A stretch of 64,000 nucleotides of DNA from Roseibacillus sp. (GCA_965242925.1 CBDEUM010000030.1:192001-256000), one strand, 5' to 3'; shown: positions 1 through 64,000, counted from the first letter of the stretch. Program-made: numbers and translations. Notes: generated by a model not told the origin, from the sequence alone.

Positions 1-348
1 GGTTCCGAAGGCCATCGCTCCCAGCGCAATGGGTGCTGCAAACCCCACCGTCACCGAGATCCATCCCGCCAGGAACCCCAGCGACGGATGGTAGACCTGG
101 GAGAGCAGGTGATACTCGCCCCCCGAGCGCGGAAAGGCCGCCGCCAGCTCCCCGTAACACACCGCCCCGCACAGGGCGCACCCGCCACCCAGGGCCCAGA
201 GAACCATCAACACGAATCCCGACTGAATGTCCACCAACTGGTATCCCAGGCTGGTGAAGACCCCGGTCCCCACCATGTTACCCACCACCACCGCGATGGC
301 CGGCACCAGGGTGACCGGTCGCGATGAGGCGGACCCTCCCTCCGTCAT
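1..348 (-). CDS. APC-family amino acid permease, 5' part (runs off the window edge)
   Basis: Manual translation from ATG at 348: MTEGG...[22 protein letters not shown]...[24 protein letters not shown]; the GTGVF and [13 protein letters not shown] motifs are typical of APC transporters. Confidence 0.85.
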
Positions 349-515
349 GCCCTCAACTTAAACACCGGACCCCACGTCGAAAGATCAATCTGGTCCGGAT
401 TATTCCTGCCTGACCGTGAGAAGACCGTCCTCCTGCTGCCAAGCCGCTGGCGCGATCCTCCTGGGCCCGTGCGCTTGTCAGGAACGGAAAAATGGTGTCT
501 AAGTGTGACACGCTC

Positions 516-1727
516 ATGAAGCCCGCCCCCGGTTCCCTGCTTTCCGCCGTCGTGGTCCTCTCCCTCGTCCTCGGCTTCAGTCTGATGGCCCAGCGGGATG
601 GCGGAAAGTCCCCCGCCCCGGCGGGCCAGGCGGCCGGAAACGTTATTGTTCCTCCTCCCCTGGAAGATCTGGGGAAGGACTATAAGGTCAGGCTGGTCTA
701 TTTTGTTCCCAGCGACCGCAAGGTGAAGCCCGGTTACCGGGAAAAGTGCGCAGTCCTCATGCGGGTCGTGTCCGACATTTTCCGGAGGGAAATGAAGGCC
801 AACGGACACAGAACGCGGGGACTGGACTTTGAGTTCGCCCCGGATGGCCGCCTCCAGGTCCACCTCGTGAATGCCAGGCAACCCTCCGCCTTTTACACCG
901 GAGAACCCTTTGATGTGGATCGTCTCCTGAACTCCCAGCAACAGGAAATCTGGGAAACCACCGGCTATTCCCGCAACCGGCCCACCCTCGTGTTTTCGGA
1001 GGCCGGAGCCGTGGCCGAAGCCAGGCCCGTCCCTCACGTCTATTCGGGTCTCGCCTGCGTGTCCGGCGACATTTTCCGCGACGAGGTCACCGCCTCCACC
1101 ATCGAGGAACAGCTGCGCTACTTCATGGACCCGACCCTGGTGACCAAGGTGGCGGGATCGGAAAAGCGCTCCCGGAACCAGGAATCACAGACCAGCAATG
1201 GCGTCCTCATCCACGAACTGGGCCACATCTTCGGGATGCTGCACGACACCCGTGATCCCCGCAACATCATGATGCGCGGATACGATCATCTCGGACAGAT
1301 GTTCGACCGCAAGACCGCGCCCAGTCGCCCGGTCCGCTTCTCCCCGGCCCACGCTCGAATGGCCGCCGTCAGCCGCTTCTTCAGCGAATCCTTCGACAAG
1401 AGAGACACCAAGGCCCCTGAGATCCACGAATTCAAGGTCGCCAGTCCCCCGCAGGCCGGTGAGAAGACCGTCAAACTCTCCCTCAGCATGAGCGATGACA
1501 AGGGACTGGGACCCCTCGTTGTTCTCCAGCGGGGCGGCGGACAGATCGACGCCCTCGTGAAGGACCTCTCGCTGAAGGGAGCGAGAAAGCGGTCCGGGAT
1601 CCTGACTGCCACAGCTCCCCGGCCCCTGGTGGCCGGACAACCCTTGATCTTCATCGTGAACCTCTTTGATGTGAATGGGAACCTGAGCCAGGCTGTCATC
1701 AACTCACAGGTGACGGCCAAGGAGTGA
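516..1727 (+). CDS. Secreted zinc metallopeptidase-like protein
   Basis: Signal peptide and HELGHIFGMLH (HExxHxxGxxH) followed by a Met-turn-like NIMM; start ATG 516 preferred over ORF start 492. Confidence 0.7.
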   Translation: MKPAPGSLLSAVVVLSLVLGFSLMAQRDGGKSPAPAGQAAGNVIVPPPLEDLGKDYKVRLVYFVPSDRKVKPGYREKCAVLMRVVSDIFRREMKANGHRTRGLDFEFAPDGRLQVHLVNARQPSAFYTGEPFDVDRLLNSQQQEIWETTGYSRNRPTLVFSEAGAVAEARPVPHVYSGLACVSGDIFRDEVTASTIEEQLRYFMDPTLVTKVAGSEKRSRNQESQTSNGVLIHELGHIFGMLHDTRDPRNIMMRGYDHLGQMFDRKTAPSRPVRFSPAHARMAAVSRFFSESFDKRDTKAPEIHEFKVASPPQAGEKTVKLSLSMSDDKGLGPLVVLQRGGGQIDALVKDLSLKGARKRSGILTATAPRPLVAGQPLIFIVNLFDVNGNLSQAVINSQVTAKE

Positions 1728-1977
1728 GAACTACGCCATCAGCTCTCGCAAGAGCTGTGCCCGGCTGACTCTCCATTTCTCCCAGTGCTCAAATTCAGAA
1801 ATCGGAGTGGACGAACTGCGGGAAACTCTCTTAGACGAGGCCGGGGACAGCGCTAGCCAGTTCAACGCTCTACGGGCCAAATTCGCACTCTCAGCGCCGA
1901 GGAACGCCGCACCCTGCTTCGCAACCGCCGAAATCGAGAGCTCCGATTGCGTCACTTTCCTTGTGCTCCAGGCCTTT
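1726..1977 (+). pseudogene. Degenerate tyrosine integrase fragment
   Basis: Clear nucleotide homology to 7586-7930 of the intact integrase (GAGAACTACGCCATCAGCT... to ...CTCCAGGCCTTT), with ~95 bp internal deletion and small indels. Confidence 0.85.
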
Positions 1978-2396
1978 CCTGATCACAAAAACATTTATTT
2001 GCCTGCGCGGACGCCAGATTGAAATCTCCGAATGATGATCAGAACCCTACGCGAGCGCGGACAGCACACCAATAACATGGAGAGGCTTCCTTTCTCTCAA
2101 CTGGCTGCCCGAATGCTAGGGCATGGAAACCTCGATCCGGTAGAACGATCATCGCAAGTCCCGGCCATTGCGGGCAAACGAGGTGAACCCCGTGCGGAGA
2201 TTCTGGAGTCAACACGGCGCGACCACTGCTTAAACTGTGGGGATTGAATCATCTGGGTTGCCGTTCTCTGCTGGTTCAGCGATCGCAAAAATCGTGCTGG
2301 CCTTGGGCAAATGAAGGTGATCTTCCCCAATTCATAGGGATGCGTCCCACCTTGATGTCTTGTTGGGGACAGAGTGGCACGGTAGAGTGGTGCCGC

Positions 2397-4739
2397 TTGA
2401 TTGATCCACCTGCTCATCTTCGATCTCTCACAATTCCCCTGCTGTCGATTGGAGTCTTACTCGGCGGATGGGTGACCGCGGCCCCCGATTTCGAGAAGGA
2501 GGTCAGGCCGGTCTTGCAGCAGTATTGCTTCAGTTGTCACGGTCCCGAAAAACAAAAGGGCAAGTTCCGTCTCGATACTTTGTCACCAGACCTTGTGAAA
2601 GAGCGGCGTGCAGCAGAGCATTGGCACGAAGTGCGGATCGCTCTCAATTTGGCAGAAATGCCGCCGAAAGAGAAACCTGCGCCCAACGATGCGGAGCGAA
2701 GAATAGTCTTGGCGTGGCTCGATGATGCGATCGCAAAAGCGAACGAAACGTTCCGCTCGACAGGAGGCCGCGTGGTGATGCGCCGGCTTAACAATGCAGA
2801 GTATCAGAACACGATGCGGGATCTCTTTGGCCTCGATGTGACCTATGCCCGCGATCTTCCGCCCGACGCTGTGTCACCGGAGGGGATGCGCAATAATGGC
2901 AGCGCGCTTCAAATGTCCGGATTGCAGTTCGATTACTATCTCAAGGCTGCCCGGGAGGCTCTCGATCGGGCCATTGTCACCGATTCGGCCCCGGAAGTCT
3001 TTGAGCACAGCTTTGAAAAGTCGACAGAAGAGCGTTGGATTGACGGGGTCCAGCCCTCCAACAGTATTGGCGACAAGCGCGAATTTCTCGTGCGAATCAA
3101 AGATCAGTATCCCGACCAGGGAGCTTTCCGAATCCGCATCCGCGCCAAAACGGTTATCGCGGAAGAAAAGAACGCGGTGCCCTACATGAAGGTGCATGTC
3201 GGTTACCGTCCGGACACCCTGGTGGATCGAGAGCTTCTCGGGGCACGGGTGCTCACTAACGAGGAGGCGCAGGACTTTGAGTTCGTCGGACAACTGGAGA
3301 ACTTTCCTCTGCCAGTTCGGAAACAGGGGAAGTTTCCCGGGTTGGTGATCTCGGTGACCAATGAGGGGGCCAATGTCGGGATCGAGTCGCTGGAATTCAA
3401 AGCTCCACTCTTCGATGCCTGGCCGCCGGAACATCATACGCGTATTCTCCACGACTCCGAGCTGAGAAAGACTGATGAGGGAGCATACGGTCGGGAGGTG
3501 ATTGCCCGGTTTTTGGCAAGGGCCTGGCGTCAGCCCGTGACCGAGAAGGAAATCGACCGCTTTCACAGGTTTTTCGGAAAAATACGGCCGGAAATGGCGA
3601 CCTTTGAAGAGGCCCTCAAGGAGTCCCTGGCAATGGCTCTGGTGTCCCCGGCATTTCTTTACATTTTGGAACCGGATTCTGCGAGCGCTAGAAATCTCAA
3701 TCCCTACGAACTGGCCTCTCGCCTGAGCTATTTCCTGTGGAGCACGATGCCGGATGCAGATCTGTTAGACGCGGCACGCATCGGAACATTGGGTCGGCAT
3801 GACGGCTTGAAGGGCCAGGTGAACCGCATGATCGCCGATTCCAGATGCGATCGCTTCATCGACCAATTCACCTCGCAGTGGCTGGATCTGGAAGCAGGTG
3901 ATCGCCTCGTGATCGATCAGAAAGCCTATCCCGGATTTCGACCCAGTCTGAAGGAGGAGATGCGGCTAGAGACGCAACACTTCTTTGGGGAGCTTCTGCG
4001 AAAGAATCTCAGTGCGCGTAATTTCCTTCAGTCCGATTTCGCGATGTTAAACGATCGAATGGCCCGGCACTATGGCATTGAGGGGGTGCGCGGGCGCAAC
4101 TTCCGGCGAGTGGCCCTCACGGGGGAGCGTGCGATGCGTCGCGGCGGCCTGTTGACGCACGCATCAATTCTATTAGGAACCTCTACCGGCGTGGATGCCC
4201 ATCTCATCAAGCGCGGAGTCTTTGTGCGGAAGCGCCTCTTGGGTGATCCCCCGGCGCCCCCGCCTCCGAATGTTCCGGAGTTGGAAACGGCGGACGAGGA
4301 GTTCGGCAGACTGCCCGTTCGCGAGCAATTGGAGAGGCATCTAAAGGACGCTGCTTGTGCGGACTGTCATCGAGGCATCGATCCCTGGGGTTACGCCCTG
4401 CAGGAGTTCGATGCGGTGGGAAAGTGGAGGAAAGAAGTGGTGCGACCGAATAACGGCAAGGACGGGGTTCCCTTGCCGGTGGATGCACGGGCGCAACTTC
4501 CCGACGGCCGAGAGGTCAATGGAATTCACGAATTAAGGGGCTACTTGCTGGAGCACCGGGAGGAACAATTTGCTCGCGCCCTTGTTTCCAAGTTGCTCAC
4601 CTATGCCCTCGGTCGCAGCTTGAAATTCTCTGATCAAAGCGTTATAGACATCCTGACCAAGGACTTTCTCAAGAATGACCTCCGACTAGCGGATTTAGTG
4701 GAAAGCATCGCTGTCAGTGTAATGTTTCAAACCAAGTAG
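2397..4739 (+). CDS. Planctomycete-type cytochrome c / DUF1587-DUF1595-DUF1592-DUF1588-DUF1585 protein
   Basis: CFSCH and CADCH heme motifs, RRLNNAEYQNT, ELASRLSYFLWSTMPD, RGGLLTHAS; start uncertain (ORF open from 2244). Confidence 0.9.
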   Translation: MIDPPAHLRSLTIPLLSIGVLLGGWVTAAPDFEKEVRPVLQQYCFSCHGPEKQKGKFRLDTLSPDLVKERRAAEHWHEVRIALNLAEMPPKEKPAPNDAERRIVLAWLDDAIAKANETFRSTGGRVVMRRLNNAEYQNTMRDLFGLDVTYARDLPPDAVSPEGMRNNGSALQMSGLQFDYYLKAAREALDRAIVTDSAPEVFEHSFEKSTEERWIDGVQPSNSIGDKREFLVRIKDQYPDQGAFRIRIRAKTVIAEEKNAVPYMKVHVGYRPDTLVDRELLGARVLTNEEAQDFEFVGQLENFPLPVRKQGKFPGLVISVTNEGANVGIESLEFKAPLFDAWPPEHHTRILHDSELRKTDEGAYGREVIARFLARAWRQPVTEKEIDRFHRFFGKIRPEMATFEEALKESLAMALVSPAFLYILEPDSASARNLNPYELASRLSYFLWSTMPDADLLDAARIGTLGRHDGLKGQVNRMIADSRCDRFIDQFTSQWLDLEAGDRLVIDQKAYPGFRPSLKEEMRLETQHFFGELLRKNLSARNFLQSDFAMLNDRMARHYGIEGVRGRNFRRVALTGERAMRRGGLLTHASILLGTSTGVDAHLIKRGVFVRKRLLGDPPAPPPPNVPELETADEEFGRLPVREQLERHLKDAACADCHRGIDPWGYALQEFDAVGKWRKEVVRPNNGKDGVPLPVDARAQLPDGREVNGIHELRGYLLEHREEQFARALVSKLLTYALGRSLKFSDQSVIDILTKDFLKNDLRLADLVESIAVSVMFQTK

Positions 4740-4760
4740 CCGTATCGTCCTGAGCCTATC

Positions 4761-6110
4761 ATGTCTTCCTCCCGACCTTGGCAACTGAATCGACGCACCT
4801 TCTTGCGTGGCGCGGGAGCCGCCTTGGCCTTGCCCACCTTGGAATGCATGGGAGCGCGGGCGCCAAAGGATGAGCCTCGTCGTCTGGCCGCGATCTATTT
4901 CCCCTTCGGAGTGTCGATGCCGCCTGGGGACAGCGGGAAGACGGAGTGGAGCTGGTTCCCCCAGACCGAAGGAGCCGACTACCTGTTCACACAGGCTCTC
5001 AAGCCGCTTGAGGCGCTGCGGAAGGACATCTCCATCCTTGGAGGACTTTCCCATCCTGAAGTGCGCAAGATCGGAGGACACGACAGCGGCGACACCTTTT
5101 TGACAGGGTGCGATCTCATCGGGCGCGATCTGCTCAACGTGCAGTCGATGGATCAGATCGCAGCGGAACAACTTTCCGATCAAACGCGCTTCTCCTCGCT
5201 CGTGATGTCGACGGACGGCGGAGTCGGTGAGCCCACCCGTTCGAGTACGCTTTCTTACAATCAGCACGGGCGGCCAATTCCTGCGCTCAATCAGCCACGT
5301 CAAATCTTTGAACGGTTCTTCGGAGCGGGCGATGACGCGACTCAACGGGGACGCCGACGCTTGCGCAGCGCGGCACACATGCTGGATCTGGTTCTGGAGG
5401 ATGCCAGCGAGGTGCGGCGCAAGCTTGGCAAAAACGACCGGGAAAAACTCGATGAGTATCTTGATTCAGTTCGCGATGTCGAAAAAAGAGTGGAGCGGTC
5501 TCAGGCATGGATGGACCTTCCCGGGCCGGAGTTGACCGACGCCGATCGGGAGCGCCTCAAATTGGATTCCGATTCCAAGGTGCCGGAGGATTACGTCGCA
5601 ACCATGTACGAGCTGATCTACCTGGCTTTCCGCACCGATTCGACGCGGGTGGCCACCTATCAGATCGGAAGCATGGGCGATGCCACCTCGCTGAGTGGCA
5701 AGTTCCCGCAATTGTTGGGTTTGGGCCCCAACCTGCATAGTCTCTGCCATGGTTGGAATAAGCCGGAAGGAATCGAGCCTCTGGGCAGGTGGGATCAGTT
5801 CCTCAGCCGCAAATTCGCGGAGTTCCTTACCCGGATGAAGGAAACACCGGCCAATGCCGAGGGCACCCTCAGCCTTCTCGACCAGACGTCGATCCTTTAC
5901 GGTAGCAGCAACAGCACTACCCACACGAACCTGAATTACCCGTTAGTGCTGGCCGGGGGAAAAGGGCTTGGCTTCCAACATGGATCGTATCACCGCTTCG
6001 ACCAATCGACACCCCTGGCAAACTTGCAGTTCACCATGTTGAAGCAGGCGGGCATTTCGGTGGAGTCCTTTGCAGGCAGTAACGGCCTGATGCAAGAGGT
6101 GCTCGGATAG
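4761..6110 (+). CDS. DUF1552 family protein (Tat-exported), usual partner of DUF1592 proteins
   Basis: NRRTFLRGAGAALALP Tat leader, SMDQIAA, KLDEYLDSVRDVEKR, PLVLAGG. Confidence 0.9.
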   Translation: MSSSRPWQLNRRTFLRGAGAALALPTLECMGARAPKDEPRRLAAIYFPFGVSMPPGDSGKTEWSWFPQTEGADYLFTQALKPLEALRKDISILGGLSHPEVRKIGGHDSGDTFLTGCDLIGRDLLNVQSMDQIAAEQLSDQTRFSSLVMSTDGGVGEPTRSSTLSYNQHGRPIPALNQPRQIFERFFGAGDDATQRGRRRLRSAAHMLDLVLEDASEVRRKLGKNDREKLDEYLDSVRDVEKRVERSQAWMDLPGPELTDADRERLKLDSDSKVPEDYVATMYELIYLAFRTDSTRVATYQIGSMGDATSLSGKFPQLLGLGPNLHSLCHGWNKPEGIEPLGRWDQFLSRKFAEFLTRMKETPANAEGTLSLLDQTSILYGSSNSTTHTNLNYPLVLAGGKGLGFQHGSYHRFDQSTPLANLQFTMLKQAGISVESFAGSNGLMQEVLG

Positions 6111-6317
6111 CCAGTAGTTCCGGTTGCGATGTGACGAGACCTGACCCGGTCGAGCGCTAACTCACCATCACCCCGCCACCGCTGGCTCTCTGATGTCCTT
6201 GCGACTCCTGCCAGTCAAGGGAGCACCGTTTCGACAAGCCGCCGCCCAATGACGTTTCCAGCACCGGGCCACCCCCTGCCCAGTGCCCGGGAAGCCTGTG
6301 CCAAGGGTCCGGGGATT

Positions 6318-6911
6318 TTAACGGTCGCGCGAATCACGCCCTTCTGGCCGTCCCCCGCGTCCTCGGCGGCCCCGGTCACCGAAACTTTTCATCCGCTCGC
6401 TCAGTGCCTCGATCATGGCGGCCTGTTCCGCATCGTCGAGTTGGCCGTCCCCATTGGTATCAACCTCGTCGAAACCACCGGAGAAGGGACCGGAAACTTC
6501 CTCCTTGGAAAGGAGGCCATCCCCATTCGTATCCCGTTCCTTCATGCGCGCGCTGATCTGCTCCGTGATACGGGCGAATCGTTCAGCCCGCTCCTCAGAC
6601 TCTCGTTCTTCCCGCCGCTCCGCTCGTTCCTCGGCGCTCCGGGGCAACGGAATCGACGGGTCCAGCTTGACGACGGGCTTGGGGGCTGCCGGAGGGGCCT
6701 CAGCCTCGGGAACAGCAGGATCTGGCGCCGGAATGGATCGTTCTGACGTTTCACCCCGGGGGGAAGATTTCCTGTTTCCTTCGGTCCGCGGGCGGGGAGG
6801 CCGATCCGAATTGAGGCTTTCCGAGTTTGCCGCAGCTTCGTCATCGCCGCAGGAAGTCAGCACGAATGCCCCGAAAACCATCGTCGAAAGAAAGACGTAA
6901 AACAGTTTCAT
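6318..6911 (-). CDS. EF-hand lipoprotein
   Basis: Lipobox LTSC; two EF-hand loops DTNGDGLLSKEE and DTNGDGQLDDAE; Pro/Arg-rich linker. Confidence 0.75.
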   Translation of the reverse strand: MKLFYVFLSTMVFGAFVLTSCGDDEAAANSESLNSDRPPRPRTEGNRKSSPRGETSERSIPAPDPAVPEAEAPPAAPKPVVKLDPSIPLPRSAEERAERREERESEERAERFARITEQISARMKERDTNGDGLLSKEEVSGPFSGGFDEVDTNGDGQLDDAEQAAMIEALSERMKSFGDRGRRGRGGRPEGRDSRDR

Positions 6912-6966
6912 AAGGCAACCTTGCTACTGCAGCGCCTCACTGCCGTCAATAAGTGAACCCGCAAAT

Positions 6967-7042
6967 CCCCGGATTATCGTAACCCGTTGAGCGCCAGTGG
7001 AGCCAATGGTCGGATTTGAACCGACGACCTGATCATTACGAA
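6967..7042 (-). repeat. att site: copy of the 3' half of tRNA-Thr plus 31 bp downstream
   Basis: 76-bp direct repeat of 16034-16109 with 1 mismatch; identity ends in the anticodon loop. Confidence 0.95.
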
Positions 7043-7125
7043 ACCAACGGGCTATTGGTAACTCATTAAGTGTCAACGCTTATTGCGGACGGTTTTTTGC
7101 GGTTTCCGGCGTTTCTTGTTGAATC

Positions 7126-7146
7126 TTTGGGCACCATTGGGCACCA
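7126..7146 (+). promoter_or_regulatory. Putative integrase arm-type binding sites (TGGGCACC x2)
   Basis: TTTGGGCACCATTGGGCACCA; same motif pair at 15995-16016 inside the other att. Confidence 0.65.
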
Positions 7147-7213
7147 AGGGAGGGTTAATCCGCAGCTCTCAACGGCGCCGTAAAGCCACCAAAAAACAAC
7201 ATTCTGACAGGCC

Positions 7214-8443
7214 ATGGCCCGTTACCCGCAATTCCAAGTCAAGCGCGTCCCTGGCAAGAGCACTCGCCGCTGGCAACTCACCATTCCAGCCACCCAGAGT
7301 GAAACCAGACAACGCCGCCGCCTCTATTTCAAGACCCGCGAAAAGGCGATGGCGGAGCGGGACCGGCGCCGGGCCGAGAAAGAGCAATTTGGTCGCCGGG
7401 CCCTCCACTGCGACCCGGGGCTGCGGGCCGAGGCGCTGAAGGCCACGGAGATACTCAAACCCCTCGGAGCCACCATTACCGAGGCGGTGCGGGAGTTCGT
7501 CGAGCGCAGGGAGCGGGCCAATGCCTCGCGGCCCTTCGGAGAGCTCTTCGCCGAGATTGCCGAGCAAAAGCAGCTCACCCGAAGCGAGAACTACGCCATC
7601 AGCTTCCGCAAGAGCTGCGCCCGGCTAACTCCCCATTTCTCCCAGCGCCCGATTTCAGAAATCACGGCGGACGAACTTCGGGATGCTCTCTCCCGGGAGG
7701 CCGGTAATAGCGCCAGCCAGTTCAATGCCCTGCGAGCCCATGCTTCTGTGGTCTGGGGGGTGGCAGCAAAACGCGGATGGGCCCCAAAGAACCTGACAGG
7801 CGCGGTCGATAAAATGGAGCGCAGGGCTGCCCCTATTCGCACTCTCACCGTCGAGGAACTGCGCACCCTGCTTGCAACCGCGGAAATAGAGAGCCCTGAT
7901 TGCGTCATTCCCATCGCCCTCCAGGCCTTTGCAGGCGTTCGAACCGAGGAATTGCGGCGTCTGCGCTGGGACTGCCTGGACTTGGAGGAGGGCGAAATGG
8001 CCCTCGACGAATCCATCACGAAAACAAACCACTACCGGGTCGTTTCGCTCCAGCCCAACCTTCTCGCCTGGATCAGGCGCTACGCCCCTGCCAAAGCCCA
8101 CCGTTGGGGGCCGCTTATCCCTGCTGACTGGAAGCGCAAGGCCACTCGCATTCGCAACCGGGCGGGTTGGGCCGTGGTCGATCTCAAAACTAAGGACAGC
8201 GCCGCTGCCCAGCCACCCGCAGAGGCACCTGCATGGCCTACCAATGCCCTAAGGAAGTCTTTTGGTTCAGCCCACCTGAAGGCCTTCGGCAGTCTGGATA
8301 CTACTATCACAGAGATGGGACATCATGGTGATCCACGTACGTTCTGGCGATTCTATCACAGGGGATATTCAAGACGGGAAGCCCTCGCCTACTGGCAAAG
8401 CGGACCAGGGGGCGAGGAGATCAAGTTCACGGTGGCGGCATGA
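7214..8443 (+). CDS. Tyrosine recombinase / phage integrase
   Basis: AGVRTEE (catalytic R), TK (K), NALRKS (HxxR variant), MGH, terminal FWRFY tyrosine; N-terminal arm-binding-like region. Confidence 0.92.
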   Translation: MARYPQFQVKRVPGKSTRRWQLTIPATQSETRQRRRLYFKTREKAMAERDRRRAEKEQFGRRALHCDPGLRAEALKATEILKPLGATITEAVREFVERRERANASRPFGELFAEIAEQKQLTRSENYAISFRKSCARLTPHFSQRPISEITADELRDALSREAGNSASQFNALRAHASVVWGVAAKRGWAPKNLTGAVDKMERRAAPIRTLTVEELRTLLATAEIESPDCVIPIALQAFAGVRTEELRRLRWDCLDLEEGEMALDESITKTNHYRVVSLQPNLLAWIRRYAPAKAHRWGPLIPADWKRKATRIRNRAGWAVVDLKTKDSAAAQPPAEAPAWPTNALRKSFGSAHLKAFGSLDTTITEMGHHGDPRTFWRFYHRGYSRREALAYWQSGPGGEEIKFTVAA

Positions 8444-8952
8444 ATGAGGCAGATGAGGGAAAGCGACCGTCTATCGCCGATCTGCACGACTTGCTTTGTC
8501 ACTACGGCGGACGCGTAGTCCTTCATCATGAGAGCGGGACACCATGGACTTTCGCGGCCCCCCGCGGCGAGATGCAGGAGGCAGTGAATCGCTATCTGGG
8601 CTCCCAGAAAGATTCGCCGGACCAGGAGGCAGCAGCAAGGGATCTCGGACGTTGGGTTGAGCTGATACTTTTGGAAGGAAAGGAGAACGCGCGATCGGAA
8701 CTTTGCTATCTTGCATTACGCCTCGGAAAAGACGTTGAGAAAGGGCCAACCAAACAAGCCGAAGTCGTTGGCAAGGTCATGGAATTCGTGTGGGACCGAC
8801 GGGAGAAGGAGCTTTCCACAGGAGCGTTAACGGCCGCGTTGCCACACATTGGGGAAAGCACCATCCGAGAGGTCCTCGCAGAGATTGGGAAGCGAGGAAT
8901 CCTCACAATCGACGACCGTGAGAAGTGGGGAAAGGGATCTCCAGAAAAATAA
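8440..8952 (+). CDS. Hypothetical protein, possible C-terminal winged-helix
   Basis: ATGA overlap with the integrase stop; LSTGALTAALPHIGESTIREVLAEIGKRGIL resembles a wHTH. Confidence 0.55.
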   Translation: MNEADEGKRPSIADLHDLLCHYGGRVVLHHESGTPWTFAAPRGEMQEAVNRYLGSQKDSPDQEAAARDLGRWVELILLEGKENARSELCYLALRLGKDVEKGPTKQAEVVGKVMEFVWDRREKELSTGALTAALPHIGESTIREVLAEIGKRGILTIDDREKWGKGSPEK

Positions 8953-9005
8953 AAAAGTTCCGGAGATAGGTGCACCCCGGAGGGAATCGAATAAGACCCC
9001 TGGGA

Positions 9006-9227
9006 ATGGCTACAAATGAAACTACACCGAAGGCCGTCGGTCCGGAAGAGGTGGCGATCTTTCTATCGCTGTTCCTCCCTGACGGAAGACCGAACCGCGA
9101 AAAGGTTCTCAAACTCGTGCGACAGGGGAAAATTCCCTGCGTACGATTTTCCAACAAGGTGATCCGCTTCTATCTCGATGAAGTGGAAGCGGCCACCCGC
9201 GGCAGAAAGGAGGAGGCGCGTGGGTAA
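9006..9227 (+). CDS. Excisionase-like (MerR/HTH_17-type) DNA-binding protein
   Basis: 73 aa, EEVAIFL...VLKLVRQGKIPCVRFSNKVIRFYLDEV; positioned after the integrase. Confidence 0.75.
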   Translation: MATNETTPKAVGPEEVAIFLSLFLPDGRPNREKVLKLVRQGKIPCVRFSNKVIRFYLDEVEAATRGRKEEARG

Positions 9228-9639
9228 TATCAACGACATTTTCGCCGGCGACTACCTTCGCGCTGAGGACCTTCCCGCCGGCCGACCGGTGTGGGTGGAG
9301 ATCAGGAGCGTCGATGTCCGCCACTTCCCGGACGGAGCAAAGCTGGAACTAGCTTTCAAGGACAAGCGGAAACACTTCCTGGCAAACATGACCAATTCTC
9401 GAATCATCGCTGACCTCTACGGGGGCGAGACTGACGATTGGATCGAAAGGATGATTGGGCTGTACTCCACCAAGGTTGAGTTCCAGGGCCGGATGGTGCC
9501 TTGCATCCGCGTGAAGCCGCCCGAGAGCGTCCGCCACCGGGACGAACGGCCATTGGTGGATCCAGAACCGCCGATGAAGGATTCCCGTGCAGTATTGCGG
9601 AGCTATTCGGCCGACGACGAGGAGGAATTGCCTTTCTGA
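9220..9639 (+). CDS. Phage-type ssDNA-binding-like protein with acidic tail
   Basis: GTG start with AGGAGGAGG RBS; DYLRAEDL...NMTNSRIIADLYG..W pattern seen in phage proteins; ends DDEEELPF like SSB C-termini. Confidence 0.6.
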   Translation: MGNINDIFAGDYLRAEDLPAGRPVWVEIRSVDVRHFPDGAKLELAFKDKRKHFLANMTNSRIIADLYGGETDDWIERMIGLYSTKVEFQGRMVPCIRVKPPESVRHRDERPLVDPEPPMKDSRAVLRSYSADDEEELPF

Positions 9640-9642
9640 CAG

Positions 9643-9819
9643 ATGAAGTCTGGAAAGAGAACACCCGCGGTGGCAGCCGCGGGTAAAGTGAAGACCAGTG
9701 CTGAGAGGCAAATGATCAACGAGGTGACTCTAATAGCCCGCGGACCAGAATTCAAGTGCAGTGTATTCTGTGCGGTTTCTGGCATGAGGACAGGCACTGG
9801 AGAGCTTGGGTTTCTCTAA
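9643..9819 (+). CDS. Small hypothetical protein (58 aa)
   Basis: ATG..TAA ORF filling the gap between the ssb-like and rep genes; contains hairpin CCCGCGG-N6-CCGCGGG. Confidence 0.35.
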   Translation: MKSGKRTPAVAAAGKVKTSAERQMINEVTLIARGPEFKCSVFCAVSGMRTGTGELGFL

Positions 9820-9837
9820 TTTGAGGAAGGAGGCATT

Positions 9838-10611
9838 TTGAGCATTCCAGCTTTGAACTGGGCCAAGGAAGACTGCAAGGCTCGCGGTTCCTTGCGGGGA
9901 ATCATCATGGTGCTTGCTGACCATGCCTCTCCAAAACCCACCCAGGGAACCGGGGATTTTCATGTCTGCTGGACGGGGCAGAAAACAATAGCCAGAGAGT
10001 CCGGATGGTCCGTGAGGTGCGTTGAGGACAACATTCCCAAACTAGCCAAGCACGACATCAAGGTTCTTCCCAGGCGGGTGCCAACGCCAAACGGAGCATG
10101 CAACCTTTACGTCTTTCCAATCAGTGATTCCCTAGAGGTTCCCACGGCATACGTGGAAACTGACGAGAAGGTTCCCACATCTGGTGCTGAGGTTCCCACG
10201 ACTCGCACGGAGGTTCCCACATCTCACGCAGAAGTTCCCACGGGTCCTGCGGGTAAACCCAAACCTAAACCCAAAGAGGAACCAGAATTAAAACCCAGTC
10301 CATCCAGCGAGCGAGCTACTGCTGAAGACGTTAATCTTCTTTGTAAGGAAACCACAGAAGGGGTTCTCTGGAAAGATGCGGGGGTTGGGCCGGGTTCGGC
10401 ATGTACGCTCAATGATCTATTTCTTAAAATCCAGACCTTGAAGAACCTGCTCCCTGAGCAGCGATGCAGAGCGCACCAAATCGCTCGCAAGGTCTGGGCG
10501 GACACTGATGGCGGCAAGCACCTCAGCGGCAAGCCTGTGAGGGACCTACAGGCAGTCCTGATGACCCGGCTCCAGAGTGAAGGTGTGATTAAGAAGAAGC
10601 GGAGGAAATGA
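9838..10611 (+). CDS. Phage-type replication initiator (N-terminal HTH, lambda O-like architecture)
   Basis: TTG with strong RBS; MSIPALNWA...LADHA...CWTGQKTIARESGWSVRCV matches HTH_36-like initiators; internal repeats encode EVPT. Confidence 0.75.
   Translation: MSIPALNWAKEDCKARGSLRGIIMVLADHASPKPTQGTGDFHVCWTGQKTIARESGWSVRCVEDNIPKLAKHDIKVLPRRVPTPNGACNLYVFPISDSLEVPTAYVETDEKVPTSGAEVPTTRTEVPTSHAEVPTGPAGKPKPKPKEEPELKPSPSSERATAEDVNLLCKETTEGVLWKDAGVGPGSACTLNDLFLKIQTLKNLLPEQRCRAHQIARKVWADTDGGKHLSGKPVRDLQAVLMTRLQSEGVIKKKRRK
10135..10241 (+). repeat. Iteron array, putative origin of the element
   Basis: GTTCCCAC at 10138, 10171, 10192, 10213, 10234 (spacing 33,21,21,21), followed by an A-rich tract. 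Confidence 0.7.
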
Positions 10612-10871
10612 CACAATCCACGCGGATTTTGGCAGGTCATTATCTGACAGGAGGCACGTGGAATAAGTGGTGGTTCCTTGTTTTGGAATGGCCCATGAAA
10701 TTCTCCCCCCATGCCCCCCGCATCGCACCCTCGATTGCGGCCGGTAGGGTTCCCATTGCCTCAGATTTGGGCCCGGCCCGCTGGTGAACGTCACGGGATT
10801 ACGGCCCTGAGGAATACCTTGGCGGCATTGGAGGCTACTGGGGCGGCCGGAACTGTCAGTAACTCGCGGCG

Positions 10872-13800
10872 TTACGGCGTTCCTTCGGGAACATCGGTCA
10901 CCCAGGGATAGAGGCTGAAGCGGTAACGATAGATCGCGGCCTCGCTGTCACGAGCCAGAGTAGACCCGATTTGTAGTCCCTCGCTGGTGAGCCAATTCGC
11001 GTTCAAACCGCCGTAGTTGGCACCAATAGTAACCCAGGCGCGATCCTCACCCGCGGTGCTACGCTGAAGCTCCACCATCACGTCCGGCGGCAGACCTGCG
11101 AGATCGACAGCCTGAACGAGAACGTCCGAATCGGTGACCCCCACCGAAAAAGGAATGCGGGGAGCGCTGTCGGGATCGAGCGGATCCCGGTCGAAGATAT
11201 ATTCCAACAGGTTCACGTTACCATCGCGATCCGGATCGGACAACGCTCCACTAATTGCGAGATCGTCAAGCTGAGCTTGGTCGAACGTCCGCGCCCGCCA
11301 GGTTGCCATTGGGCTCATGAGGTCCAACCGAATGGGCAGGCGGAAAAACTTGTCCGGTTCCAATGTGGGAGAAAATTCGACGACAAAACGATCCGACCCG
11401 ACCAGCGGCACGGTAACTTTATCGGGTGCGTCGGAATAAGTGGCTTGCCAACTGTCAACCAAGCGCAGCAGCGTTATGGTTCCACTGGCCGGTTCTTCCA
11501 CTACCGTGACCGAGAAATAGGGTGGAATCGGCAAAGAAAAGTGCTCTGTTGCAGGCAGTCCAGCAGTTATGGGAGGCTGGAGTGTTCCACGTAAACTGGT
11601 TGCCCATATATAAAACTTGATTGGGTTCGACACGCCGGCCTCGGTGGTCACCTGGTAACTGAGAGAAGTGACTCCCGTAAAATCGGGAGTGGGGTGAAAA
11701 CGAAAATCTCCCGTCTGAGGATCAACATCGAGGACAGTTCCCTCGGCCTGCGAATCATCGACGACCAGATCGAGGATCTCCCGGTAGGGAGCCCCATTTT
11801 CATCAAACAATCCGTCGTTGCTGTACAGGTTGTGGTGAAGCGTACTTGTATCAAAGATGGTAGTAGGATCCGCAACAAACCAGTCCGGTTCCCCGGCGAC
11901 CCTGGTCGAGCCAGGACCCACCTCGATAGCCACCACCGCTTCCTCCATTCTGACCAGCTGGAGGCTGTCCAGTTGGAAGCCCAGGTCTGAGCTGCTGGGT
12001 GTTATCGGGTTGAGGCCGTTGTGCAGGGAAATCGCCAGACAGTGATTTCCAGCAGAGAGTTCGACTTGATCCACGTTGACGACATGCTCGGCAGTTTCTT
12101 CTGGCCCTCCGGCCCAGGCCTCAGCAGTTCCTTCCGCCATGAGGAAGTAGCCGTCGGGCGCGGTCAACGCCACATGGACACCGGGCTCGAAGGAGCGAAA
12201 GAGCTCCTCGCCATCGAGGTAGGCAATCACGCCGTCATCCCGGCGTATCCGGGCCTCCAGCCGATAAATGCCCGACTCGGCAACCGGGAACATCGCACGC
12301 AGATAGGCTGTATAGCGCCGTTCAGGTTCGGGAAGGCCGAGGTTTATGTCGGGAGCTAAACCGCTCCCTGGTTCGGGAACTAAATTCCCGAGCACACCGT
12401 ATCCTATGGAGCCACCTTGCGCCCGGAGCCACGTTCGGGGCACGTCAAATCCGAGGGTGTTCCACTCCTCATCGAACCCCGGAGTATCCAGCCCGGGGGG
12501 ACGGCCGTCGAGGGGATTGAACGCTCGCCACGTCGATCGAACGTTCAGCACTGGGACCGGTTCACCGAGTTCCACAGCGTAGCTGAAGAGTTCCGTGCCA
12601 ATAAAATTCCGATGCGGTCGATAGCTGAAGGTTCCATCCGGGTTGAAGGTCAGATCCCCGTGCTCGGGGTCACGAGTCACCCAGACTTCACCCGGTAGCG
12701 GATCCGGCAGTCCCGCGTCATTCTGAAGCACACCCGGATGCACCAGCCCATCGGCAACAAGCGTTCTTCCCTGGGCCATGGCATAACCGTCGTCGGCAAG
12801 GTTGGTAACGGGGACGCTACCTGCGTCATTCGGGTCAGATCCTTCCACGATTTCATCCCCGTCATTAAAGCCGTCTCCATCTGTATCTGAGTCATTGGGA
12901 TTGGTGCCATGGACTACAATCTCCTGGTAGTTGGTCAGCCCGTCCCCGTCCGGGTCCCGGCCGTCCCGGTCAAAGTCCGCTCCCACCGTTTGGTTCTCGT
13001 CCATCATAGTCAGGCTGAGCGGGTTATCGGTGCCGGTGGCGTCCCCGGTCCAACCGGTGAAGAGATAGCCGGGGTCAGGGATGGCAGTGAGCGTGGCGCT
13101 GGTGCCGGGGAGGTAGGTTCCAGCACCTCTGATAGTGCCATTTTGTGAATTGCCAATGGCCAGTATCGCGAAAATATGAAGCGGATAAACCCTCACGTGC
13201 CCGGCATTGTCGCCATTTCCATTGTTACCTTCCGCCCCAATAGCCACCCGGTTACCATCAGCACTAAGAGAGACACTCCAACCGCTATAATCGCCAGCGG
13301 CCTCGCCATCGATATCCTGTCCAAGTTGGATCCACGTGTTTCCAGATAATTCATAAATGCGCACGTGCCCGGCAAGGGTGCCATTTCCATCGTTGCCGGG
13401 CGCCCCAATAGCCACCCGGTTACCATCCGCACTAAGAGAGACACTCCAGCCGCTCCCATCGTCAGCGGCCTCGCCCTCGATATCCTGTCCAAGTTGGATC
13501 CACGTGTTGCCAGATAACTCATAGATGCGTACGTGCCCGGGAAGCGCCGAGGGAGACCGGCCCCATCGTTGGGGCGCCCCAATAGCCACCCGGTTACCAT
13601 CAGCACTAAGAGAGACACTATGGCCGCTCTGGTCGTCAGCAGCCTCGCCATCGATATCCTGTCCAAGTTGGATCCACGTGTTGCCAGATAACTCGTAGAT
13701 GCGTACGTGTCCGGCATTGGTGCCATTTTCATCGTTCCAAGGCGCCCCAATAGCCACCCGGTTACCATCAGCACTAAGAGAGACACTATAGCCGCTATCG

Positions 13801-14408
13801 TCGCCAGCGGTCTCGCCATCGATATCCGATCCAAGTTTGATCCAACTGCGTCCAGATAACTCATAGATGCGCACGTGCCCGGCTCGGTCGCCATTTCCAT
13901 CGTTACCGTACGCCCCAATAGCCACCCGGTTACCATCAGCACTAAGAGAGACACTATAGCCGCTAAGGTCGCCAACGGCCTCGCCATCGATATCCTGTCC
14001 AAGTTGGATCCACGTGTTGCCAGATAACTCGTAGATGCGTACGTGCCCGGCATCGGAGCCATTTCCATCGTTGCCGGGCGCCCCAATAGCCACCCGGTTG
14101 CCATCAGCACTAAGAGAGACACGATAGCCGCTCCCATCGTCAGCGGCCTCGCCCTCGATATCCTGTCCAAGTTGGATCCACGTGTTGCCAGATAACTCAT
14201 AGAGGCGTACGTGCCCGGCATCGGAGCCATTTCCATCGTTCCAAGGCGCCCCAATAGCCACCCGGTTGCCATCAGCACTAAGAGAGACACTCTCGCCGCT
14301 CCAATCGCCAGCGGCCTCACCATCGATATCCTGTCCGAGCTGACTTTGCGCTGCGGCACCCTGCACCAAGCAAAGGATCGCAGCCAAAAGTAGGACAATT
14401 GTTTTCAT
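10872..14408 (-). CDS. Large secreted protein: 7 FG-GAP-like propeller blades, InlB B-repeat-like, TSP3-like Ca-binding, two Big_9/cadherin-like and a jelly-roll domain
   Basis: Signal peptide; 7 x ~56-aa repeats QLGQDIDGEAAGDxSGxSVSLSADGNRVAIGAxxNDGNGxxAGHVRIYE; DPDGDGLTNxQE..GTNPNDSDTDGDG; PEHGDLTFNPDGTFSYRP. Confidence 0.85.
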   Translation of the reverse strand: MKTIVLLLAAILCLVQGAAAQSQLGQDIDGEAAGDWSGESVSLSADGNRVAIGAPWNDGNGSDAGHVRLYELSGNTWIQLGQDIEGEAADDGSGYRVSLSADGNRVAIGAPGNDGNGSDAGHVRIYELSGNTWIQLGQDIDGEAVGDLSGYSVSLSADGNRVAIGAYGNDGNGDRAGHVRIYELSGRSWIKLGSDIDGETAGDDSGYSVSLSADGNRVAIGAPWNDENGTNAGHVRIYELSGNTWIQLGQDIDGEAADDQSGHSVSLSADGNRVAIGAPQRWGRSPSALPGHVRIYELSGNTWIQLGQDIEGEAADDGSGWSVSLSADGNRVAIGAPGNDGNGTLAGHVRIYELSGNTWIQLGQDIDGEAAGDYSGWSVSLSADGNRVAIGAEGNNGNGDNAGHVRVYPLHIFAILAIGNSQNGTIRGAGTYLPGTSATLTAIPDPGYLFTGWTGDATGTDNPLSLTMMDENQTVGADFDRDGRDPDGDGLTNYQEIVVHGTNPNDSDTDGDGFNDGDEIVEGSDPNDAGSVPVTNLADDGYAMAQGRTLVADGLVHPGVLQNDAGLPDPLPGEVWVTRDPEHGDLTFNPDGTFSYRPHRNFIGTELFSYAVELGEPVPVLNVRSTWRAFNPLDGRPPGLDTPGFDEEWNTLGFDVPRTWLRAQGGSIGYGVLGNLVPEPGSGLAPDINLGLPEPERRYTAYLRAMFPVAESGIYRLEARIRRDDGVIAYLDGEELFRSFEPGVHVALTAPDGYFLMAEGTAEAWAGGPEETAEHVVNVDQVELSAGNHCLAISLHNGLNPITPSSSDLGFQLDSLQLVRMEEAVVAIEVGPGSTRVAGEPDWFVADPTTIFDTSTLHHNLYSNDGLFDENGAPYREILDLVVDDSQAEGTVLDVDPQTGDFRFHPTPDFTGVTSLSYQVTTEAGVSNPIKFYIWATSLRGTLQPPITAGLPATEHFSLPIPPYFSVTVVEEPASGTITLLRLVDSWQATYSDAPDKVTVPLVGSDRFVVEFSPTLEPDKFFRLPIRLDLMSPMATWRARTFDQAQLDDLAISGALSDPDRDGNVNLLEYIFDRDPLDPDSAPRIPFSVGVTDSDVLVQAVDLAGLPPDVMVELQRSTAGEDRAWVTIGANYGGLNANWLTSEGLQIGSTLARDSEAAIYRYRFSLYPWVTDVPEGTP

Positions 14409-14420
14409 AGCACCGTGACT

Positions 14421-15912
14421 CTACTCCTCCACGACGCGCAGGAACCATCTGGGTCTTGCAGACGGGTTGAAGGAATAGGAGCGTTGGATGATGTCGCCGG
14501 TACCGGTGATGCCCGCTTCCTCGACGCTCCAGTCCCGCAGGTTGGAGGAACTCTCGATCCGGTAGGGCTTACCGCTCTCGGCGGTGAATCCAAGGCTCAG
14601 GGCGTAGAGTTGACCCGGTCGCACGATGAATGTTTCCAACGTCAGATCGAGTGTCAGCGTTTCATCGCCTGGAAGCTGATAAACCCTCACGTGCCCGGCA
14701 CCGCCGCCATTTCCATCGTTATAGATCGCCCCAATAGCCACCCGGGTACCATCAGCACTAAGAGAGACACTATAGCCGCTATCGTCGCCAGCGGTCTCGC
14801 CATCGATATCCGATCCAAGTTTGATCCAACTGCGTCCAGATAACTCATAGATGCGCACGTGCCCGGCACCGCCGCCATTTCCATCGTTAGAGGGCGCCCC
14901 AATAGCCACCCGGTTACCATCAGCACTAAGAGAGACACTATAGCCGCTAAGGTCGCCAGCGGCCTCGCCATCGATATCCTGTCCAAGTTGGATCCACGTG
15001 TTTCCAGATAACTCGTAGATGCGTACGTGCCCGCCACCGCCGCCATTTCCATCGTTTCCTTCCGCCCCAATAGCCACCCGGTTACCATCAGCACTAAGAG
15101 AGACACTATAGCCGCTAAGGTCGCCAGCGGCCTCGCCATCGATATCCTGTCCAAGTTGCATGCTCCCGCGTCTAGATAACTCATAGATGCGTACGTGCCC
15201 GGCATGGAGGCCATTCCCACGGTTATAGGGCGCCCCAATAGCCACCCGGTTACCATCAGCACTAAGGGAGATACTCATGCCGCTCTGGTCGTAAGCGTTC
15301 TCGCCATCAATATCCTGTCCAAGTTGGATCCACCCGCGTCTAGATAACTCATAGATGCGTACGTGCCCGGCATCGGGGCCATTTCCATCGTTCCGGAACG
15401 CCCCAATAGCCACCCGGTTACCATCAGCACTAAGAGAGACACGATAGCCGCTCTGGTCGCCACCGGCCTCGCCATCGATATCCTGTCCAAGTTGGATCCA
15501 CGTGTTTCCAGATAACTCGTAGATGCGCACGTGCCCGACATGTGCCACCGTTCCTGATCGCCCCAATAGCCACCCGGTTACCATCAGCACTAAGAGAGAC
15601 ACTATAGCCGCTCCCATCGTCAGCGGCCTCGCCATCGATATCCTGTCCGAGCTGCACCCAACTGTTTCCAGATAACCCGTAGATGCGTACGTGCCCGGCA
15701 CTGGAGCCATTTTCATCGTTCCGGGGCGCCCCAATAGCCACCCGGTTGCCATCAGCACTAAGAGAGACACTCCTGCCGCTACTGTCGCCAGCGGCCTCGC
15801 CATCGATATCCTGTCCAAGCTGACTTTGCGCTGCGGCACCCTGCACCAAGCAAAGGATCGCAGCCAAAAGCAGGACGCGTGTAAGAAATGTTGCCCTAGC
15901 CGTTCCGGTCAC
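14421..15912 (-). CDS. Secreted 7-blade FG-GAP-like propeller protein, frameshifted near 15540-15560
   Basis: ORF 15430-15912 gives the signal peptide and blades 1-2; ORF 14421-15839 gives blades 3-7 and the C-terminal domain; blade 2 loop is 22 nt rather than 27 nt. Confidence 0.8.
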
Positions 15913-15994
15913 AAGAAGTCCATTAACACTTTCGACACAGGGGTAGCAAAACCTAGCGGTGCAAATTTAGGGCAGGAACGCCAATTCCTTGTTT

Positions 15995-16016
15995 TTTGGG
16001 CACCTATTGGGCACCA
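15995..16016 (+). promoter_or_regulatory. Putative integrase arm-type binding sites (TGGGCACC x2)
   Basis: TTTGGGCACCTATTGGGCACCA matching 7126-7146. Confidence 0.65.
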
Positions 16017-16064
16017 GCCAGAAGCGGCCGGACCCCCGGATTCTCGTAACCCGTTGAGCGCCAG

Positions 16065-16139
16065 TGGAGCCAATGGTCGGATTTGAACCGACGACCTGAT
16101 CATTACGAATGACCTGCTCTACCCCTGAGCTACATTGGC
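16065..16139 (-). tRNA. tRNA-Thr(CGT)
   Basis: GCCAATGTAGCTCAGGGGTAGAGCAGGTCATTCGTAATGATCAGGTCGTCGGTTCAAATCCGACCATTGGCTCCA: full cloverleaf, anticodon CGT, encoded CCA. Confidence 0.97.
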
Positions 16140-16509
16140 TTTTTACTGGCGTTCAGGAGGTTGGGTTGCTTTTGCCCGTCTCCAGCTTGCAAGCGGAGAA
16201 GGGATCGGCACTGGAGATGCCCCCGGACGGCCGCGATTTACCCCCGGCCTGATCTCTTCGCAAGCCTGTATCGGCCGACGCCCCCCCTTTGCCCTCTCTC
16301 CACCGCTGGATCCGCAGGTTTCCCATTGCCCCCCGATTCCCGGGTCCCTCCCCACAGCCAGTCAGTGTCCTCGGCCTGCCACGTTCCGGTCGATTACAAA
16401 AAGGGGCCCGATATGTAATAGCCTGCGGAGATCGGAGCCATTTTGATCTCAATTCGTAAAGGATGACAGTTTTTCGGCTTGGCTGTGTGACCCGGTCAAT
16501 GCCAACCTT

Positions 16510-17151
16510 ATGAAAATGCTTGAATGGTGGCTCAACTTGGAACCCGAAGGGATGCAGACCTTCGTGACGATCGGGGTCGCATCCAGCGCGGTTCTTTTTC
16601 TCCAAATGATCTTCATCCTGGCGGGCGGGGCTTTTGATATTCCTGATTTCGATCTTGATGTCGGGGAAGGAGGAGCCACCGGAATGTTCTCGATCCGGGG
16701 AATCGGAGCCTTCTTCACCGGATTCGGATGGACCGGAGCCGCCATGCTCGACGGGGGAAATTCCCTCCTGATGTCCGTCCTGGCCGCAACCCTCGTGGGG
16801 GTGGCGGTGCTGGTCGGCTTCGTAGGGCTGATGCGCTGGCTCTATAGCCTGCGCTCGGAGGGCACCAAGGACTACAACAACGCCATCAACCAGATCGGCA
16901 GTGTCTATGTTCCCATCCCCCCCCGACGCCAGGGCCTCGGTCAGATCGAAGTTCTCGTCCAGGGGCGCACGACGACCGTCAGGGCGCTCAGCGATAACGA
17001 AGAACGCATCGAGAACCGGACCGCCGTCAAGGTGATCGAACTGGTGGATGAGAGAACGCTCCTCGTGGAGACTCTGAGTCCATCCCCCGGGGAGGACACC
17101 CCGGAAGAGGCAACCGGTCCGGAACCCGGAAACGACGACCCCACCTCCTGA
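16510..17151 (+). CDS. NfeD-like membrane protein (YqiJ/YuaF-type)
   Basis: Three hydrophobic segments plus C-terminal OB-fold-like region (GSVYVPIP..GQIEV); directly upstream of flotillin. Confidence 0.8.
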   Translation: MKMLEWWLNLEPEGMQTFVTIGVASSAVLFLQMIFILAGGAFDIPDFDLDVGEGGATGMFSIRGIGAFFTGFGWTGAAMLDGGNSLLMSVLAATLVGVAVLVGFVGLMRWLYSLRSEGTKDYNNAINQIGSVYVPIPPRRQGLGQIEVLVQGRTTTVRALSDNEERIENRTAVKVIELVDERTLLVETLSPSPGEDTPEEATGPEPGNDDPTS

Positions 17152-17187
17152 CAATCAACAATCAACAATCAACAATCAACAACAACC
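17151..17187 (+). repeat. (ACAATCA)4 ACAACAACC tandem repeat forming the whole intergenic spacer
   Basis: Read directly between the nfeD stop and the flotillin ATG. Confidence 0.9.
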
Positions 17188-18695
17188 ATGAATACAATCG
17201 ACCTCATCTCACCTCTCGCTCAAGCCGGCAGCGGCGGCACCTTCCTGCTAATCGGGATTGTTTCCCTCATCGTTGTGGGCCTCGGAACGCTCGTTTTTTT
17301 CTTTTCACGATACAAGCGCTGTCCCTCGGACCGGATCCTCGTGATCTACGGTAAGACCAAGGGCGGAGGATCCTCCAAGTGTATCCATGGGGGGGCGGCA
17401 TTCGTTGTGCCCCTGTTCCAGGACTTCCAGTTTCTTGATCTCACCCCCATCCCCATTGACATCAAGCTCGAGGGGGCACTTTCCAAGCAGAACATCCGGG
17501 TCACTACCCCCTCCACCTTCACCGTCGGCATCTCCACTGAGCGGGCGTGATGGAGAACGCGGCCGAACGTCTATTGGGGCTCGACCTCAACCAGATCCGA
17601 CTCCTTGGGCAGGATATCATCTTCGGACAGATGCGGGTGGTCATTGCCACCATGGACATTGAGTCCATCAACGCCGACCGTGACCTCCTGATCGAGAAGA
17701 TCACCGCCGGGGTGGAGGTCGAACTGACCAAGATCGGCCTGGGCCTGATCAACGTGAATATCCAGGACGTTACCGACGAGTCCGGTTACATCGAGGCCCT
17801 TGGAAAGGAGGCCGCCGCGCGGGCCATCAATGAGGCCAAGATCAGTGTGGCCCAACAGGAGCGGGATGGTGAGATCGGTAAGAATAACGCCGAACGGGAG
17901 CAGCGCGTGCAGGTCGCTGCCGCCCAGGCAACGGCTGTCGAGGGGGAGAATGTCGCCAAGATCAAGGTGGCGCAATCGGACGCGGCTCGGCGCGAGCGGG
18001 AAGCCGAGGCGGAACGCCTGGCAGGAGCTGCCGAGAAGGTCAAGGCCGCTCAGGCCCTGGAGGAGGCTTACGGATCCGAGCAGAAGGCCGAGAGCGCCCG
18101 TGCCCTGCGGGAGAGGGCCACCCAGCATGCCAACATCGTGATCCCCGCCGAGATCGAGAAGTCCAAGATCGAAACCCTGGCCGAGGCTGAGGCCGAGCAA
18201 ACCCGTCGACTCAAGAAGGGCGAGGCCGACGGCATCCAGTTCGTGATGGAGGCCGAGGCCCGGGGAACCCTCGCCACCCTGCAGAGCAAGGCCCAGGGCT
18301 TCGGGGACATCGTCAAGGCTTCCGGAGGGGGAGCCGATGACGCCACCCTGCTCCTTGTCACCGAACAGTTGCCCGCCCTCATCGAGGAACAGGTGAAGGC
18401 CATTGCCAATCTCAAGATTGACTCCGTCACGGTGTGGGATTCGGGCGGAAAGGGAAAAAACGGGAAGAATGATACCGCGGAATTTGTCTCTGGTCTCGTG
18501 GGGGCATTACCCCCGTTGCATCAGCTCACCCGGAACGTTGGAATCGAGTTGCCTGAGTTCCTGGGCAAACTGACCGATAACCCCGACGAAGCAGCCCGGA
18601 TCATTAAGAAGGCCAAGCAGGTGCCGCCCCCGGAGGCCCCGTTAGAGGTGGTGGAGGACCGCACTGACGATGGGGAGACCCTCGAAACGGAATAA
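17188..18695 (+). CDS. Flotillin/SPFH family protein, split by a 1-nt frameshift near 17541
   Basis: RYKRCPSDRILVIYG..CIHGGAAFV.P in the first ORF; NAAERLLGL..IIFGQMR and AEA-rich coiled coil in the second. Confidence 0.88.
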
Positions 18696-18801
18696 GCGGG
18701 CACATCAGTTGCCCGCCCTGATTCCCCAGGCTGCAAACGGCTAAGCCGGGGTTGGGGAGCCCCCTTTTGGGATAAACGCCCAGGGGGGCACCCTCTTCCT
18801 T

Positions 18802-19836
18802 TCACTCCTCCCGGACCCGCCAGAACAACGCCGACCGGCTTTCCGCTTCGGCAGAAAGAATAATCCTGACCGGGGCCCCGGTTCCCTGCACACCGGACCG
18901 TCGTATTCGCCACCTCACCAGGTTCGGGGATTCCTCCACGAGGTAGAATTTGCCGGCCGCGGTGCTGAAGGTCAGGGAGATGCCTTCCAGAGACCCCAGA
19001 GGGGGAAAAATGGGACTGAGATTCAGGATCGAAAGCGCAGTGCGCACCGCGGGGGGATCGGGAAAATCCACCACGCTGTCCAGCCACTCGAGATACTGGG
19101 TCACCCGGGTCTGGTAATCGTAGGCCCCATACTGGCCAACCCTCACCCCCCTCGGACCGTCACCCCAGGAATTGAGTCCCGCGATATGGGACACCCCGTC
19201 GACCTCGATGAAGGCCGGTCCCCCGCTGTCGCCGGCCGCCCCCACGCCCTCCAGGGGGGTCACTCCCTTCTCCCCGGGACGCTCGAAGAGGATCTCAATG
19301 AAGTGCTCGTTGACCTGGCTCACGACGTTGGTGCACTTGCGCAGTTTGCCGTCATTGCTGGCCCCACGTTCTCCCCGCACCCCGGTTCCGCTATCACCCC
19401 GGCCAACGAGCGTGATGACCGATCCGGTCTCCTCCGGTCCTCGGTAAATTGGAAGGGGCGCGACTCCCTGCACTGGCTCCGAGAGGCGCACAAGGGCGAT
19501 GTCATACTCGTCCCGTCTCCGGTTCCACTGGGGGTGCAGGATCACTTCCGCCACCGTATACGCCACTCCATTGACCTGGAGCACCTTTCCCGCATTCACT
19601 TCCGCCGCACAGTGGGCCACGGTGAGGAGGTAGGACTCGTGGACGAGGGTGGCGGTGCAGTCTCCCCTCTCGATGAGATCCACGAGGGCCGGGTAGTCCG
19701 AGTCAGCAACAACGTAATCGGAATCGGGCAGATCATCGCGGATGATGATCCCCGACGCGGTCGGCAGGAAAAGTAACCACAGAGCCACCACTGCGAGGCC
19801 ACGGCTCATGCCCCGTAAAGCTGAGTGCATGCCCAA
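18802..19836 (-). CDS. Secreted trypsin-like serine protease with C-terminal domain
   Basis: LTVAHC, DIALV, GDSGGP catalytic triad; signal peptide; start may be 19830 or 19809. Confidence 0.88.
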   Translation of the reverse strand: MGMHSALRGMSRGLAVVALWLLFLPTASGIIIRDDLPDSDYVVADSDYPALVDLIERGDCTATLVHESYLLTVAHCAAEVNAGKVLQVNGVAYTVAEVILHPQWNRRRDEYDIALVRLSEPVQGVAPLPIYRGPEETGSVITLVGRGDSGTGVRGERGASNDGKLRKCTNVVSQVNEHFIEILFERPGEKGVTPLEGVGAAGDSGGPAFIEVDGVSHIAGLNSWGDGPRGVRVGQYGAYDYQTRVTQYLEWLDSVVDFPDPPAVRTALSILNLSPIFPPLGSLEGISLTFSTAAGKFYLVEESPNLVRWRIRRSGVQGTGAPVRIILSAEAESRSALFWRVREE

Positions 19837-19954
19837 GCTTGCTATGGAAACAAGGGAATTACCAGATCCGGGTTGCAGGGATGGAAAAGCCCGGAAGCTC
19901 CCTCCCGGACGAGACTTTCCCCCACGAATCCACGAAGCGTTGCGGGCAGGGTTC

Positions 19955-21460
19955 CTACTTCCTCCCGCACCTCTTGAGGATGGCCTTCACGAGGCCGGGG
20001 ATATCGCTTTCGGCGGCCTCAATCTCGGGCTCATGGCCCTGTTCGCGCAACTTACCACTGGTAACGGGACCGATGCTGGCGGCCTTGCAACCCTCCGGCC
20101 AGGGTAACCCGAGGGCAAAAAAGCTCTCCACCGTGGACCCGCTCGTGAAGGTGATCACATCGGCTCCGTCTTCGCTGAGACGCTCCACCGCCCCGGTGGG
20201 ATCCCCGCTCTCCGGAACGTTGCGATAGGCAATGCACTTGTCCACGATGGCCCCCTGCTTCATGAGCTCCTCGTAGAGGATATCCCGTGTTTCCTCCGCC
20301 TTCACCCACAGGACCGTCTGGCTATCGACGTGTTCCCTGCTGAAAGCCTCCACCAGGCCCTCCGCCACGAAGGTCTCGGGAAGCAGGTCAGTGGCGAAGC
20401 GATACTCCGCGATTTTCTTCGCCGTGCTCGGGCCGATCGCCGCAATCTTCGGCTTGCCGAAACTGCGGGCGTCGTCGTAGGCCGCAAAAAAGGCGTCAAA
20501 GAAGCGTTCCACCCCGTTGGGACTGGTAAAGACCACCCAGTCGTAGGTGTGCACGTCGGCAATCAGCCGGGAAAACTCCACCCGGTCCTCCGGCGGCTCG
20601 ATACGGATGGTCGGCAACTCGACCACATCCGCTCCCAGTTCCAGCAACCGCGCGCTCAACTCCCCGGCCTGCTCCCGGGTGCGGGTCACCACCACCCGCT
20701 GACCGAACAAGGGACGCGACTCAAACCAGTTGATCTTGGCCCGCTCCTTCACCACCTCTCCCAGGATGGCGACCGCCGGGGACTTGAACTGTTCCTTCTC
20801 CGCGATCTCCGCCATGGTGGCCAGCGTGCCCTCAATGGTGCGCTGCCGTCCGGTGGTGGCCCAGCGCGTCAGGGCCATGGGCGTCCCGGGATCGGCTCCG
20901 TGCTCGATCAAGGCAGCGGTAATCTCTGCCAACCGCGAGACCCCCATGAGAAAAACCCGGGTCCCGTCCGCCTCTGCCAGTTTACGATAGTCGAGACTGG
21001 TTTCCTCCTTGGTCGGATCCTCGTGGCCGGTGAAGATGGTGAGCTGAGAGCAGTGATCGCGGTGAGTGACCGGAATCCCCGCATAAGCGGCCCCGCCAAT
21101 CGCCGAGGAAATTCCCGGCACGATCTCGAAGGGCACCCCCGCCTCAGCCAGTTCGGCAGCCTCTTCCCCTCCCCGCCCGAAGATCATGGGATCCCCTCCC
21201 TTCAGGCGCACCACCGTTTTCCCTTCCTTCGCCTTTTCCACGATCAGGGCGTTGATTCCCTCCTGGGGGAGGGCGTGATCCGCTGCGCGCTTGCCCGCAA
21301 AAATCTTCTCGCACCCCTTGGGCAGCCAGTGAAGGAACTCTGCACTGCTGAGGGCATCGTAGATGAGCACGTCCGCCTTCACGAGACACTCCCGTCCCTT
21401 CACGGTCAGCAGGCCGGGATCCCCCGGCCCAGCCCCTACGAGGTAACATTTTCCAGTCAT
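19955..21460 (-). CDS. cobA: Uroporphyrinogen-III C-methyltransferase / uroporphyrinogen-III synthase fusion (CobA-HemD)
   Basis: LVGAGPGDPGLLT, RLKGGDPMIFGRGGEE; C-terminal HemD FTSPNGV, AAIGPSTA. Confidence 0.93.
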   Translation of the reverse strand: MTGKCYLVGAGPGDPGLLTVKGRECLVKADVLIYDALSSAEFLHWLPKGCEKIFAGKRAADHALPQEGINALIVEKAKEGKTVVRLKGGDPMIFGRGGEEAAELAEAGVPFEIVPGISSAIGGAAYAGIPVTHRDHCSQLTIFTGHEDPTKEETSLDYRKLAEADGTRVFLMGVSRLAEITAALIEHGADPGTPMALTRWATTGRQRTIEGTLATMAEIAEKEQFKSPAVAILGEVVKERAKINWFESRPLFGQRVVVTRTREQAGELSARLLELGADVVELPTIRIEPPEDRVEFSRLIADVHTYDWVVFTSPNGVERFFDAFFAAYDDARSFGKPKIAAIGPSTAKKIAEYRFATDLLPETFVAEGLVEAFSREHVDSQTVLWVKAEETRDILYEELMKQGAIVDKCIAYRNVPESGDPTGAVERLSEDGADVITFTSGSTVESFFALGLPWPEGCKAASIGPVTSGKLREQGHEPEIEAAESDIPGLVKAILKRCGRK

Positions 21461-22458
21461 TGATTTTTCCTTCTAGGTTCACCGCCGCGTGCCAGTCCTG
21501 CCAATAATCTTGCTGCCAACCCCTCGCTGTCCTCCCCCTCTCCGGACACCTCGCCCACAAGGGGCTCCGGTTCATCATCCTCGAATACCACCGCCCGCAG
21601 GAGGAGATTACCAGTCCCCCCGCCCTCGTCATCCTTTCTTATCATCGTCCCATTCACTCCCACCGGGGTGTCACACCCGGCCCCCAGCAGAGCGAGAAAA
21701 CTACGTTCCGCCCGCACGGTCAACATGGACTCTGTATCGTTCACTGCTTCGCACGTCGAGAGTGCCCCGTCATCACCAGCCCGGATTTCAAGGGCCACCG
21801 CTCCCTGCCCCCCCGCAGGCACAAAGCTCTTTTCATCCAGTTCCTCGGCGTAGGCCTCCTTCCCCTCACTTGCCACCAGTCCGTCCCCCAGCAATCCAAG
21901 CCGGGCCAATCCCGCCTGGGCCAGCAGGAGTCCGTCAATCTCCCCGGACTCGTGCAACTTGCGGATCCTCGTGGGGACATTCCCCCGGATATCAACCACC
22001 TGCAGGTCCGGGCGCAGGGACTCTAACAGGCGGCGGCGGCGCACGGAACTGGTGGCCACCGTTGCGCCCTTGCGCAAACCACCCAGGCCTCCCTCTTCCG
22101 TTGTAACAAGAACATCCCGCACCGCGGCCCGGGGCAGGACCGCCGCGATGGCAAAGTCTTCCTCCAGCACACTGGGAACGTCCTTCAGGCTATGCACCGC
22201 CACATCGATCTCGCCCGCCTCCAGGGCCAGTTCAAGCTCCTTGATAAAGATCCCCTTGTCCACCTGCGCAACCTGGGCCACCTCGCTGAGGGGAACATCC
22301 GTCCGCTGGTCCCCGGTGGTCTTGATGATCCGGCGCTCGATCTCAAGTCCGGGCCAGGCCCCCCGCAGGGCCTCCTCGACCATGCCGGCCTGGACCAGGG
22401 CAAGGGCACTGCCCCGCGTTCCCAGCACGATCCTTCCCTGCCCTGCCTTCTCACTCAC
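21457..22458 (-). CDS. hemC: Hydroxymethylbilane synthase
   Basis: LGTRGSALALVQA, KGIFIKELE, AVHSLKDVP, RGNVPTR, LGAGCDTPVG. Confidence 0.95.
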   Translation of the reverse strand: MSEKAGQGRIVLGTRGSALALVQAGMVEEALRGAWPGLEIERRIIKTTGDQRTDVPLSEVAQVAQVDKGIFIKELELALEAGEIDVAVHSLKDVPSVLEEDFAIAAVLPRAAVRDVLVTTEEGGLGGLRKGATVATSSVRRRRLLESLRPDLQVVDIRGNVPTRIRKLHESGEIDGLLLAQAGLARLGLLGDGLVASEGKEAYAEELDEKSFVPAGGQGAVALEIRAGDDGALSTCEAVNDTESMLTVRAERSFLALLGAGCDTPVGVNGTMIRKDDEGGGTGNLLLRAVVFEDDEPEPLVGEVSGEGEDSEGLAARLLAGLARGGEPRRKNQ

Positions 22459-23462
22459 GATTCAAATAATCCACTCTCGACCAGTTCCTGGTCAATGATG
22501 CTCTCGCAAAGCTTGATCTGTTCCTCCCGCTGGCCCTTGGCCTCCAGCGCGATCTCCTTCAGGGTATCGATATCGTAGAGATAGACCTCCTCGATCTCTC
22601 CCACTTCCGGTTCAATGTCGCGCGGAACCGCAATGTCGATCAGGAACAACGGCCGGTAGCGACGTTGGCGGCGCACCGCCTCCACGTGACTTCGATCCAT
22701 CACCGCGTGTGGGGCCCCGGTGGAGGATATGACCACGTCCACCTCCTGCAACACGTCCTGCCAGTCGTCGAAACGCACGGCCTCGCCGGCCAGCTCCTCG
22801 GCCAGCTCCTCGGCCCGCTCGGACGAACGGTTTGTCACAAAGATGCTGCGTGCGCCCCGCGACAGCAGACTCCGGGCGGTGGTGCGGCTCATTTCCCCCG
22901 CCCCGATCACCATCACCCGGCTGTTACGTAGATGGCCGAAGATCTTTTCGGCGAGGTCAACCGCCACGCTCCCCACCGAGGTCTGCCCTTCCTGGATCCC
23001 GGTGTGGGTCCGCACCTTCTTCCCGATCCCGAAGGCCTTCTGGAAAAGCTTGTTCAGGGTCCGCGAGGTCGTCCCGCTCTTCAGGGCCACCTGGTAGGCT
23101 TTCTTGACCTGTCCGAAAATCTCGGTCTCCCCCAGCACCATCGAATCAATCCCTGAAACCACGCGGCAGAGGTGCCGGGCCGCTTCTGCCCGATTCTTCT
23201 CATAGAGATGTTCCGTCCTCAGGGCCTCCCCGGCGTGCGCCTGCAGGAAGGAACGCAGATGATCACTCGCCCTCCCGCAGTCCTCCACCGCTGCATAATA
23301 CTCCGTCCGGTTGCAGGTGGAGAGCACCACGCTCTCCTCGATCCCTTCAACCTCGCAGATCCTCACCGCTTCTTCCCCGAGCTTGCTCTCCGATACCGCA
23401 AAGAGCTCCCGTATCTCCACGGGAGCAGTCTGGTGATTGAGACCAAGACAGACGATGTCCAT
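22455..23462 (-). CDS. hemA: Glutamyl-tRNA reductase (short form)
   Basis: GLNHQTAPVEIRE, LSTCNRTE, SGIDSMVLGETEIFGQVK, DIAVPRDIEP. Confidence 0.95.
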   Translation of the reverse strand: MDIVCLGLNHQTAPVEIRELFAVSESKLGEEAVRICEVEGIEESVVLSTCNRTEYYAAVEDCGRASDHLRSFLQAHAGEALRTEHLYEKNRAEAARHLCRVVSGIDSMVLGETEIFGQVKKAYQVALKSGTTSRTLNKLFQKAFGIGKKVRTHTGIQEGQTSVGSVAVDLAEKIFGHLRNSRVMVIGAGEMSRTTARSLLSRGARSIFVTNRSSERAEELAEELAGEAVRFDDWQDVLQEVDVVISSTGAPHAVMDRSHVEAVRRQRRYRPLFLIDIAVPRDIEPEVGEIEEVYLYDIDTLKEIALEAKGQREEQIKLCESIIDQELVESGLFES

Positions 23463-23467
23463 TTTCC

Positions 23468-24235
23468 TTAGACGAACGCGAAGACGAGCAGGGAGAGCAC
23501 GAAGAGGACAATCACACTGCCCGAGAGGCGCCGGGGCGTGATCCCACGCCAGAAGTGCAGGCCGATCACAACGAGATAAGCCAGCCAGGTCACCACCGCG
23601 GCCACGAGGTGCGTCCCATAGGCGCTCTCCCGTTCCATCATGAAGGCGGCCACGATTCCCACCGTGAGGATGCCTGCTCCCAGCGTGGTGAGCCGCACCA
23701 CCGAATCCAACAGCGAGCGCACCGGAGGCAGGTTCCGGAAAAGGGATGAACCCAGCTGGTGCTTCTTGAGCTTCTTGTTGAGCACGAGGAACATCAGGGC
23801 CGCCACCGCCGCCAGCGCAAAGGCCCCGTAGGAGAGAACTGAAAACGCTGCGTGCGACTCGCCCCAGGGATCCACTTCCTCAACCGCCACCGGATGGCGA
23901 TCCATCACCCCCGGCACGAGGGCCACCACCTGGAAAATCGCCACCACGGGTGCGGTAAAGAGTCCGAGGAGGGAGATCCGGTAAGCCGGCCCCACCACGA
24001 GGTAGAAGAGGACCAGCGACCAGGCCAGGAAGGCGAGGATTTCTCCATAATCTCCCAGTGGGCACTTGCCCCGCAATTCGCCCCGTATTCCAAGCACCCC
24101 GAGCTGGCAGAGAAAGGCCAGGAGCATGCAGACAACCGTTCCCCGGTTTCGCGTCCCCGCCCGGACGGACCGCACCCCCAGTGCCCCGCCCAGAACGACG
24201 AGCGCCGTTGCCGCCACCAAAAGCCACTGCGCCAT
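23468..24235 (-). CDS. ccsA: Cytochrome c assembly (CcsA/HemX-like) membrane protein
   Basis: About 8 TM segments, H in GESHAAFSVLSYG, LPP motif; first gene of the hemA operon. Confidence 0.75.
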   Translation of the reverse strand: MAQWLLVAATALVVLGGALGVRSVRAGTRNRGTVVCMLLAFLCQLGVLGIRGELRGKCPLGDYGEILAFLAWSLVLFYLVVGPAYRISLLGLFTAPVVAIFQVVALVPGVMDRHPVAVEEVDPWGESHAAFSVLSYGAFALAAVAALMFLVLNKKLKKHQLGSSLFRNLPPVRSLLDSVVRLTTLGAGILTVGIVAAFMMERESAYGTHLVAAVVTWLAYLVVIGLHFWRGITPRRLSGSVIVLFVLSLLVFAFV

Positions 24236-24484
24236 GGCCTTTCCATGCTCCCCGACACCTCTTCATGCAAGTGAAACCTCCGTGCTTGCAGAGTAATTTT
24301 GTCAGCCCTGAAACCGGTCCGTGCTCCATCCGAATCCAACCCTTCCGTGAAATCACGAACCGGGATGCCAACCAGACCCCCTGTTTCCAAGGCAATCTCC
24401 ACTCCGGAGGAGGCCGTTCGTTATCGGAGCAACCCTTGAAAATTTGTCTGTCCCCTCCCCCCCCCAGCGAGCTAAGCAAACTCC

Positions 24485-25009
24485 ATGTCCGACGCCGAAA
24501 CTCTGCGCTCTGCACTTCGCGATATCCCCGATTTCCCGAAACCAGGGATCATCTTCAAGGACATCACTCCCATCCTCGGGAACGGCGAACTATTCCAGAC
24601 CTCCATCCGACTGCTGGCGGAAACCGCCAGGGATGCAGCAATCGACAAGGTGGTGGGCATCGATGCCCGCGGCTTCATTTTCGCGGCAGCGGTAGCGGAT
24701 CGCCTCAAGGCCGGCTTTGTGCCCATCCGCAAGAAGGGGAAACTGCCCTGGAAAACCCGGGAGGCCAGCTACACCCTCGAATACGGCGAAGCCGTGATGG
24801 AAATCCACCAGGACGCGGTGAATCCCGGTGAGAAAATCCTGCTGGTGGACGATCTCCTCGCCACCGGCGGCACTGCAGCCGCGGCAGTCCGGCTCCTTAA
24901 CCAGGCGGAGGCGGAAATCGTTTCCGTTTCCTTCCTTATTGAACTGACCTTCCTGGAGGGACGGGCCAAGCTGGGCGATCACGCCATTTCCTCCGTGTTA
25001 TCCTACTAG
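24485..25009 (+). CDS. apt: Adenine phosphoribosyltransferase
   Basis: IPDFPKPGIIFKDITP, GIDARGF, VDDLLATGGT. Confidence 0.97.
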   Translation: MSDAETLRSALRDIPDFPKPGIIFKDITPILGNGELFQTSIRLLAETARDAAIDKVVGIDARGFIFAAAVADRLKAGFVPIRKKGKLPWKTREASYTLEYGEAVMEIHQDAVNPGEKILLVDDLLATGGTAAAAVRLLNQAEAEIVSVSFLIELTFLEGRAKLGDHAISSVLSY

Positions 25010-25092
25010 CGGGAAGGAAAAGCCCCGGAAAGACCGCACCCCGAGGTGTTTTTCCCGATAGCGCTTCTGCCTGAGTCGCGTTAGCCTGAATC

Positions 25093-27351
25093 ATGCGGCG
25101 ATTCTCTGTCTCCCTATTCTCTCTGGCCTGCACCCTGTCCGCTGCGCTCTGCCAGGACCTTCCCGAACCGGACAAGGAACCACCCGGCGAGGGAGCCAAA
25201 GAGTCCTCCACGCCCGGGGAAACCGAAACCACTCCGGACCAGACGGCCCAGTCCGTGGAGGAGTTGGCTCGCCTGGCACGTCGTTCTGCAGTGGTTATCC
25301 GCCATGGTGGGCGCACCGGGGGAGAGGGCGGCACCGGAAGCGGCTTCGTGATCTCTGAGCAGGGCCTGATCGCAACCTGCGCCCATGTCATCGGGGAGTC
25401 CCGCCCGCTCACCGTTCATTTTGATGACGGATCCGAGCACAAGGTCACCAGCATCCATGCCTGGGATGCCAAGCTCGATCTCGCCGTCCTGCAGATCGAC
25501 TGCGGCGACAAGACGCTCATGCCAATCAGGCTGGCGGAAGCCAACTCCATCACCCAGGGTGCCGAGGTGGTAGCCATGGGCGCGCCACACGGCCTTGAGT
25601 TCAGCGTGGTAAGAGGCGTCCTCTCTGCCCTGCGGGAGTTCGACGGGCGCGCACTGCTCCAGGTTGCCATCCCGGTGGAACCCGGGAACAGTGGCGGCCC
25701 CCTTCTCGATCGTGATGGACGGGTGCACGGCCTGCTCACCATGAAATCGGCGGTCACTGATAACCTCGGCTTCGCCGTTCCGGTAGAAGCCCTTCACCGG
25801 CTTCTGGAAAAACCCAACACCGTCCCGATGGAGAAGTGGCTCACCATCGGCAAGCTCGATCCAAAGCGTTGGAATACCCTCATGGGATCAAATTGGAAGC
25901 AGCGGGCCGGCCGCATCACGGTCGACAATCCGGGTGACGGCTTTGGCGGACGAAGCCTCTGCCTTTCCCTGCGCGAAGTGCCCGAAATCCCATACGAGGT
26001 AGCAGTCGAGGTCCTCCTTGACGACGAGGCCGGAGCGGCCGGGCTCGCCTTCGAATCAGATGGTGCGGACCGGCACTACGGATTCTACCCCAGTGGCGGA
26101 GGTCTCCGTCTCACCCGTTTCGATGGGCCTGATGTCTTCACCTGGAATATCCTCCAGCAACTCCAGAGCGATGCCTACCAACCAGGCGAGTGGAATCGGC
26201 TGCGCGTGCGAGTGGAAGAAAAGAAAATCACCTGCTTCGTCAATGGGGAGAAGGCAGTCGAACTGGAAGACGGCAATCTTCGTGGCGGACGGGTGGGGCT
26301 GACCAAGTTCCGCCAGACCGAGGCAACGTTCCGTGGCTTCCGACTGGGACCCGATCTCGCGAAGGAGAATGCAGCACCTGATCTGATCGCCAGGATCGAA
26401 AAGCAGATTGGCCGACTCAAACGAAACCCGGGAAATGAAAAAGCCCTCGAACAACTGAGCCAGGCCCCTGCCCTCGCCCGCCCCCTTCTCAAGCGCGAAG
26501 TGGAATCCCTGCGGGCCCAGGCCGATGCCCTCGAGGAGCAATCCCGTGCCATCCATCGACGAGCGATTGCGGATGAAATCACCAGGACGCTGGCCGGCGA
26601 CGAGGGCGACCGCGTCTTCCGGGCGGGACTCCTGATCGCCCGCCTCGACAACACTGAAATCCGGGTAGACGACTACCTTGAGGAAGTTGATCGCATGGCA
26701 TCCGAGATCGAGGCCCGCATTCCCGGGCAGGCCGGGATCACCGAGAAGGTCGAAGCGGTCGCGACCTATCTTTTCAAGGACAACGGTTTTCACGGGAGCC
26801 GAAGCGACTACTACAATCGCTCCAACAGCTACCTGAACGAAGTGATCGATGATCGTGAAGGCATACCCATCACCCTTTCCCTTCTTTTTGTCGAACTGGC
26901 ACGACGGGTGGGCGTAGAGATGCACGGACTGGGCCTGCCCGGCCATTTCGCAGCCTGTTACGAAGCAGATGGAAAGCGTATCATCATTGACCCCTTCGAG
27001 GGCGGCGTAACCATGAGCACGGAGGACGCCGACGCTCTCCTCTTCAATGCCGGAATTGAAGGCACCGCAGCCGGGATGGAAGTGGCCAGACCCAAAGAGA
27101 TTGCAACCCGGATGCTTCGCAACCTCCAGTCTATCGCAATCGAGGAGAAGGAGTTCTCCGACGCCCTGAGCTATGTTGGCATCATCATGAACCTCAATCC
27201 CGACTCATCGCAGGACCGACTGAACCGCGCCCTCCTCAATCTGCAGGTTGGAAACACCGAGCAAGCCAAACCGGATCTCCAGTGGATCCTTGATAACGAA
27301 CCGGAGGGCATCCACCTGGGAAGGATCAGGGATCTGTTCGACCGCCTGTAA
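25093..27351 (+). CDS. Secreted trypsin-like protease + DUF1080-like + SirB1/transglutaminase-like + TPR fusion
   Basis: GSGFVI, TCAHV, DLAVL, GNSGGP; GEWNRLRV..CFVNG; NSYLNEVIDDREGIPITLS, GLPGHF, IDPF, RMLRNL. Confidence 0.8.
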   Translation: MRRFSVSLFSLACTLSAALCQDLPEPDKEPPGEGAKESSTPGETETTPDQTAQSVEELARLARRSAVVIRHGGRTGGEGGTGSGFVISEQGLIATCAHVIGESRPLTVHFDDGSEHKVTSIHAWDAKLDLAVLQIDCGDKTLMPIRLAEANSITQGAEVVAMGAPHGLEFSVVRGVLSALREFDGRALLQVAIPVEPGNSGGPLLDRDGRVHGLLTMKSAVTDNLGFAVPVEALHRLLEKPNTVPMEKWLTIGKLDPKRWNTLMGSNWKQRAGRITVDNPGDGFGGRSLCLSLREVPEIPYEVAVEVLLDDEAGAAGLAFESDGADRHYGFYPSGGGLRLTRFDGPDVFTWNILQQLQSDAYQPGEWNRLRVRVEEKKITCFVNGEKAVELEDGNLRGGRVGLTKFRQTEATFRGFRLGPDLAKENAAPDLIARIEKQIGRLKRNPGNEKALEQLSQAPALARPLLKREVESLRAQADALEEQSRAIHRRAIADEITRTLAGDEGDRVFRAGLLIARLDNTEIRVDDYLEEVDRMASEIEARIPGQAGITEKVEAVATYLFKDNGFHGSRSDYYNRSNSYLNEVIDDREGIPITLSLLFVELARRVGVEMHGLGLPGHFAACYEADGKRIIIDPFEGGVTMSTEDADALLFNAGIEGTAAGMEVARPKEIATRMLRNLQSIAIEEKEFSDALSYVGIIMNLNPDSSQDRLNRALLNLQVGNTEQAKPDLQWILDNEPEGIHLGRIRDLFDRL

Positions 27352-27462
27352 ATCCGGAGCCCCCCCCGCACGGCTCCAATCGTCCCTCCTTCATCCCGGC
27401 AGGCCCTCCAACCCCTCATTCGCGACCTTTCCATCTTCCCTCCCTTCCCCCACACTGTCCCC

Positions 27463-30222
27463 GTGGCGACCGAAGTGCCCCCTGATCCCGTCCCCGAGAT
27501 CCTCAATCCGGATCGACTCGTGGAACTTCCCGCGGGCGAACGGCTTCTTCTCTACAAGGATTACATGGCGGAGGAGAATGCCCGCCTCCGCAAGGTCCAC
27601 GACGAGGGCGGCGGCGGGTGCGAGGTGGCCTCTCTTCGTTCCGCCGTAATCGACGGACTCCTCAACTCCCTTTTCCACACCGCGGTTCTCGGGACCGCCG
27701 CGCCCGGTCGCGTCACTCTCGTGGCTAACGGTGGTTACGGGCGGGGCCTGCTCAATCCTGGTTCCGATATCGACCTCCTCTTCCTCCTTCCACGTGCTTC
27801 CCATAGTATCAACAAACGCCTGAAGGACCTGATCGGAGACGTGCTCTATCCCCTCTTCGATCTCGGATTCAAGGTCGGCCACGCCTCCCGCTCCATTCCT
27901 GAATGCATCTCGGAAGCCAAACGCGACCCCATTACCCGGACTTCACTCTTTGATCACCGTCAACTTTGCGGAGACAAGGCCCTCTACGAAAAGTTCGCTC
28001 GCCGCTTCCGTCAGGACTGCATCCTAAGGGACCGGGTCCGATTCTTTGAGGAACGCCGCTCCGATATCGAAGAGCGCTACCTTAAGTTCTCGTCCACGGT
28101 CTTCCTGCAGGAACCGAATCTGAAGGAAAGCCCCGGCGGCATGCGCGACTTCCATAACCTGCTTTGGATTTCCGACGCGCTCTTCGGCACCCGTGACCTT
28201 GAGGAACTGCATGCGCGCGGCACCCTCACTACCAACGCCTGCAACGAACTGCGCGAGGGTTTCGACTTCCTCCATCGGGTTCGTAACTGCGTGCACTATC
28301 ATACCGGGAAGGCCACCGACATTCTGACCCTGCGGTTCCAGGGAATTGTCACCGAGACCTTCCAGTATCGGCACAGGACCAAACTGCGACGCATTGAAGC
28401 CCTCATGCGGGATTACTATCTGCACGCGCGGGACATCCACCAGCACACCGCCAGCGTCTTTGAAATCGCTGAGATTGAAACACCGGTCCTGCGCCCCTTC
28501 CGCCTTTCCTCCTGGATACCCTTCAGCAGAAAATCCGGGATCAGGAAATTTGACGGTTTCGTTGCCGAGGAGGGCCGACTCTCCCCCGAACATGACGGGA
28601 TCTTCGAAGAAGATTCCGGGCGACTCCTGCGTCTTTTTCTCCATTGCCAGAAACATCATCTCCGCCCCTCCCCTCCCCTGCGCAAACTCATCAAGGCTAA
28701 CTGGGACAAGATCGACAAGGCCTTCAACTACAACCGGGAGAATCGCCGCACCTTCCGGACGATCCTGGAGAAGAAGGGACAGGTCGGGCGCACCCTCCGA
28801 CTCATGCACCGTTGCGGGATACTGGGCCGTTATTTTCCCGAGTTCGGTGCCTTGGAGTGCCTCGTCCAGCACGAGTTCTTTCATCGCTACACCGCCGATG
28901 AGCACACCCTGCGCTGCATCGATCAACTCGACGCCCTCATCGAGTCCGACAATCCCGCAGTGGATCGCTACCGGCAACTTCTCATCAATATAGAGGACCC
29001 CTACGCACTTTACCTTGCCGTGCTACTGCACGATTCCGGAAGGGCCGAGAACGTCCGGGAGCATATCGACGGCTCCCAGATCCTGGCCAACAAGGTCTGT
29101 CGACGGCTCCAGATAAGTCACGGCCGCCGACAACTCATCATGTTCCTGGTCGACCACCATCTCACCCTCTGGCGGTTCGCCACCAAGCGAAACATCGACG
29201 ATCCCGATGTAGTGGCGGAGTTCTCCGGTCTCATGAAGAATCGGCAATTCTTGGATGCCCTGTTGCTTTTCACCTACGCGGATTCCAGTGGGACCAACGA
29301 GGAAGCCTGGGGTCCCTGGAAGGAAACCCTTATCGTGCAACTCTACAGATCTACCCGGGCGGTCCTCAAGAAGGGATACGGAGCCTACGATGCGGAATTC
29401 CGCGGCAAACTTGAGAATCTCCGGAAGAAGGTCCGGGGGAATCTGCACAAACGCTACTCTGAAATCACCGACGAGCACTTTCAGCAGATGCCTAAACGCT
29501 ACTTTCGCTATCGCGATGCTCTGAGCGTAAAGACCCACATCCGCGCCATCTGGCAATACTTCGATCGACGGAGGCGACGCCCGGACACTCCTTTCGAGTC
29601 CGCCGTGCAGTGGCTTGAGTATCCCGATCAGGGATACACCGAACTCACCGTAGTGACCCACGACCGTCACCTTCTCCTTGAGAAAATCTGCTGCTCCCTG
29701 GCTGCTCACGAAATCAACATCCTCTCCGCTGACATCTACACCCGTGCAGACGGAGTGGCGCTCGACATCTTCCGGGTCTGCACCACCGACATGCAGGCGG
29801 TGAAAAACTCCTACCGGCAAATGAGTGCGGTGATGACCCTCTATGAGGTTAACCAGGAAGACCACTACGATCCAACCAGCTATCTCGAGGTAAAGAACAA
29901 CTTTCTCCGAGGGAACGACGACGACGCCATCCCCTTTCCGGTCCGCGCCTATATCGACAACGAGAGCGACCCCGGCACCACCGTGATCGAGATCCAGGCC
30001 ATCGACCGCATCGGACTCCTCCACGACCTCCTCCACACCATCAACCAGCACGGTCTCGACACCATCCACGCCCGGATCAGCACCGAAAAGGGCGCCGCCC
30101 TGGACACCTTTTACGTCCAGACTACCGAAGACGGCGGAAAACTGAATCGAATCGATGCTCTCTCCTCTCTGCAGGGGGCCCTCGAAGAGGTCATCCTTCC
30201 CTCCGGGGCCGATCGCGCCTGA
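27463..30222 (+). CDS. glnD: PII uridylyltransferase
   Basis: GGYGR..SDIDL, NLKESPGGMRD, HRYTADEH, LLHD (HD domain), two ACT domains. Confidence 0.95.
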   Translation: MATEVPPDPVPEILNPDRLVELPAGERLLLYKDYMAEENARLRKVHDEGGGGCEVASLRSAVIDGLLNSLFHTAVLGTAAPGRVTLVANGGYGRGLLNPGSDIDLLFLLPRASHSINKRLKDLIGDVLYPLFDLGFKVGHASRSIPECISEAKRDPITRTSLFDHRQLCGDKALYEKFARRFRQDCILRDRVRFFEERRSDIEERYLKFSSTVFLQEPNLKESPGGMRDFHNLLWISDALFGTRDLEELHARGTLTTNACNELREGFDFLHRVRNCVHYHTGKATDILTLRFQGIVTETFQYRHRTKLRRIEALMRDYYLHARDIHQHTASVFEIAEIETPVLRPFRLSSWIPFSRKSGIRKFDGFVAEEGRLSPEHDGIFEEDSGRLLRLFLHCQKHHLRPSPPLRKLIKANWDKIDKAFNYNRENRRTFRTILEKKGQVGRTLRLMHRCGILGRYFPEFGALECLVQHEFFHRYTADEHTLRCIDQLDALIESDNPAVDRYRQLLINIEDPYALYLAVLLHDSGRAENVREHIDGSQILANKVCRRLQISHGRRQLIMFLVDHHLTLWRFATKRNIDDPDVVAEFSGLMKNRQFLDALLLFTYADSSGTNEEAWGPWKETLIVQLYRSTRAVLKKGYGAYDAEFRGKLENLRKKVRGNLHKRYSEITDEHFQQMPKRYFRYRDALSVKTHIRAIWQYFDRRRRRPDTPFESAVQWLEYPDQGYTELTVVTHDRHLLLEKICCSLAAHEINILSADIYTRADGVALDIFRVCTTDMQAVKNSYRQMSAVMTLYEVNQEDHYDPTSYLEVKNNFLRGNDDDAIPFPVRAYIDNESDPGTTVIEIQAIDRIGLLHDLLHTINQHGLDTIHARISTEKGAALDTFYVQTTEDGGKLNRIDALSSLQGALEEVILPSGADRA

Positions 30223-30343
30223 TCCCCCGAGCTACGCTTCATCAAAGGACACTCCCTCCCACCGATCCGTCTTCAGCCGGGCACTGCCATCCCGGAGCTC
30301 CTGCTGTCTGAAAGACAGAACTGCCCCGACCCAGTCCAACGGA

Positions 30344-31306
30344 CTACGGTCGCGGGTCAGGCACTACCAGTCTTTCGCGAGCAGCATCCCTGGTGGGAGC
30401 ACCTCCATTCACCCACTGCTCGTACAGAGCCCAGCCCTGCTTGACCAGACCCTGGGTCCGCCCAAAGCGGTCCTGACTGCCAATTACCACGCAGATAAGG
30501 CGGCGCGGGGTGAGCCGGGTTGCTCCGTCCGGTAACTTTTCGACCACAGGCTGCAGTTCTGAACTGGTGGCCAGACATTGACCTGCCAGTCTGGTCATCC
30601 CGGTCTTAATTCCATTGATATTCTGCTGTCCCAGCAGCTTGTTGGTGTTCTGTACCTTGAATCCCCTGATAGTGCCCTCGTGCTGAAAACTCAGATTGCG
30701 GCTTTTCTGTTTAACAAAAAAGGCGAACCCGGGTTCCCGCATGGCGTAAATGCAAAGCCGTGCCATGTCCGTGGCGGTCGAGTAGCCTCGTCTCTTGGAT
30801 AGATTAAGCCCATGCGGGTTGACGAACCTGGTCCTCCTCATTCCCAGCTCCTCGGACAGGGTGTTCATCTCCGTCACAAAGGCCTTCACCGGATCTCCCG
30901 TCCTGCCCCGGGCCTGCAGGATGCCGTAGCCCACGTAGTGGGCAAGCGATTGGGCCGCTGCGTTGTCCGATCCCAGGAGAGCAGAATAGAGTGCATTGCG
31001 CAGAGAGATGCGGTCCCCCGGAAACAGGCCCATTGGATTCGAACCTCCCAGACTGGCAACCGAGGGGGGCACGAGCATCTCCGTTCCCAGATCAGTCCTG
31101 GTGGCCTTGGCCCAATCCAGAACGACCATTGCGGTAGCCACCTTGGTCAGGCTCGCTACCGGCTTCCTCTCCAGGGCTGCCTGGGTCAGAAGAATCCGGC
31201 CAGAATTGGCCTCCACCACAAAGTAAGCCTCCCCGGCACGGGTGGTCATGGTGCTCAGAACAAGAAGAAAGGAAAGGATCAGACGGGCAGGGAGACAATT
31301 TGTCAC
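30344..31306 (-). CDS. D-alanyl-D-alanine carboxypeptidase (peptidase S11)
   Basis: ASLTK (SxxK), SDN, NPHGL, KTG motifs; start GTG 31306 inferred from the signal peptide. Confidence 0.9.
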   Translation of the reverse strand: MTNCLPARLILSFLLVLSTMTTRAGEAYFVVEANSGRILLTQAALERKPVASLTKVATAMVVLDWAKATRTDLGTEMLVPPSVASLGGSNPMGLFPGDRISLRNALYSALLGSDNAAAQSLAHYVGYGILQARGRTGDPVKAFVTEMNTLSEELGMRRTRFVNPHGLNLSKRRGYSTATDMARLCIYAMREPGFAFFVKQKSRNLSFQHEGTIRGFKVQNTNKLLGQQNINGIKTGMTRLAGQCLATSSELQPVVEKLPDGATRLTPRRLICVVIGSQDRFGRTQGLVKQGWALYEQWVNGGAPTRDAARERLVVPDPRP

Positions 31307-31453
31307 TTGGAGCAATACGCAGATTTCCCGGGAAATATAGACCCCCAACCTTACCCACCACAACCCCCAATCCCAGCAGGTCCGGGACTTCGGGCATTTC
31401 CCTTGCCGTGGACAGACCTCCCGGGTACTTTCCTTCCCGACACGGAGAAATCT

Positions 31454-31737
31454 TCGATGCGCATGCTTGGCACTCGATTCCCGAACGGCAGTCTTATCGG
31501 CTTCGCCCTGACACCTGACGGGAACTCCGGACCAGTCGCCCGATCAACCAGGCGGCTGCCCACCTCTTGGGCCACCCGGCCCTTCCTTGCGGGAACGCTA
31601 CCAGTAACACGCCAAGCAAGCGGATTTATTACCAGACTCAATCGAACTCAGGGACAGCGACCTAATCGAATGACGCTATCAACGCCAGTTCTGCCCCATC
31701 TAATTGAGTATCTGGAGAGTCCGCAGGATGGCATCGA
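31454..31737 (+). ncRNA. Putative structured RNA / long 5' leader of the RRM gene
   Basis: Multiple nested helices found by eye (see finding); family not recognised; strand assumed from the downstream gene. Confidence 0.45.
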
Positions 31738-31782
31738 TGCGCCTGTCGCGTTCCCGCGCGAACCCGAACCGAAACAAAACAC

Positions 31783-32439
31783 ATGTCCGATTCTTCGACT
31801 CGATCACGGCGAACAGATTCCGGAGGAGACTCCGGTAATCACCGTAATAGAAATCGAAACAGAAACCGCAACCGAAATCACAACCGATCCCGCAGTGGCG
31901 GAGCCGGTGGTGGTCAACAGTCCGGCAGTCGCCGCTCCGGTGGCCGCCGTCCTCGTCGGGGCCCGAAACCTGTTCCGCTGACCTGGTGGCAGAAGATCCT
32001 CAAGGCCATCGGCCTCTACAAGGAAACCGTCCGCCCTCCACGCAAGCGCAATAGCGACCCCGCGACCGAGGAAACCAGAAGGGAGCCCCGTAAGGCTCCC
32101 AAGTCCGGAACTCGTGTTGCCAAGACCGCGAACGAAAACCGGGCGGCACCCACGCCCAAACCCGTTGATTCCACCCGACTCTACCTCGGCAACCTCTCCT
32201 ATGACGCCGCCGAGTATGAGCTGGAGGAACTCTTCAAGGGAGTGGGTTCAGTGCGCGGCATCGAGATCGTCTACAATCACAACACCCATAAATCCAAGGG
32301 CTATGGGTTTATCGAGATGGCGACCATTGATGAAGCCAAGCGTGCTGTTGAAGTCCTGCACGATCAACCCTTCATGGGACGCAATATGATCGTGAGCGGC
32401 GCCAAGTCGCAGGGCCCGGCTGATTCCGACGACCAGTAG
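31783..32439 (+). CDS. RRM RNA-binding protein with Arg/Asn-rich disordered N-terminus
   Basis: RNP2 LYLGNL and RNP1 KGYGFIEM; (RN)n repeat. Confidence 0.9.
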   Translation: MSDSSTRSRRTDSGGDSGNHRNRNRNRNRNRNHNRSRSGGAGGGQQSGSRRSGGRRPRRGPKPVPLTWWQKILKAIGLYKETVRPPRKRNSDPATEETRREPRKAPKSGTRVAKTANENRAAPTPKPVDSTRLYLGNLSYDAAEYELEELFKGVGSVRGIEIVYNHNTHKSKGYGFIEMATIDEAKRAVEVLHDQPFMGRNMIVSGAKSQGPADSDDQ

Positions 32440-32458
32440 TTTCGTTTTCCCTCCCTTC

Positions 32459-32490
32459 ATCCCCGTGAGCTCCGGCTCACGGGGATTTTT
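32459..32490 (+). terminator. Intrinsic terminator
   Basis: ATCCCCGTGAGC-TCCG-GCTCACGGGGAT perfect 12-bp stem followed by a T-run, just after the RRM gene. Confidence 0.8.
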
Positions 32491-32555
32491 ATGGTCTGGC
32501 CCCCTGAGCGGAGAGCACAGAGTATCTCTCCGCCGGAAAACAACGGATCCCGATT

Positions 32556-33479
32556 CTGAACACACCCTTCCACCCTTTCTACCTGTGCGGACCGACGGCC
32601 TCTGGAAAATCCTCCCATGCTCTGGCCCTGGCGCGGTCCCTCAATGGCGAGATCGTCAATGCGGATGCCATGCAACTCTACCGGGGCCTTGAGATTATCA
32701 CGGCTGCCCCCTGCGAAGAAGAGCGCCGCATGACGCCCCATCATCTCTATGGTGTGGCCGATCCCACGGATTCCCTTGATGCCGCCCTCTATCGCAAACT
32801 CGCACTTCCTGTTATTGCCGATATCTCCTCCCGGGGAAAACTGCCCATCGTCGTCGGAGGCTCAGGGCTTTACCTGAAGTTTCTCACGCACAAGCCGGCT
32901 GATTTACCCTCCGCTGATCCCGATCTTCGCGCCAAGCTGGAAACCCTCCCGCTAGCCGAATTGAACCGGCGCCTTGAACAGATCGACCCCATCGAAGCGG
33001 CCCGGATTGATCAAAACAACCCGCGCTACGTGCAGCGCGCACTTGAAGTCAGCCTGATGACCGGTCGTCCTGTTTCCGAGCAGCGAACGCCCTTCGAAGC
33101 CAACCCGGGAACACTTCGCGGACTCCTCCTCTGCTGGGATTCCGAGACTCTGGAAGAACGCATCGGCAGGCGCACATCTCACATGCTTGATCACGGTGCA
33201 ATCGATGAGCTGTCCGCTCTTTCTGAACTCGGCCCCACCGTCTCCCGGGCAATCGGGATCCCGCAGCTGCAACGCCTCCTCAACGGGGAAATCGACCAGG
33301 AATCCTGCCGGGAGGAAATTGTGATTGCCACCCGCCGCTACGCAAAACGCCAGCGCACCTGGTTCCGGCGCGAGAAATGGCTCACCCCGGTTCCGGGGGA
33401 TCTCTCCGAGGAACAGATGATAGCCACTGCGCGCACCCTGCTCCAATCCGGACCGGGAAGAAGCCCCGGAAGCACTTAA
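32556..33479 (+). CDS. miaA: tRNA dimethylallyltransferase
   Basis: The frame of ORF 32670 extends upstream through LCGPTASGKS (P-loop) and EIVNADAMQLY; also VGGSGLY, TRRYAKRQRTWF; start codon non-canonical or uncertain. Confidence 0.92.
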   Translation: MNTPFHPFYLCGPTASGKSSHALALARSLNGEIVNADAMQLYRGLEIITAAPCEEERRMTPHHLYGVADPTDSLDAALYRKLALPVIADISSRGKLPIVVGGSGLYLKFLTHKPADLPSADPDLRAKLETLPLAELNRRLEQIDPIEAARIDQNNPRYVQRALEVSLMTGRPVSEQRTPFEANPGTLRGLLLCWDSETLEERIGRRTSHMLDHGAIDELSALSELGPTVSRAIGIPQLQRLLNGEIDQESCREEIVIATRRYAKRQRTWFRREKWLTPVPGDLSEEQMIATARTLLQSGPGRSPGST

Positions 33480-33543
33480 AGGCGGTTCATATTGATTCCA
33501 GTCGGTAAACTCTGTGAACTTCTGCCAACCTTCCCTCACCAGT

Positions 33544-34299
33544 ATGCCGCAACTCCCCGCCCACCGCATTTTTCCCACTCCCGACGCCGCCTCCGAGACT
33601 CTCGCAGCCGAAATCAGCGCCCTTGTATCCGCCCGTGCTTCCGAGGGCCGATCGGTGGTGCTGGGCCTTGCCACCGGCAGCACTCCCATCCGCCTCTACG
33701 CTGAATTAGCCCGTCTTCACAGCGAGGGGCTCTCCTTTGCCAACGTCATCACCTTCAACCTCGACGAGTACCTGGGCCTCGAACGAAACCATCCCGAGAG
33801 CTACTGGCAGTTCATGCACCTCAGGCTTTTTCATCATATTGATATTCCGCCTGAGAACATTCACATCCCGGACGGCGGCATTCCCGACGAAGAACTGGAA
33901 GGATACTGTGCGGGCTACGAAAAGGCCATCTCCGAGGTGGGCGGGATTGACCTCCAGGTTCTTGGTATTGGCCGCAACGGCCATATCGGATTCAACGAAC
34001 CCGGTGCGGCCCCGGACCTGCCCACCCACGTGACCGAATTGAATGAGGTCACCATCGGCGACGCTGCTGAAGCCTTCGGCGGAGCTGCAAACGTCCCCCG
34101 TCGAGCCATCACCATGGGCGTTAAAACCATTCTCGAGTCCCGGCGGGTGGTTCTCCTTGCCTTCGGCGAGTCGAAGGCGGAAATCATCCGGCGCGCGCTC
34201 ACACCGGGGGTCACCCCGCGGATCCCCGCCACCTACCTGCAATTGCACCCGGACTCCACCTGCTTCCTCGATCAGGAAGCGGGAGCGCAGTTGGGCTGA
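33544..34299 (+). CDS. nagB: Glucosamine-6-phosphate deaminase
   Basis: LGLATGSTP, TFNLDEY, LGIGRNGHIGFNEPG. Confidence 0.95.
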   Translation: MPQLPAHRIFPTPDAASETLAAEISALVSARASEGRSVVLGLATGSTPIRLYAELARLHSEGLSFANVITFNLDEYLGLERNHPESYWQFMHLRLFHHIDIPPENIHIPDGGIPDEELEGYCAGYEKAISEVGGIDLQVLGIGRNGHIGFNEPGAAPDLPTHVTELNEVTIGDAAEAFGGAANVPRRAITMGVKTILESRRVVLLAFGESKAEIIRRALTPGVTPRIPATYLQLHPDSTCFLDQEAGAQLG

Positions 34300-34366
34300 A
34301 AGCTCTCCCTTCCAGCCTGGAGGATCGTTTGGCACCGTCCACCCGGGACGGCCACTAGTTGCAGCC

Positions 34367-34789
34367 TCAGCCTCCCCCGCCGCCTTCCTCGTCGCCGCAA
34401 CATCCGCCCTGATCGGCGAGGTCCTCCGCAATCGGCACGCGACCGAGTTCCAGGGTCTTCCCCACGTACTTTCCAATCGCCATCTGGACGGACTGCAGAC
34501 TCTCCTGCGCATCCATGAAATCGCACGCCACCGAATTCTGCAGGAGCGCCTTGCGGGCCTCCTCAAAGTCCTCCACTTCGCCGGCACTCAATTCCAATCC
34601 GGACTTTTGCTTCTGGCCCAGTTCGTGGTGGCGCTCCTGAACACTCTGGAACTGCAATTTGGCTGCATCGTCCTCAAGAAAGCGCTCCACCTTTTCCAGG
34701 AGAGATTTGTATTCGGAATTCTCTGCAATGACCGAGCAAAGCTCCTTGGTCTTGCTCATGACTTGCGAATCGTCGGCCAGCATTGTCAT
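34367..34789 (-). CDS. YlbF/YmcA (Com_YlbF)-like regulator
   Basis: Helical protein ELCSVIAENSEY...FMDAQESLQSV; C-terminal GGCCG tail. Confidence 0.65.
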   Translation of the reverse strand: MTMLADDSQVMSKTKELCSVIAENSEYKSLLEKVERFLEDDAAKLQFQSVQERHHELGQKQKSGLELSAGEVEDFEEARKALLQNSVACDFMDAQESLQSVQMAIGKYVGKTLELGRVPIAEDLADQGGCCGDEEGGGGG

Positions 34790-35105
34790 GCCCCATGGAT
34801 ACGTCCCTTTCATCCTTCAGGCAATACGCGATATCCCTCGGAACAAGAAATTCAGAGTTCTTCTGTCATCCGTGGCCCGGGGTCCCAACCCAGCCGATAC
34901 CAGGTCGACCAGCTTGGCCTCCCTTCTTCAGGTCCTCCCGCGAAAACAGGGGATTGCCTGCTGCATCGTGAGGCCGGTCCGCCTCTCAATACAAGCCGGA
35001 CGCTCAGAATCCTGACCATCAACGCCGTAGGACGAGATTCTCTTCTCCCTGCCGGCACCTTGGGGGTCGGACTTCCGGGGATTCAAGCACCGCCCGCTCG
35101 GCATC

Positions 35106-35492
35106 TCACCACTCCTCCATCGCCACTGCGTTGGCTGCCGCATAGTTCCTGGCATGCGTCAGGCTGATCTTTACCTGGGTAATCCCCCGTTCTTCCACAA
35201 ACTCCCGGCCACGACCGTGCAGGATCATCTTCGGCTCACCTGAGTGCAGGCGTGCGATCTCCATATCCTGCCATCCCAGCAGTTCGCCGATCCCCGTCCC
35301 AAAAGCCTTGGACACCGCCTCCTTCGCCGCCCAGCGTGCCGCAAAATGAATCGCAGGCCGCTTCTGCTTCAGGCAGTAGTCACGTTCTTCCGTCGTAAAA
35401 ATACGTTTCAGGAATCGGTCGCCGAATTCCTCCATCGCCACCTCGATGCGCTCCACCTCGATGACGTCGATGCCAATACCGAAGATCTTCAT
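35106..35492 (-). CDS. acpS: Holo-ACP synthase
   Basis: GIGIDVIEVERI, FAARWAAKEAVSKAFGTG, ISLTH. Confidence 0.96.
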   Translation of the reverse strand: MKIFGIGIDVIEVERIEVAMEEFGDRFLKRIFTTEERDYCLKQKRPAIHFAARWAAKEAVSKAFGTGIGELLGWQDMEIARLHSGEPKMILHGRGREFVEERGITQVKISLTHARNYAAANAVAMEEW

Positions 35493-36238
35493 GCCTCCCC
35501 GGGGTATCCCTGCATGGCTTCCGCCATTTCCCGCACCGCCTGCTCCAGACCTGTCGTGATGGCCCGGGAAACAATGCTGTGACCGATGTTGAGTTCCAGG
35601 AGGTGAGGCACCTTGAAGAGTTCCCCTATATTGCGGTAGTTGATACCGTGTCCGGCATTAACCTGTAATCCCAGTTCGTGACCAAGTCGGGCACCGTCTA
35701 CCAGTCTCTCGATTTCATCCACGTGATCTTCTCCGACCGAATTCGCGAAGCAGCCGGTGTGCAATTCTATCATATCCGCTTCGATTTCGGCGGAGGCGCG
35801 GATCTGTTCCTCGTCCGGATCAATGAACATGCTCACCATGCCTCCCCCCCTTCGGAGAGTGGTCACCGTGGCACGCAGGCTCTCCTGCTGCCCCGCCACG
35901 TCGAGGCCACCCTCGGTCGTGATCTCCTGCCGGTTCTCGGGAACCAGGCACACGAAATCCGGTCCCAGTCTCAGCGCGATCTCCAGCATTTCAGCCGTGC
36001 TCGCCATCTCAAAGTTGATCGGCAGATCGCAGGCCTTCTTCACCCGTGACACATCCTCCTCCTGCACGTGCCTCCGATCCCCCCGCACGTGCATGGTTAT
36101 GGAATCCGCCCCACCCGTCCTGGCTGCCAGGGCCGCCGCCACGATGTCCGGTTCGGCATTGGGCGAATCGAGCATGGTGGCATAGCGGGCCTGCCTCAAC
36201 GTGCTGACGTGATCTATGTTAACTCCAAGTTTCAGCAT
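35489..36238 (-). CDS. pdxJ: Pyridoxine 5'-phosphate synthase
   Basis: LGVNIDHVSTLRQAR, ITTEGGLD, IELHTG, VNAGHG, LNIGHSIV. Confidence 0.97.
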   Translation of the reverse strand: MLKLGVNIDHVSTLRQARYATMLDSPNAEPDIVAAALAARTGGADSITMHVRGDRRHVQEEDVSRVKKACDLPINFEMASTAEMLEIALRLGPDFVCLVPENRQEITTEGGLDVAGQQESLRATVTTLRRGGGMVSMFIDPDEEQIRASAEIEADMIELHTGCFANSVGEDHVDEIERLVDGARLGHELGLQVNAGHGINYRNIGELFKVPHLLELNIGHSIVSRAITTGLEQAVREMAEAMQGYPGEA

Positions 36239-36274
36239 TTCAGGTCGCGGAACTCTAAGATCATGAATCCTTCG

Positions 36275-37819
36275 CTAATGACGGAAGTGGCGATGTCCAG
36301 TAAAGACCATCGAGAGGCCCGCCTCGTTTGCAGCTGTAATGACCTCTTCATCACGCACCGATCCTCCCGGTTGAATACAGGCGGTGGCCCCGGCCTTGAT
36401 GGCCGCTTCCAGTCCGTCCGCAAAGGGGAACATCGCATCGGAGGCGATGACGCTCCCCTTCAGGGACAATCCGGCCTCCTCCGCTTTCCAAGCCGCGATG
36501 CGCGAGGAATCCACTCGGCTCATCTGGCCGGCTCCGATCCCGATCGTGCTGTCGGTGGAGGCAAACACAATGGCATTTGATTTCACATGCTTCACCACCC
36601 GCCAGGCAAACCGCATGGCCCGCAGTTCCTCCTCGGTGGGCGGGCGCTCAGTGACCACCTTTTCCTCCAGTTTATCGAGCCCCATGGCGGTGTGATCCCG
36701 ATCCATCACCATCAGTCCGCCGGGGGCTGAGCGCAGGAGCGGCTCCTTTTTCGCCCGCTGATATGCTTCGTGCATCTTCATCAGGCGCAGGTTCTTCTTC
36801 TTCTGGAGGATTGCCCGCGCTTCCGATTCAAAATCGGGAGCAATGATGACGTCCGTGAAAATCTCGCTGATCATCCGCGCCAGACTCTCGGTGAGCGGGC
36901 GATTACAGACGATCACGCCGCCAAAGGGAGCCTGTCGGTCCGTCTCAAAGGCCTTCTGCCACGCCATCCGGAGATCCTCGTCATCCTGTCCCACCCCACA
37001 CGGATTGGTGTGTTTCAGGATCGCCACTGTCGGTCGCCGGAAATCGAGAATGAGATCGGCAGCTGCTTCAATGTCCAGGATATTGGTGTAACTGAGTTCC
37101 TTCCCCTGCAGTTTGCTGAAGTGGTCGCCAAACGAACCGTAGAGCCGGGCCTTCTGGTGTGGATTGTCGCCATAACGCAACTCCCGCTCCAAGGGCAGCA
37201 TGGTCGAGAAACACGCCGTAGTGCTGTCGTCGCACTTGCCGAGATAGTTCGCGATCGCAGTGTCATACTCCGCCGTGCGCTTGAAGACCTTGAGCGACAA
37301 TTCCTCCCTCAACCGCAGGCTGGTGTCCCCCTCGTGACTCCGCATCTCCTCCAGCACACGTTCGTAATCCTCCGGGTCGGTCACCACCGTCACGGAAGTG
37401 GCATTCTTGGCCGCGCTCCGCAGCATGGAGGGCCCCCCGATATCAATATTCTCGATGGCTTCCTCCATGGTCACCTCCTCCTTCGAAACGGTCTCCTCGA
37501 ATGGGTAGAGATTGACTACTGCCAAGTCGATCGGCTCGATCCCGTTCTCCTTCGCCTGACGCAGGTGCTCCTCGGAATCACGCTTGTGCAGGAGTCCGCC
37601 GTGCACCTTGGGATGCAGGGTCTTGACCCGTCCCTCGAACAACTCCGGCGCCTCCGTATAATCGGATACATCGATCACCGGCAGATCCGCATCGCGCAGG
37701 GCCTTCGCGGTCCCTCCGGTCGAGAGCAGCTCCACCTGGAACTCCTCATGCAGAGTTCTCGCAAAATCGACCAGACCCGTCTTGCTCGAGACCGAGAGGA
37801 GCGCGCGTTGGATTGCCAT
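36275..37819 (-). CDS. purH: AICAR transformylase / IMP cyclohydrolase
   Basis: RALLSVS, GRVKTLHP, IDIGGPSMLRSAAKN, LRYGDNPHQ, TGHRHFRH. Confidence 0.97.
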   Translation of the reverse strand: MAIQRALLSVSSKTGLVDFARTLHEEFQVELLSTGGTAKALRDADLPVIDVSDYTEAPELFEGRVKTLHPKVHGGLLHKRDSEEHLRQAKENGIEPIDLAVVNLYPFEETVSKEEVTMEEAIENIDIGGPSMLRSAAKNATSVTVVTDPEDYERVLEEMRSHEGDTSLRLREELSLKVFKRTAEYDTAIANYLGKCDDSTTACFSTMLPLERELRYGDNPHQKARLYGSFGDHFSKLQGKELSYTNILDIEAAADLILDFRRPTVAILKHTNPCGVGQDDEDLRMAWQKAFETDRQAPFGGVIVCNRPLTESLARMISEIFTDVIIAPDFESEARAILQKKKNLRLMKMHEAYQRAKKEPLLRSAPGGLMVMDRDHTAMGLDKLEEKVVTERPPTEEELRAMRFAWRVVKHVKSNAIVFASTDSTIGIGAGQMSRVDSSRIAAWKAEEAGLSLKGSVIASDAMFPFADGLEAAIKAGATACIQPGGSVRDEEVITAANEAGLSMVFTGHRHFRH

Positions 37820-38036
37820 TTGCCCGGTCCCTAGCCCCCCGTCCCACCCACCGCAAGCGCATTATCCCGCTTCTTCCGCCTTGACGCGGTGCCGGAACTC
37901 CTCAGGCCCTGCTCTTCCCCCATTTTAGCCGCCCGGGACGGCCTTGCGCAATTTCTTCAACTCCTCCCCCTTGAGGTCCTTCCCTGAAGGTCGCACCCAT
38001 GGAAAAAGGCACGCAATCCCTGAAGGTGCCGGGCAT

Positions 38037-38831
38037 TCAAGCGGGATTCGTTCTCGGGGCAATTCGTCCTCTACCCCTTTCCTCACCCCCACACACCATC
38101 AGCCAATCCCATGGCCTCACGCCTTCCAGCCAGCGGGGTGGATTCTCGATCTCCTCCGACCAAGGATACTCCACTCTCCGAATCCTGCGAACACGCAGAT
38201 CCTGCTGCGCCAGGGTCGCAATCAACTCTTCCCGCATCCAGTACTTGGTGGGGGTTCCACCCACCCGGACGATCCCGTCCGTAAATGATTGGAGTTCTGC
38301 TCCCATCAGACGCTCGGCCTCGTCCGCACTCAGACCATCCGGCGGCCCCGAGCGCTCCCGGATCCTCCGGAGCGTATGATAGACGTGAAATACAGACTCA
38401 AAAGCCGGCACCACGATGATTGCCACTCCCTGTTTCCGCATCGCCGAGCGCAGGGATCGCAACATGCCGCGACGCCTGCCACTGTCCGGATCGATCAGGG
38501 CATTGATGCAACAGACCACCTCGACCCGGAAAGGTAACTCCAAGCCCCGGCTCAAATCATGGCAGGCATAGCTGACCTTTTTGCTCCGGCATCGCTGCCG
38601 GGCGCGATCGAGCAACTGCTCGGCATAGTCAACCGCGATCACCTCCTCGAAATGTCTCGCCAGTAGCGGAAGCAGGCTGCCTGGCCCACACCCGAGATCG
38701 GCAACGCGTATTCCCTCTCCCCCCAGAGCCTCCAGTTCCTCACTCAGGGCCCCGGCCCGGTCTTCCCGGGCGATTTCTAACAGATTCTCCTCATAGCAAT
38801 CCGCCAGCGAGTCCCAATAGTTGCGATCCAC
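38037..38831 (-). CDS. Class I SAM-dependent methyltransferase
   Basis: VADLGCGPG motif I, VIAVDY motif II. Confidence 0.8.
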   Translation of the reverse strand: MDRNYWDSLADCYEENLLEIAREDRAGALSEELEALGGEGIRVADLGCGPGSLLPLLARHFEEVIAVDYAEQLLDRARQRCRSKKVSYACHDLSRGLELPFRVEVVCCINALIDPDSGRRRGMLRSLRSAMRKQGVAIIVVPAFESVFHVYHTLRRIRERSGPPDGLSADEAERLMGAELQSFTDGIVRVGGTPTKYWMREELIATLAQQDLRVRRIRRVEYPWSEEIENPPRWLEGVRPWDWLMVCGGEERGRGRIAPRTNPA

Positions 38832-38968
38832 ACCACATCAAAGTGCAAAAGCCCCGGCGAGACGACCAAGAACTGCCTCTTGGGGACAACATATCATCAG
38901 ACAAACGGTTTTTCGTGCGTGGTCTCTCGCCGGGAACATGATAACTGGAGACCCTCCTCTCCTGACCA

Positions 38969-40153
38969 GTGTTCGAGCTTCTAGCCACCGATGCCACCAC
39001 CAGGGCCCGCCGCGGTCGACTCACCACTGCGCACGGCACAGTCGAAACCCCGGTCTTCATGCCGGTGGGCACCCAGGGTTCGGTCAAGACCCTGCATCCC
39101 GATGAACTGCGCCTTCTCGATGCCCAAATCATTCTCGGCAATACCTACCACCTCTGGCTGCGTCCCGGGGAGGAAACCATCCGTGAACTCGGTGGACTCC
39201 ACCGCTTCAGTGCCTGGGATCGTCCCCTCCTTACCGACTCGGGAGGCTTTCAGGTCTGGTCCCTCGCCAAAACCCGCAGGATCTCCGAGGAGGGTGTCCA
39301 CTTCCAGAACCACCTCGACGGCTCTCCGGCTCTCCTCACCCCTGAAAAGAGCATGGAGATCCAGGCCTCCCTCGGTGCCGACATTGCCATGGTCTTCGAC
39401 GAGTGTCCCCCCTTCCCCTGCGAGCGGAACTATGCCGAAAAATCCACCTCCCTCACCACCCGCTGGGCCGAACGTTGCCTGAAGTGGCACGAGGAGAATG
39501 CCGCCCATCACTATCCCGTCCCCCCCCCCACGGCTCAGAGAGATCTGACCCCTCAGGCCTCAAAAGTTGATCCCAAACGCCAGCTTTGCTTTGGAATCGT
39601 CCAGGGCTCCGCCTATGCCGACCTGCGGGAGTCATCCGCCCGCGACCTCTGTGCGCTCAACTTTGACGGCTATGCCATCGGCGGCGTCTCCGTGGGAGAA
39701 CCGGAAGAAGAGATGTTTCGTGCAGTCGATCACAGCGAACCCTTCCTCCCGTCCCACAAACCTCGTTACGCAATGGGACTGGGCACTCCTCCCCAGATAC
39801 TGGAAATGATTGCGCGGGGGGTGGACATGTTCGATTGCGTGCACCCCACCCGCTCCGCTCGCCACGGCCTGGCCTTCACTCCCGATGGTCCGATTCACAT
39901 AAAGAATGCCTGCTTCGAACGTGATCAGGCTCCCCTGACCGGGGATTGCCACCCCCATCTGGCCGACTTCTCCCGTGCCTACCTCCGCCATCTCTTCAAG
40001 GCGGGAGAAATGCTGGCTTTGCGATTGCTTTCTTTTCATAATCTTGATTTTTACCTTCGCCTGATGCGCGGCGCGAGAGAGGCCATCAATGCCGGTGCCT
40101 TCCGAGAATTCCAGTCCTCCTTCTGCGAGCGCTACAACCACCAGACCGAATGA
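38969..40153 (+). CDS. tgt: tRNA-guanine transglycosylase
   Basis: TPVFMPVGT, LGNTYHL, TDSGGFQ, GVDMFDCV. Confidence 0.97.
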   Translation: MFELLATDATTRARRGRLTTAHGTVETPVFMPVGTQGSVKTLHPDELRLLDAQIILGNTYHLWLRPGEETIRELGGLHRFSAWDRPLLTDSGGFQVWSLAKTRRISEEGVHFQNHLDGSPALLTPEKSMEIQASLGADIAMVFDECPPFPCERNYAEKSTSLTTRWAERCLKWHEENAAHHYPVPPPTAQRDLTPQASKVDPKRQLCFGIVQGSAYADLRESSARDLCALNFDGYAIGGVSVGEPEEEMFRAVDHSEPFLPSHKPRYAMGLGTPPQILEMIARGVDMFDCVHPTRSARHGLAFTPDGPIHIKNACFERDQAPLTGDCHPHLADFSRAYLRHLFKAGEMLALRLLSFHNLDFYLRLMRGAREAINAGAFREFQSSFCERYNHQTE

Positions 40154-40530
40154 AGCATTATTCCATCATCGCCGCCGCTCCACCAACAGGTGAGGCCAGT
40201 CAGAATCCCATGGGGAGCATGTGGATCATGCTCATCCTGATGTTCGTGATCATGTATTTTCTCATCATCCGCCCCCAGTCCAAGCAAAAGAAGGAACAGG
40301 CTCAGCGGGTGGCCTCTATTGAGAAGGGCGACAAGATCGTCACCATCGGCGGCCTGCATGGTGCCGTCCATCACATCTCCAAGACCACCGTGACGGTGAA
40401 ACTCTCCGAGGGGGTCTTCGTCCCCTTCGAGAAGGATGCCATCCGTTCGGTTGCCAAGGTTGGCAAGGGAGGGAAGAAGGAGCAGGAGGAAGAACCCGGG
40501 GAAGAGGAGATCGCTGACGACAAGGAGTAG
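40150..40530 (+). CDS. yajC: Preprotein translocase subunit YajC
   Basis: YFLIIRPQ, GDKIVTIGGLHG; position after tgt. Confidence 0.93.
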   Translation: MKHYSIIAAAPPTGEASQNPMGSMWIMLILMFVIMYFLIIRPQSKQKKEQAQRVASIEKGDKIVTIGGLHGAVHHISKTTVTVKLSEGVFVPFEKDAIRSVAKVGKGGKKEQEEEPGEEEIADDKE

Positions 40531-40554
40531 TATTGTTCGCTCGTTCCCTGATCG

Positions 40555-41322
40555 ATGCGCATTTCCCTCCCACTTGTCGTTGTCCTTCTCCCCTGTGTCT
40601 GCCTGTCCCTCACGGGATGCAAATCGGAGAGCAGGCCCAACTTCGAGGCCGACCTCTCCCTTCCTCCGGACAATCCCGACTTGTCCGAGACCACTCTGGT
40701 GGCCGAGTTGGAGGCCCGTGCCGAATTGCTTGAAATGAGGCTTGAGATCAAACCCGGCGAGGAACTCGATCGCCGCCTCACGGTGCGGTTCCGCGCCGAA
40801 GACAAGGAGGACGCCCTGACCTGGCTCGATGCCCTCTGCCAGAGCGGCAGGGTCAGCATCCGTGCGGTGCACGACCGCAGCGCCTATCTCACCGACATCA
40901 TTCACAAGGACCCCTCCCAATTCCCCCCGGACCACGAAATCCACACCTATCGGATCGAAGCGGGCGACGTCCCGAGAAGTGAAAAACTGGCCGTAGCCCG
41001 TGCCGAAATTCTCGACAACAGCCATGTGAAAAGCGCGCTTGCGACCCGCGGAAAGCAGCACACGGTTCATATCTCCTTGACTACCAGCGGCGGAGACCGA
41101 ATTCGGGCTGCCACCGAAAAAATGCAAAAAGGCCGCTCTCGGCTTGCCATCATCTACGATGAACGGATTATCAGCGCCCCGGTCGTCACCCAAGAATTGT
41201 GGACCCCGGTAACCCTTGAAGGATTCAACTCCTTTGAGGAAGCCCAGGCCCTCGCCGCCGCGCTCAACAAGCCCCTTTCCGCCAAACTCCTGATCGAATC
41301 ACTGATGCCGCTTGCGCGATAG
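40555..41322 (+). CDS. Lipoprotein with SecD P1-head-like domain
   Basis: Lipobox LTGC; RLAIIYDERIISAPVV...EEAQALAAALNKPL parallels SecDF RLAIVLDGEIKSAPVV...EECRNLSATLMNPL. Confidence 0.7.
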   Translation: MRISLPLVVVLLPCVCLSLTGCKSESRPNFEADLSLPPDNPDLSETTLVAELEARAELLEMRLEIKPGEELDRRLTVRFRAEDKEDALTWLDALCQSGRVSIRAVHDRSAYLTDIIHKDPSQFPPDHEIHTYRIEAGDVPRSEKLAVARAEILDNSHVKSALATRGKQHTVHISLTTSGGDRIRAATEKMQKGRSRLAIIYDERIISAPVVTQELWTPVTLEGFNSFEEAQALAAALNKPLSAKLLIESLMPLAR

Positions 41323-41368
41323 GCCAAGAAGCCTCAATGGTCTCCAACTCCCACGCATCTTCCACAAA

Positions 41369-44095
41369 ATGCAACCCACGATCGTTTTCCTCTCCGGCCT
41401 GGTCATCCTCGCTCTCCTCTTCTGGTATCTTGCCAGTGACGATATCAGCCGCAAACGCAAGGTGGGGACCACCCTCATTGCAGGGATCGTCCTGCTCTGC
41501 ATCTGGTCGCTGGCCCCTCGCTCCGAGGACTCCGAATTCCGCGCCGGGGATCTGATCGCCCTCGGCGACGGCTACGAGCTCACGGTCGAGGCCATTGCTG
41601 CCACCGACAAAAAGGGGGAGGAGATCGAGATGAAGCAGGAGACTCTCGATGCCAGGTTGCGCACCCTGCAGGAGCGCCTGCAGATCGACGGGAAGGGCGC
41701 GACCTACTCCTCCAACCTCCCCAGGACCATTACCATCCGCATGCCAGGATTCTCCGAGGAGGAGGCGGAAGAGGTGAAGGCCAAGGTCATCGCCAAACAA
41801 CAGGTCGACTCACTCAAGCCCGGGATCGACCTGGCCGGGGGAGCTTCCTTCACCCTCCAGGTCCAACCCAAGGTCGATCAGGACGCTGGAGAAACAATCG
41901 AAGTGACCTCCGACGCCATTCAGCAGGCCGTCAAGACCCTCCAGGGACGCCTCAATCCCGACGGCACCAAGGACATGCTGATCCAACCCCAGGGCGAGGA
42001 CATGATCATCATCGAGATGCCCGGTGTCTCTGAGGAAGAAGCCGCCTGGGTCCGGGAAATTATCCAGAAACAGTCCGTCCTCGAACTGCGTGCAGTCCAC
42101 CCCAACAATGACAGTCTGGCCCCCCAGGTTGCTGCCAAGGAGAAGGCAGTGCCCGGATACAGACTCTATACCCATTCCTACACCAACGACCGCACCGGGG
42201 ATCCGGTCACCGAACAACTTCTCCTTGAGAAGCGCAACAAGATCGAGGGCAAGCACGTCAAGAAGGCCTTTCCAGACCAGGGATCGACGGGTGTGGTCCG
42301 GGTGGAACTGAGCAACAGCGGAGGCAAACTGATGCGGAACCTGACCGCTCCCATGACCAAGGGGAGCGACCGGCTTGCCATCGTCCTCGACGGCGAAATC
42401 AAAAGCGCACCCGTGGTTCAGGCCACTCTCTCCTCGATCTTCGTCATCGAGGGAATGGGCGATGCGGAGGAGTGCCGCAATCTCTCCGCCACCCTGATGA
42501 ACCCCCTGGAGAACCCCCTCAAGATCCTGAAGGAATCGACGGTCACCGCACGCCTCGGTGCTGCCACGGTCAGCCAGGGAATCTACGCCGGCATCGCCGG
42601 ACTCGCACTCACCCTCGTGTTTCTCATCATCTACTACCGCATCGCAGGATTCATCGCCCTCATTGGTCTTACCATAAACGTGCTTATCCTTTTCGGGGCG
42701 ATGGCCATGTTCGAATTCACCTTCACCCTGCCGGGGATCGCCGGCATCATCCTCACCATCGGGGTGGCCGTGGATGCCAACGTCCTCATCTACGAGCGCC
42801 TGCGCGAGGAATTGCAGGAGGGAAAATCGCTGGGATCCGCCATTCAGGCTGCCTATGAGAAGGCCTTCACCGCCATCTTCGACGCCAACATCACCACCCT
42901 CATCACCGCCATCATCCTCTTCTGGCGTGCCTCGGGCACGGTCAAGGGCTTCGCGATCACCCTCACGATCGGAATTCTGGCCTCCATGTTCGCAGCCCTG
43001 GTGGTGACCCGCGTGGTCTTCTGGTGGACCGCACGCGGACCGGACAAGGGCGTTCGCAAGCTCACGTTCCTGAATATGGCCCCCAAGAGGACCATCAACT
43101 TCATGGGCCTGCGCAAGGCGGCCTTCGCAATCTCGCTCGCCGGACTCGCCGGCAGTCTCCTCATGGTCGGCACCAAACGCGAGGAGGCCCTCGGCATCGA
43201 CTTCGCAGGGGGTGCCCTCATCCAGTTCCAGACCCAGGAGGAACGGGTTCTGGAAAAGGACGCCAGCGCCGCTCTCGAGGACCTGGATCTCAAGAAGGTT
43301 CCCATCATCCAGAATGAAACTCTCCCCGCTCCTGACAATTCAGAGATTCTTTCCATCCGCTGCGCGGATGAGGATGCCCAGCAGATCGTGATTACCCTGC
43401 GGGAGAAGATCCCTTCTCTCAGCCTGAAGAAAGACCCCGTGGAAGGGAACCCTGCTTCCGCTACCGGGGAAGACGGAGCTCCTGATACCCCATGGAAATA
43501 TGATTCTTCCCGGGACACCGTGGAAGCCAGCCTGGGCGCGGATTTCCTTGTCAATTCCCTCATCGCCCTCGGGATTGGCCTCGTGGGCATCCTCCTCTAC
43601 ATCACCATTCGCTTCGAATTCTCCTTTGCAGTGGGCGCATTTGCCGCCCTCTTTCATGATGTCCTCATCTGTATCGGCATCGTGGTCCTGGCCGGGCAGG
43701 AACTCTCCCTCATCCACGTCGGCGCCTTTCTTACCATCGCAGGATATTCCATCAACGATACCATCGTCGTCTTTGACCGGATTCGGGAAACGCTCCGTAC
43801 GAAACGGGGAGAGGTAGCCAGTGTGATGAACCTGGCCATCAATGCGACCCTGTCCCGGACCATCCTGACTTCCCTGACCACCTTCATGGCGGTCCTTGTG
43901 CTGTATATCTTTGGAGGAGCCTCCCTCAAGGCATTCTCGTTCGCCATCATGATCGGGGTCATTGTGGGGACTTACTCTTCCATCTTTGTCGCCTCGCCCA
44001 TCGTGCTCATCTGGAGTCGCATGCGCGGAACCAACCTTCGCCGCGAACTCCTCGACGCCAATCTCGAAGCCCAGGTCAATCCGGGGCGCGGGTAA
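41369..44095 (+). CDS. secD: Fused protein translocase subunit SecDF
   Basis: GIDLAGG, TLPGIAGIILTIGVAVDANVLIYER, GIDFAGG, GYSINDTIVVFDRIRE. Confidence 0.95.
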   Translation: MQPTIVFLSGLVILALLFWYLASDDISRKRKVGTTLIAGIVLLCIWSLAPRSEDSEFRAGDLIALGDGYELTVEAIAATDKKGEEIEMKQETLDARLRTLQERLQIDGKGATYSSNLPRTITIRMPGFSEEEAEEVKAKVIAKQQVDSLKPGIDLAGGASFTLQVQPKVDQDAGETIEVTSDAIQQAVKTLQGRLNPDGTKDMLIQPQGEDMIIIEMPGVSEEEAAWVREIIQKQSVLELRAVHPNNDSLAPQVAAKEKAVPGYRLYTHSYTNDRTGDPVTEQLLLEKRNKIEGKHVKKAFPDQGSTGVVRVELSNSGGKLMRNLTAPMTKGSDRLAIVLDGEIKSAPVVQATLSSIFVIEGMGDAEECRNLSATLMNPLENPLKILKESTVTARLGAATVSQGIYAGIAGLALTLVFLIIYYRIAGFIALIGLTINVLILFGAMAMFEFTFTLPGIAGIILTIGVAVDANVLIYERLREELQEGKSLGSAIQAAYEKAFTAIFDANITTLITAIILFWRASGTVKGFAITLTIGILASMFAALVVTRVVFWWTARGPDKGVRKLTFLNMAPKRTINFMGLRKAAFAISLAGLAGSLLMVGTKREEALGIDFAGGALIQFQTQEERVLEKDASAALEDLDLKKVPIIQNETLPAPDNSEILSIRCADEDAQQIVITLREKIPSLSLKKDPVEGNPASATGEDGAPDTPWKYDSSRDTVEASLGADFLVNSLIALGIGLVGILLYITIRFEFSFAVGAFAALFHDVLICIGIVVLAGQELSLIHVGAFLTIAGYSINDTIVVFDRIRETLRTKRGEVASVMNLAINATLSRTILTSLTTFMAVLVLYIFGGASLKAFSFAIMIGVIVGTYSSIFVASPIVLIWSRMRGTNLRRELLDANLEAQVNPGRG

Positions 44096-44195
44096 TTCTC
44101 AGGGGCAACGGCAACCCCCGGGGCTCCCCGCCTGACGGCAGCCCAATTCTCTGGAAAATCCCGTCCCCTCTGCTACCTTCGGAATTCTGCCGAAG

Positions 44196-45383
44196 ATGCC
44201 CCGCCGCGCCTTTCTCCCCGCCCTGCTCCTTCTTACCGCGGATTTCTCTCCCGCCCAAGAGCACGCGGGCCCTCCTGTCGACAAATCTTCTGCTTCCGAG
44301 ACGGCGGCATCCCTCCCGCCCAAGGACGACGGAACCCGCGTCTCCATCCTGGGTTACCACGAGTTTTCCTCCAGCCTGGCGCCCTCCCAGATGCGGATTC
44401 GCACGGCCACCTTTCGCAAGCAGATGGAGGCCCTCAAGAATCTCGGTCTTCCCGTGATCCCTCTGGAGGATCTCCTGGCCTGGAAAAAGGGCGTGAAATT
44501 CATTCCGCCCCGCTCGGTGGTCCTCACTATCGATGATGGCTGGAAGTCGGTCTACACCGAGGCCTTCCCCATCCTGAAGGAATTCAGGTTTCCCTTCACG
44601 ATCTACCTCTACAAGAACTACGTCGACGGTGGAGGACGGGCCCTCACCACCGCCATGATCAAGGAAATGCAACAACACGGTTGCACCATCGGGAGCCACT
44701 CCGTGTCCCACCCCTTCCCCGGCACCGTCAAATATCACGCCAGGAAGGGAGCCGAGGCCTACGACAAGTTCCTCCGGCGGGAGTTCGGCGAATCCAGGCG
44801 CTTCCTGGAATCGAAGTTTGGACAGAGCATCACCACCTACGCCTATCCCGGAGGCTACTACACTGAGACCATGTATCCCATAGCCGAGGAATATGGCTAC
44901 GACTACCTCTTCACCGTCCTTCCCGGGAAGATTCGCCGGGACCTTGATGACAGACGACTCCCGCGCTACATCATTCACGGCAATTCCGACCTTCACTTCG
45001 AACAGGCCACCACCTTCAAGTCCATCCTCGGCACTGAGACCCTGGTGGGCGCCGTTGTCCAGACCACCCCGCATCCCGTCGTGCCCGAACCTGGCAGCCG
45101 CATCGAATCACGACTTCCCTCCATCAGGGCCGATCTTTCCGATGTGGAGAATCTTGATGCGGAATCCATTGTCATGCGCGTGTCCGGTTTTGGCAGGGTG
45201 GAGCACAAGTATGAGCCCGCCACCTCCCAACTCAGCTGGACCGTCAACCGCCGCCTGCGTCACCGCGTGTGCGAAGTAAACGTGCAGTGGCGCCTGAGGG
45301 GGCGAACCAAGTACGAATCCCCCCTGCGCTGGAGCTTTCTTATCGAGCGGGAGGCTGCCTATCAGGCGGGAGCGGGAGAGTAG
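44196..45383 (+). CDS. Polysaccharide deacetylase family protein
   Basis: ILGYH, LTIDDGW, IGSHSVSH, YAYPGG. Confidence 0.88.
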   Translation: MPRRAFLPALLLLTADFSPAQEHAGPPVDKSSASETAASLPPKDDGTRVSILGYHEFSSSLAPSQMRIRTATFRKQMEALKNLGLPVIPLEDLLAWKKGVKFIPPRSVVLTIDDGWKSVYTEAFPILKEFRFPFTIYLYKNYVDGGGRALTTAMIKEMQQHGCTIGSHSVSHPFPGTVKYHARKGAEAYDKFLRREFGESRRFLESKFGQSITTYAYPGGYYTETMYPIAEEYGYDYLFTVLPGKIRRDLDDRRLPRYIIHGNSDLHFEQATTFKSILGTETLVGAVVQTTPHPVVPEPGSRIESRLPSIRADLSDVENLDAESIVMRVSGFGRVEHKYEPATSQLSWTVNRRLRHRVCEVNVQWRLRGRTKYESPLRWSFLIEREAAYQAGAGE

Positions 45384-45536
45384 GCAAACGGTATTCGTTA
45401 TTGAGTTATTGCCCATAAGGGCACAGAACCCAGCTCACCCGACATCCCGGTTCCACCGAAAGGAACGAACCCTTCCTCACCAGATCGATCCCCGCTCCCC
45501 TTCCCCGGCAATCATACCTCCATCCCCGTTTTTCCT

Positions 45537-46937
45537 ATGTTTTCTTCGCTCGCTGACAATCTCGACGTGACCTTCCGCAACCTGCGGGGGGTGGGCCGAA
45601 TTTCCGAAAAGAACATCTCGGACGCCCTTCGTGAAATTCGTCTCGCCCTCCTTGAAGCGGATGTCGAATACAAGGTGGCACAGACCTTCATCGAGAGCGT
45701 CAAGAAGAAGGCCGTGGGCGAGGATGTCCTCAAGTCCATCAAGCCCGGCGAGCAGATCGTCAAAATATTCCACGACGAGCTGACGACCCTCCTCGGCGGC
45801 GACCAGGCGCCTCTCGATCTCAATCCCCCTGCCCGCATCCTGCTCTGCGGACTGAACGGTGCCGGCAAAACCACCACCGCGGGCAAACTCGCCCTGCGAC
45901 TGAAAAAGGAAGGGCGCCGTCCGCTCCTTGTGGCCTGCGACCTCTATCGCCCCGCCGCCATCGACCAGCTCGCCACCATCGCGAAGCAGGTCGATGTCCC
46001 CTGCTATACTCCGGAGGCAGGAGAAAAGAACGTGGTGAAGGTAGCAAAGGCCGCTCTGAAGTGGGCGGAACGTCAGTCAGGATCCTGCATTATCTTTGAT
46101 ACCGCAGGCCGACAGGAAGTTGATCGGACCCTGATCAGGGAACTGCAGGACCTCCACAAATTTCTCAAGCCGAACGAGACTCTCCTCGTGGCGGATGCCG
46201 CCACCGGCCAACAGGCCGTCAAGGTAGCACAAATCTTCGACGAAGCGGTCGTTCTCAGCGGAATCGTCCTCACCAAGCTCGATGGGGACGCCCGTGGTGG
46301 CGCCGCCCTTTCCATGCGTGCGGTCACCGGTCGACCTATCAAATATGTGGGCGAAGGGGAAAATCTCGACCAGTTCAATGAGTTCCACCCCGACCGCATG
46401 GCAGGCCGTGTCCTCGACATGGGAGACACCGTCTCCATGGTCGAGCAGGTCGCTGAACACCTCGACGAGGAGAAGGCGGCCAAGGCCGCCAAGCGACTGG
46501 AGAAGGGACGTTTTGATTTCAACGACTTTCTTGAGCAGATGAAGATGCTTCAGAATCTCGGCCCTCTTGAGGGACTGCTCGGCATGCTCCCCGGCTTCAA
46601 CAAGATCAAGAAACAGCTTCCTTCCGGCGCCCTCGACTCAAAGCGAATCAAGCACATGGAGGCCATCGTGCTTTCCATGACTCCCAGGGAGCGTACCCGC
46701 CCTGAGATCATCAAGGGCACGCGCCGTAAACGCATTGCCAGCGGCTCCGGTCGCACTCTCCTTGAGGTCAATCAGCTCCTCAAGCAATTTGGCATGATGC
46801 GCAAAATGATGAAGTCGAAGGGCAAGATGAAGAACATGATGAAACAACTTGGCGCCCTCGGCGGGGGTGACATGGGCGGCATGGAGAACCTCATGGGCGG
46901 CATGGATGGAAAAGGAGGGCCGAAGCTCCCCTTTTAG
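45537..46937 (+). CDS. ffh: Signal recognition particle protein
   Basis: ALLEADV, GAGKTTT, DTAGR, TKLDGDARGG, Met-rich M domain. Confidence 0.97.
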   Translation: MFSSLADNLDVTFRNLRGVGRISEKNISDALREIRLALLEADVEYKVAQTFIESVKKKAVGEDVLKSIKPGEQIVKIFHDELTTLLGGDQAPLDLNPPARILLCGLNGAGKTTTAGKLALRLKKEGRRPLLVACDLYRPAAIDQLATIAKQVDVPCYTPEAGEKNVVKVAKAALKWAERQSGSCIIFDTAGRQEVDRTLIRELQDLHKFLKPNETLLVADAATGQQAVKVAQIFDEAVVLSGIVLTKLDGDARGGAALSMRAVTGRPIKYVGEGENLDQFNEFHPDRMAGRVLDMGDTVSMVEQVAEHLDEEKAAKAAKRLEKGRFDFNDFLEQMKMLQNLGPLEGLLGMLPGFNKIKKQLPSGALDSKRIKHMEAIVLSMTPRERTRPEIIKGTRRKRIASGSGRTLLEVNQLLKQFGMMRKMMKSKGKMKNMMKQLGALGGGDMGGMENLMGGMDGKGGPKLPF

Positions 46938-47051
46938 ACTGCAGGGATCATTCTCCGCATCAATCCAACCAGCAACAACCTGCTCTCCTTTCAGGACGGG
47001 GGACACTCCCTCTGGTGACGACAAACCTGGAAAAACCCGCCCGCCTCTGCC

Positions 47052-50000
47052 TCACTCCGCTGAGTCCAACCGTCGGGCCGCCCGCGAAGCCGCTCCCTTG
47101 GATTCTCCTCTTTTCGTATCAGCCGCAGTGAGACGCATGCCCACCGGTTTGGACACTCCGAACTCCTCCATGGTCACCCCGTAGATCACATCCGCGCGGT
47201 TCATGGTGCGCTTGTTGTGGGTCACAATGATGAACTGGCTCTGGTCCACGAAGCGATCGAGCACCTTGAGAAAACGCCCGATATTGGATTCATCAAGAGG
47301 AGCATCCAGTTCATCCAGAACACAAAACGGGCTGGGTTTCACCATGTAGATAGAAAAGAGCAAAGCTACCGCTGTCATGGAACGCTCTCCTCCGGAGAGC
47401 AGGGTGATGGACTGCAGCTTCTTTCCCGGGGGTTTGGCGATGACTTCGATTCCGCAATCGAGTGGATCCCCTTCGTCCAGCAGGATGAGGTCGGCCCTGG
47501 CACTCGATCCGAAGAGCTCCTTGAACATCTCCCGGAAGTTGGTCTGCACCTGTTCGAAGGTCTCCGCGAAGAGAATGGTTGTCTCGGTATTAATCTTTTC
47601 GATCACATTGAGGAGCTCTTCCTTGCCGACAACGAGGTCGTCGTGCTGCCCCTTCACGAAGTTGTGCCGCTCTTCCAATTCCTCGTATTCATCGATGGAA
47701 TCGATATTGACCGGCCCCATCCGGTCCAACCTGCCCCGGAGTTCGAGCACCACAACCTCTATGAACCTCCAGTCCGGGCCGTCCTCAAGTTCGATATCCT
47801 CAAGCTCTTCCTCCACACACTCGGTGACGGAGATCGACTCTTCATCCTGTGGTTCGGACGCCTCAGTGTGATCGGACTCCTCGCCATCATCCTGTTCCCC
47901 GTTACTGTCGCCGACAGAAATCTTCCCCTCTTCCTCAACCTCCTTCGCCGCCATCGTGGCCCGACGTTTCTCGAGGGATCGCATGGCCCTTCGCTGCTCC
48001 CCCATGCAGGTAAGGAGCGTGTGGGAATCGGGCTCGAAGGTCTGCAGATCCACCTGATAGCGCTCCATCACACTTTCCAGGAGCTTCTCCAGGCGCATCT
48101 CGATCTTGGCCAGGGCAACCTCCTCCCTCCCCCGCTGCTCGCCCAATTGATCGATCTTGTGACGCAAATCGGAAAGAGCGGCCTCAGCGCCATTGATCGC
48201 CTGTTGAAGTTCGCCGCGGCGCCTTCCGGCGTCGTTCAGTTCCGCCTCCACCTTCTGCCCCTGGCGACCACGTTCCGCAATCTCCTCCCGCAACCCCTCA
48301 TCCTCGTGCTCCGCTGATCCGATCCGCTTTTCGAATTCCTCGATCTCGGATAAACGACGGCTGTTGATCTCGCGCAATTCTCCAATCCGCGTCTGGATGG
48401 GCACCTGTTGTTGCTCGGCCGCCTCCCTGGCCCCGCGCTCGACAGCCAGAGCGGTCTGCAGTTTCCCCTGCTCGTCGCGCTCCTCAGCTTCGCGACGGCT
48501 CAGTTCCTCAAGCTGCATGCTCAAGCGGTTGATTTCGCTTTCCACGGTCTCCAACCGTCCCCGCGCCTCGCTCAAGTCCCTCTCCAGGGCAACTCGTGCC
48601 GCATTGGCACTCTCCTCGCGCGTCTGAATCTCCTCCTGCTCGCGCGTCACGTTGGCCAACTTACTCTCGAAGGAACTCACCTCCTGCCCGGCCAGCGAAG
48701 CACGACCGTGCAGGGTGGAAAGCTCCACCTGCTGACGCTGCAACCGGTCCTTGGCCTGCTCTGCCGAGGCCTGTAATTCGTCAGCTCGATGCTCCTGTGA
48801 AAGCACCTTGTCGCTCTCCTCGTGAAGGACAACCCCGAGATGCTTCACCTCTTCCTCCAACTCGGCGACCTCCTTGTGCCGCTCCAGCATGGATTTGCCG
48901 GCTTCTCCGGAAGCCCGGCCGCCTCGGAAAATTCCCTCCGGGTGCAGGATCTCACCCGCCAGGGTCACACACGACCAGACAGGATTCTGCGAGCGCAGTG
49001 CATGAGCTGCCGCGCGGTCTCGCACCACCAGAACATTTTCCAGCAACTTTGCCACGATGGAGCCCACTTCCTGGTCCGACTCCACACAGTCGGCGACCCA
49101 GCACTCCGCCCCTTCCGGCACAGTCATCAACTGTCGCTCATGTTCCGGATTCACCCAGTCCGGTGCGATGATGGAAACTTCTCCCTGTCCGCTCTGCGCC
49201 AGACTGTCGAGAATAGCATCGGCCAACTCCGCGTCGCGCACCAGGATCGCCTCCAGATTCGATCCCAAGGCGCCTTCCACTGCTCGCTCGAAACCGCTCC
49301 GCACCTCCAATTTGCTTCCCAGCACCCCCCGTAAGCCAGGTTTGATCAGGTGGGGATCGTCCAGTCCGGCCAGCACGCTCTGGGTCCCTTCCTTGAGACC
49401 TTCCCCCCGCGCCAGCAGTTGCTGCAACAACTCCAACCGGGAACGCCGTGCGGTCAGGTCCCGGTCCAGTTCAAAGCGCCGCTCTCGACAGGACTCCAGG
49501 TCCCCACGGGCGTGTTGAAAGGAACGTTCGGTCGCCAGTTTCTGTTCTTCGATCTGCCTGGCCCGCTCTTCTTCCTCCGTTATCTTGCCCTTCAGTTCTC
49601 CCTCGGTGGTCTGCAGTTCCACAATCTCCACCTGCAGCACTTCCTCCTCCTCCTTGAGACGACGGAGTCGGTCGCGACTCGCGGTAGACGAGACGTCCGC
49701 ACTCTCAATGCGGGCTTCCGCTGAAGCGACCGCGGTCTCCAGGCGCTTCGCCTCCTCCCGTGCCTCGTAGAGCCGACTGGCACTCGACTCTCGCTGGCAA
49801 ACCAGTTCATCAACCAGGATGGTCTTCTGCGAGAGAGCCTTGTCCCGCTCCTCGATACACTTGAGCAACGCATCAAGTTCCTCCCTGGACACACTGAAAT
49901 CAAGTTCCTGTTGTGCAAGTTTCTCCTCGGCCACCTCCAGATCGTCGCGGTTGGTCTGGATTCGCTCGCCCAATTCCCTGCAACGTTCCTCGTTGAAAAG

Positions 50001-50912
50001 AATCCGACTCTCGGCTGTGTGAGACGCATTGTGGTGACTGGAGAGACGCTGCCGCAGTTCCGAGAGTTCACTCTCCAAATTGGTGGCCTTGTCCCGTGCC
50101 CCCACCACTTCCATCTCGACTTCGGGCAGGCTTGCCTCAAATGACCCGCGCTGCTGTTCGATCGACTTCAGGGAATTCACCAGTTCCTCCCGCTCAGCCG
50201 CCTGTTCGCTGAAGCCCTTGTGGCAGAGATGGGTATCGAGAATCTTGACGTCGTTGGCGAGGGCCTGGTAACGCCGCGCCTTGGCAACCTGGCGCTTGAG
50301 GGAATTGATACGTCGCCCCTGCTCCACCAGCACATCGTTGACCCGCAGGAGATTCGCTTCGGTATACTCCAGTTTGCGCAGGGCCTCCTTTTTCTCCTTC
50401 TTGAACTTCGTGATCCCGGCGGCTTCCTCAAAGACCTGGCGCCGATCCTCCGGTTTGGCGCTCAGGAGAAGATCGATCTTGCCCTGCTCCATGATGGAGT
50501 AGGCCGCTCGTCCAATCCCTGTGTCCATGAAGAGCTCGTGGATGTCACGAAGACGACACAGCGTCTCATTGATGCGGTACTCGGATTTGCCGTCCCGGAA
50601 CACCCTGCGCGTAATGGCCACCTCGTTAAAATCCGTCTTGAGAGTCTCCTCACAGTCGGTGAGATTGAGGGTCACCTCCGCCATGGGCAGCGCCTTGCGT
50701 TTATCCGTGCCATTGAAGATGACATCCGCCATCTCTCCGCCCCGCAGGGCCTTTGCCGAGGTTTCCCCCAGCACCCACCGCACCGCGTCCACCACATTGG
50801 ATTTTCCGCATCCGTTGGGACCCACGATCCCTGTGATCCCCTCATGAAATTCGAAGGTGGTACGTTCAGGAAATGACTTGAAACCTTGGAGGACGAGGGA
50901 TTTGAGATGCAT
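47052..50912 (-). CDS. smc: Chromosome segregation protein SMC
   Basis: GFKSF, GPNGCGKSN, hinge, LSGGE, LDELDAPLD. Confidence 0.97.
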   Translation of the reverse strand: MHLKSLVLQGFKSFPERTTFEFHEGITGIVGPNGCGKSNVVDAVRWVLGETSAKALRGGEMADVIFNGTDKRKALPMAEVTLNLTDCEETLKTDFNEVAITRRVFRDGKSEYRINETLCRLRDIHELFMDTGIGRAAYSIMEQGKIDLLLSAKPEDRRQVFEEAAGITKFKKEKKEALRKLEYTEANLLRVNDVLVEQGRRINSLKRQVAKARRYQALANDVKILDTHLCHKGFSEQAAEREELVNSLKSIEQQRGSFEASLPEVEMEVVGARDKATNLESELSELRQRLSSHHNASHTAESRILFNEERCRELGERIQTNRDDLEVAEEKLAQQELDFSVSREELDALLKCIEERDKALSQKTILVDELVCQRESSASRLYEAREEAKRLETAVASAEARIESADVSSTASRDRLRRLKEEEEVLQVEIVELQTTEGELKGKITEEEERARQIEEQKLATERSFQHARGDLESCRERRFELDRDLTARRSRLELLQQLLARGEGLKEGTQSVLAGLDDPHLIKPGLRGVLGSKLEVRSGFERAVEGALGSNLEAILVRDAELADAILDSLAQSGQGEVSIIAPDWVNPEHERQLMTVPEGAECWVADCVESDQEVGSIVAKLLENVLVVRDRAAAHALRSQNPVWSCVTLAGEILHPEGIFRGGRASGEAGKSMLERHKEVAELEEEVKHLGVVLHEESDKVLSQEHRADELQASAEQAKDRLQRQQVELSTLHGRASLAGQEVSSFESKLANVTREQEEIQTREESANAARVALERDLSEARGRLETVESEINRLSMQLEELSRREAEERDEQGKLQTALAVERGAREAAEQQQVPIQTRIGELREINSRRLSEIEEFEKRIGSAEHEDEGLREEIAERGRQGQKVEAELNDAGRRRGELQQAINGAEAALSDLRHKIDQLGEQRGREEVALAKIEMRLEKLLESVMERYQVDLQTFEPDSHTLLTCMGEQRRAMRSLEKRRATMAAKEVEEEGKISVGDSNGEQDDGEESDHTEASEPQDEESISVTECVEEELEDIELEDGPDWRFIEVVVLELRGRLDRMGPVNIDSIDEYEELEERHNFVKGQHDDLVVGKEELLNVIEKINTETTILFAETFEQVQTNFREMFKELFGSSARADLILLDEGDPLDCGIEVIAKPPGKKLQSITLLSGGERSMTAVALLFSIYMVKPSPFCVLDELDAPLDESNIGRFLKVLDRFVDQSQFIIVTHNKRTMNRADVIYGVTMEEFGVSKPVGMRLTAADTKRGESKGAASRAARRLDSAE

Positions 50913-50987
50913 TCGGACGGTGAATACTGAGGGCGTGCGAGAACGCTAGGGAGCCTCTCTGAAGTGAGCAAGCACAGAAGGGCATTT

Positions 50988-51034
50988 TGACAAGATATTG
51001 GGGTGATCTCCCAAAACCATACAATATATTCTGC
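50988..51034. promoter_or_regulatory. Tandem NrdR-box-like operators upstream of smc
   Basis: TGACAAGATATTGGGG and ATACAATATATTCTGC, 31 bp apart, versus consensus acaCwAtATaTwGtgt. Confidence 0.55.
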
Positions 51035-51268
51035 TCAGGATGAACGGGTTTTGGAAACCTGAATAATTACAGAGCTCGTTCCTGCCTGGTTTTTCGCTCG
51101 CGATATTGCCGTCCTGATACCATTGACCTTTCCATTCCTTTCCGGGAATAGAAGCCTTTGCACCGAGAAACTGCTGACCGGTCAATGCCCTTTCCCCCCA
51201 AGGATCACAGATCCCACGCGTCCCCTGCAGTTGACCTTCCCTCCCGCCCCCTCTAGAAGGCGCTCCCC

Positions 51269-52051
51269 ATGTCCGAATTCCTTACCGAACTCTTCTCCCT
51301 CGACGGCAAAGTCGCTGTTGTGATCGGCGGCACCGGCGAACTCTGCGGCGCGATGGGAGAAGGGCTGGCGCAAGCGGGCGCCGAGGTGGTATTGGTCGGC
51401 CGAAGCGAGAAAAAGGCTGCCTCCCGCATGGGTTCTATCGCTGAAAAGGGCGGAAAATCCCGCTTTATCGCCGCCGATGTGGGCACCCGGGCCGCTCTCG
51501 ATACCCTGTGCAACGAAGTAGTCGCCCAATGCGGTCGGGCCGACATCCTCGTCAACGGAGCGGGGGTGAACTCCCCCACCCCCATACTCGACATCACGGA
51601 GGACGAATTCGCACACATCCTCGATGTCAACTTGGCGGGTGTTCTCCGTGGTTGTCAGAGCTTTGGAACCTATTTTCTCGATAACAACGTGCCAGGATCA
51701 ATCATCAACCTGGGGTCCATTTCCGGCCTCAATCCCCTTTCCAGGGTCTTTACCTATTCGGCCTCCAAGGGGGCGGTGCACAACCTCAGTCGCAATCTGG
51801 CCCGTGAATGGGCGCCACACGGAATCCGGGTCAACACCCTGGTTCCTGGCTTCTTTCCGGCCGAACAAAACCGCAAGGTCCTCACCCCCGAGCGCGTGAC
51901 ACAGATCATAGGCCACACCCCGATGGACCGCTTCGGCGAGGCCCATGAACTGATCGGAACCACCCTCCTGCTCGCCTCCAACAACGCAGGCGGTTTCATC
52001 ACCGGCACGGAGATGATCGTCGATGGCGGGTTCAATGCTATGAGCATCTAG
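51269..52051 (+). CDS. SDR family oxidoreductase
   Basis: [29 protein letters not shown]. Confidence 0.9.
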
Positions 52052-52322
52052 GGGCTCCCCACAGGCAGCAATCGCCTCCCGGATTCGAATAAAGCATATC
52101 TCAATCTCTAATATTCAAGTATCAGGCATCAGCATCGAATCCTTTCCGGGTGGCCAAGTGTGGAGTCTGGGAGTCCCGATTTTCTGGTTTCTCCACCCCC
52201 AGCGCCAGTCAATGGCCCCTTGCAAATACGGATTCTGACCGCACAGTGCCTTGCCCTTGGCGGCCCCTCCGTGTATGGAACCGGCCGCTTTTCACAGCAT
52301 TTTCAATGGCTCCCCTCCCCTC

Positions 52323-55300
52323 ATGATCAAGTGGATCCTCCAGAAGATCGTCGGATCGAAACATCAGCGCGAAGTAAAGCGCATGTGGCCGATAGCGGCC
52401 AAAATCAACAAGATCGAAGAGACCCTTCAAAAAGAGTCTCTCGACACCATTCAGGAAAAGGTCGCGGTCTGGCAGAAACACCTCCACCGCTATCTCCCCC
52501 TGGAGACTGCCACCAAGCGTGAGATCGAACAGATGGACGCCGGCCAGCTCACCGAGATGGCTGCGCGAATTGGGCAACACCTCGGCTCTCTGCGTGAGGA
52601 ATTTCCAGATCTTCCTGACCGGGTGGGCGCGGATCCAGAATCAATCGAGAACGCCAAAGAGGCCTTCCGCGAAATTGAGGACCGCTTTCCCGTTCTGCGC
52701 AGGAAGTATCTCGACTCGATTCTCCCCGAGGCGTTTGCGGTGGTGAAAAACGCCTCCCGGCGCCTCGTCGGGGAAACCATTGAGGTCTGCGATCAACCCA
52801 TGGAGTGGGACATGGTGCACTTCGACGTGCAGCTAATCGGCGGAATCGCCCTCCACCGCAAGATGATCGCGGAGATGCGGACCGGAGAAGGCAAGACCCT
52901 GGTGGCAACCCTTCCCGTCTTTCTGAATGCCCTGACCGGACTCGGCGTGCACGTGGTAACCGTCAACGATTACCTGGCCCGACGCGATTCCGAATGGATG
53001 GGGACGATCTTCAAGTTTCTCGATCTCACCGTGGGATGCATTCAGAACCAGCAAGCCCCGCCCATCCGCCGCGAGCAGTACGGCTGCGATATCACCTACG
53101 GCACCAATTCCGAGTTCGGCTTCGACTACCTGCGAGACAACGGGATGGCCTCCTCGCAGGACGAGCAGGTGCAGCGTCCGCACTACTTCGCCATCATTGA
53201 CGAAGTCGACTCCATCCTCATCGACGAAGCGCGCACCCCTCTCATCATTTCGGGTCCGTCCGTCATGAGCTCCTCCACTGAACAGTATGTCCGCCATAAG
53301 CCGCTGGTGGAACAGCTTGTCAAACGCCAGAATGCGCTCTGCAACGAATTGGCGGCCCAGGCCAAGAAGCACCTCGAGAACGAAGAAGAGGAAGAAGCAG
53401 GGCGCTGTCTCTTCAAGATCAGGCAGGGCCAGCCCCGCAACCGCCAACTCATGCGCCTGATGGAAGATCCTGATCTGCGCCGGCTGGTGCAGAAGAGTGA
53501 GCTCTCCATGTATCAGGATGCGCAGAAAAAGGAACTCTTCGCGGTGAAGGAGGAACTCTACTTTACCATCGACGAGAAGGGCCACGACGCCGACCTGATG
53601 GAAATGGGAAGGGAATATCTCTCCCCCGATGAGCCTGAGGCCTTCATCCTTCCCGATCTGGCCGAGGCCTTTGCCGAAATCGACGCCAATCCCGATCTCG
53701 ATGAGGAAGCCGCTCAGAAGGAAAAGAAGACAGTCGAGGAGAATCTCGATCGCCGGGGCGAAAAAATGCACTCCATCTCGCAGCTCCTGAAGGCCTACTG
53801 CCTCTTTGAGAAGGATGTCGAGTATGTCGTGCAGGACAACAAGGTCATTATCGTCGACGAAAACACCGGTCGAGAGATGCCTGGCCGCCGCTGGTCCGAC
53901 GGACTTCACCAGGCGGTGGAAGCAAAGGAAGGCGTCGAAATCGAGCGTGAAACGCAGACCTACGCCACCATCACGATCCAGAACTACTTTCCGTCTCTAC
54001 GAGAAACTGGCCGGCATGACCGGAACAGCTGAAACGGAGGCCGCCGAGTTTTCCGACATCTACCGTCTCGACGTTCTTCCCATTCCCCCCAATGAGCCGA
54101 ATCAGCGTGACGACCTCAACGATCAGGTCTTCAAGACGCGGCGGGAAAAATACAATGCCGTGGTCAACGCCATCCAGTCAAGCCACCAGGCAGGACAACC
54201 CGTTCTGGTGGGAACCGCCTCCGTGGATGCTTCCGAGACCCTTTCGCGCATGCTCAAGCGTGCCAAGATTCCACACTCGGTACTCAACGCCAAATATCAC
54301 CGGCAAGAGGCCGAGATCGTAATCCGGGCAGGACAGAAGGGATCCGTAACGGTCTCCACCAACATGGCGGGCCGTGGAACCGACATCAAACTGGCGGATG
54401 GTGTTCCCGATCTCGGAGGTCTCATGGTGGTAGGTACCGAGCGCCACGAATCAAGGCGTATCGACCGTCAGCTCCGCGGACGTTGTGCCCGGCAGGGCGA
54501 TCCCGGCGCCTCGCAGTTCTTCATCTCTTTCGAAGACGATCTCATGCGCAACTTTGCCGCGGCCGAGAGAATGACCAGCATGATGGAACGCTTCGGCATG
54601 GAAGACGGCGAGGCCCTCGAGCACCGTTGGCTCAATCGCTCGGTGGAAACCGCCCAGAAGCGCGTGGAACAGCTCCACTACCGACGCCGGAAGTACGTCC
54701 TGGACTTTGACGACGTCATGAACAACCAGCGCGAGGTCGTCTATGGCTACCGGAACGAGGTGCTTGCCTCGGAAGATCCCCGCGAGCTCATCTACGAGAT
54801 CGTTGACAAGGTCATCCCTTCCCACGTTGAGAGTTACCTCATCGACCGCGATGAGGGCTCGCCCGACTACAACGAACTCATCGGATGGGCCAATACCACC
54901 TTTCCCATTCACCTCGACCGCTCTCCCGAGACCTTTGACGGAAAGGACCCCGGGGAAATCAGCGAGCTCCTCATCGAAAAGGTGAAGACGGCCTACGAGC
55001 TCAAGATCCAGGTGGAGGATCCTGCCCTCCTTGACCAACTCGAACGCCACATCATCATGGTGGCCATCGACCGCCTCTGGCAGGAACACCTCTATAACAT
55101 GGATGCCCTGCGGGATGGCGTACACCTCAGGGCCCAGGGCCAGAAGGACCCTCTCGTGGAATACAAGAACGAGGCCTACAACCTGTTCGTCACCCTCATG
55201 GACAGCATTGAGGGCGAGGTGTTGAACAATCTCTTCCGGAGCACCACCAACCTCGAGAAATTCGAACAGTTCCTGCACGATCTTCCCTTTGAGATGAACG

Positions 55301-55506
55301 ACCAGGAAGGCCATACGGGCGGGATTGGTTCCGGCCATCTGGCCACCTCCGGACCGGCCGCCGAATCCGGCGGGGCTCAGGGTGACAGGGGCGGACTTAA
55401 ACTCAACATTCCAAAACGCCGTCCCAGCATAAAGGTGAGCCGCAACGAACCCTGCCCGTGCGGATCGGAAAAGAAATACAAGATGTGCTGTGGACGCCAA
55501 GCCTAG
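52323..55506 (+). CDS. secA: Preprotein translocase ATPase SecA, split by a 1-nt frameshift at ~53989
   Basis: [38 protein letters not shown]; after the shift [37 protein letters not shown]. Confidence 0.96.
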
Positions 55507-55571
55507 CATCCGGCAGGCGAGAGACGCAGGTTTGCGACCTGAAATTCCCGCTGTTGCTACAAAATCTCCGC

Positions 55572-55600
55572 TTGACGGCCTCGTCGAGCCTTCCTAGTCT
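55572..55600 (+). promoter_or_regulatory. Sigma70-like promoter of rpsU
   Basis: TTGACG-17 bp-TAGTCT upstream of the rpsU ATG. Confidence 0.5.
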
Positions 55601-55646
55601 CCGCGCCTCCAGTGAAGGGGCTGAATTTATCTATTCCTCTATTCGT

Positions 55647-55928
55647 ATGGCAAAAAGTCACGAGCGCGGCATCCAGGTAAAGAAGGGCGAGTCTGTCGAC
55701 CGGGCCCTCAAGCGGTTGAAGCAAAAGCTCGACACGGAGGGAATCATTGAGGAAATGCGTCGCCGTCGGGCCTTTGAAACGCCTACCCAACGCAAGATCC
55801 GCAAGCACCGCACCGCCATCAAACGCAACCGTGTGCGCTGGCGCTATGTCTCGGAAGCGACCGAGAGGAAAATCGCAGAACGCAAGGCTGCGGCTGCCGC
55901 ACAAGCGACCCAGGGAAACCCTTCCTGA
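55647..55928 (+). CDS. rpsU: 30S ribosomal protein S21
   Basis: VKKGESVDRALKRLK...EEMRRRRAFETPTQRK. Confidence 0.92.
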   Translation: MAKSHERGIQVKKGESVDRALKRLKQKLDTEGIIEEMRRRRAFETPTQRKIRKHRTAIKRNRVRWRYVSEATERKIAERKAAAAAQATQGNPS

Positions 55929-56085
55929 GTGAACGGCACCCTCTTCGAGGTGCATGCCGGTTAATATCCCATCGGAGGGGAAATCCCTTTTCTCCCGGAT
56001 CGGGTGGCCGACCACAGCAGCACTACAAGCCCTCTCCTCCTCAGTTCCCTCTTCCCGGACCGGAGGGCAACCCTCCAAGGCCGTC

Positions 56086-57336
56086 CTACCCCTCGAAGGC
56101 CTTGACGATCAGGGTGGCGTTGTGTCCTCCGAAACCGAAGCCATTGCTCGCCGCCACCTTGATCTTCGCCTCGCGGGCCTCATTCGGCACGTAGTCCAGA
56201 TCGCATTCGGGATCCTGGTTCTCCAGGTTGATTGTGGGAGGAATGACACCATCCCTAATCGCCATAATGCAGGCCGCAAGCTCAATGGCACCGGCTGCCC
56301 CGAGAAGGTGTCCGGTCATTGACTTGGTGGAACTCACTGCCAGCCCACTGGTGGCGTAATCCCCGCAAGCCACCTTGATGGCCAGGGTCTCCGCGATGTC
56401 TCCAAGGGGGGTGGAAGTGCCGTGCGCATTCAGGTAGTCGACTTCCTCAGGATTCACCTCGGCATGCTTCATCGCCATTTTCATTGCGCGGGCGGGACCG
56501 GTTCCATCTGGTGAAGGCGCACTCAGGTGATGGGCGTCGGCACTCACACCGTAGCCCGCAAGTTCTGCGTATATCCGCGCACCACGTTTCAGAGCGTGTT
56601 CCAACTCCTCCAGCACGACCACCCCGGCACCTTCCCCCATCACGAATCCGTCTCGGTCAGAATCAAACGGGCGCGAGGCGCGCTCCGGTTCGTCGTTACG
56701 ACAGCTCAGGGCCCGCATGTTGCTGAACCCGGCCAGTCCCATATCCCGGATCGAGGCCTCCGCTCCGCCCGCCAGGATGGCTTCCGCATCACCAAACTTG
56801 ATAATCCTCCACGCTTCCCCCACGGAGTTGTTGGCGGTGGCACAGGCCGTGACAATGGACATGCTGGGCCCCCCGAAACCATGCTCCATTGAAATCATTC
56901 CAGTCGCGATATTCGCGATCATCATCGGAATCACGAACGGGCTTACCCGGGCCGGTCCCTTTTCCATGAGGATGGTGTGCTGATTCACCAGAGTGTGCAG
57001 ACCCCCGATCCCGCTCCCCACCATCACTCCCACCCGGGTCTTATCCACCGCCGCAGGATCCATTCCGCTATCATTCAGCGCCATTCGGGCGGCCGGAACA
57101 GCGAACTGGGTGTAGCGATCTGACCGCCGCACATCCTTCGGATTAGAATAGAAGGGCTTGGGATCGAATTCCTTCACCTCCCCGGCGATCTGACAGGGAT
57201 AATCCGAAACGTCGCATTGCTCAATCTTCCCGATACCCGAACGACCTTCCTTGAGGCCTTCCCAAGTGGTGATCAGATCGTTCCCAAGAGGACTGATCGC
57301 ACCGATGCCGGTCACTACAACTCTGCGTTCAGACAT
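56086..57336 (-). CDS. fabF: Beta-ketoacyl-ACP synthase II
   Basis: RRVVVTGIG, TACAT, NAHGTSTP, GHLLGAAG, GFGFGGHN. Confidence 0.96.
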   Translation of the reverse strand: MSERRVVVTGIGAISPLGNDLITTWEGLKEGRSGIGKIEQCDVSDYPCQIAGEVKEFDPKPFYSNPKDVRRSDRYTQFAVPAARMALNDSGMDPAAVDKTRVGVMVGSGIGGLHTLVNQHTILMEKGPARVSPFVIPMMIANIATGMISMEHGFGGPSMSIVTACATANNSVGEAWRIIKFGDAEAILAGGAEASIRDMGLAGFSNMRALSCRNDEPERASRPFDSDRDGFVMGEGAGVVVLEELEHALKRGARIYAELAGYGVSADAHHLSAPSPDGTGPARAMKMAMKHAEVNPEEVDYLNAHGTSTPLGDIAETLAIKVACGDYATSGLAVSSTKSMTGHLLGAAGAIELAACIMAIRDGVIPPTINLENQDPECDLDYVPNEAREAKIKVAASNGFGFGGHNATLIVKAFEG

Positions 57337-57400
57337 AAGATCATCATGGCCCTGACGTGCTCAAAGCTTCCCTAAACCGGCGAGCGCTGTTGCGCAAGTC

Positions 57401-57643
57401 TCATCCCAGTCGACGATCACGACTACATGGGTTGGGGCTGGCACATTCAGGGCAGGACTGGACCGCATCCTGCCCCTCCTTCCGGTAAGCCGTTCCACAG
57501 ATGCGACAGCGCATGATATTCCGGCGTACCTCCCGGAACATGCGCCGCTCGCGAAGCTCGTCCACAAGAACCCCCAATCCTGCCCCCCCCACCACCACGG
57601 AGAGAATCATCACGAAGAATTGGGTCAAATCTAATTCGATCAT
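57401..57643 (-). CDS. Small membrane protein with C-terminal zinc ribbon
   Basis: One TM helix, then CRICG...CPEC. Confidence 0.65.
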   Translation of the reverse strand: MIELDLTQFFVMILSVVVGGAGLGVLVDELRERRMFREVRRNIMRCRICGTAYRKEGQDAVQSCPECASPNPCSRDRRLG

Positions 57644-57644
57644 G

Positions 57645-58481
57645 CTAGTCCGAATGATCCTTCTCCTCCCCTCCTGGCACCGCACGCACCCTCACCCGAA
57701 CCTCTCCCCAAACCAAAGCATCCTGGCCCGGCTTCAACCGCTGCCCTCGCAACCACCGAGCAATCAAATCATCCACCTCCCGCTCCTCAGGGTCGAGCAC
57801 CTGGCAGGTTTCGATCATACCGTGCTCGTTCACACTTACCCGAAACCTGCGATCCAGACCGAGCAGTTCCCGCGGTTGCAACCGCTCCGGTTGGTCCTGC
57901 CCTTCGGCCAGCAGATTCCGCACCGGGCTCGCTGGCGGAGGATTACCCCAACGCTCCCGGAGACCCTCGTCAACCTCGGCAATGAGGTGTCCTTCCACTT
58001 CAATGGCAGCCTTCAGCCGTGCCATGTTCTGCTTCAACTGCGGAAGCCGGGGCCGGATCGGATCGAGAATCGGAGGTAAATCACTTCCCACTGGTCTCTC
58101 TGCCGACGGATGGAGCAGAGCCTCATGTCTCGTCTCAGCCAGCAGATTGGCCTCAAGCCGTTCCATCCTGACCTGCAAAGTTCCGTCCCCCGCCGGTTCC
58201 CACCGATCAAGAAAGGGCGCCTCCTGACGAGCCCATGCCAACCAGCGACGTGATGCTTCACTTCCCGGCGTAAGCACCGTTATACGGGTCGCCTCGCGGC
58301 GCCCCCGGTTCTCCTGCGAACCTTCCACTCGGACCAGTAGGGCCCCCACGATACAAAGCACTGCCGCCAGAACGATCGCCATCATGGTTCTCCGGACGGA
58401 ACCCCTGCCAATCCGCCAGCAAAACAGCAGTCCAGCCTCTTCGTCTTCCACCGTGCGGCGACACTTACTCCTCCGCTCCAT
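57645..58481 (-). CDS. Single-TM periplasmic protein with possible TonB C-terminal-like domain
   Basis: TM near the N-terminus, Pro-rich linker, FRVSVNEHGMIETCQV..DDLIARWLRGQRLKP; follows exbBD. Confidence 0.55.
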   Translation of the reverse strand: MERRSKCRRTVEDEEAGLLFCWRIGRGSVRRTMMAIVLAAVLCIVGALLVRVEGSQENRGRREATRITVLTPGSEASRRWLAWARQEAPFLDRWEPAGDGTLQVRMERLEANLLAETRHEALLHPSAERPVGSDLPPILDPIRPRLPQLKQNMARLKAAIEVEGHLIAEVDEGLRERWGNPPPASPVRNLLAEGQDQPERLQPRELLGLDRRFRVSVNEHGMIETCQVLDPEEREVDDLIARWLRGQRLKPGQDALVWGEVRVRVRAVPGGEEKDHSD

Positions 58482-58956
58482 CCTGATCCTCCCGTGCTTC
58501 CGATTCGGGCGAATCCTCTCTCAGGTTGCGAAAGCCCGTTTTCTCCATTTCAAATCTTCCACCCAGAATCACTTCGACCCCCACCTGATCCGCCACTTTT
58601 TCAAGTTCGCTCACCAGACCGAACCTCATATCCTCGTCCAATACGGCCACTAGAACCTCAATTGCCCGCTCCTCCTTGAGTCGACTCAACTCAACCGCCA
58701 GATCCTCTAGTTCGATCTGATTCCTCCCAAGATGAAAACGTGGTTGCGGCCCACCCCGACCAAAGAGACTGACACGCTTTCCCGGAGGAATGGTATCCAT
58801 CCGCGAACTGAACTTCATCCTGTTCAGAGGCATCCCGGCCTGCTCCGCCACTGCCGGGATAAGTGCAAAGAAGATCAGGAGAACCACGAGCAGGTCAAGG
58901 ACGGCCAGGAGATACAGGGCGGAGGGCCTCTCCGGGAGTGAGATTTGGGCCTTCAC
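58465..58956 (-). CDS. ExbD/TolR family protein
   Basis: LDLLVVLLIFF TM with conserved Asp; follows the ExbB-like gene. Confidence 0.8.
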   Translation of the reverse strand: MKAQISLPERPSALYLLAVLDLLVVLLIFFALIPAVAEQAGMPLNRMKFSSRMDTIPPGKRVSLFGRGGPQPRFHLGRNQIELEDLAVELSRLKEERAIEVLVAVLDEDMRFGLVSELEKVADQVGVEVILGGRFEMEKTGFRNLREDSPESEAREDQDGAEE

Positions 58957-59642
58957 GATTCTCCGCTCCGTGATTCCCTCTCCTTTTCCTGCTGTGCCTC
59001 AACCTCTTCCCTGAAGGAGACAATCTCGGAATTGGCGCGGGCGTCGACTATGAGATTGACGATCTCGATTCCCGTGCGCTGCAACCGATAGAGCAACCGC
59101 TTGGCCTTCCCCAGCATCGTCAGGTAGAAGACATAGGAGCAGGTTGCGATACAAAGCCCCGCCGCAGTCGTTAGAAGGCTCAGAAAGGTCCCCTCCGCCA
59201 GATGGGCGAGGGCGACCTCTCCTTCGGCCTCACGAATTTCCGTAAAGACGTCAAGAAGGCCCAGTGACGTCCCAAGCAATCCGGCCAGGGGTGCCACCAA
59301 CGCGATGCCGAGAAGGGCACGCAGATTCTTCTCGATACGGGGCACTTCCATACACACCGCCTCATCGGCGATTTCACGCAGATCCTTACGCTCCATATGA
59401 TGGCGGATCAGGACGCTATGCACGACCCGGCCCACCGGACCGGGCACCCTGTCCGCCTCATGAATGGCCTCCGCAAAAGCCTTGCGGCGAATATGATTCG
59501 AGATCCCCAGCAGGAAATCGGCGGCATTGACCCGCACCCCGTGAAAGTAAAGGAGCCGTTCCAGAACATAAACAATGGCAAGGAAGGCGAGGGCGGCCTG
59601 GAGCCAGAAAACCGGTCCGCCGTACTTCAGGAGCTCCGACAT
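58953..59642 (-). CDS. MotA/TolQ/ExbB proton channel protein
   Basis: GGPVFW, APLAGLLGT, LLTTAAGL. Confidence 0.88.
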   Translation of the reverse strand: MSELLKYGGPVFWLQAALAFLAIVYVLERLLYFHGVRVNAADFLLGISNHIRRKAFAEAIHEADRVPGPVGRVVHSVLIRHHMERKDLREIADEAVCMEVPRIEKNLRALLGIALVAPLAGLLGTSLGLLDVFTEIREAEGEVALAHLAEGTFLSLLTTAAGLCIATCSYVFYLTMLGKAKRLLYRLQRTGIEIVNLIVDARANSEIVSFREEVEAQQEKERESRSGES

Positions 59643-59767
59643 CGTCCAATAGTATAACGTGAACCCTGCAGAATGACCAGTCGTTCTGCACCAATCGTGC
59701 AATTCTCCTTTCCACGGAACCCGGGCATTGCCCTTGACCCCATTCTCAGCTCCCTCTACGTAGCGCC

Positions 59768-60973
59768 ATGTCATTTGCTGAGCTTGGGCTCTCGGAAGGT
59801 GTCCTGAAGGCCATCGATGAGTCCGGTTACACCAATCCCACCCCTATTCAGGAGCAAGGGATTCCACTCGTCCTTGAAGGACGCGACGTTATTGGCGCCT
59901 CTCAGACAGGCACCGGAAAGACGGCCGCCTTCGCCCTCCCCGTCCTCAGCAAGCTCGAGCCGATGCCTACCCCCCAGTGCCTGGTCCTTGAACCTACCCG
60001 CGAACTTGCCCACCAGGTGTCCGAGTCCTTTGAGCACTACGGGAAGCACACCGACTGCCGGGTGGCTCTCCTGCACGGCGGTGTGGGCTACGGAAAACAG
60101 GTCGACCAGCTGGAACGGGGAGCCGACGTGGTGGTCGCTACTCCGGGACGCCTGATTGATTTGTTCTATCGCGGCACCATGCGTTTCGGCGAGATGAAGG
60201 TTCTCATCCTCGACGAGGTCGATCGCATGCTGGACATGGGCTTCCTGCCCGATGTCCGCAAGATCGTGAACCTTTGTCCCTGGGAACAGCGCCAGACACT
60301 CTTCTTTTCCGCCACCATGCCTCCGGCCATTCAAACCTTCGCGGAGTGGTGCCTCAAGGACCCGGTGGAAGTTGAGATAGCCCGTCGCGAGATACCCTCT
60401 ACCGTGACACACGCTTTTTACCCGGTCTCCATGAGCCAGCGGGATGAACTGCTCCTCTCTCTCCTTGACCAAACAGACCAAACAGACTCTCACAGCGTCA
60501 TGATCTTCACCCGTACCCGCAAGGAGGCAGACTCCGTCTCTGGTCTCCTCAAGCAGGAGGGTCATGCCAAGGTCGCGGTGATGCACTCTGATATCAAGCA
60601 GAGCGATCGCATGAAGGCTCTCAAAGGATTCAAGGAAGGATCCTATGATGTCCTCGTCGCAACCGATGTCGCTGCCCGTGGAATCGATATTTCCAATGTC
60701 ACGCACGTCATCAACTACCGCGTCCCCGAGAATGCGGAAGACTATGTCCACCGTATCGGCCGGACCGGTCGTGCCGAGCAGGAAGGCGACGCCTTCACCC
60801 TCCTCACCGCCGATGAACTCGACTTCGCAACTTCGGTTGAGCGCTTTATTGACCGGAAAATCGAGCGGAAAAAGCTGGATGGGTTCGACTATGCCTACAC
60901 TGCTCTCCTCGATAACAAGCCGGCCAGGCCAATCCGCCGCCCCCGCCGTCCGTCGGGTCGGCGCCGGAAGTAA
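59768..60973 (+). CDS. DEAD-box RNA helicase (RhlE-like)
   Basis: Q motif, QTGTGKT, PTRELA, DEVD, SAT, HRIGRTGR. Confidence 0.95.
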   Translation: MSFAELGLSEGVLKAIDESGYTNPTPIQEQGIPLVLEGRDVIGASQTGTGKTAAFALPVLSKLEPMPTPQCLVLEPTRELAHQVSESFEHYGKHTDCRVALLHGGVGYGKQVDQLERGADVVVATPGRLIDLFYRGTMRFGEMKVLILDEVDRMLDMGFLPDVRKIVNLCPWEQRQTLFFSATMPPAIQTFAEWCLKDPVEVEIARREIPSTVTHAFYPVSMSQRDELLLSLLDQTDQTDSHSVMIFTRTRKEADSVSGLLKQEGHAKVAVMHSDIKQSDRMKALKGFKEGSYDVLVATDVAARGIDISNVTHVINYRVPENAEDYVHRIGRTGRAEQEGDAFTLLTADELDFATSVERFIDRKIERKKLDGFDYAYTALLDNKPARPIRRPRRPSGRRRK

Positions 60974-61041
60974 CCTCCCCCCTTCCCGGGGCTTTTAGGA
61001 TTCTGGAATCAACCATCTGCCCTTAGGCTGTGGAGCCAGCC

Positions 61042-61545
61042 ATGCGCATCCTCGCCATCGACCCCGCCATTCGCAACACTGGTTTTGCCGTGGTTGAAGG
61101 CGATCATAGATCGCAACGGGCCCTCGATTTCAACATCATCTCTCTCCCGCAAAAGCTCCCCCAATCGGAAGCCTTGGCCGCTATTCGGAGGGGGCTCAGC
61201 AATACCATCGCGAAATGGGAACCCGATGAAGTGGCGGTGGAGGGAATCATCTATGTGCAATCCCACCGCACCGCCATCTCCATGGGAGCGGCCCGCGCTG
61301 CGGCCTTGATCGCAGCTGCCGATCATGGACTGAACGTCTACGAGTATGCCCCTCGCAAGATCAAACAGGCTGTGGTGGGCAAGGGAGGGGCTGACAAGCA
61401 ACAGGTGGCCTTCATGGTGCGGGCCCTCCTCGGGCTCGAAGAAACGCCCCCTCACGACGCTGCTGACGCCCTCGCCATTGCCCTCGCTCATCTCTTTGCC
61501 TCCGATCCTCTCAGGCAGGCCGCCCTCCCTCGAACCCAGGTCTAG
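61042..61545 (+). CDS. ruvC: Holliday junction resolvase
   Basis: ILAIDP, AVE, KQAVVGKGGADKQQV, DAADALAIA. Confidence 0.95.
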   Translation: MRILAIDPAIRNTGFAVVEGDHRSQRALDFNIISLPQKLPQSEALAAIRRGLSNTIAKWEPDEVAVEGIIYVQSHRTAISMGAARAAALIAAADHGLNVYEYAPRKIKQAVVGKGGADKQQVAFMVRALLGLEETPPHDAADALAIALAHLFASDPLRQAALPRTQV

Positions 61546-61583
61546 CCATTAGCATCGACTAATCCGATCACCCCCTCCCCGCC

Positions 61584-62252
61584 ATGATCTCCCGCTGGCT
61601 CGGCACCAACGCCCCCTATCAGACCACCCTCCAACTTCAGGAGGAACATGCCCGACAACTCCGTTCGGGGGCTATTTCTGAAACAGTTTTCCTGCTGGAG
61701 CACGCACCGGTCTATACCATCGGGCGAACGCGCGACCAGAGCAGTCTGGGAGACACCTCTCACCTTCCTCATCCTGTATTCGAGGTCAACCGTGGTGGTC
61801 AGGCCTCCTACCACGGTCCCGGACAACTGGTCGGCTATCCCATTCTCGACCTGCAAAACTACGGGAAGGACCTGCACGCCTACCTGCGCGTCCTGGAGGA
61901 ATCCCTCGTGAACACCCTCGCCGACTTCAGCATCGTAGCCCGCCGCCGCGAAGGCCTCACCGGGGTGTGGGTTGAAGACCGCAAGATCGCCAGTATCGGG
62001 GTTGGTATACGCAGGTGGGTCACGATGCACGGATTCGCCCTCAATATCAGTCCCGATTCACTCCCCCCTTTCCTCTCCATCACTCCCTGCGGGATCGATG
62101 GAGTGACCACGACCTGCCTTCATCACGAATCCAGTCAGCAACCAGATACGCAGGAGGTCGGCAAGGCCGCTCTGCACCATCTCTCCTCCAAGCTTGCCGA
62201 ACTGGCGACAAATTCAACTACTCGAACTGGCCAGCTTCCTCCACCGAAATGA
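61584..62252 (+). CDS. lipB: Lipoyl(octanoyl) transferase
   Basis: LLEHAPVYTIGR, RGGQASYHGPGQLVGYP, KIASIG, HGFALN, PCG. Confidence 0.96.
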   Translation: MISRWLGTNAPYQTTLQLQEEHARQLRSGAISETVFLLEHAPVYTIGRTRDQSSLGDTSHLPHPVFEVNRGGQASYHGPGQLVGYPILDLQNYGKDLHAYLRVLEESLVNTLADFSIVARRREGLTGVWVEDRKIASIGVGIRRWVTMHGFALNISPDSLPPFLSITPCGIDGVTTTCLHHESSQQPDTQEVGKAALHHLSSKLAELATNSTTRTGQLPPPK

Positions 62253-62333
62253 CGTGGCAGCCGGGAAAGATACACTCCCGGACCACCATTCGAGCCTGAA
62301 ATCTGGCACCCTGCCGGGAGTGGATTCCCCGGC

Positions 62334-64000
62334 CTACTTCGTCTTGGCAGCCTTCTCCGCCTCAATCTTCCTGATCACCTCATCCGCAATGCCGCTTGGC
62401 GCGGCAGTGTAGTGGGAAAACTCCATTGAAAACTGGCCACGGCCCGAGGTCATGGTTCGCAGGTCCCCGATATATCCGAACATCTCGCCCAGCGGAGCCT
62501 CCGCCCTGATCCGGTTGCCGGTAGGCGCACGTTCTTGAGCGTGAATCATTCCGCGCCGACGGTTCAGATCTCCGATCACGTCTCCCACATTGTCCTCCGG
62601 TGTGAAGACGTCCAGTTTCATGATGGGCTCCAGGAGCCGGGGGGAAGCCTTTGGTATGGACTGGCGGTATGCCGCCTTGGCTGCCAGTTCGAAAGCCACC
62701 GCCGAGGAGTCCACCGAGTGATGTCCGCCGTCCAACAGGGTCACCTTGAAATCGAGGCAGGGAAACCCTGCCAGCACTCCCTTCTCCAGCGATTTCTTGA
62801 AGCCCTTCTTTACCGCCGGGATGAATTCCTTGGGCACGTTCCCGCCCACCACCTTGGACTCGAACTCGAATCCGGATCCCGACTCCAGCGGCTCCAGAAT
62901 ATAATCGATCTTGGCATACTGCCCCGAACCTCCGCTCTGCTTCTTATGCGTATAGGAGTCCTCGATCTGCTTTGTAATGGTCTCCCGGTAGGCTACCTGC
63001 GGAGCACCCACCACCGTTTCGACACCATAGGTGCGCTTGAGGATGTCCACCTTGATATCGAGGTGAAGCTCACCCATGCCCTTGAGCACAGTCTCACCGC
63101 TGTCCTGATCGGTCTCCACCCGGAAGGAGGGATCCTCCTTCATCATCTTCGCAAGAGCCCCACCCAGTTTATCGGCCTGACCCACTTCAGAGGGCTGAAC
63201 CGCCATCGAGATGACCGGGTCCGGGAAGACCATCGGTTCAAGGGTGGCCGGGTTCTTCTCATCGCACAAGGTGTGGCCCGTCTGCACGTTCTTGAGTCCC
63301 AGAAGGGCCACGATATCGCCGGCCTGGGCCCCCTCCAACTCCTTCCGGTCATCAGCGTGCATCTCCACGATCCGGCCCACCCGCTCGGTCTTGCCCGTGA
63401 AAGTATTGAGAATCATCGTGCCCTTCTGCAGGCGCCCGGAGTAAACCCGGGTGAAGGTAAGGGCGCCGTACTGGTCGTCCATGATCTTGAAGGCCAGGGC
63501 ACGCAGGGGGCGGTCGGGATCAACCACCGCCACTTCGCCTGTCTCGTTGCCGTCAATATCAACCTCGGGCTGGGGCGGAACCTCGGTCGGATCGGGAAGA
63601 TAATCGACCACTGCGTTCAGAACCAGCTGCACCCCTTTGTTCTTGAAGGCCGATCCGCAGAAAGTCGGGAAGAAGGACAGAGCGATGGTGCCTTTACGGA
63701 CAAGCCGCTTGAGGGTCTCCACATCCGGCTCCTCCCCTTCCAGATACTTCTCCATCACCTCGTCATCCTGCTCCACCGCCATTTCGATCAGTTCATTGCG
63801 GTAGTGCTCCACCTTCTCCACCATATCGGCCGGCGGGTCCTCGATCCGGAAACTTGTCGGATCCCCCGAATCGTCCCAGATCCATGCCTTCCTGGTGAGA
63901 AGATCAATCACTCCCGTGAACGTGTCCTCGACGCCAATGGGCAGAGTCATCACCATCGGATTTGCTGCTAACACATCCTTGATCTGCTCAATCACGCGGT
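62334..64000 (-). CDS. fusA: Elongation factor G, 3' part (5' end outside the window)
   Basis: [50 protein letters not shown]. Confidence 0.96.

Follow-up and report, generated by a model that had tools for sequence, protein, structure and literature searches.

Near-identical propeller blades with six hypervariable codons each in two tandem genes of a tRNA-Thr integrase island

An integrase island and its two propeller genes

The window, a stretch of 64,000 nucleotides from Roseibacillus sp. (GCA_965242925.1, CBDEUM010000030.1:192001-256000), carries two tandem minus-strand propeller genes, here called A and B, both lying inside a 9.07-kb integrase island at tRNA-Thr. The remainder of the island and its integration target comprise:

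6967..7042, no strand assigned: left att, a 76-nt direct repeat made of the 3' part of tRNA-Thr and 31 nt downstream, 99% identical to 16034-16109
7214..8443, plus strand: tyrosine integrase (Pfam Phage_integrase, 2.8e-11, and Phage_int_M; PHROG phrog_1 integrase, 4e-28)
8440..9639, plus strand: two small ORFs (8440-8952 and 9178-9639) of unassigned function, without a Pfam match
9838..10611, plus strand: replication-initiation O-like gene (phrog_1032, 4.6e-06; phrog_391, 8.2e-05)
16034..16109, no strand assigned: right att, overlapping the tRNA over its final (3') 45 nt (repeat match)
16065..16139, minus strand: tRNA-Thr (CGU), the integration target (ARAGORN)

The window holds exactly two copies of the 33-nt att core where zero are expected, and no third att copy bounding the extra 5.2-kb insertion to the left of the island was found. 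The ORF at 9178-9639 matches phrog_21613 (function unknown) at 1e-07, and the O-like gene holds internal 21-bp iteron-like repeats at 10135-10242 (families D5 and D6, 21-nt spacing). Four same-genus genomes, picked from 19 that match the tRNA and right flank, all have tRNA-Thr directly adjoining the orthologue of the peptidase gene at 492-1727 and lack the island. An initial sequence-only reading had placed the propeller genes on a mobile element, as is borne out by the tyrosine integrase, the 76-nt direct repeats drawn from the tRNA 3' end and the empty site in 4/4 genomes, which together define a tRNA-targeting integrative island.

10872..14408, minus strand: gene A, an intact ORF of 1178 aa (ORF call and Pfam domains)
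13190..14339, minus strand: gene A propeller (alignment, AlphaFold2 and integrin match), blades A1-A7 starting at 14339, 14171, 14003, 13835, 13667, 13493 and 13325
13535..13575, minus strand: aberrant 2-3 loop of blade A5, reading PQRWGRSPSALPG (alignment)
14421..15912, minus strand: gene B, a frameshift-interrupted paralogue (ORFs and Pfam), blades B1-B7 starting at 15819, 15651, 15491, 15323, 15155, 14987 and 14819
15533..15559, minus strand: gene B frameshift site, a B2 2-3 loop 8 nt short of the regular length (unit of 160 against 168 nt, alignment and translation)

Gene A is a multidomain gene in which the propeller takes up just the first ~400 of 1178 residues. A signal peptide, with a modelled helix at residues 2-17, is followed by the seven-blade FG-GAP_2 propeller, Flg_new_2, TSP3_bac and Big_9/cadherin-like domains and a long C-terminal region. 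FG-GAP_2 (PF14312) reaches 112.6 bits where the cut-off is 23 (9.3e-33 over six stretches), and Pfam also assigns Flg_new_2, TSP3_bac, Big_9 and Cadherin_5. Atlas matches to residues 620-1178, with scores up to 0.90, come exclusively from Verrucomicrobiota clusters that have cadherin/Big_9 domains. Gene B lies upstream, 12 nt from gene A, and consists of a signal peptide, blades B1-B7 and an 85-aa C-terminal beta-sandwich. Its two ORFs, 15430-15912 and 14421-15839, are in different frames, and the two pieces score 71.7 and 38.6 bits for FG-GAP_2. The C-terminal domain has no Pfam match even at E 5; its model, built from an alignment of five sequences, is of moderate confidence (pLDDT 73.2) with six strands, and its fold matches are generic beta-sandwiches only (E >= 0.014). 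As its reading frames stand, gene B appears to be a copy that has already lost its integrity to a frameshift in the 2-3 loop, a site prone to indels.

The genome is a draft of 42 contigs, 89.9% complete, and a flotillin gene nearby also appears frameshifted, which leaves room for assembly error in the frameshift of gene B and in the precise order of the blades. It is nevertheless unlikely that collapsed or chimeric repeats partly account for the locus by having made the identical tracts described below, the frameshift and the odd A5 loop. Implausible forms do occur among metagenome sequences, namely a four-blade propeller in contigs L020 and L024 and, in P0012, a signal-peptide remnant fused after TSP3. 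Against an artefact, both arrays hold exactly seven blades and yield a confident closed propeller, the 8-nt deficit comes with altered bases and is atypical of homopolymer error, and the pattern recurs in 11 independent metagenome contigs and thousands of proteins.

Blade anatomy, fold and hypervariable codons

Tandem Repeats Finder reports two period-168 arrays, at 13195-14336 (6.8 copies, 85% matches, score 1596) and 14689-15819 (6.8 copies, 85% matches, score 1525). When anchored on the DNA encoding LGQDIDG, these resolve into 14 blade units, seven per gene, of which 12 measure 168 nt, B2 160 nt and A5 174 nt. A 44-bp core is copied exactly in 11/14 blades and is 1-2 nt off in the remaining three (alignment read by eye). 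Protein identity between the 12 regular blades has a median of 77.7% (range 64-93%), above the median of >60% by which Pereira and Lupas (2022) define highly repetitive beta-propellers. The scarcity of synonymous differences in that class is also found here, with the qualification that dS over 32 framework codons is nonzero (0.173, Nei-Gojobori) and traces to a handful of dimorphic sites. The sequence-only reading had correctly counted 14 repeats of ~168 bp; its claim of near-invariance at synonymous sites holds for the 44-bp core but not for the whole framework, and its two tandem seven-blade genes do have seven blades each, although it missed the break in the upstream one. It also overlooked the +6-nt loop in one blade of the intact gene. 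This A5 loop loses 2 nt and then gains 8, and model confidence drops to a pLDDT of 59 at residues 281-290. The inserted 23-mer occurs in the genome at its own site alone, with no template copy found elsewhere, and a templated origin for the loop was rejected on this ground.

AlphaFold2 models the gene A propeller with high confidence (pLDDT 92.8, pTM 0.91) as a closed ring of seven blades of four strands, 28 strands in total. The Foldseek matches listed are exclusively integrin alpha-subunit chains (best E 1.3e-18), and VIA-align superimposes the model on 3v4p_A with Z 37.4 and rmsd 3.0 A over 354 residues. Across the nine top-scoring integrin chains, Z is 35-37 and rmsd 3.0-3.1 A over 341-359 residues. 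These relatives surfaced by fold comparison only, as phmmer of the propeller against PDB sequences returned no match at E <= 0.01. Taken together, the FG-GAP_2 profile, the seven-blade ring and the integrin alpha fold identify the blades, as modelled, as FG-GAP_2 repeats of an integrin-alpha-type seven-bladed beta-propeller. The DxDxDG calcium motif is not present: the 1-2 loop reads S-A-D-G-N-R in 13/14 blades and S-A-D-G-T-R in B7, and acidic cation-ligand positions are replaced.

Variation between blades is concentrated in codons 13, 16, 32, 33, 39 and 40 of the 56-codon unit, each of which takes 6-8 codon types over the 14 blades, often 2-3 bases apart. Codons 13 and 16 flank strand 1 (4-1 loop) and codons 32, 33, 39 and 40 bracket the 2-3 loop; in every modelled blade the residues immediately precede strands 1 and 3 or immediately follow strand 2. 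In a four-stranded meander, the 4-1 and 2-3 loops sit at the same end. The strand order of the model, rather than its coordinates, thus supports the placing of the variable residues on one face. Both the clustering of variation in two loops and the single face had been anticipated from the sequence, the latter now agreeing with the model. Our literature search returned just a general statement on integrin loop-face assignment and no paper describing hypervariable or diversifying FG-GAP propellers.

The alignment of blades and dN/dS comparison that the sequence-only reading had proposed as a check finds the six codons saturated, with pN 0.63 and dN 1.35, against dS 0.173 and dN 0.024 in the framework. 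The ratio of ~8 does not represent a clean omega because framework dS may be lowered by conversion. Across 41 distinct blades of the lineage, nucleotide diversity at codon positions 1 and 2 is 0.61 at the hypervariable codons and 0.028 in the framework, while the third position of codon 39 is near-fixed (0.05) and its first two vary (0.61 and 0.56). This codon pattern indicates that the six codons are under selection for amino-acid diversity. Third-position diversity is also raised at the hypervariable codons (0.40 vs 0.13) and out-of-frame indels affect the 2-3 loop in 2/14 blades, so a locally raised mutation rate may act on the loop codons. The extreme localisation of the changes, the multi-base codon differences, the raised third positions and the indels in the same loop could also be the work of a diversity-generating retroelement or other mutator targeting loop codons in place of selection. 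Such hypermutation is extremely improbable. All bases vary in the codons, beyond template-adenine positions, codon 39 keeps its third base while the first two change, and the A5 insert has no template copy elsewhere in the genome. No RVT_1 match was found in the 89.9% complete genome by a search whose control was positive in 3/14 genomes. With no reverse transcriptase found and the wrong pattern of codon change, a retroelement origin was rejected.

Exchange between blades and the source of loop diversity

Two blocks of exact identity connect the genes:

13763..13883 = 14747-14867, minus strand: 121-bp exact tract, out of register, in which the end of A3 and start of A4 equal the end of B6 and start of B7
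14338..14390 = 15818-15870, minus strand: 53-bp exact tract of signal-peptide DNA (exact identity)

Neither can be extended further, and exact tracts of 121, 96 and 78 bp run across blade borders. The nearest-neighbour blade differs between blade halves: B7 matches A4 at 98.9% identity over its first half, and over its second half comes nearest to B6 and A7. In the four-gamete test, 51/120 informative framework site pairs fail. At the level of DNA, these observations support exchange between blades both within and between genes A and B. The two identities pointed out in the sequence-only reading are therefore exact, and the out-of-register recombination or gene conversion it proposed is upheld by the half-blade neighbours, the four-gamete failures and the border-spanning tracts. 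Its suggestion that the swapping of loop cassettes generates the diversity stands only as far as the exchange itself, as diversity exceeds what shuffling would provide. Nine loop types are present among the 12 regular blades of the window, and when these are set against a closely related contig with 18 regular blades, just one full six-residue signature is common to both. Cassette shuffling alone is thus inadequate and substitution under selection is also needed.

A one-off recent amplification of one blade with neutral loop drift afterwards, and with neither continuing recombination nor selection for diversity, is how highly repetitive propellers are ordinarily explained according to the available part of PMC9218822, and fits with blades that are 64-93% identical and loops that tolerate indels. 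For this locus it is quite unlikely. Unconstrained sites never outpace the synonymous rate, and a hypervariable dN of 1.35 against a framework dS of 0.17 consequently disfavours neutral drift. The mosaics and four-gamete failures demand exchange, or much recurrent mutation, within a 168-nt unit. Moreover, out-of-register identical tracts connect genes A and B, and within-protein variation recurs at these six positions across phyla.

The family comprises at least 7,949 proteins across phyla, with thousands of marine relatives. In 36 family members the six positions vary from blade to blade of one protein; positions 25, 26 and 46-53, by contrast, are constant inside a protein and change from one protein to the next. 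A same-genus homologue with different codon usage is hypervariable at the same positions, as are intact single-copy family members in other phyla that have no donor copy. Repeat pattern, hypervariable positions and core DNA were found again in the 11 metagenome contigs, and a 36-nt core scan of genome contigs, from which the window's own genome is possibly absent, gave no match. Viral relatives amount to 10 contigs at 34-65% identity, three of them giant-virus bins. The second propeller of a related gene has seven blades in L017 and four in L020, where short-read collapse is possible. A close-relative protein has a C-terminal domain identical to that of gene B (84/84) and matches 7/36 hypervariable residues at the same blade index, close to the all-against-all level of 17%, a comparison (P0001, P0012, P0039) that lacks synonymous calibration because it uses protein sequences alone. 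Three related metagenome alleles have most loops identical, and the loops that are replaced copy other blades of the same gene; blade 6 in three contigs reads AEGNDGTGSS, ADENDENGSD and AHWNDENGSD. Alleles diverge by 0.7-1.0% in non-repeat DNA, 1.3-3.6% in framework and 2.9-8.2% in hypervariable codons. Retention of most loops implies turnover on an evolutionary timescale and not a rapid switch.

In pilS/pilE and vls, silent cassette donors are copied by gene conversion into an expressed gene. A comparable programme here, with gene B as silent donor, gene conversion into expressed gene A and frequent switching of the face within a clone, might be read into the broken paralogue 12 nt upstream of an intact gene, the 121-bp out-of-register tract, the 53-bp identical leader and the mosaic blades. 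We regard it as very unlikely. Gene B retains a start and a signal peptide of its own along with the complete architecture, and so has the look of a paralogue in decay more than of a cassette store lacking a promoter. The genome yielded no reverse transcriptase, and no recombination-specific element was seen among the island ORFs. The three alleles, from different samples, kept most loops, and single-copy family members in other phyla are hypervariable without a donor. Equally doubtful is the stronger form, in which the island would be a self-contained blade-cassette device whose silent gene B rewrites the gene A face via the 168-bp frameworks and 53-bp leader, and does so at appreciable frequency in a population; if true, propeller blades would be the building units of an antigenic or adhesin variation system of the pilS or vls type, dispersed by an integrase element. 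The idea of a diversification system at the locus is not supported, as neither a dedicated recombinase target nor a reverse transcriptase was found and the pattern belongs to the family, not the locus.

Proposed model and known systems

We consider it probable that genes A and B represent secreted integrin-type repetitive propellers whose blades are homogenised by exchange, whose six positions are diversified by selection and which travel as island cargo. Both genes would encode Sec-secreted modular surface or extracellular proteins. Recent amplification with continuing unequal recombination or gene conversion, within genes, between genes and among alleles, would hold the blades near-identical, while selection for amino-acid diversity would push six positions per blade apart. 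All six are predicted to lie on the face used for ligand binding in integrins, giving a composite putative binding face of ~42 variable residues on a fixed scaffold. We infer a binding function and an agent of selection for this face, whose putative ligand is a molecule on the surface of another cell or of a virus. Carriage as cargo of an integrase island would partly explain the patchy distribution of the genes.

If this model is correct, secreted integrin-like propellers form a very large family common to marine bacteria, phages, giant viruses and some algae. Its members would amount to natural binder libraries with a rigid seven-fold scaffold, ~42 fast-evolving positions on one face and movement on genomic islands, which would make them candidates to recognise other cells, hosts or viruses in the ocean at the level of strains. 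They would also offer protein engineering a scaffold on a par with repeat-protein binders. For the locus itself the outcome is mostly clarifying: a real pattern under diversifying selection, of a general type already described, with no sign of special machinery.

TAL-effectors and lamprey VLRs likewise combine a near-identical DNA framework with few specificity residues per repeat and inter-repeat recombination. TALEs are solenoids that read DNA base by base and VLRs are solenoids assembled by a somatic deaminase-driven process, whereas the propeller here is closed and there is no sign of such assembly. Later NLR work reportedly concerns high internal conservation. A closer likeness than the VLR analogy first drawn from the sequence is offered by fungal NLR genes, whose WD40 repeats show high internal conservation (PMC1805685). 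As the available part of that study (Paoletti, Saupe and Clave 2007) reports, the Podospora het-d/het-e/nwd repeats undergo concerted evolution within and between loci, few residues per WD40 repeat are under positive diversifying selection on an interaction surface, repeats are reshuffled, pseudogenised copies are present and RIP is a possible mutator. The blades resemble them in being concerted propeller repeats with few selected residues each, in reshuffling and in a pseudogenised copy: mosaics, shared tracts and protein-specific fixed positions attest to concerted evolution within and between loci, and six codons in each repeat change faster than synonymous sites. The Podospora proteins are cytoplasmic STAND/NLR proteins of WD40 fold, while these are predicted secreted bacterial proteins of FG-GAP_2 fold on an integrative island, with a signal peptide and adhesin-type domains in place of an NTPase.

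Integrin alpha propellers (3v4p_A, 4um8_A) also have seven FG-GAP blades. The proteins described here differ in their ~20% identity to them, in having neither beta subunit nor membrane anchor, in their near-identical blades and in the S-A-D-G-N-R sequence that stands in place of the DxDxDG calcium motif of loop 1-2. The same domain family occurs on mobile or hypervariable islands with bacteria-virus transfer: in the accessible portions of recent viral reports, FG-GAP adhesion proteins of giant viruses and phages show genomic-island enrichment and inter-island transfer (PMC13620141) and prasinovirus MntV1 encodes FG-GAP surface-adhesion proteins (PMC11467894). Those reports concern virus genomes and host attachment, while the present genes carry Sec signal peptides and lie on a Verrucomicrobiota-like chromosomal island. 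Highly repetitive propellers, which include FG-GAP/alpha-integrin types, are described in the excerpted text of PMC9218822 as often frameshift-disrupted and near a protein terminus, with blades far closer within a propeller than between lineages and few synonymous changes; the authors propose a link to recognition and attribute the pattern to repeated amplification from single blades. Recombination, gene conversion and hypervariable positions receive no mention in that excerpted text, against which mosaic blades and six saturated codons are features of this locus. It is a further case of the highly repetitive propeller class, with concerted evolution and diversifying selection.

Architecture and predicted fold of the propeller genes

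Repeats with a period of 168 bp form two tandem arrays, at 13195-14336 and 14689-15819 (each 6.8 copies, 85% matches), inside two minus-strand genes:

10872-14408, minus strand: gene A, 1178 aa; signal peptide, FG-GAP_2 repeats, Flg_new_2, TSP3_bac, Big_9/cadherin-like domains and a long C-terminal part
15912-14421, minus strand: gene B; same leader as gene A, seven blades, C-terminal domain of 85 aa; frameshifted

Blade units, defined by the DNA encoding LGQDIDG as anchor, number 14 (A1-A7 and B1-B7), of which 12 are 168 nt long, with B2 at 160 nt and A5 at 174 nt. A codon-by-codon comparison of the 14 blades confirms what the sequence-only reading had noted, that variation is clustered. Codons 13, 16, 32, 33, 39 and 40 each carry 6-8 codon types, often differing by 2-3 bases, and the remaining codons mostly carry one or two. 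The 121-bp and 53-bp identities also reported there are both exact and maximal. Its description of two tandem seven-blade genes fits the arrays but needs amending, as gene B is frameshifted in B2 and gene A has an odd A5 loop. In B2 the loop after strand 2 is short by 8 nt, which shifts the frame and so breaks gene B, while the A5 loop of the intact gene A is locally shifted by -2 nt and then +8 nt. The flotillin/SPFH gene at 17188-18695 likewise falls into two ORFs (17188-17550 and 17547-18695) with an apparent frameshift near 17545, and is either a second pseudogene or an assembly indel error. Because this nearby gene also looks frameshifted, the exact blade order, the gene B frameshift and the two loop indels are viewed with some caution.

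Gene A scores 112.6 bits against FG-GAP_2 (cut-off 23). AlphaFold2, given residues 1-406 and an 80-sequence alignment, returned a seven-blade propeller (pLDDT 92.8, pTM 0.91) in which confidence drops only at the odd A5 loop (residues 281-290, pLDDT 59). A propeller sequence search of the PDB gave no match. Foldseek with the model returned only integrin alpha-subunit chains among the matches listed (best E 1.3e-18), and VIA-align of the best nine integrin chains gave Z 35-37 and rmsd 3.0-3.1 A over 341-359 residues. The integrin calcium-binding feature is not kept, since the equivalent loop reads SADGNR in 13 of the 14 window blades. For the C-terminal part of gene A, Atlas offers as a lead only a grouping with Verrucomicrobiota cadherin/Ig-like proteins (best score 0.90).

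The C-terminal domain of gene B matched no family in a Pfam search and is modelled as a generic six-stranded beta-sandwich (pLDDT 73). This domain, about 85 aa long and ending RV(V/E)EE, also stands at the extreme C-terminus of several large secreted proteins of the lineage, to which it may be specific, with a possible role in sorting or anchoring. Its copies, in the window and on metagenome contigs, are:

window 14424-14693
L017:3952-4218
L024:6564-6830 and 6890-7156
L008:489-755

In every blade DSSP assigns strand 1 to SVSL, strand 2 to RVAIGA, strand 3 to GHVRIYEL and strand 4 to TWIQ. Codons 13 and 16 fall at the end of the long strand 4 to strand 1 connection, codons 32/33 directly follow strand 2, and codons 39/40 are placed just before strand 3. 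When four antiparallel strands form a meander, its 4-1 and 2-3 connections lie at the same sheet end, and therefore the six positions in all seven blades should, from strand order in the model, lie on one side of the propeller. Among 41 distinct lineage blades Tyr, Trp, Arg, Gly, Ser and Asp are frequent at these positions, a composition typical of binding sites. In integrins the 4-1 and 2-3 loops belong to the ligand-binding side of the propeller. Ligand-contacting loops of the integrin propeller are placed on its top side (PMC11480402).

Probable selection at six codons and exchange among blades

The hypervariable codons have a pN of 0.63 and a dN of 1.35, against a dS of 0.173 and a dN of 0.024 for the 32 framework codons (Nei-Gojobori). 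The near-invariance at synonymous sites claimed from the sequence thus holds for a 44-bp core, exact in 11 of 14 blades, but not for the framework overall. Sites that are merely unconstrained cannot evolve faster than synonymous sites. Amino-acid change might be favoured at the six codons, or continual homogenisation of the framework might be combined with protected diversity at these codons; both amount to selection for diversity. A local mutator would be an alternative source of variation, and third-position diversity is indeed raised across the six codons (0.40 versus 0.13 in the framework). At codon 39, however, diversity in the 41 lineage blades is 0.05 at the third base and 0.61 and 0.56 at the first and second. 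As the third base is kept while the first two vary, this pattern favours selection on the residue over a local mutator.

The blades are mosaics. B7 shares 98.9% identity with A4 over its first half, and its second half is nearest B6 and A7; A4 matches B7 in its first half and A1 in its second; B5 equals B6 over codons 1-31 and diverges afterwards. All four combinations occur in 51 of 120 pairs formed by 16 informative biallelic framework sites (four-gamete test). Exact tracts of at least 70 nt number three (121, 96 and 78 bp), one between genes A and B and one within each gene, and each runs across a blade end into the next blade. These mosaics, four-gamete failures and border-spanning tracts bear out the blade shuffling proposed in the sequence-only reading, but more is needed. 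The 12 regular window blades hold 9 types at each of three loop segments and only one complete six-residue signature recurs among the 18 regular blades from a closely related contig; shuffling alone is not the whole explanation of loop diversity.

The mobile island and its relatives

The placement of the genes on a mobile element is supported by att repeats at tRNA-Thr, a tyrosine integrase and an empty site in relatives:

6967-7042 and 16034-16109: att direct repeat, 76 nt, one mismatch
16065-16139: tRNA-Thr(CGU); its 3' 45 nt and 31 nt downstream are duplicated by the att repeat
between the att copies: tyrosine integrase, two small ORFs, a replication-initiation O-like gene and the two propeller genes
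1728-6966: further insertion of ~5.2 kb; PSCyt/PSD gene, DUF1552 gene and a small ORF

In four of four same-genus regions, picked from 19 relatives matching the tRNA and right flank, tRNA-Thr directly adjoins the orthologue of the peptidase gene at 492-1727 without the island, which supports its mobile nature. The ~5.2-kb insertion, which separates the peptidase gene from the left att copy, is seen relative to the same four genomes; a search for a third att copy bounding it found none. The O-like gene contains internal 21-bp iteron-like repeats (10135-10242, core AGGTTCCCAC), an arrangement reminiscent of the lambda origin, which lies inside the O gene, and the 9-kb island may replicate after excision.

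Within its own genome the propeller matches only at the present locus. Matches occur in 12 of 41 genomes searched (this genome and 40 relatives) and in 4 of 19 within the genus, where the homologue in G010 has at least 8 blades, whose codon usage is different and whose variable positions are the same. Scanning metagenome contigs for a 36-nt core gave 11 distinct contigs (15 rows), several of which are alleles of a larger two-propeller gene. Divergence among three alleles is 0.7-1.0% for non-repeat DNA, 1.3-3.6% for the blade framework and 2.9-8.2% at the six codons, and allele-specific loop replacements are copies of other blades in the same gene. Most loops are unchanged across the three, and change is therefore slow on a population scale. 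The framework consensus of the window differs from these metagenome relatives at only 3-6 of 150 nt; identity is 83.5-85.6% in the neighbouring Flg_new_2/TSP3 DNA and 89-90.5% in the chromosomal flanks. In L015, L016, L017, L018 and L023, blade 3 of the first propeller of the two-propeller gene has no SG motif, and its 2-3 loop is acidic and far longer (DTGTGDGGNDDWRDDVPDSG); kept in 5/5 alleles examined, it is a fixed, specialised blade among variable ones.

P0001, P0012 and P0039, proteins of one 34-kb contig, are very close to the window proteins outside the propeller: P0039 and gene B have the same C-terminal domain, residue for residue (84/84), and Flg_new_2/TSP3 of P0012 differs from gene A by 2 residues and one gap over ~89 residues. 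At equal blade index, protein-level comparison finds 7/36 hypervariable residues matching between gene B and P0039 and 4/36 between gene A and P0001; the all-against-all agreement is 17%. In P0012 a TSP3 module is directly followed by signal-peptide end residues (LVQGAAAQSQ) and then a second propeller, and this junction falls in the stretch corresponding to the 53-bp identical leader block of the window. The common leader DNA may be a site of recombination, or of misassembly.

On the 240-kb metagenome contig L024 a gene at 6887-10904, adjoining tRNA-Asn, resembles gene B in its leader and promoter region, which match window 15193-15974 at 88% identity. Its propeller comprises only four blades, with blades 1 and 3 the same in protein sequence; a leucine-rich-repeat array and many Flg_new_2/TSP3 modules come after them. 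Either this is a further island linked to a tRNA, or the assembly is collapsed here.

The wider family and comparison with known systems

The family is large: of 8,000 scored candidates, at least 7,949 match at E <= 1e-10. Its members span several phyla at 46-85% identity, among them flavobacterial proteins that carry T9SS sorting domains and others with an algal label; viral relatives on 10 viral contigs, 3 of them giant-virus bins, show 34-65% identity. An 80-sequence family consensus is blank at exactly the six hypervariable positions. In the 36 of 120 listed proteins with at least 5 blades fitting a strict 56-residue pattern (84 non-fitting proteins were dropped), the within-protein non-majority fraction at these positions is 0.42-0.60, whereas positions 25, 26, 46 and 48-53 vary between proteins (0.44-0.72) and little within them.

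The repeat and hypervariability finding is real and well characterised. The claim of a diversification system in its own right was not supported: the genome, 89.9% complete, yielded neither a reverse transcriptase nor a template for the odd A5 loop, and the island yielded nothing suggestive of a special recombinase beyond the integrase. Literature searches found no description of diversifying selection in FG-GAP propellers. Highly repetitive propellers have been catalogued, with a 2% share for FG-GAP/alpha-integrin, and in the available portion of that work their repetitiveness is attributed to amplification, frameshift disruption is frequent and a short-lived usefulness in recognition is suggested (PMC9218822). 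The terms recombination, gene conversion and hypervariab are absent from that paper. Another study describes FG-GAP adhesion proteins as overrepresented on the genomic islands of giant viruses and bacteria and as passing from one island to another (PMC13620141). A close likeness is to the WD40 repeats of fungal het-d/het-e, for which Paoletti et al. describe concerted evolution within and between loci, reshuffling, and positive selection on a few residues of each blade at the interaction surface (PMC1805685). The window propellers resemble these in their concerted evolution and reshuffling and in the few diversifying residues per blade, which are predicted to share one face. The locus belongs to an already known type rather than a new kind of system.
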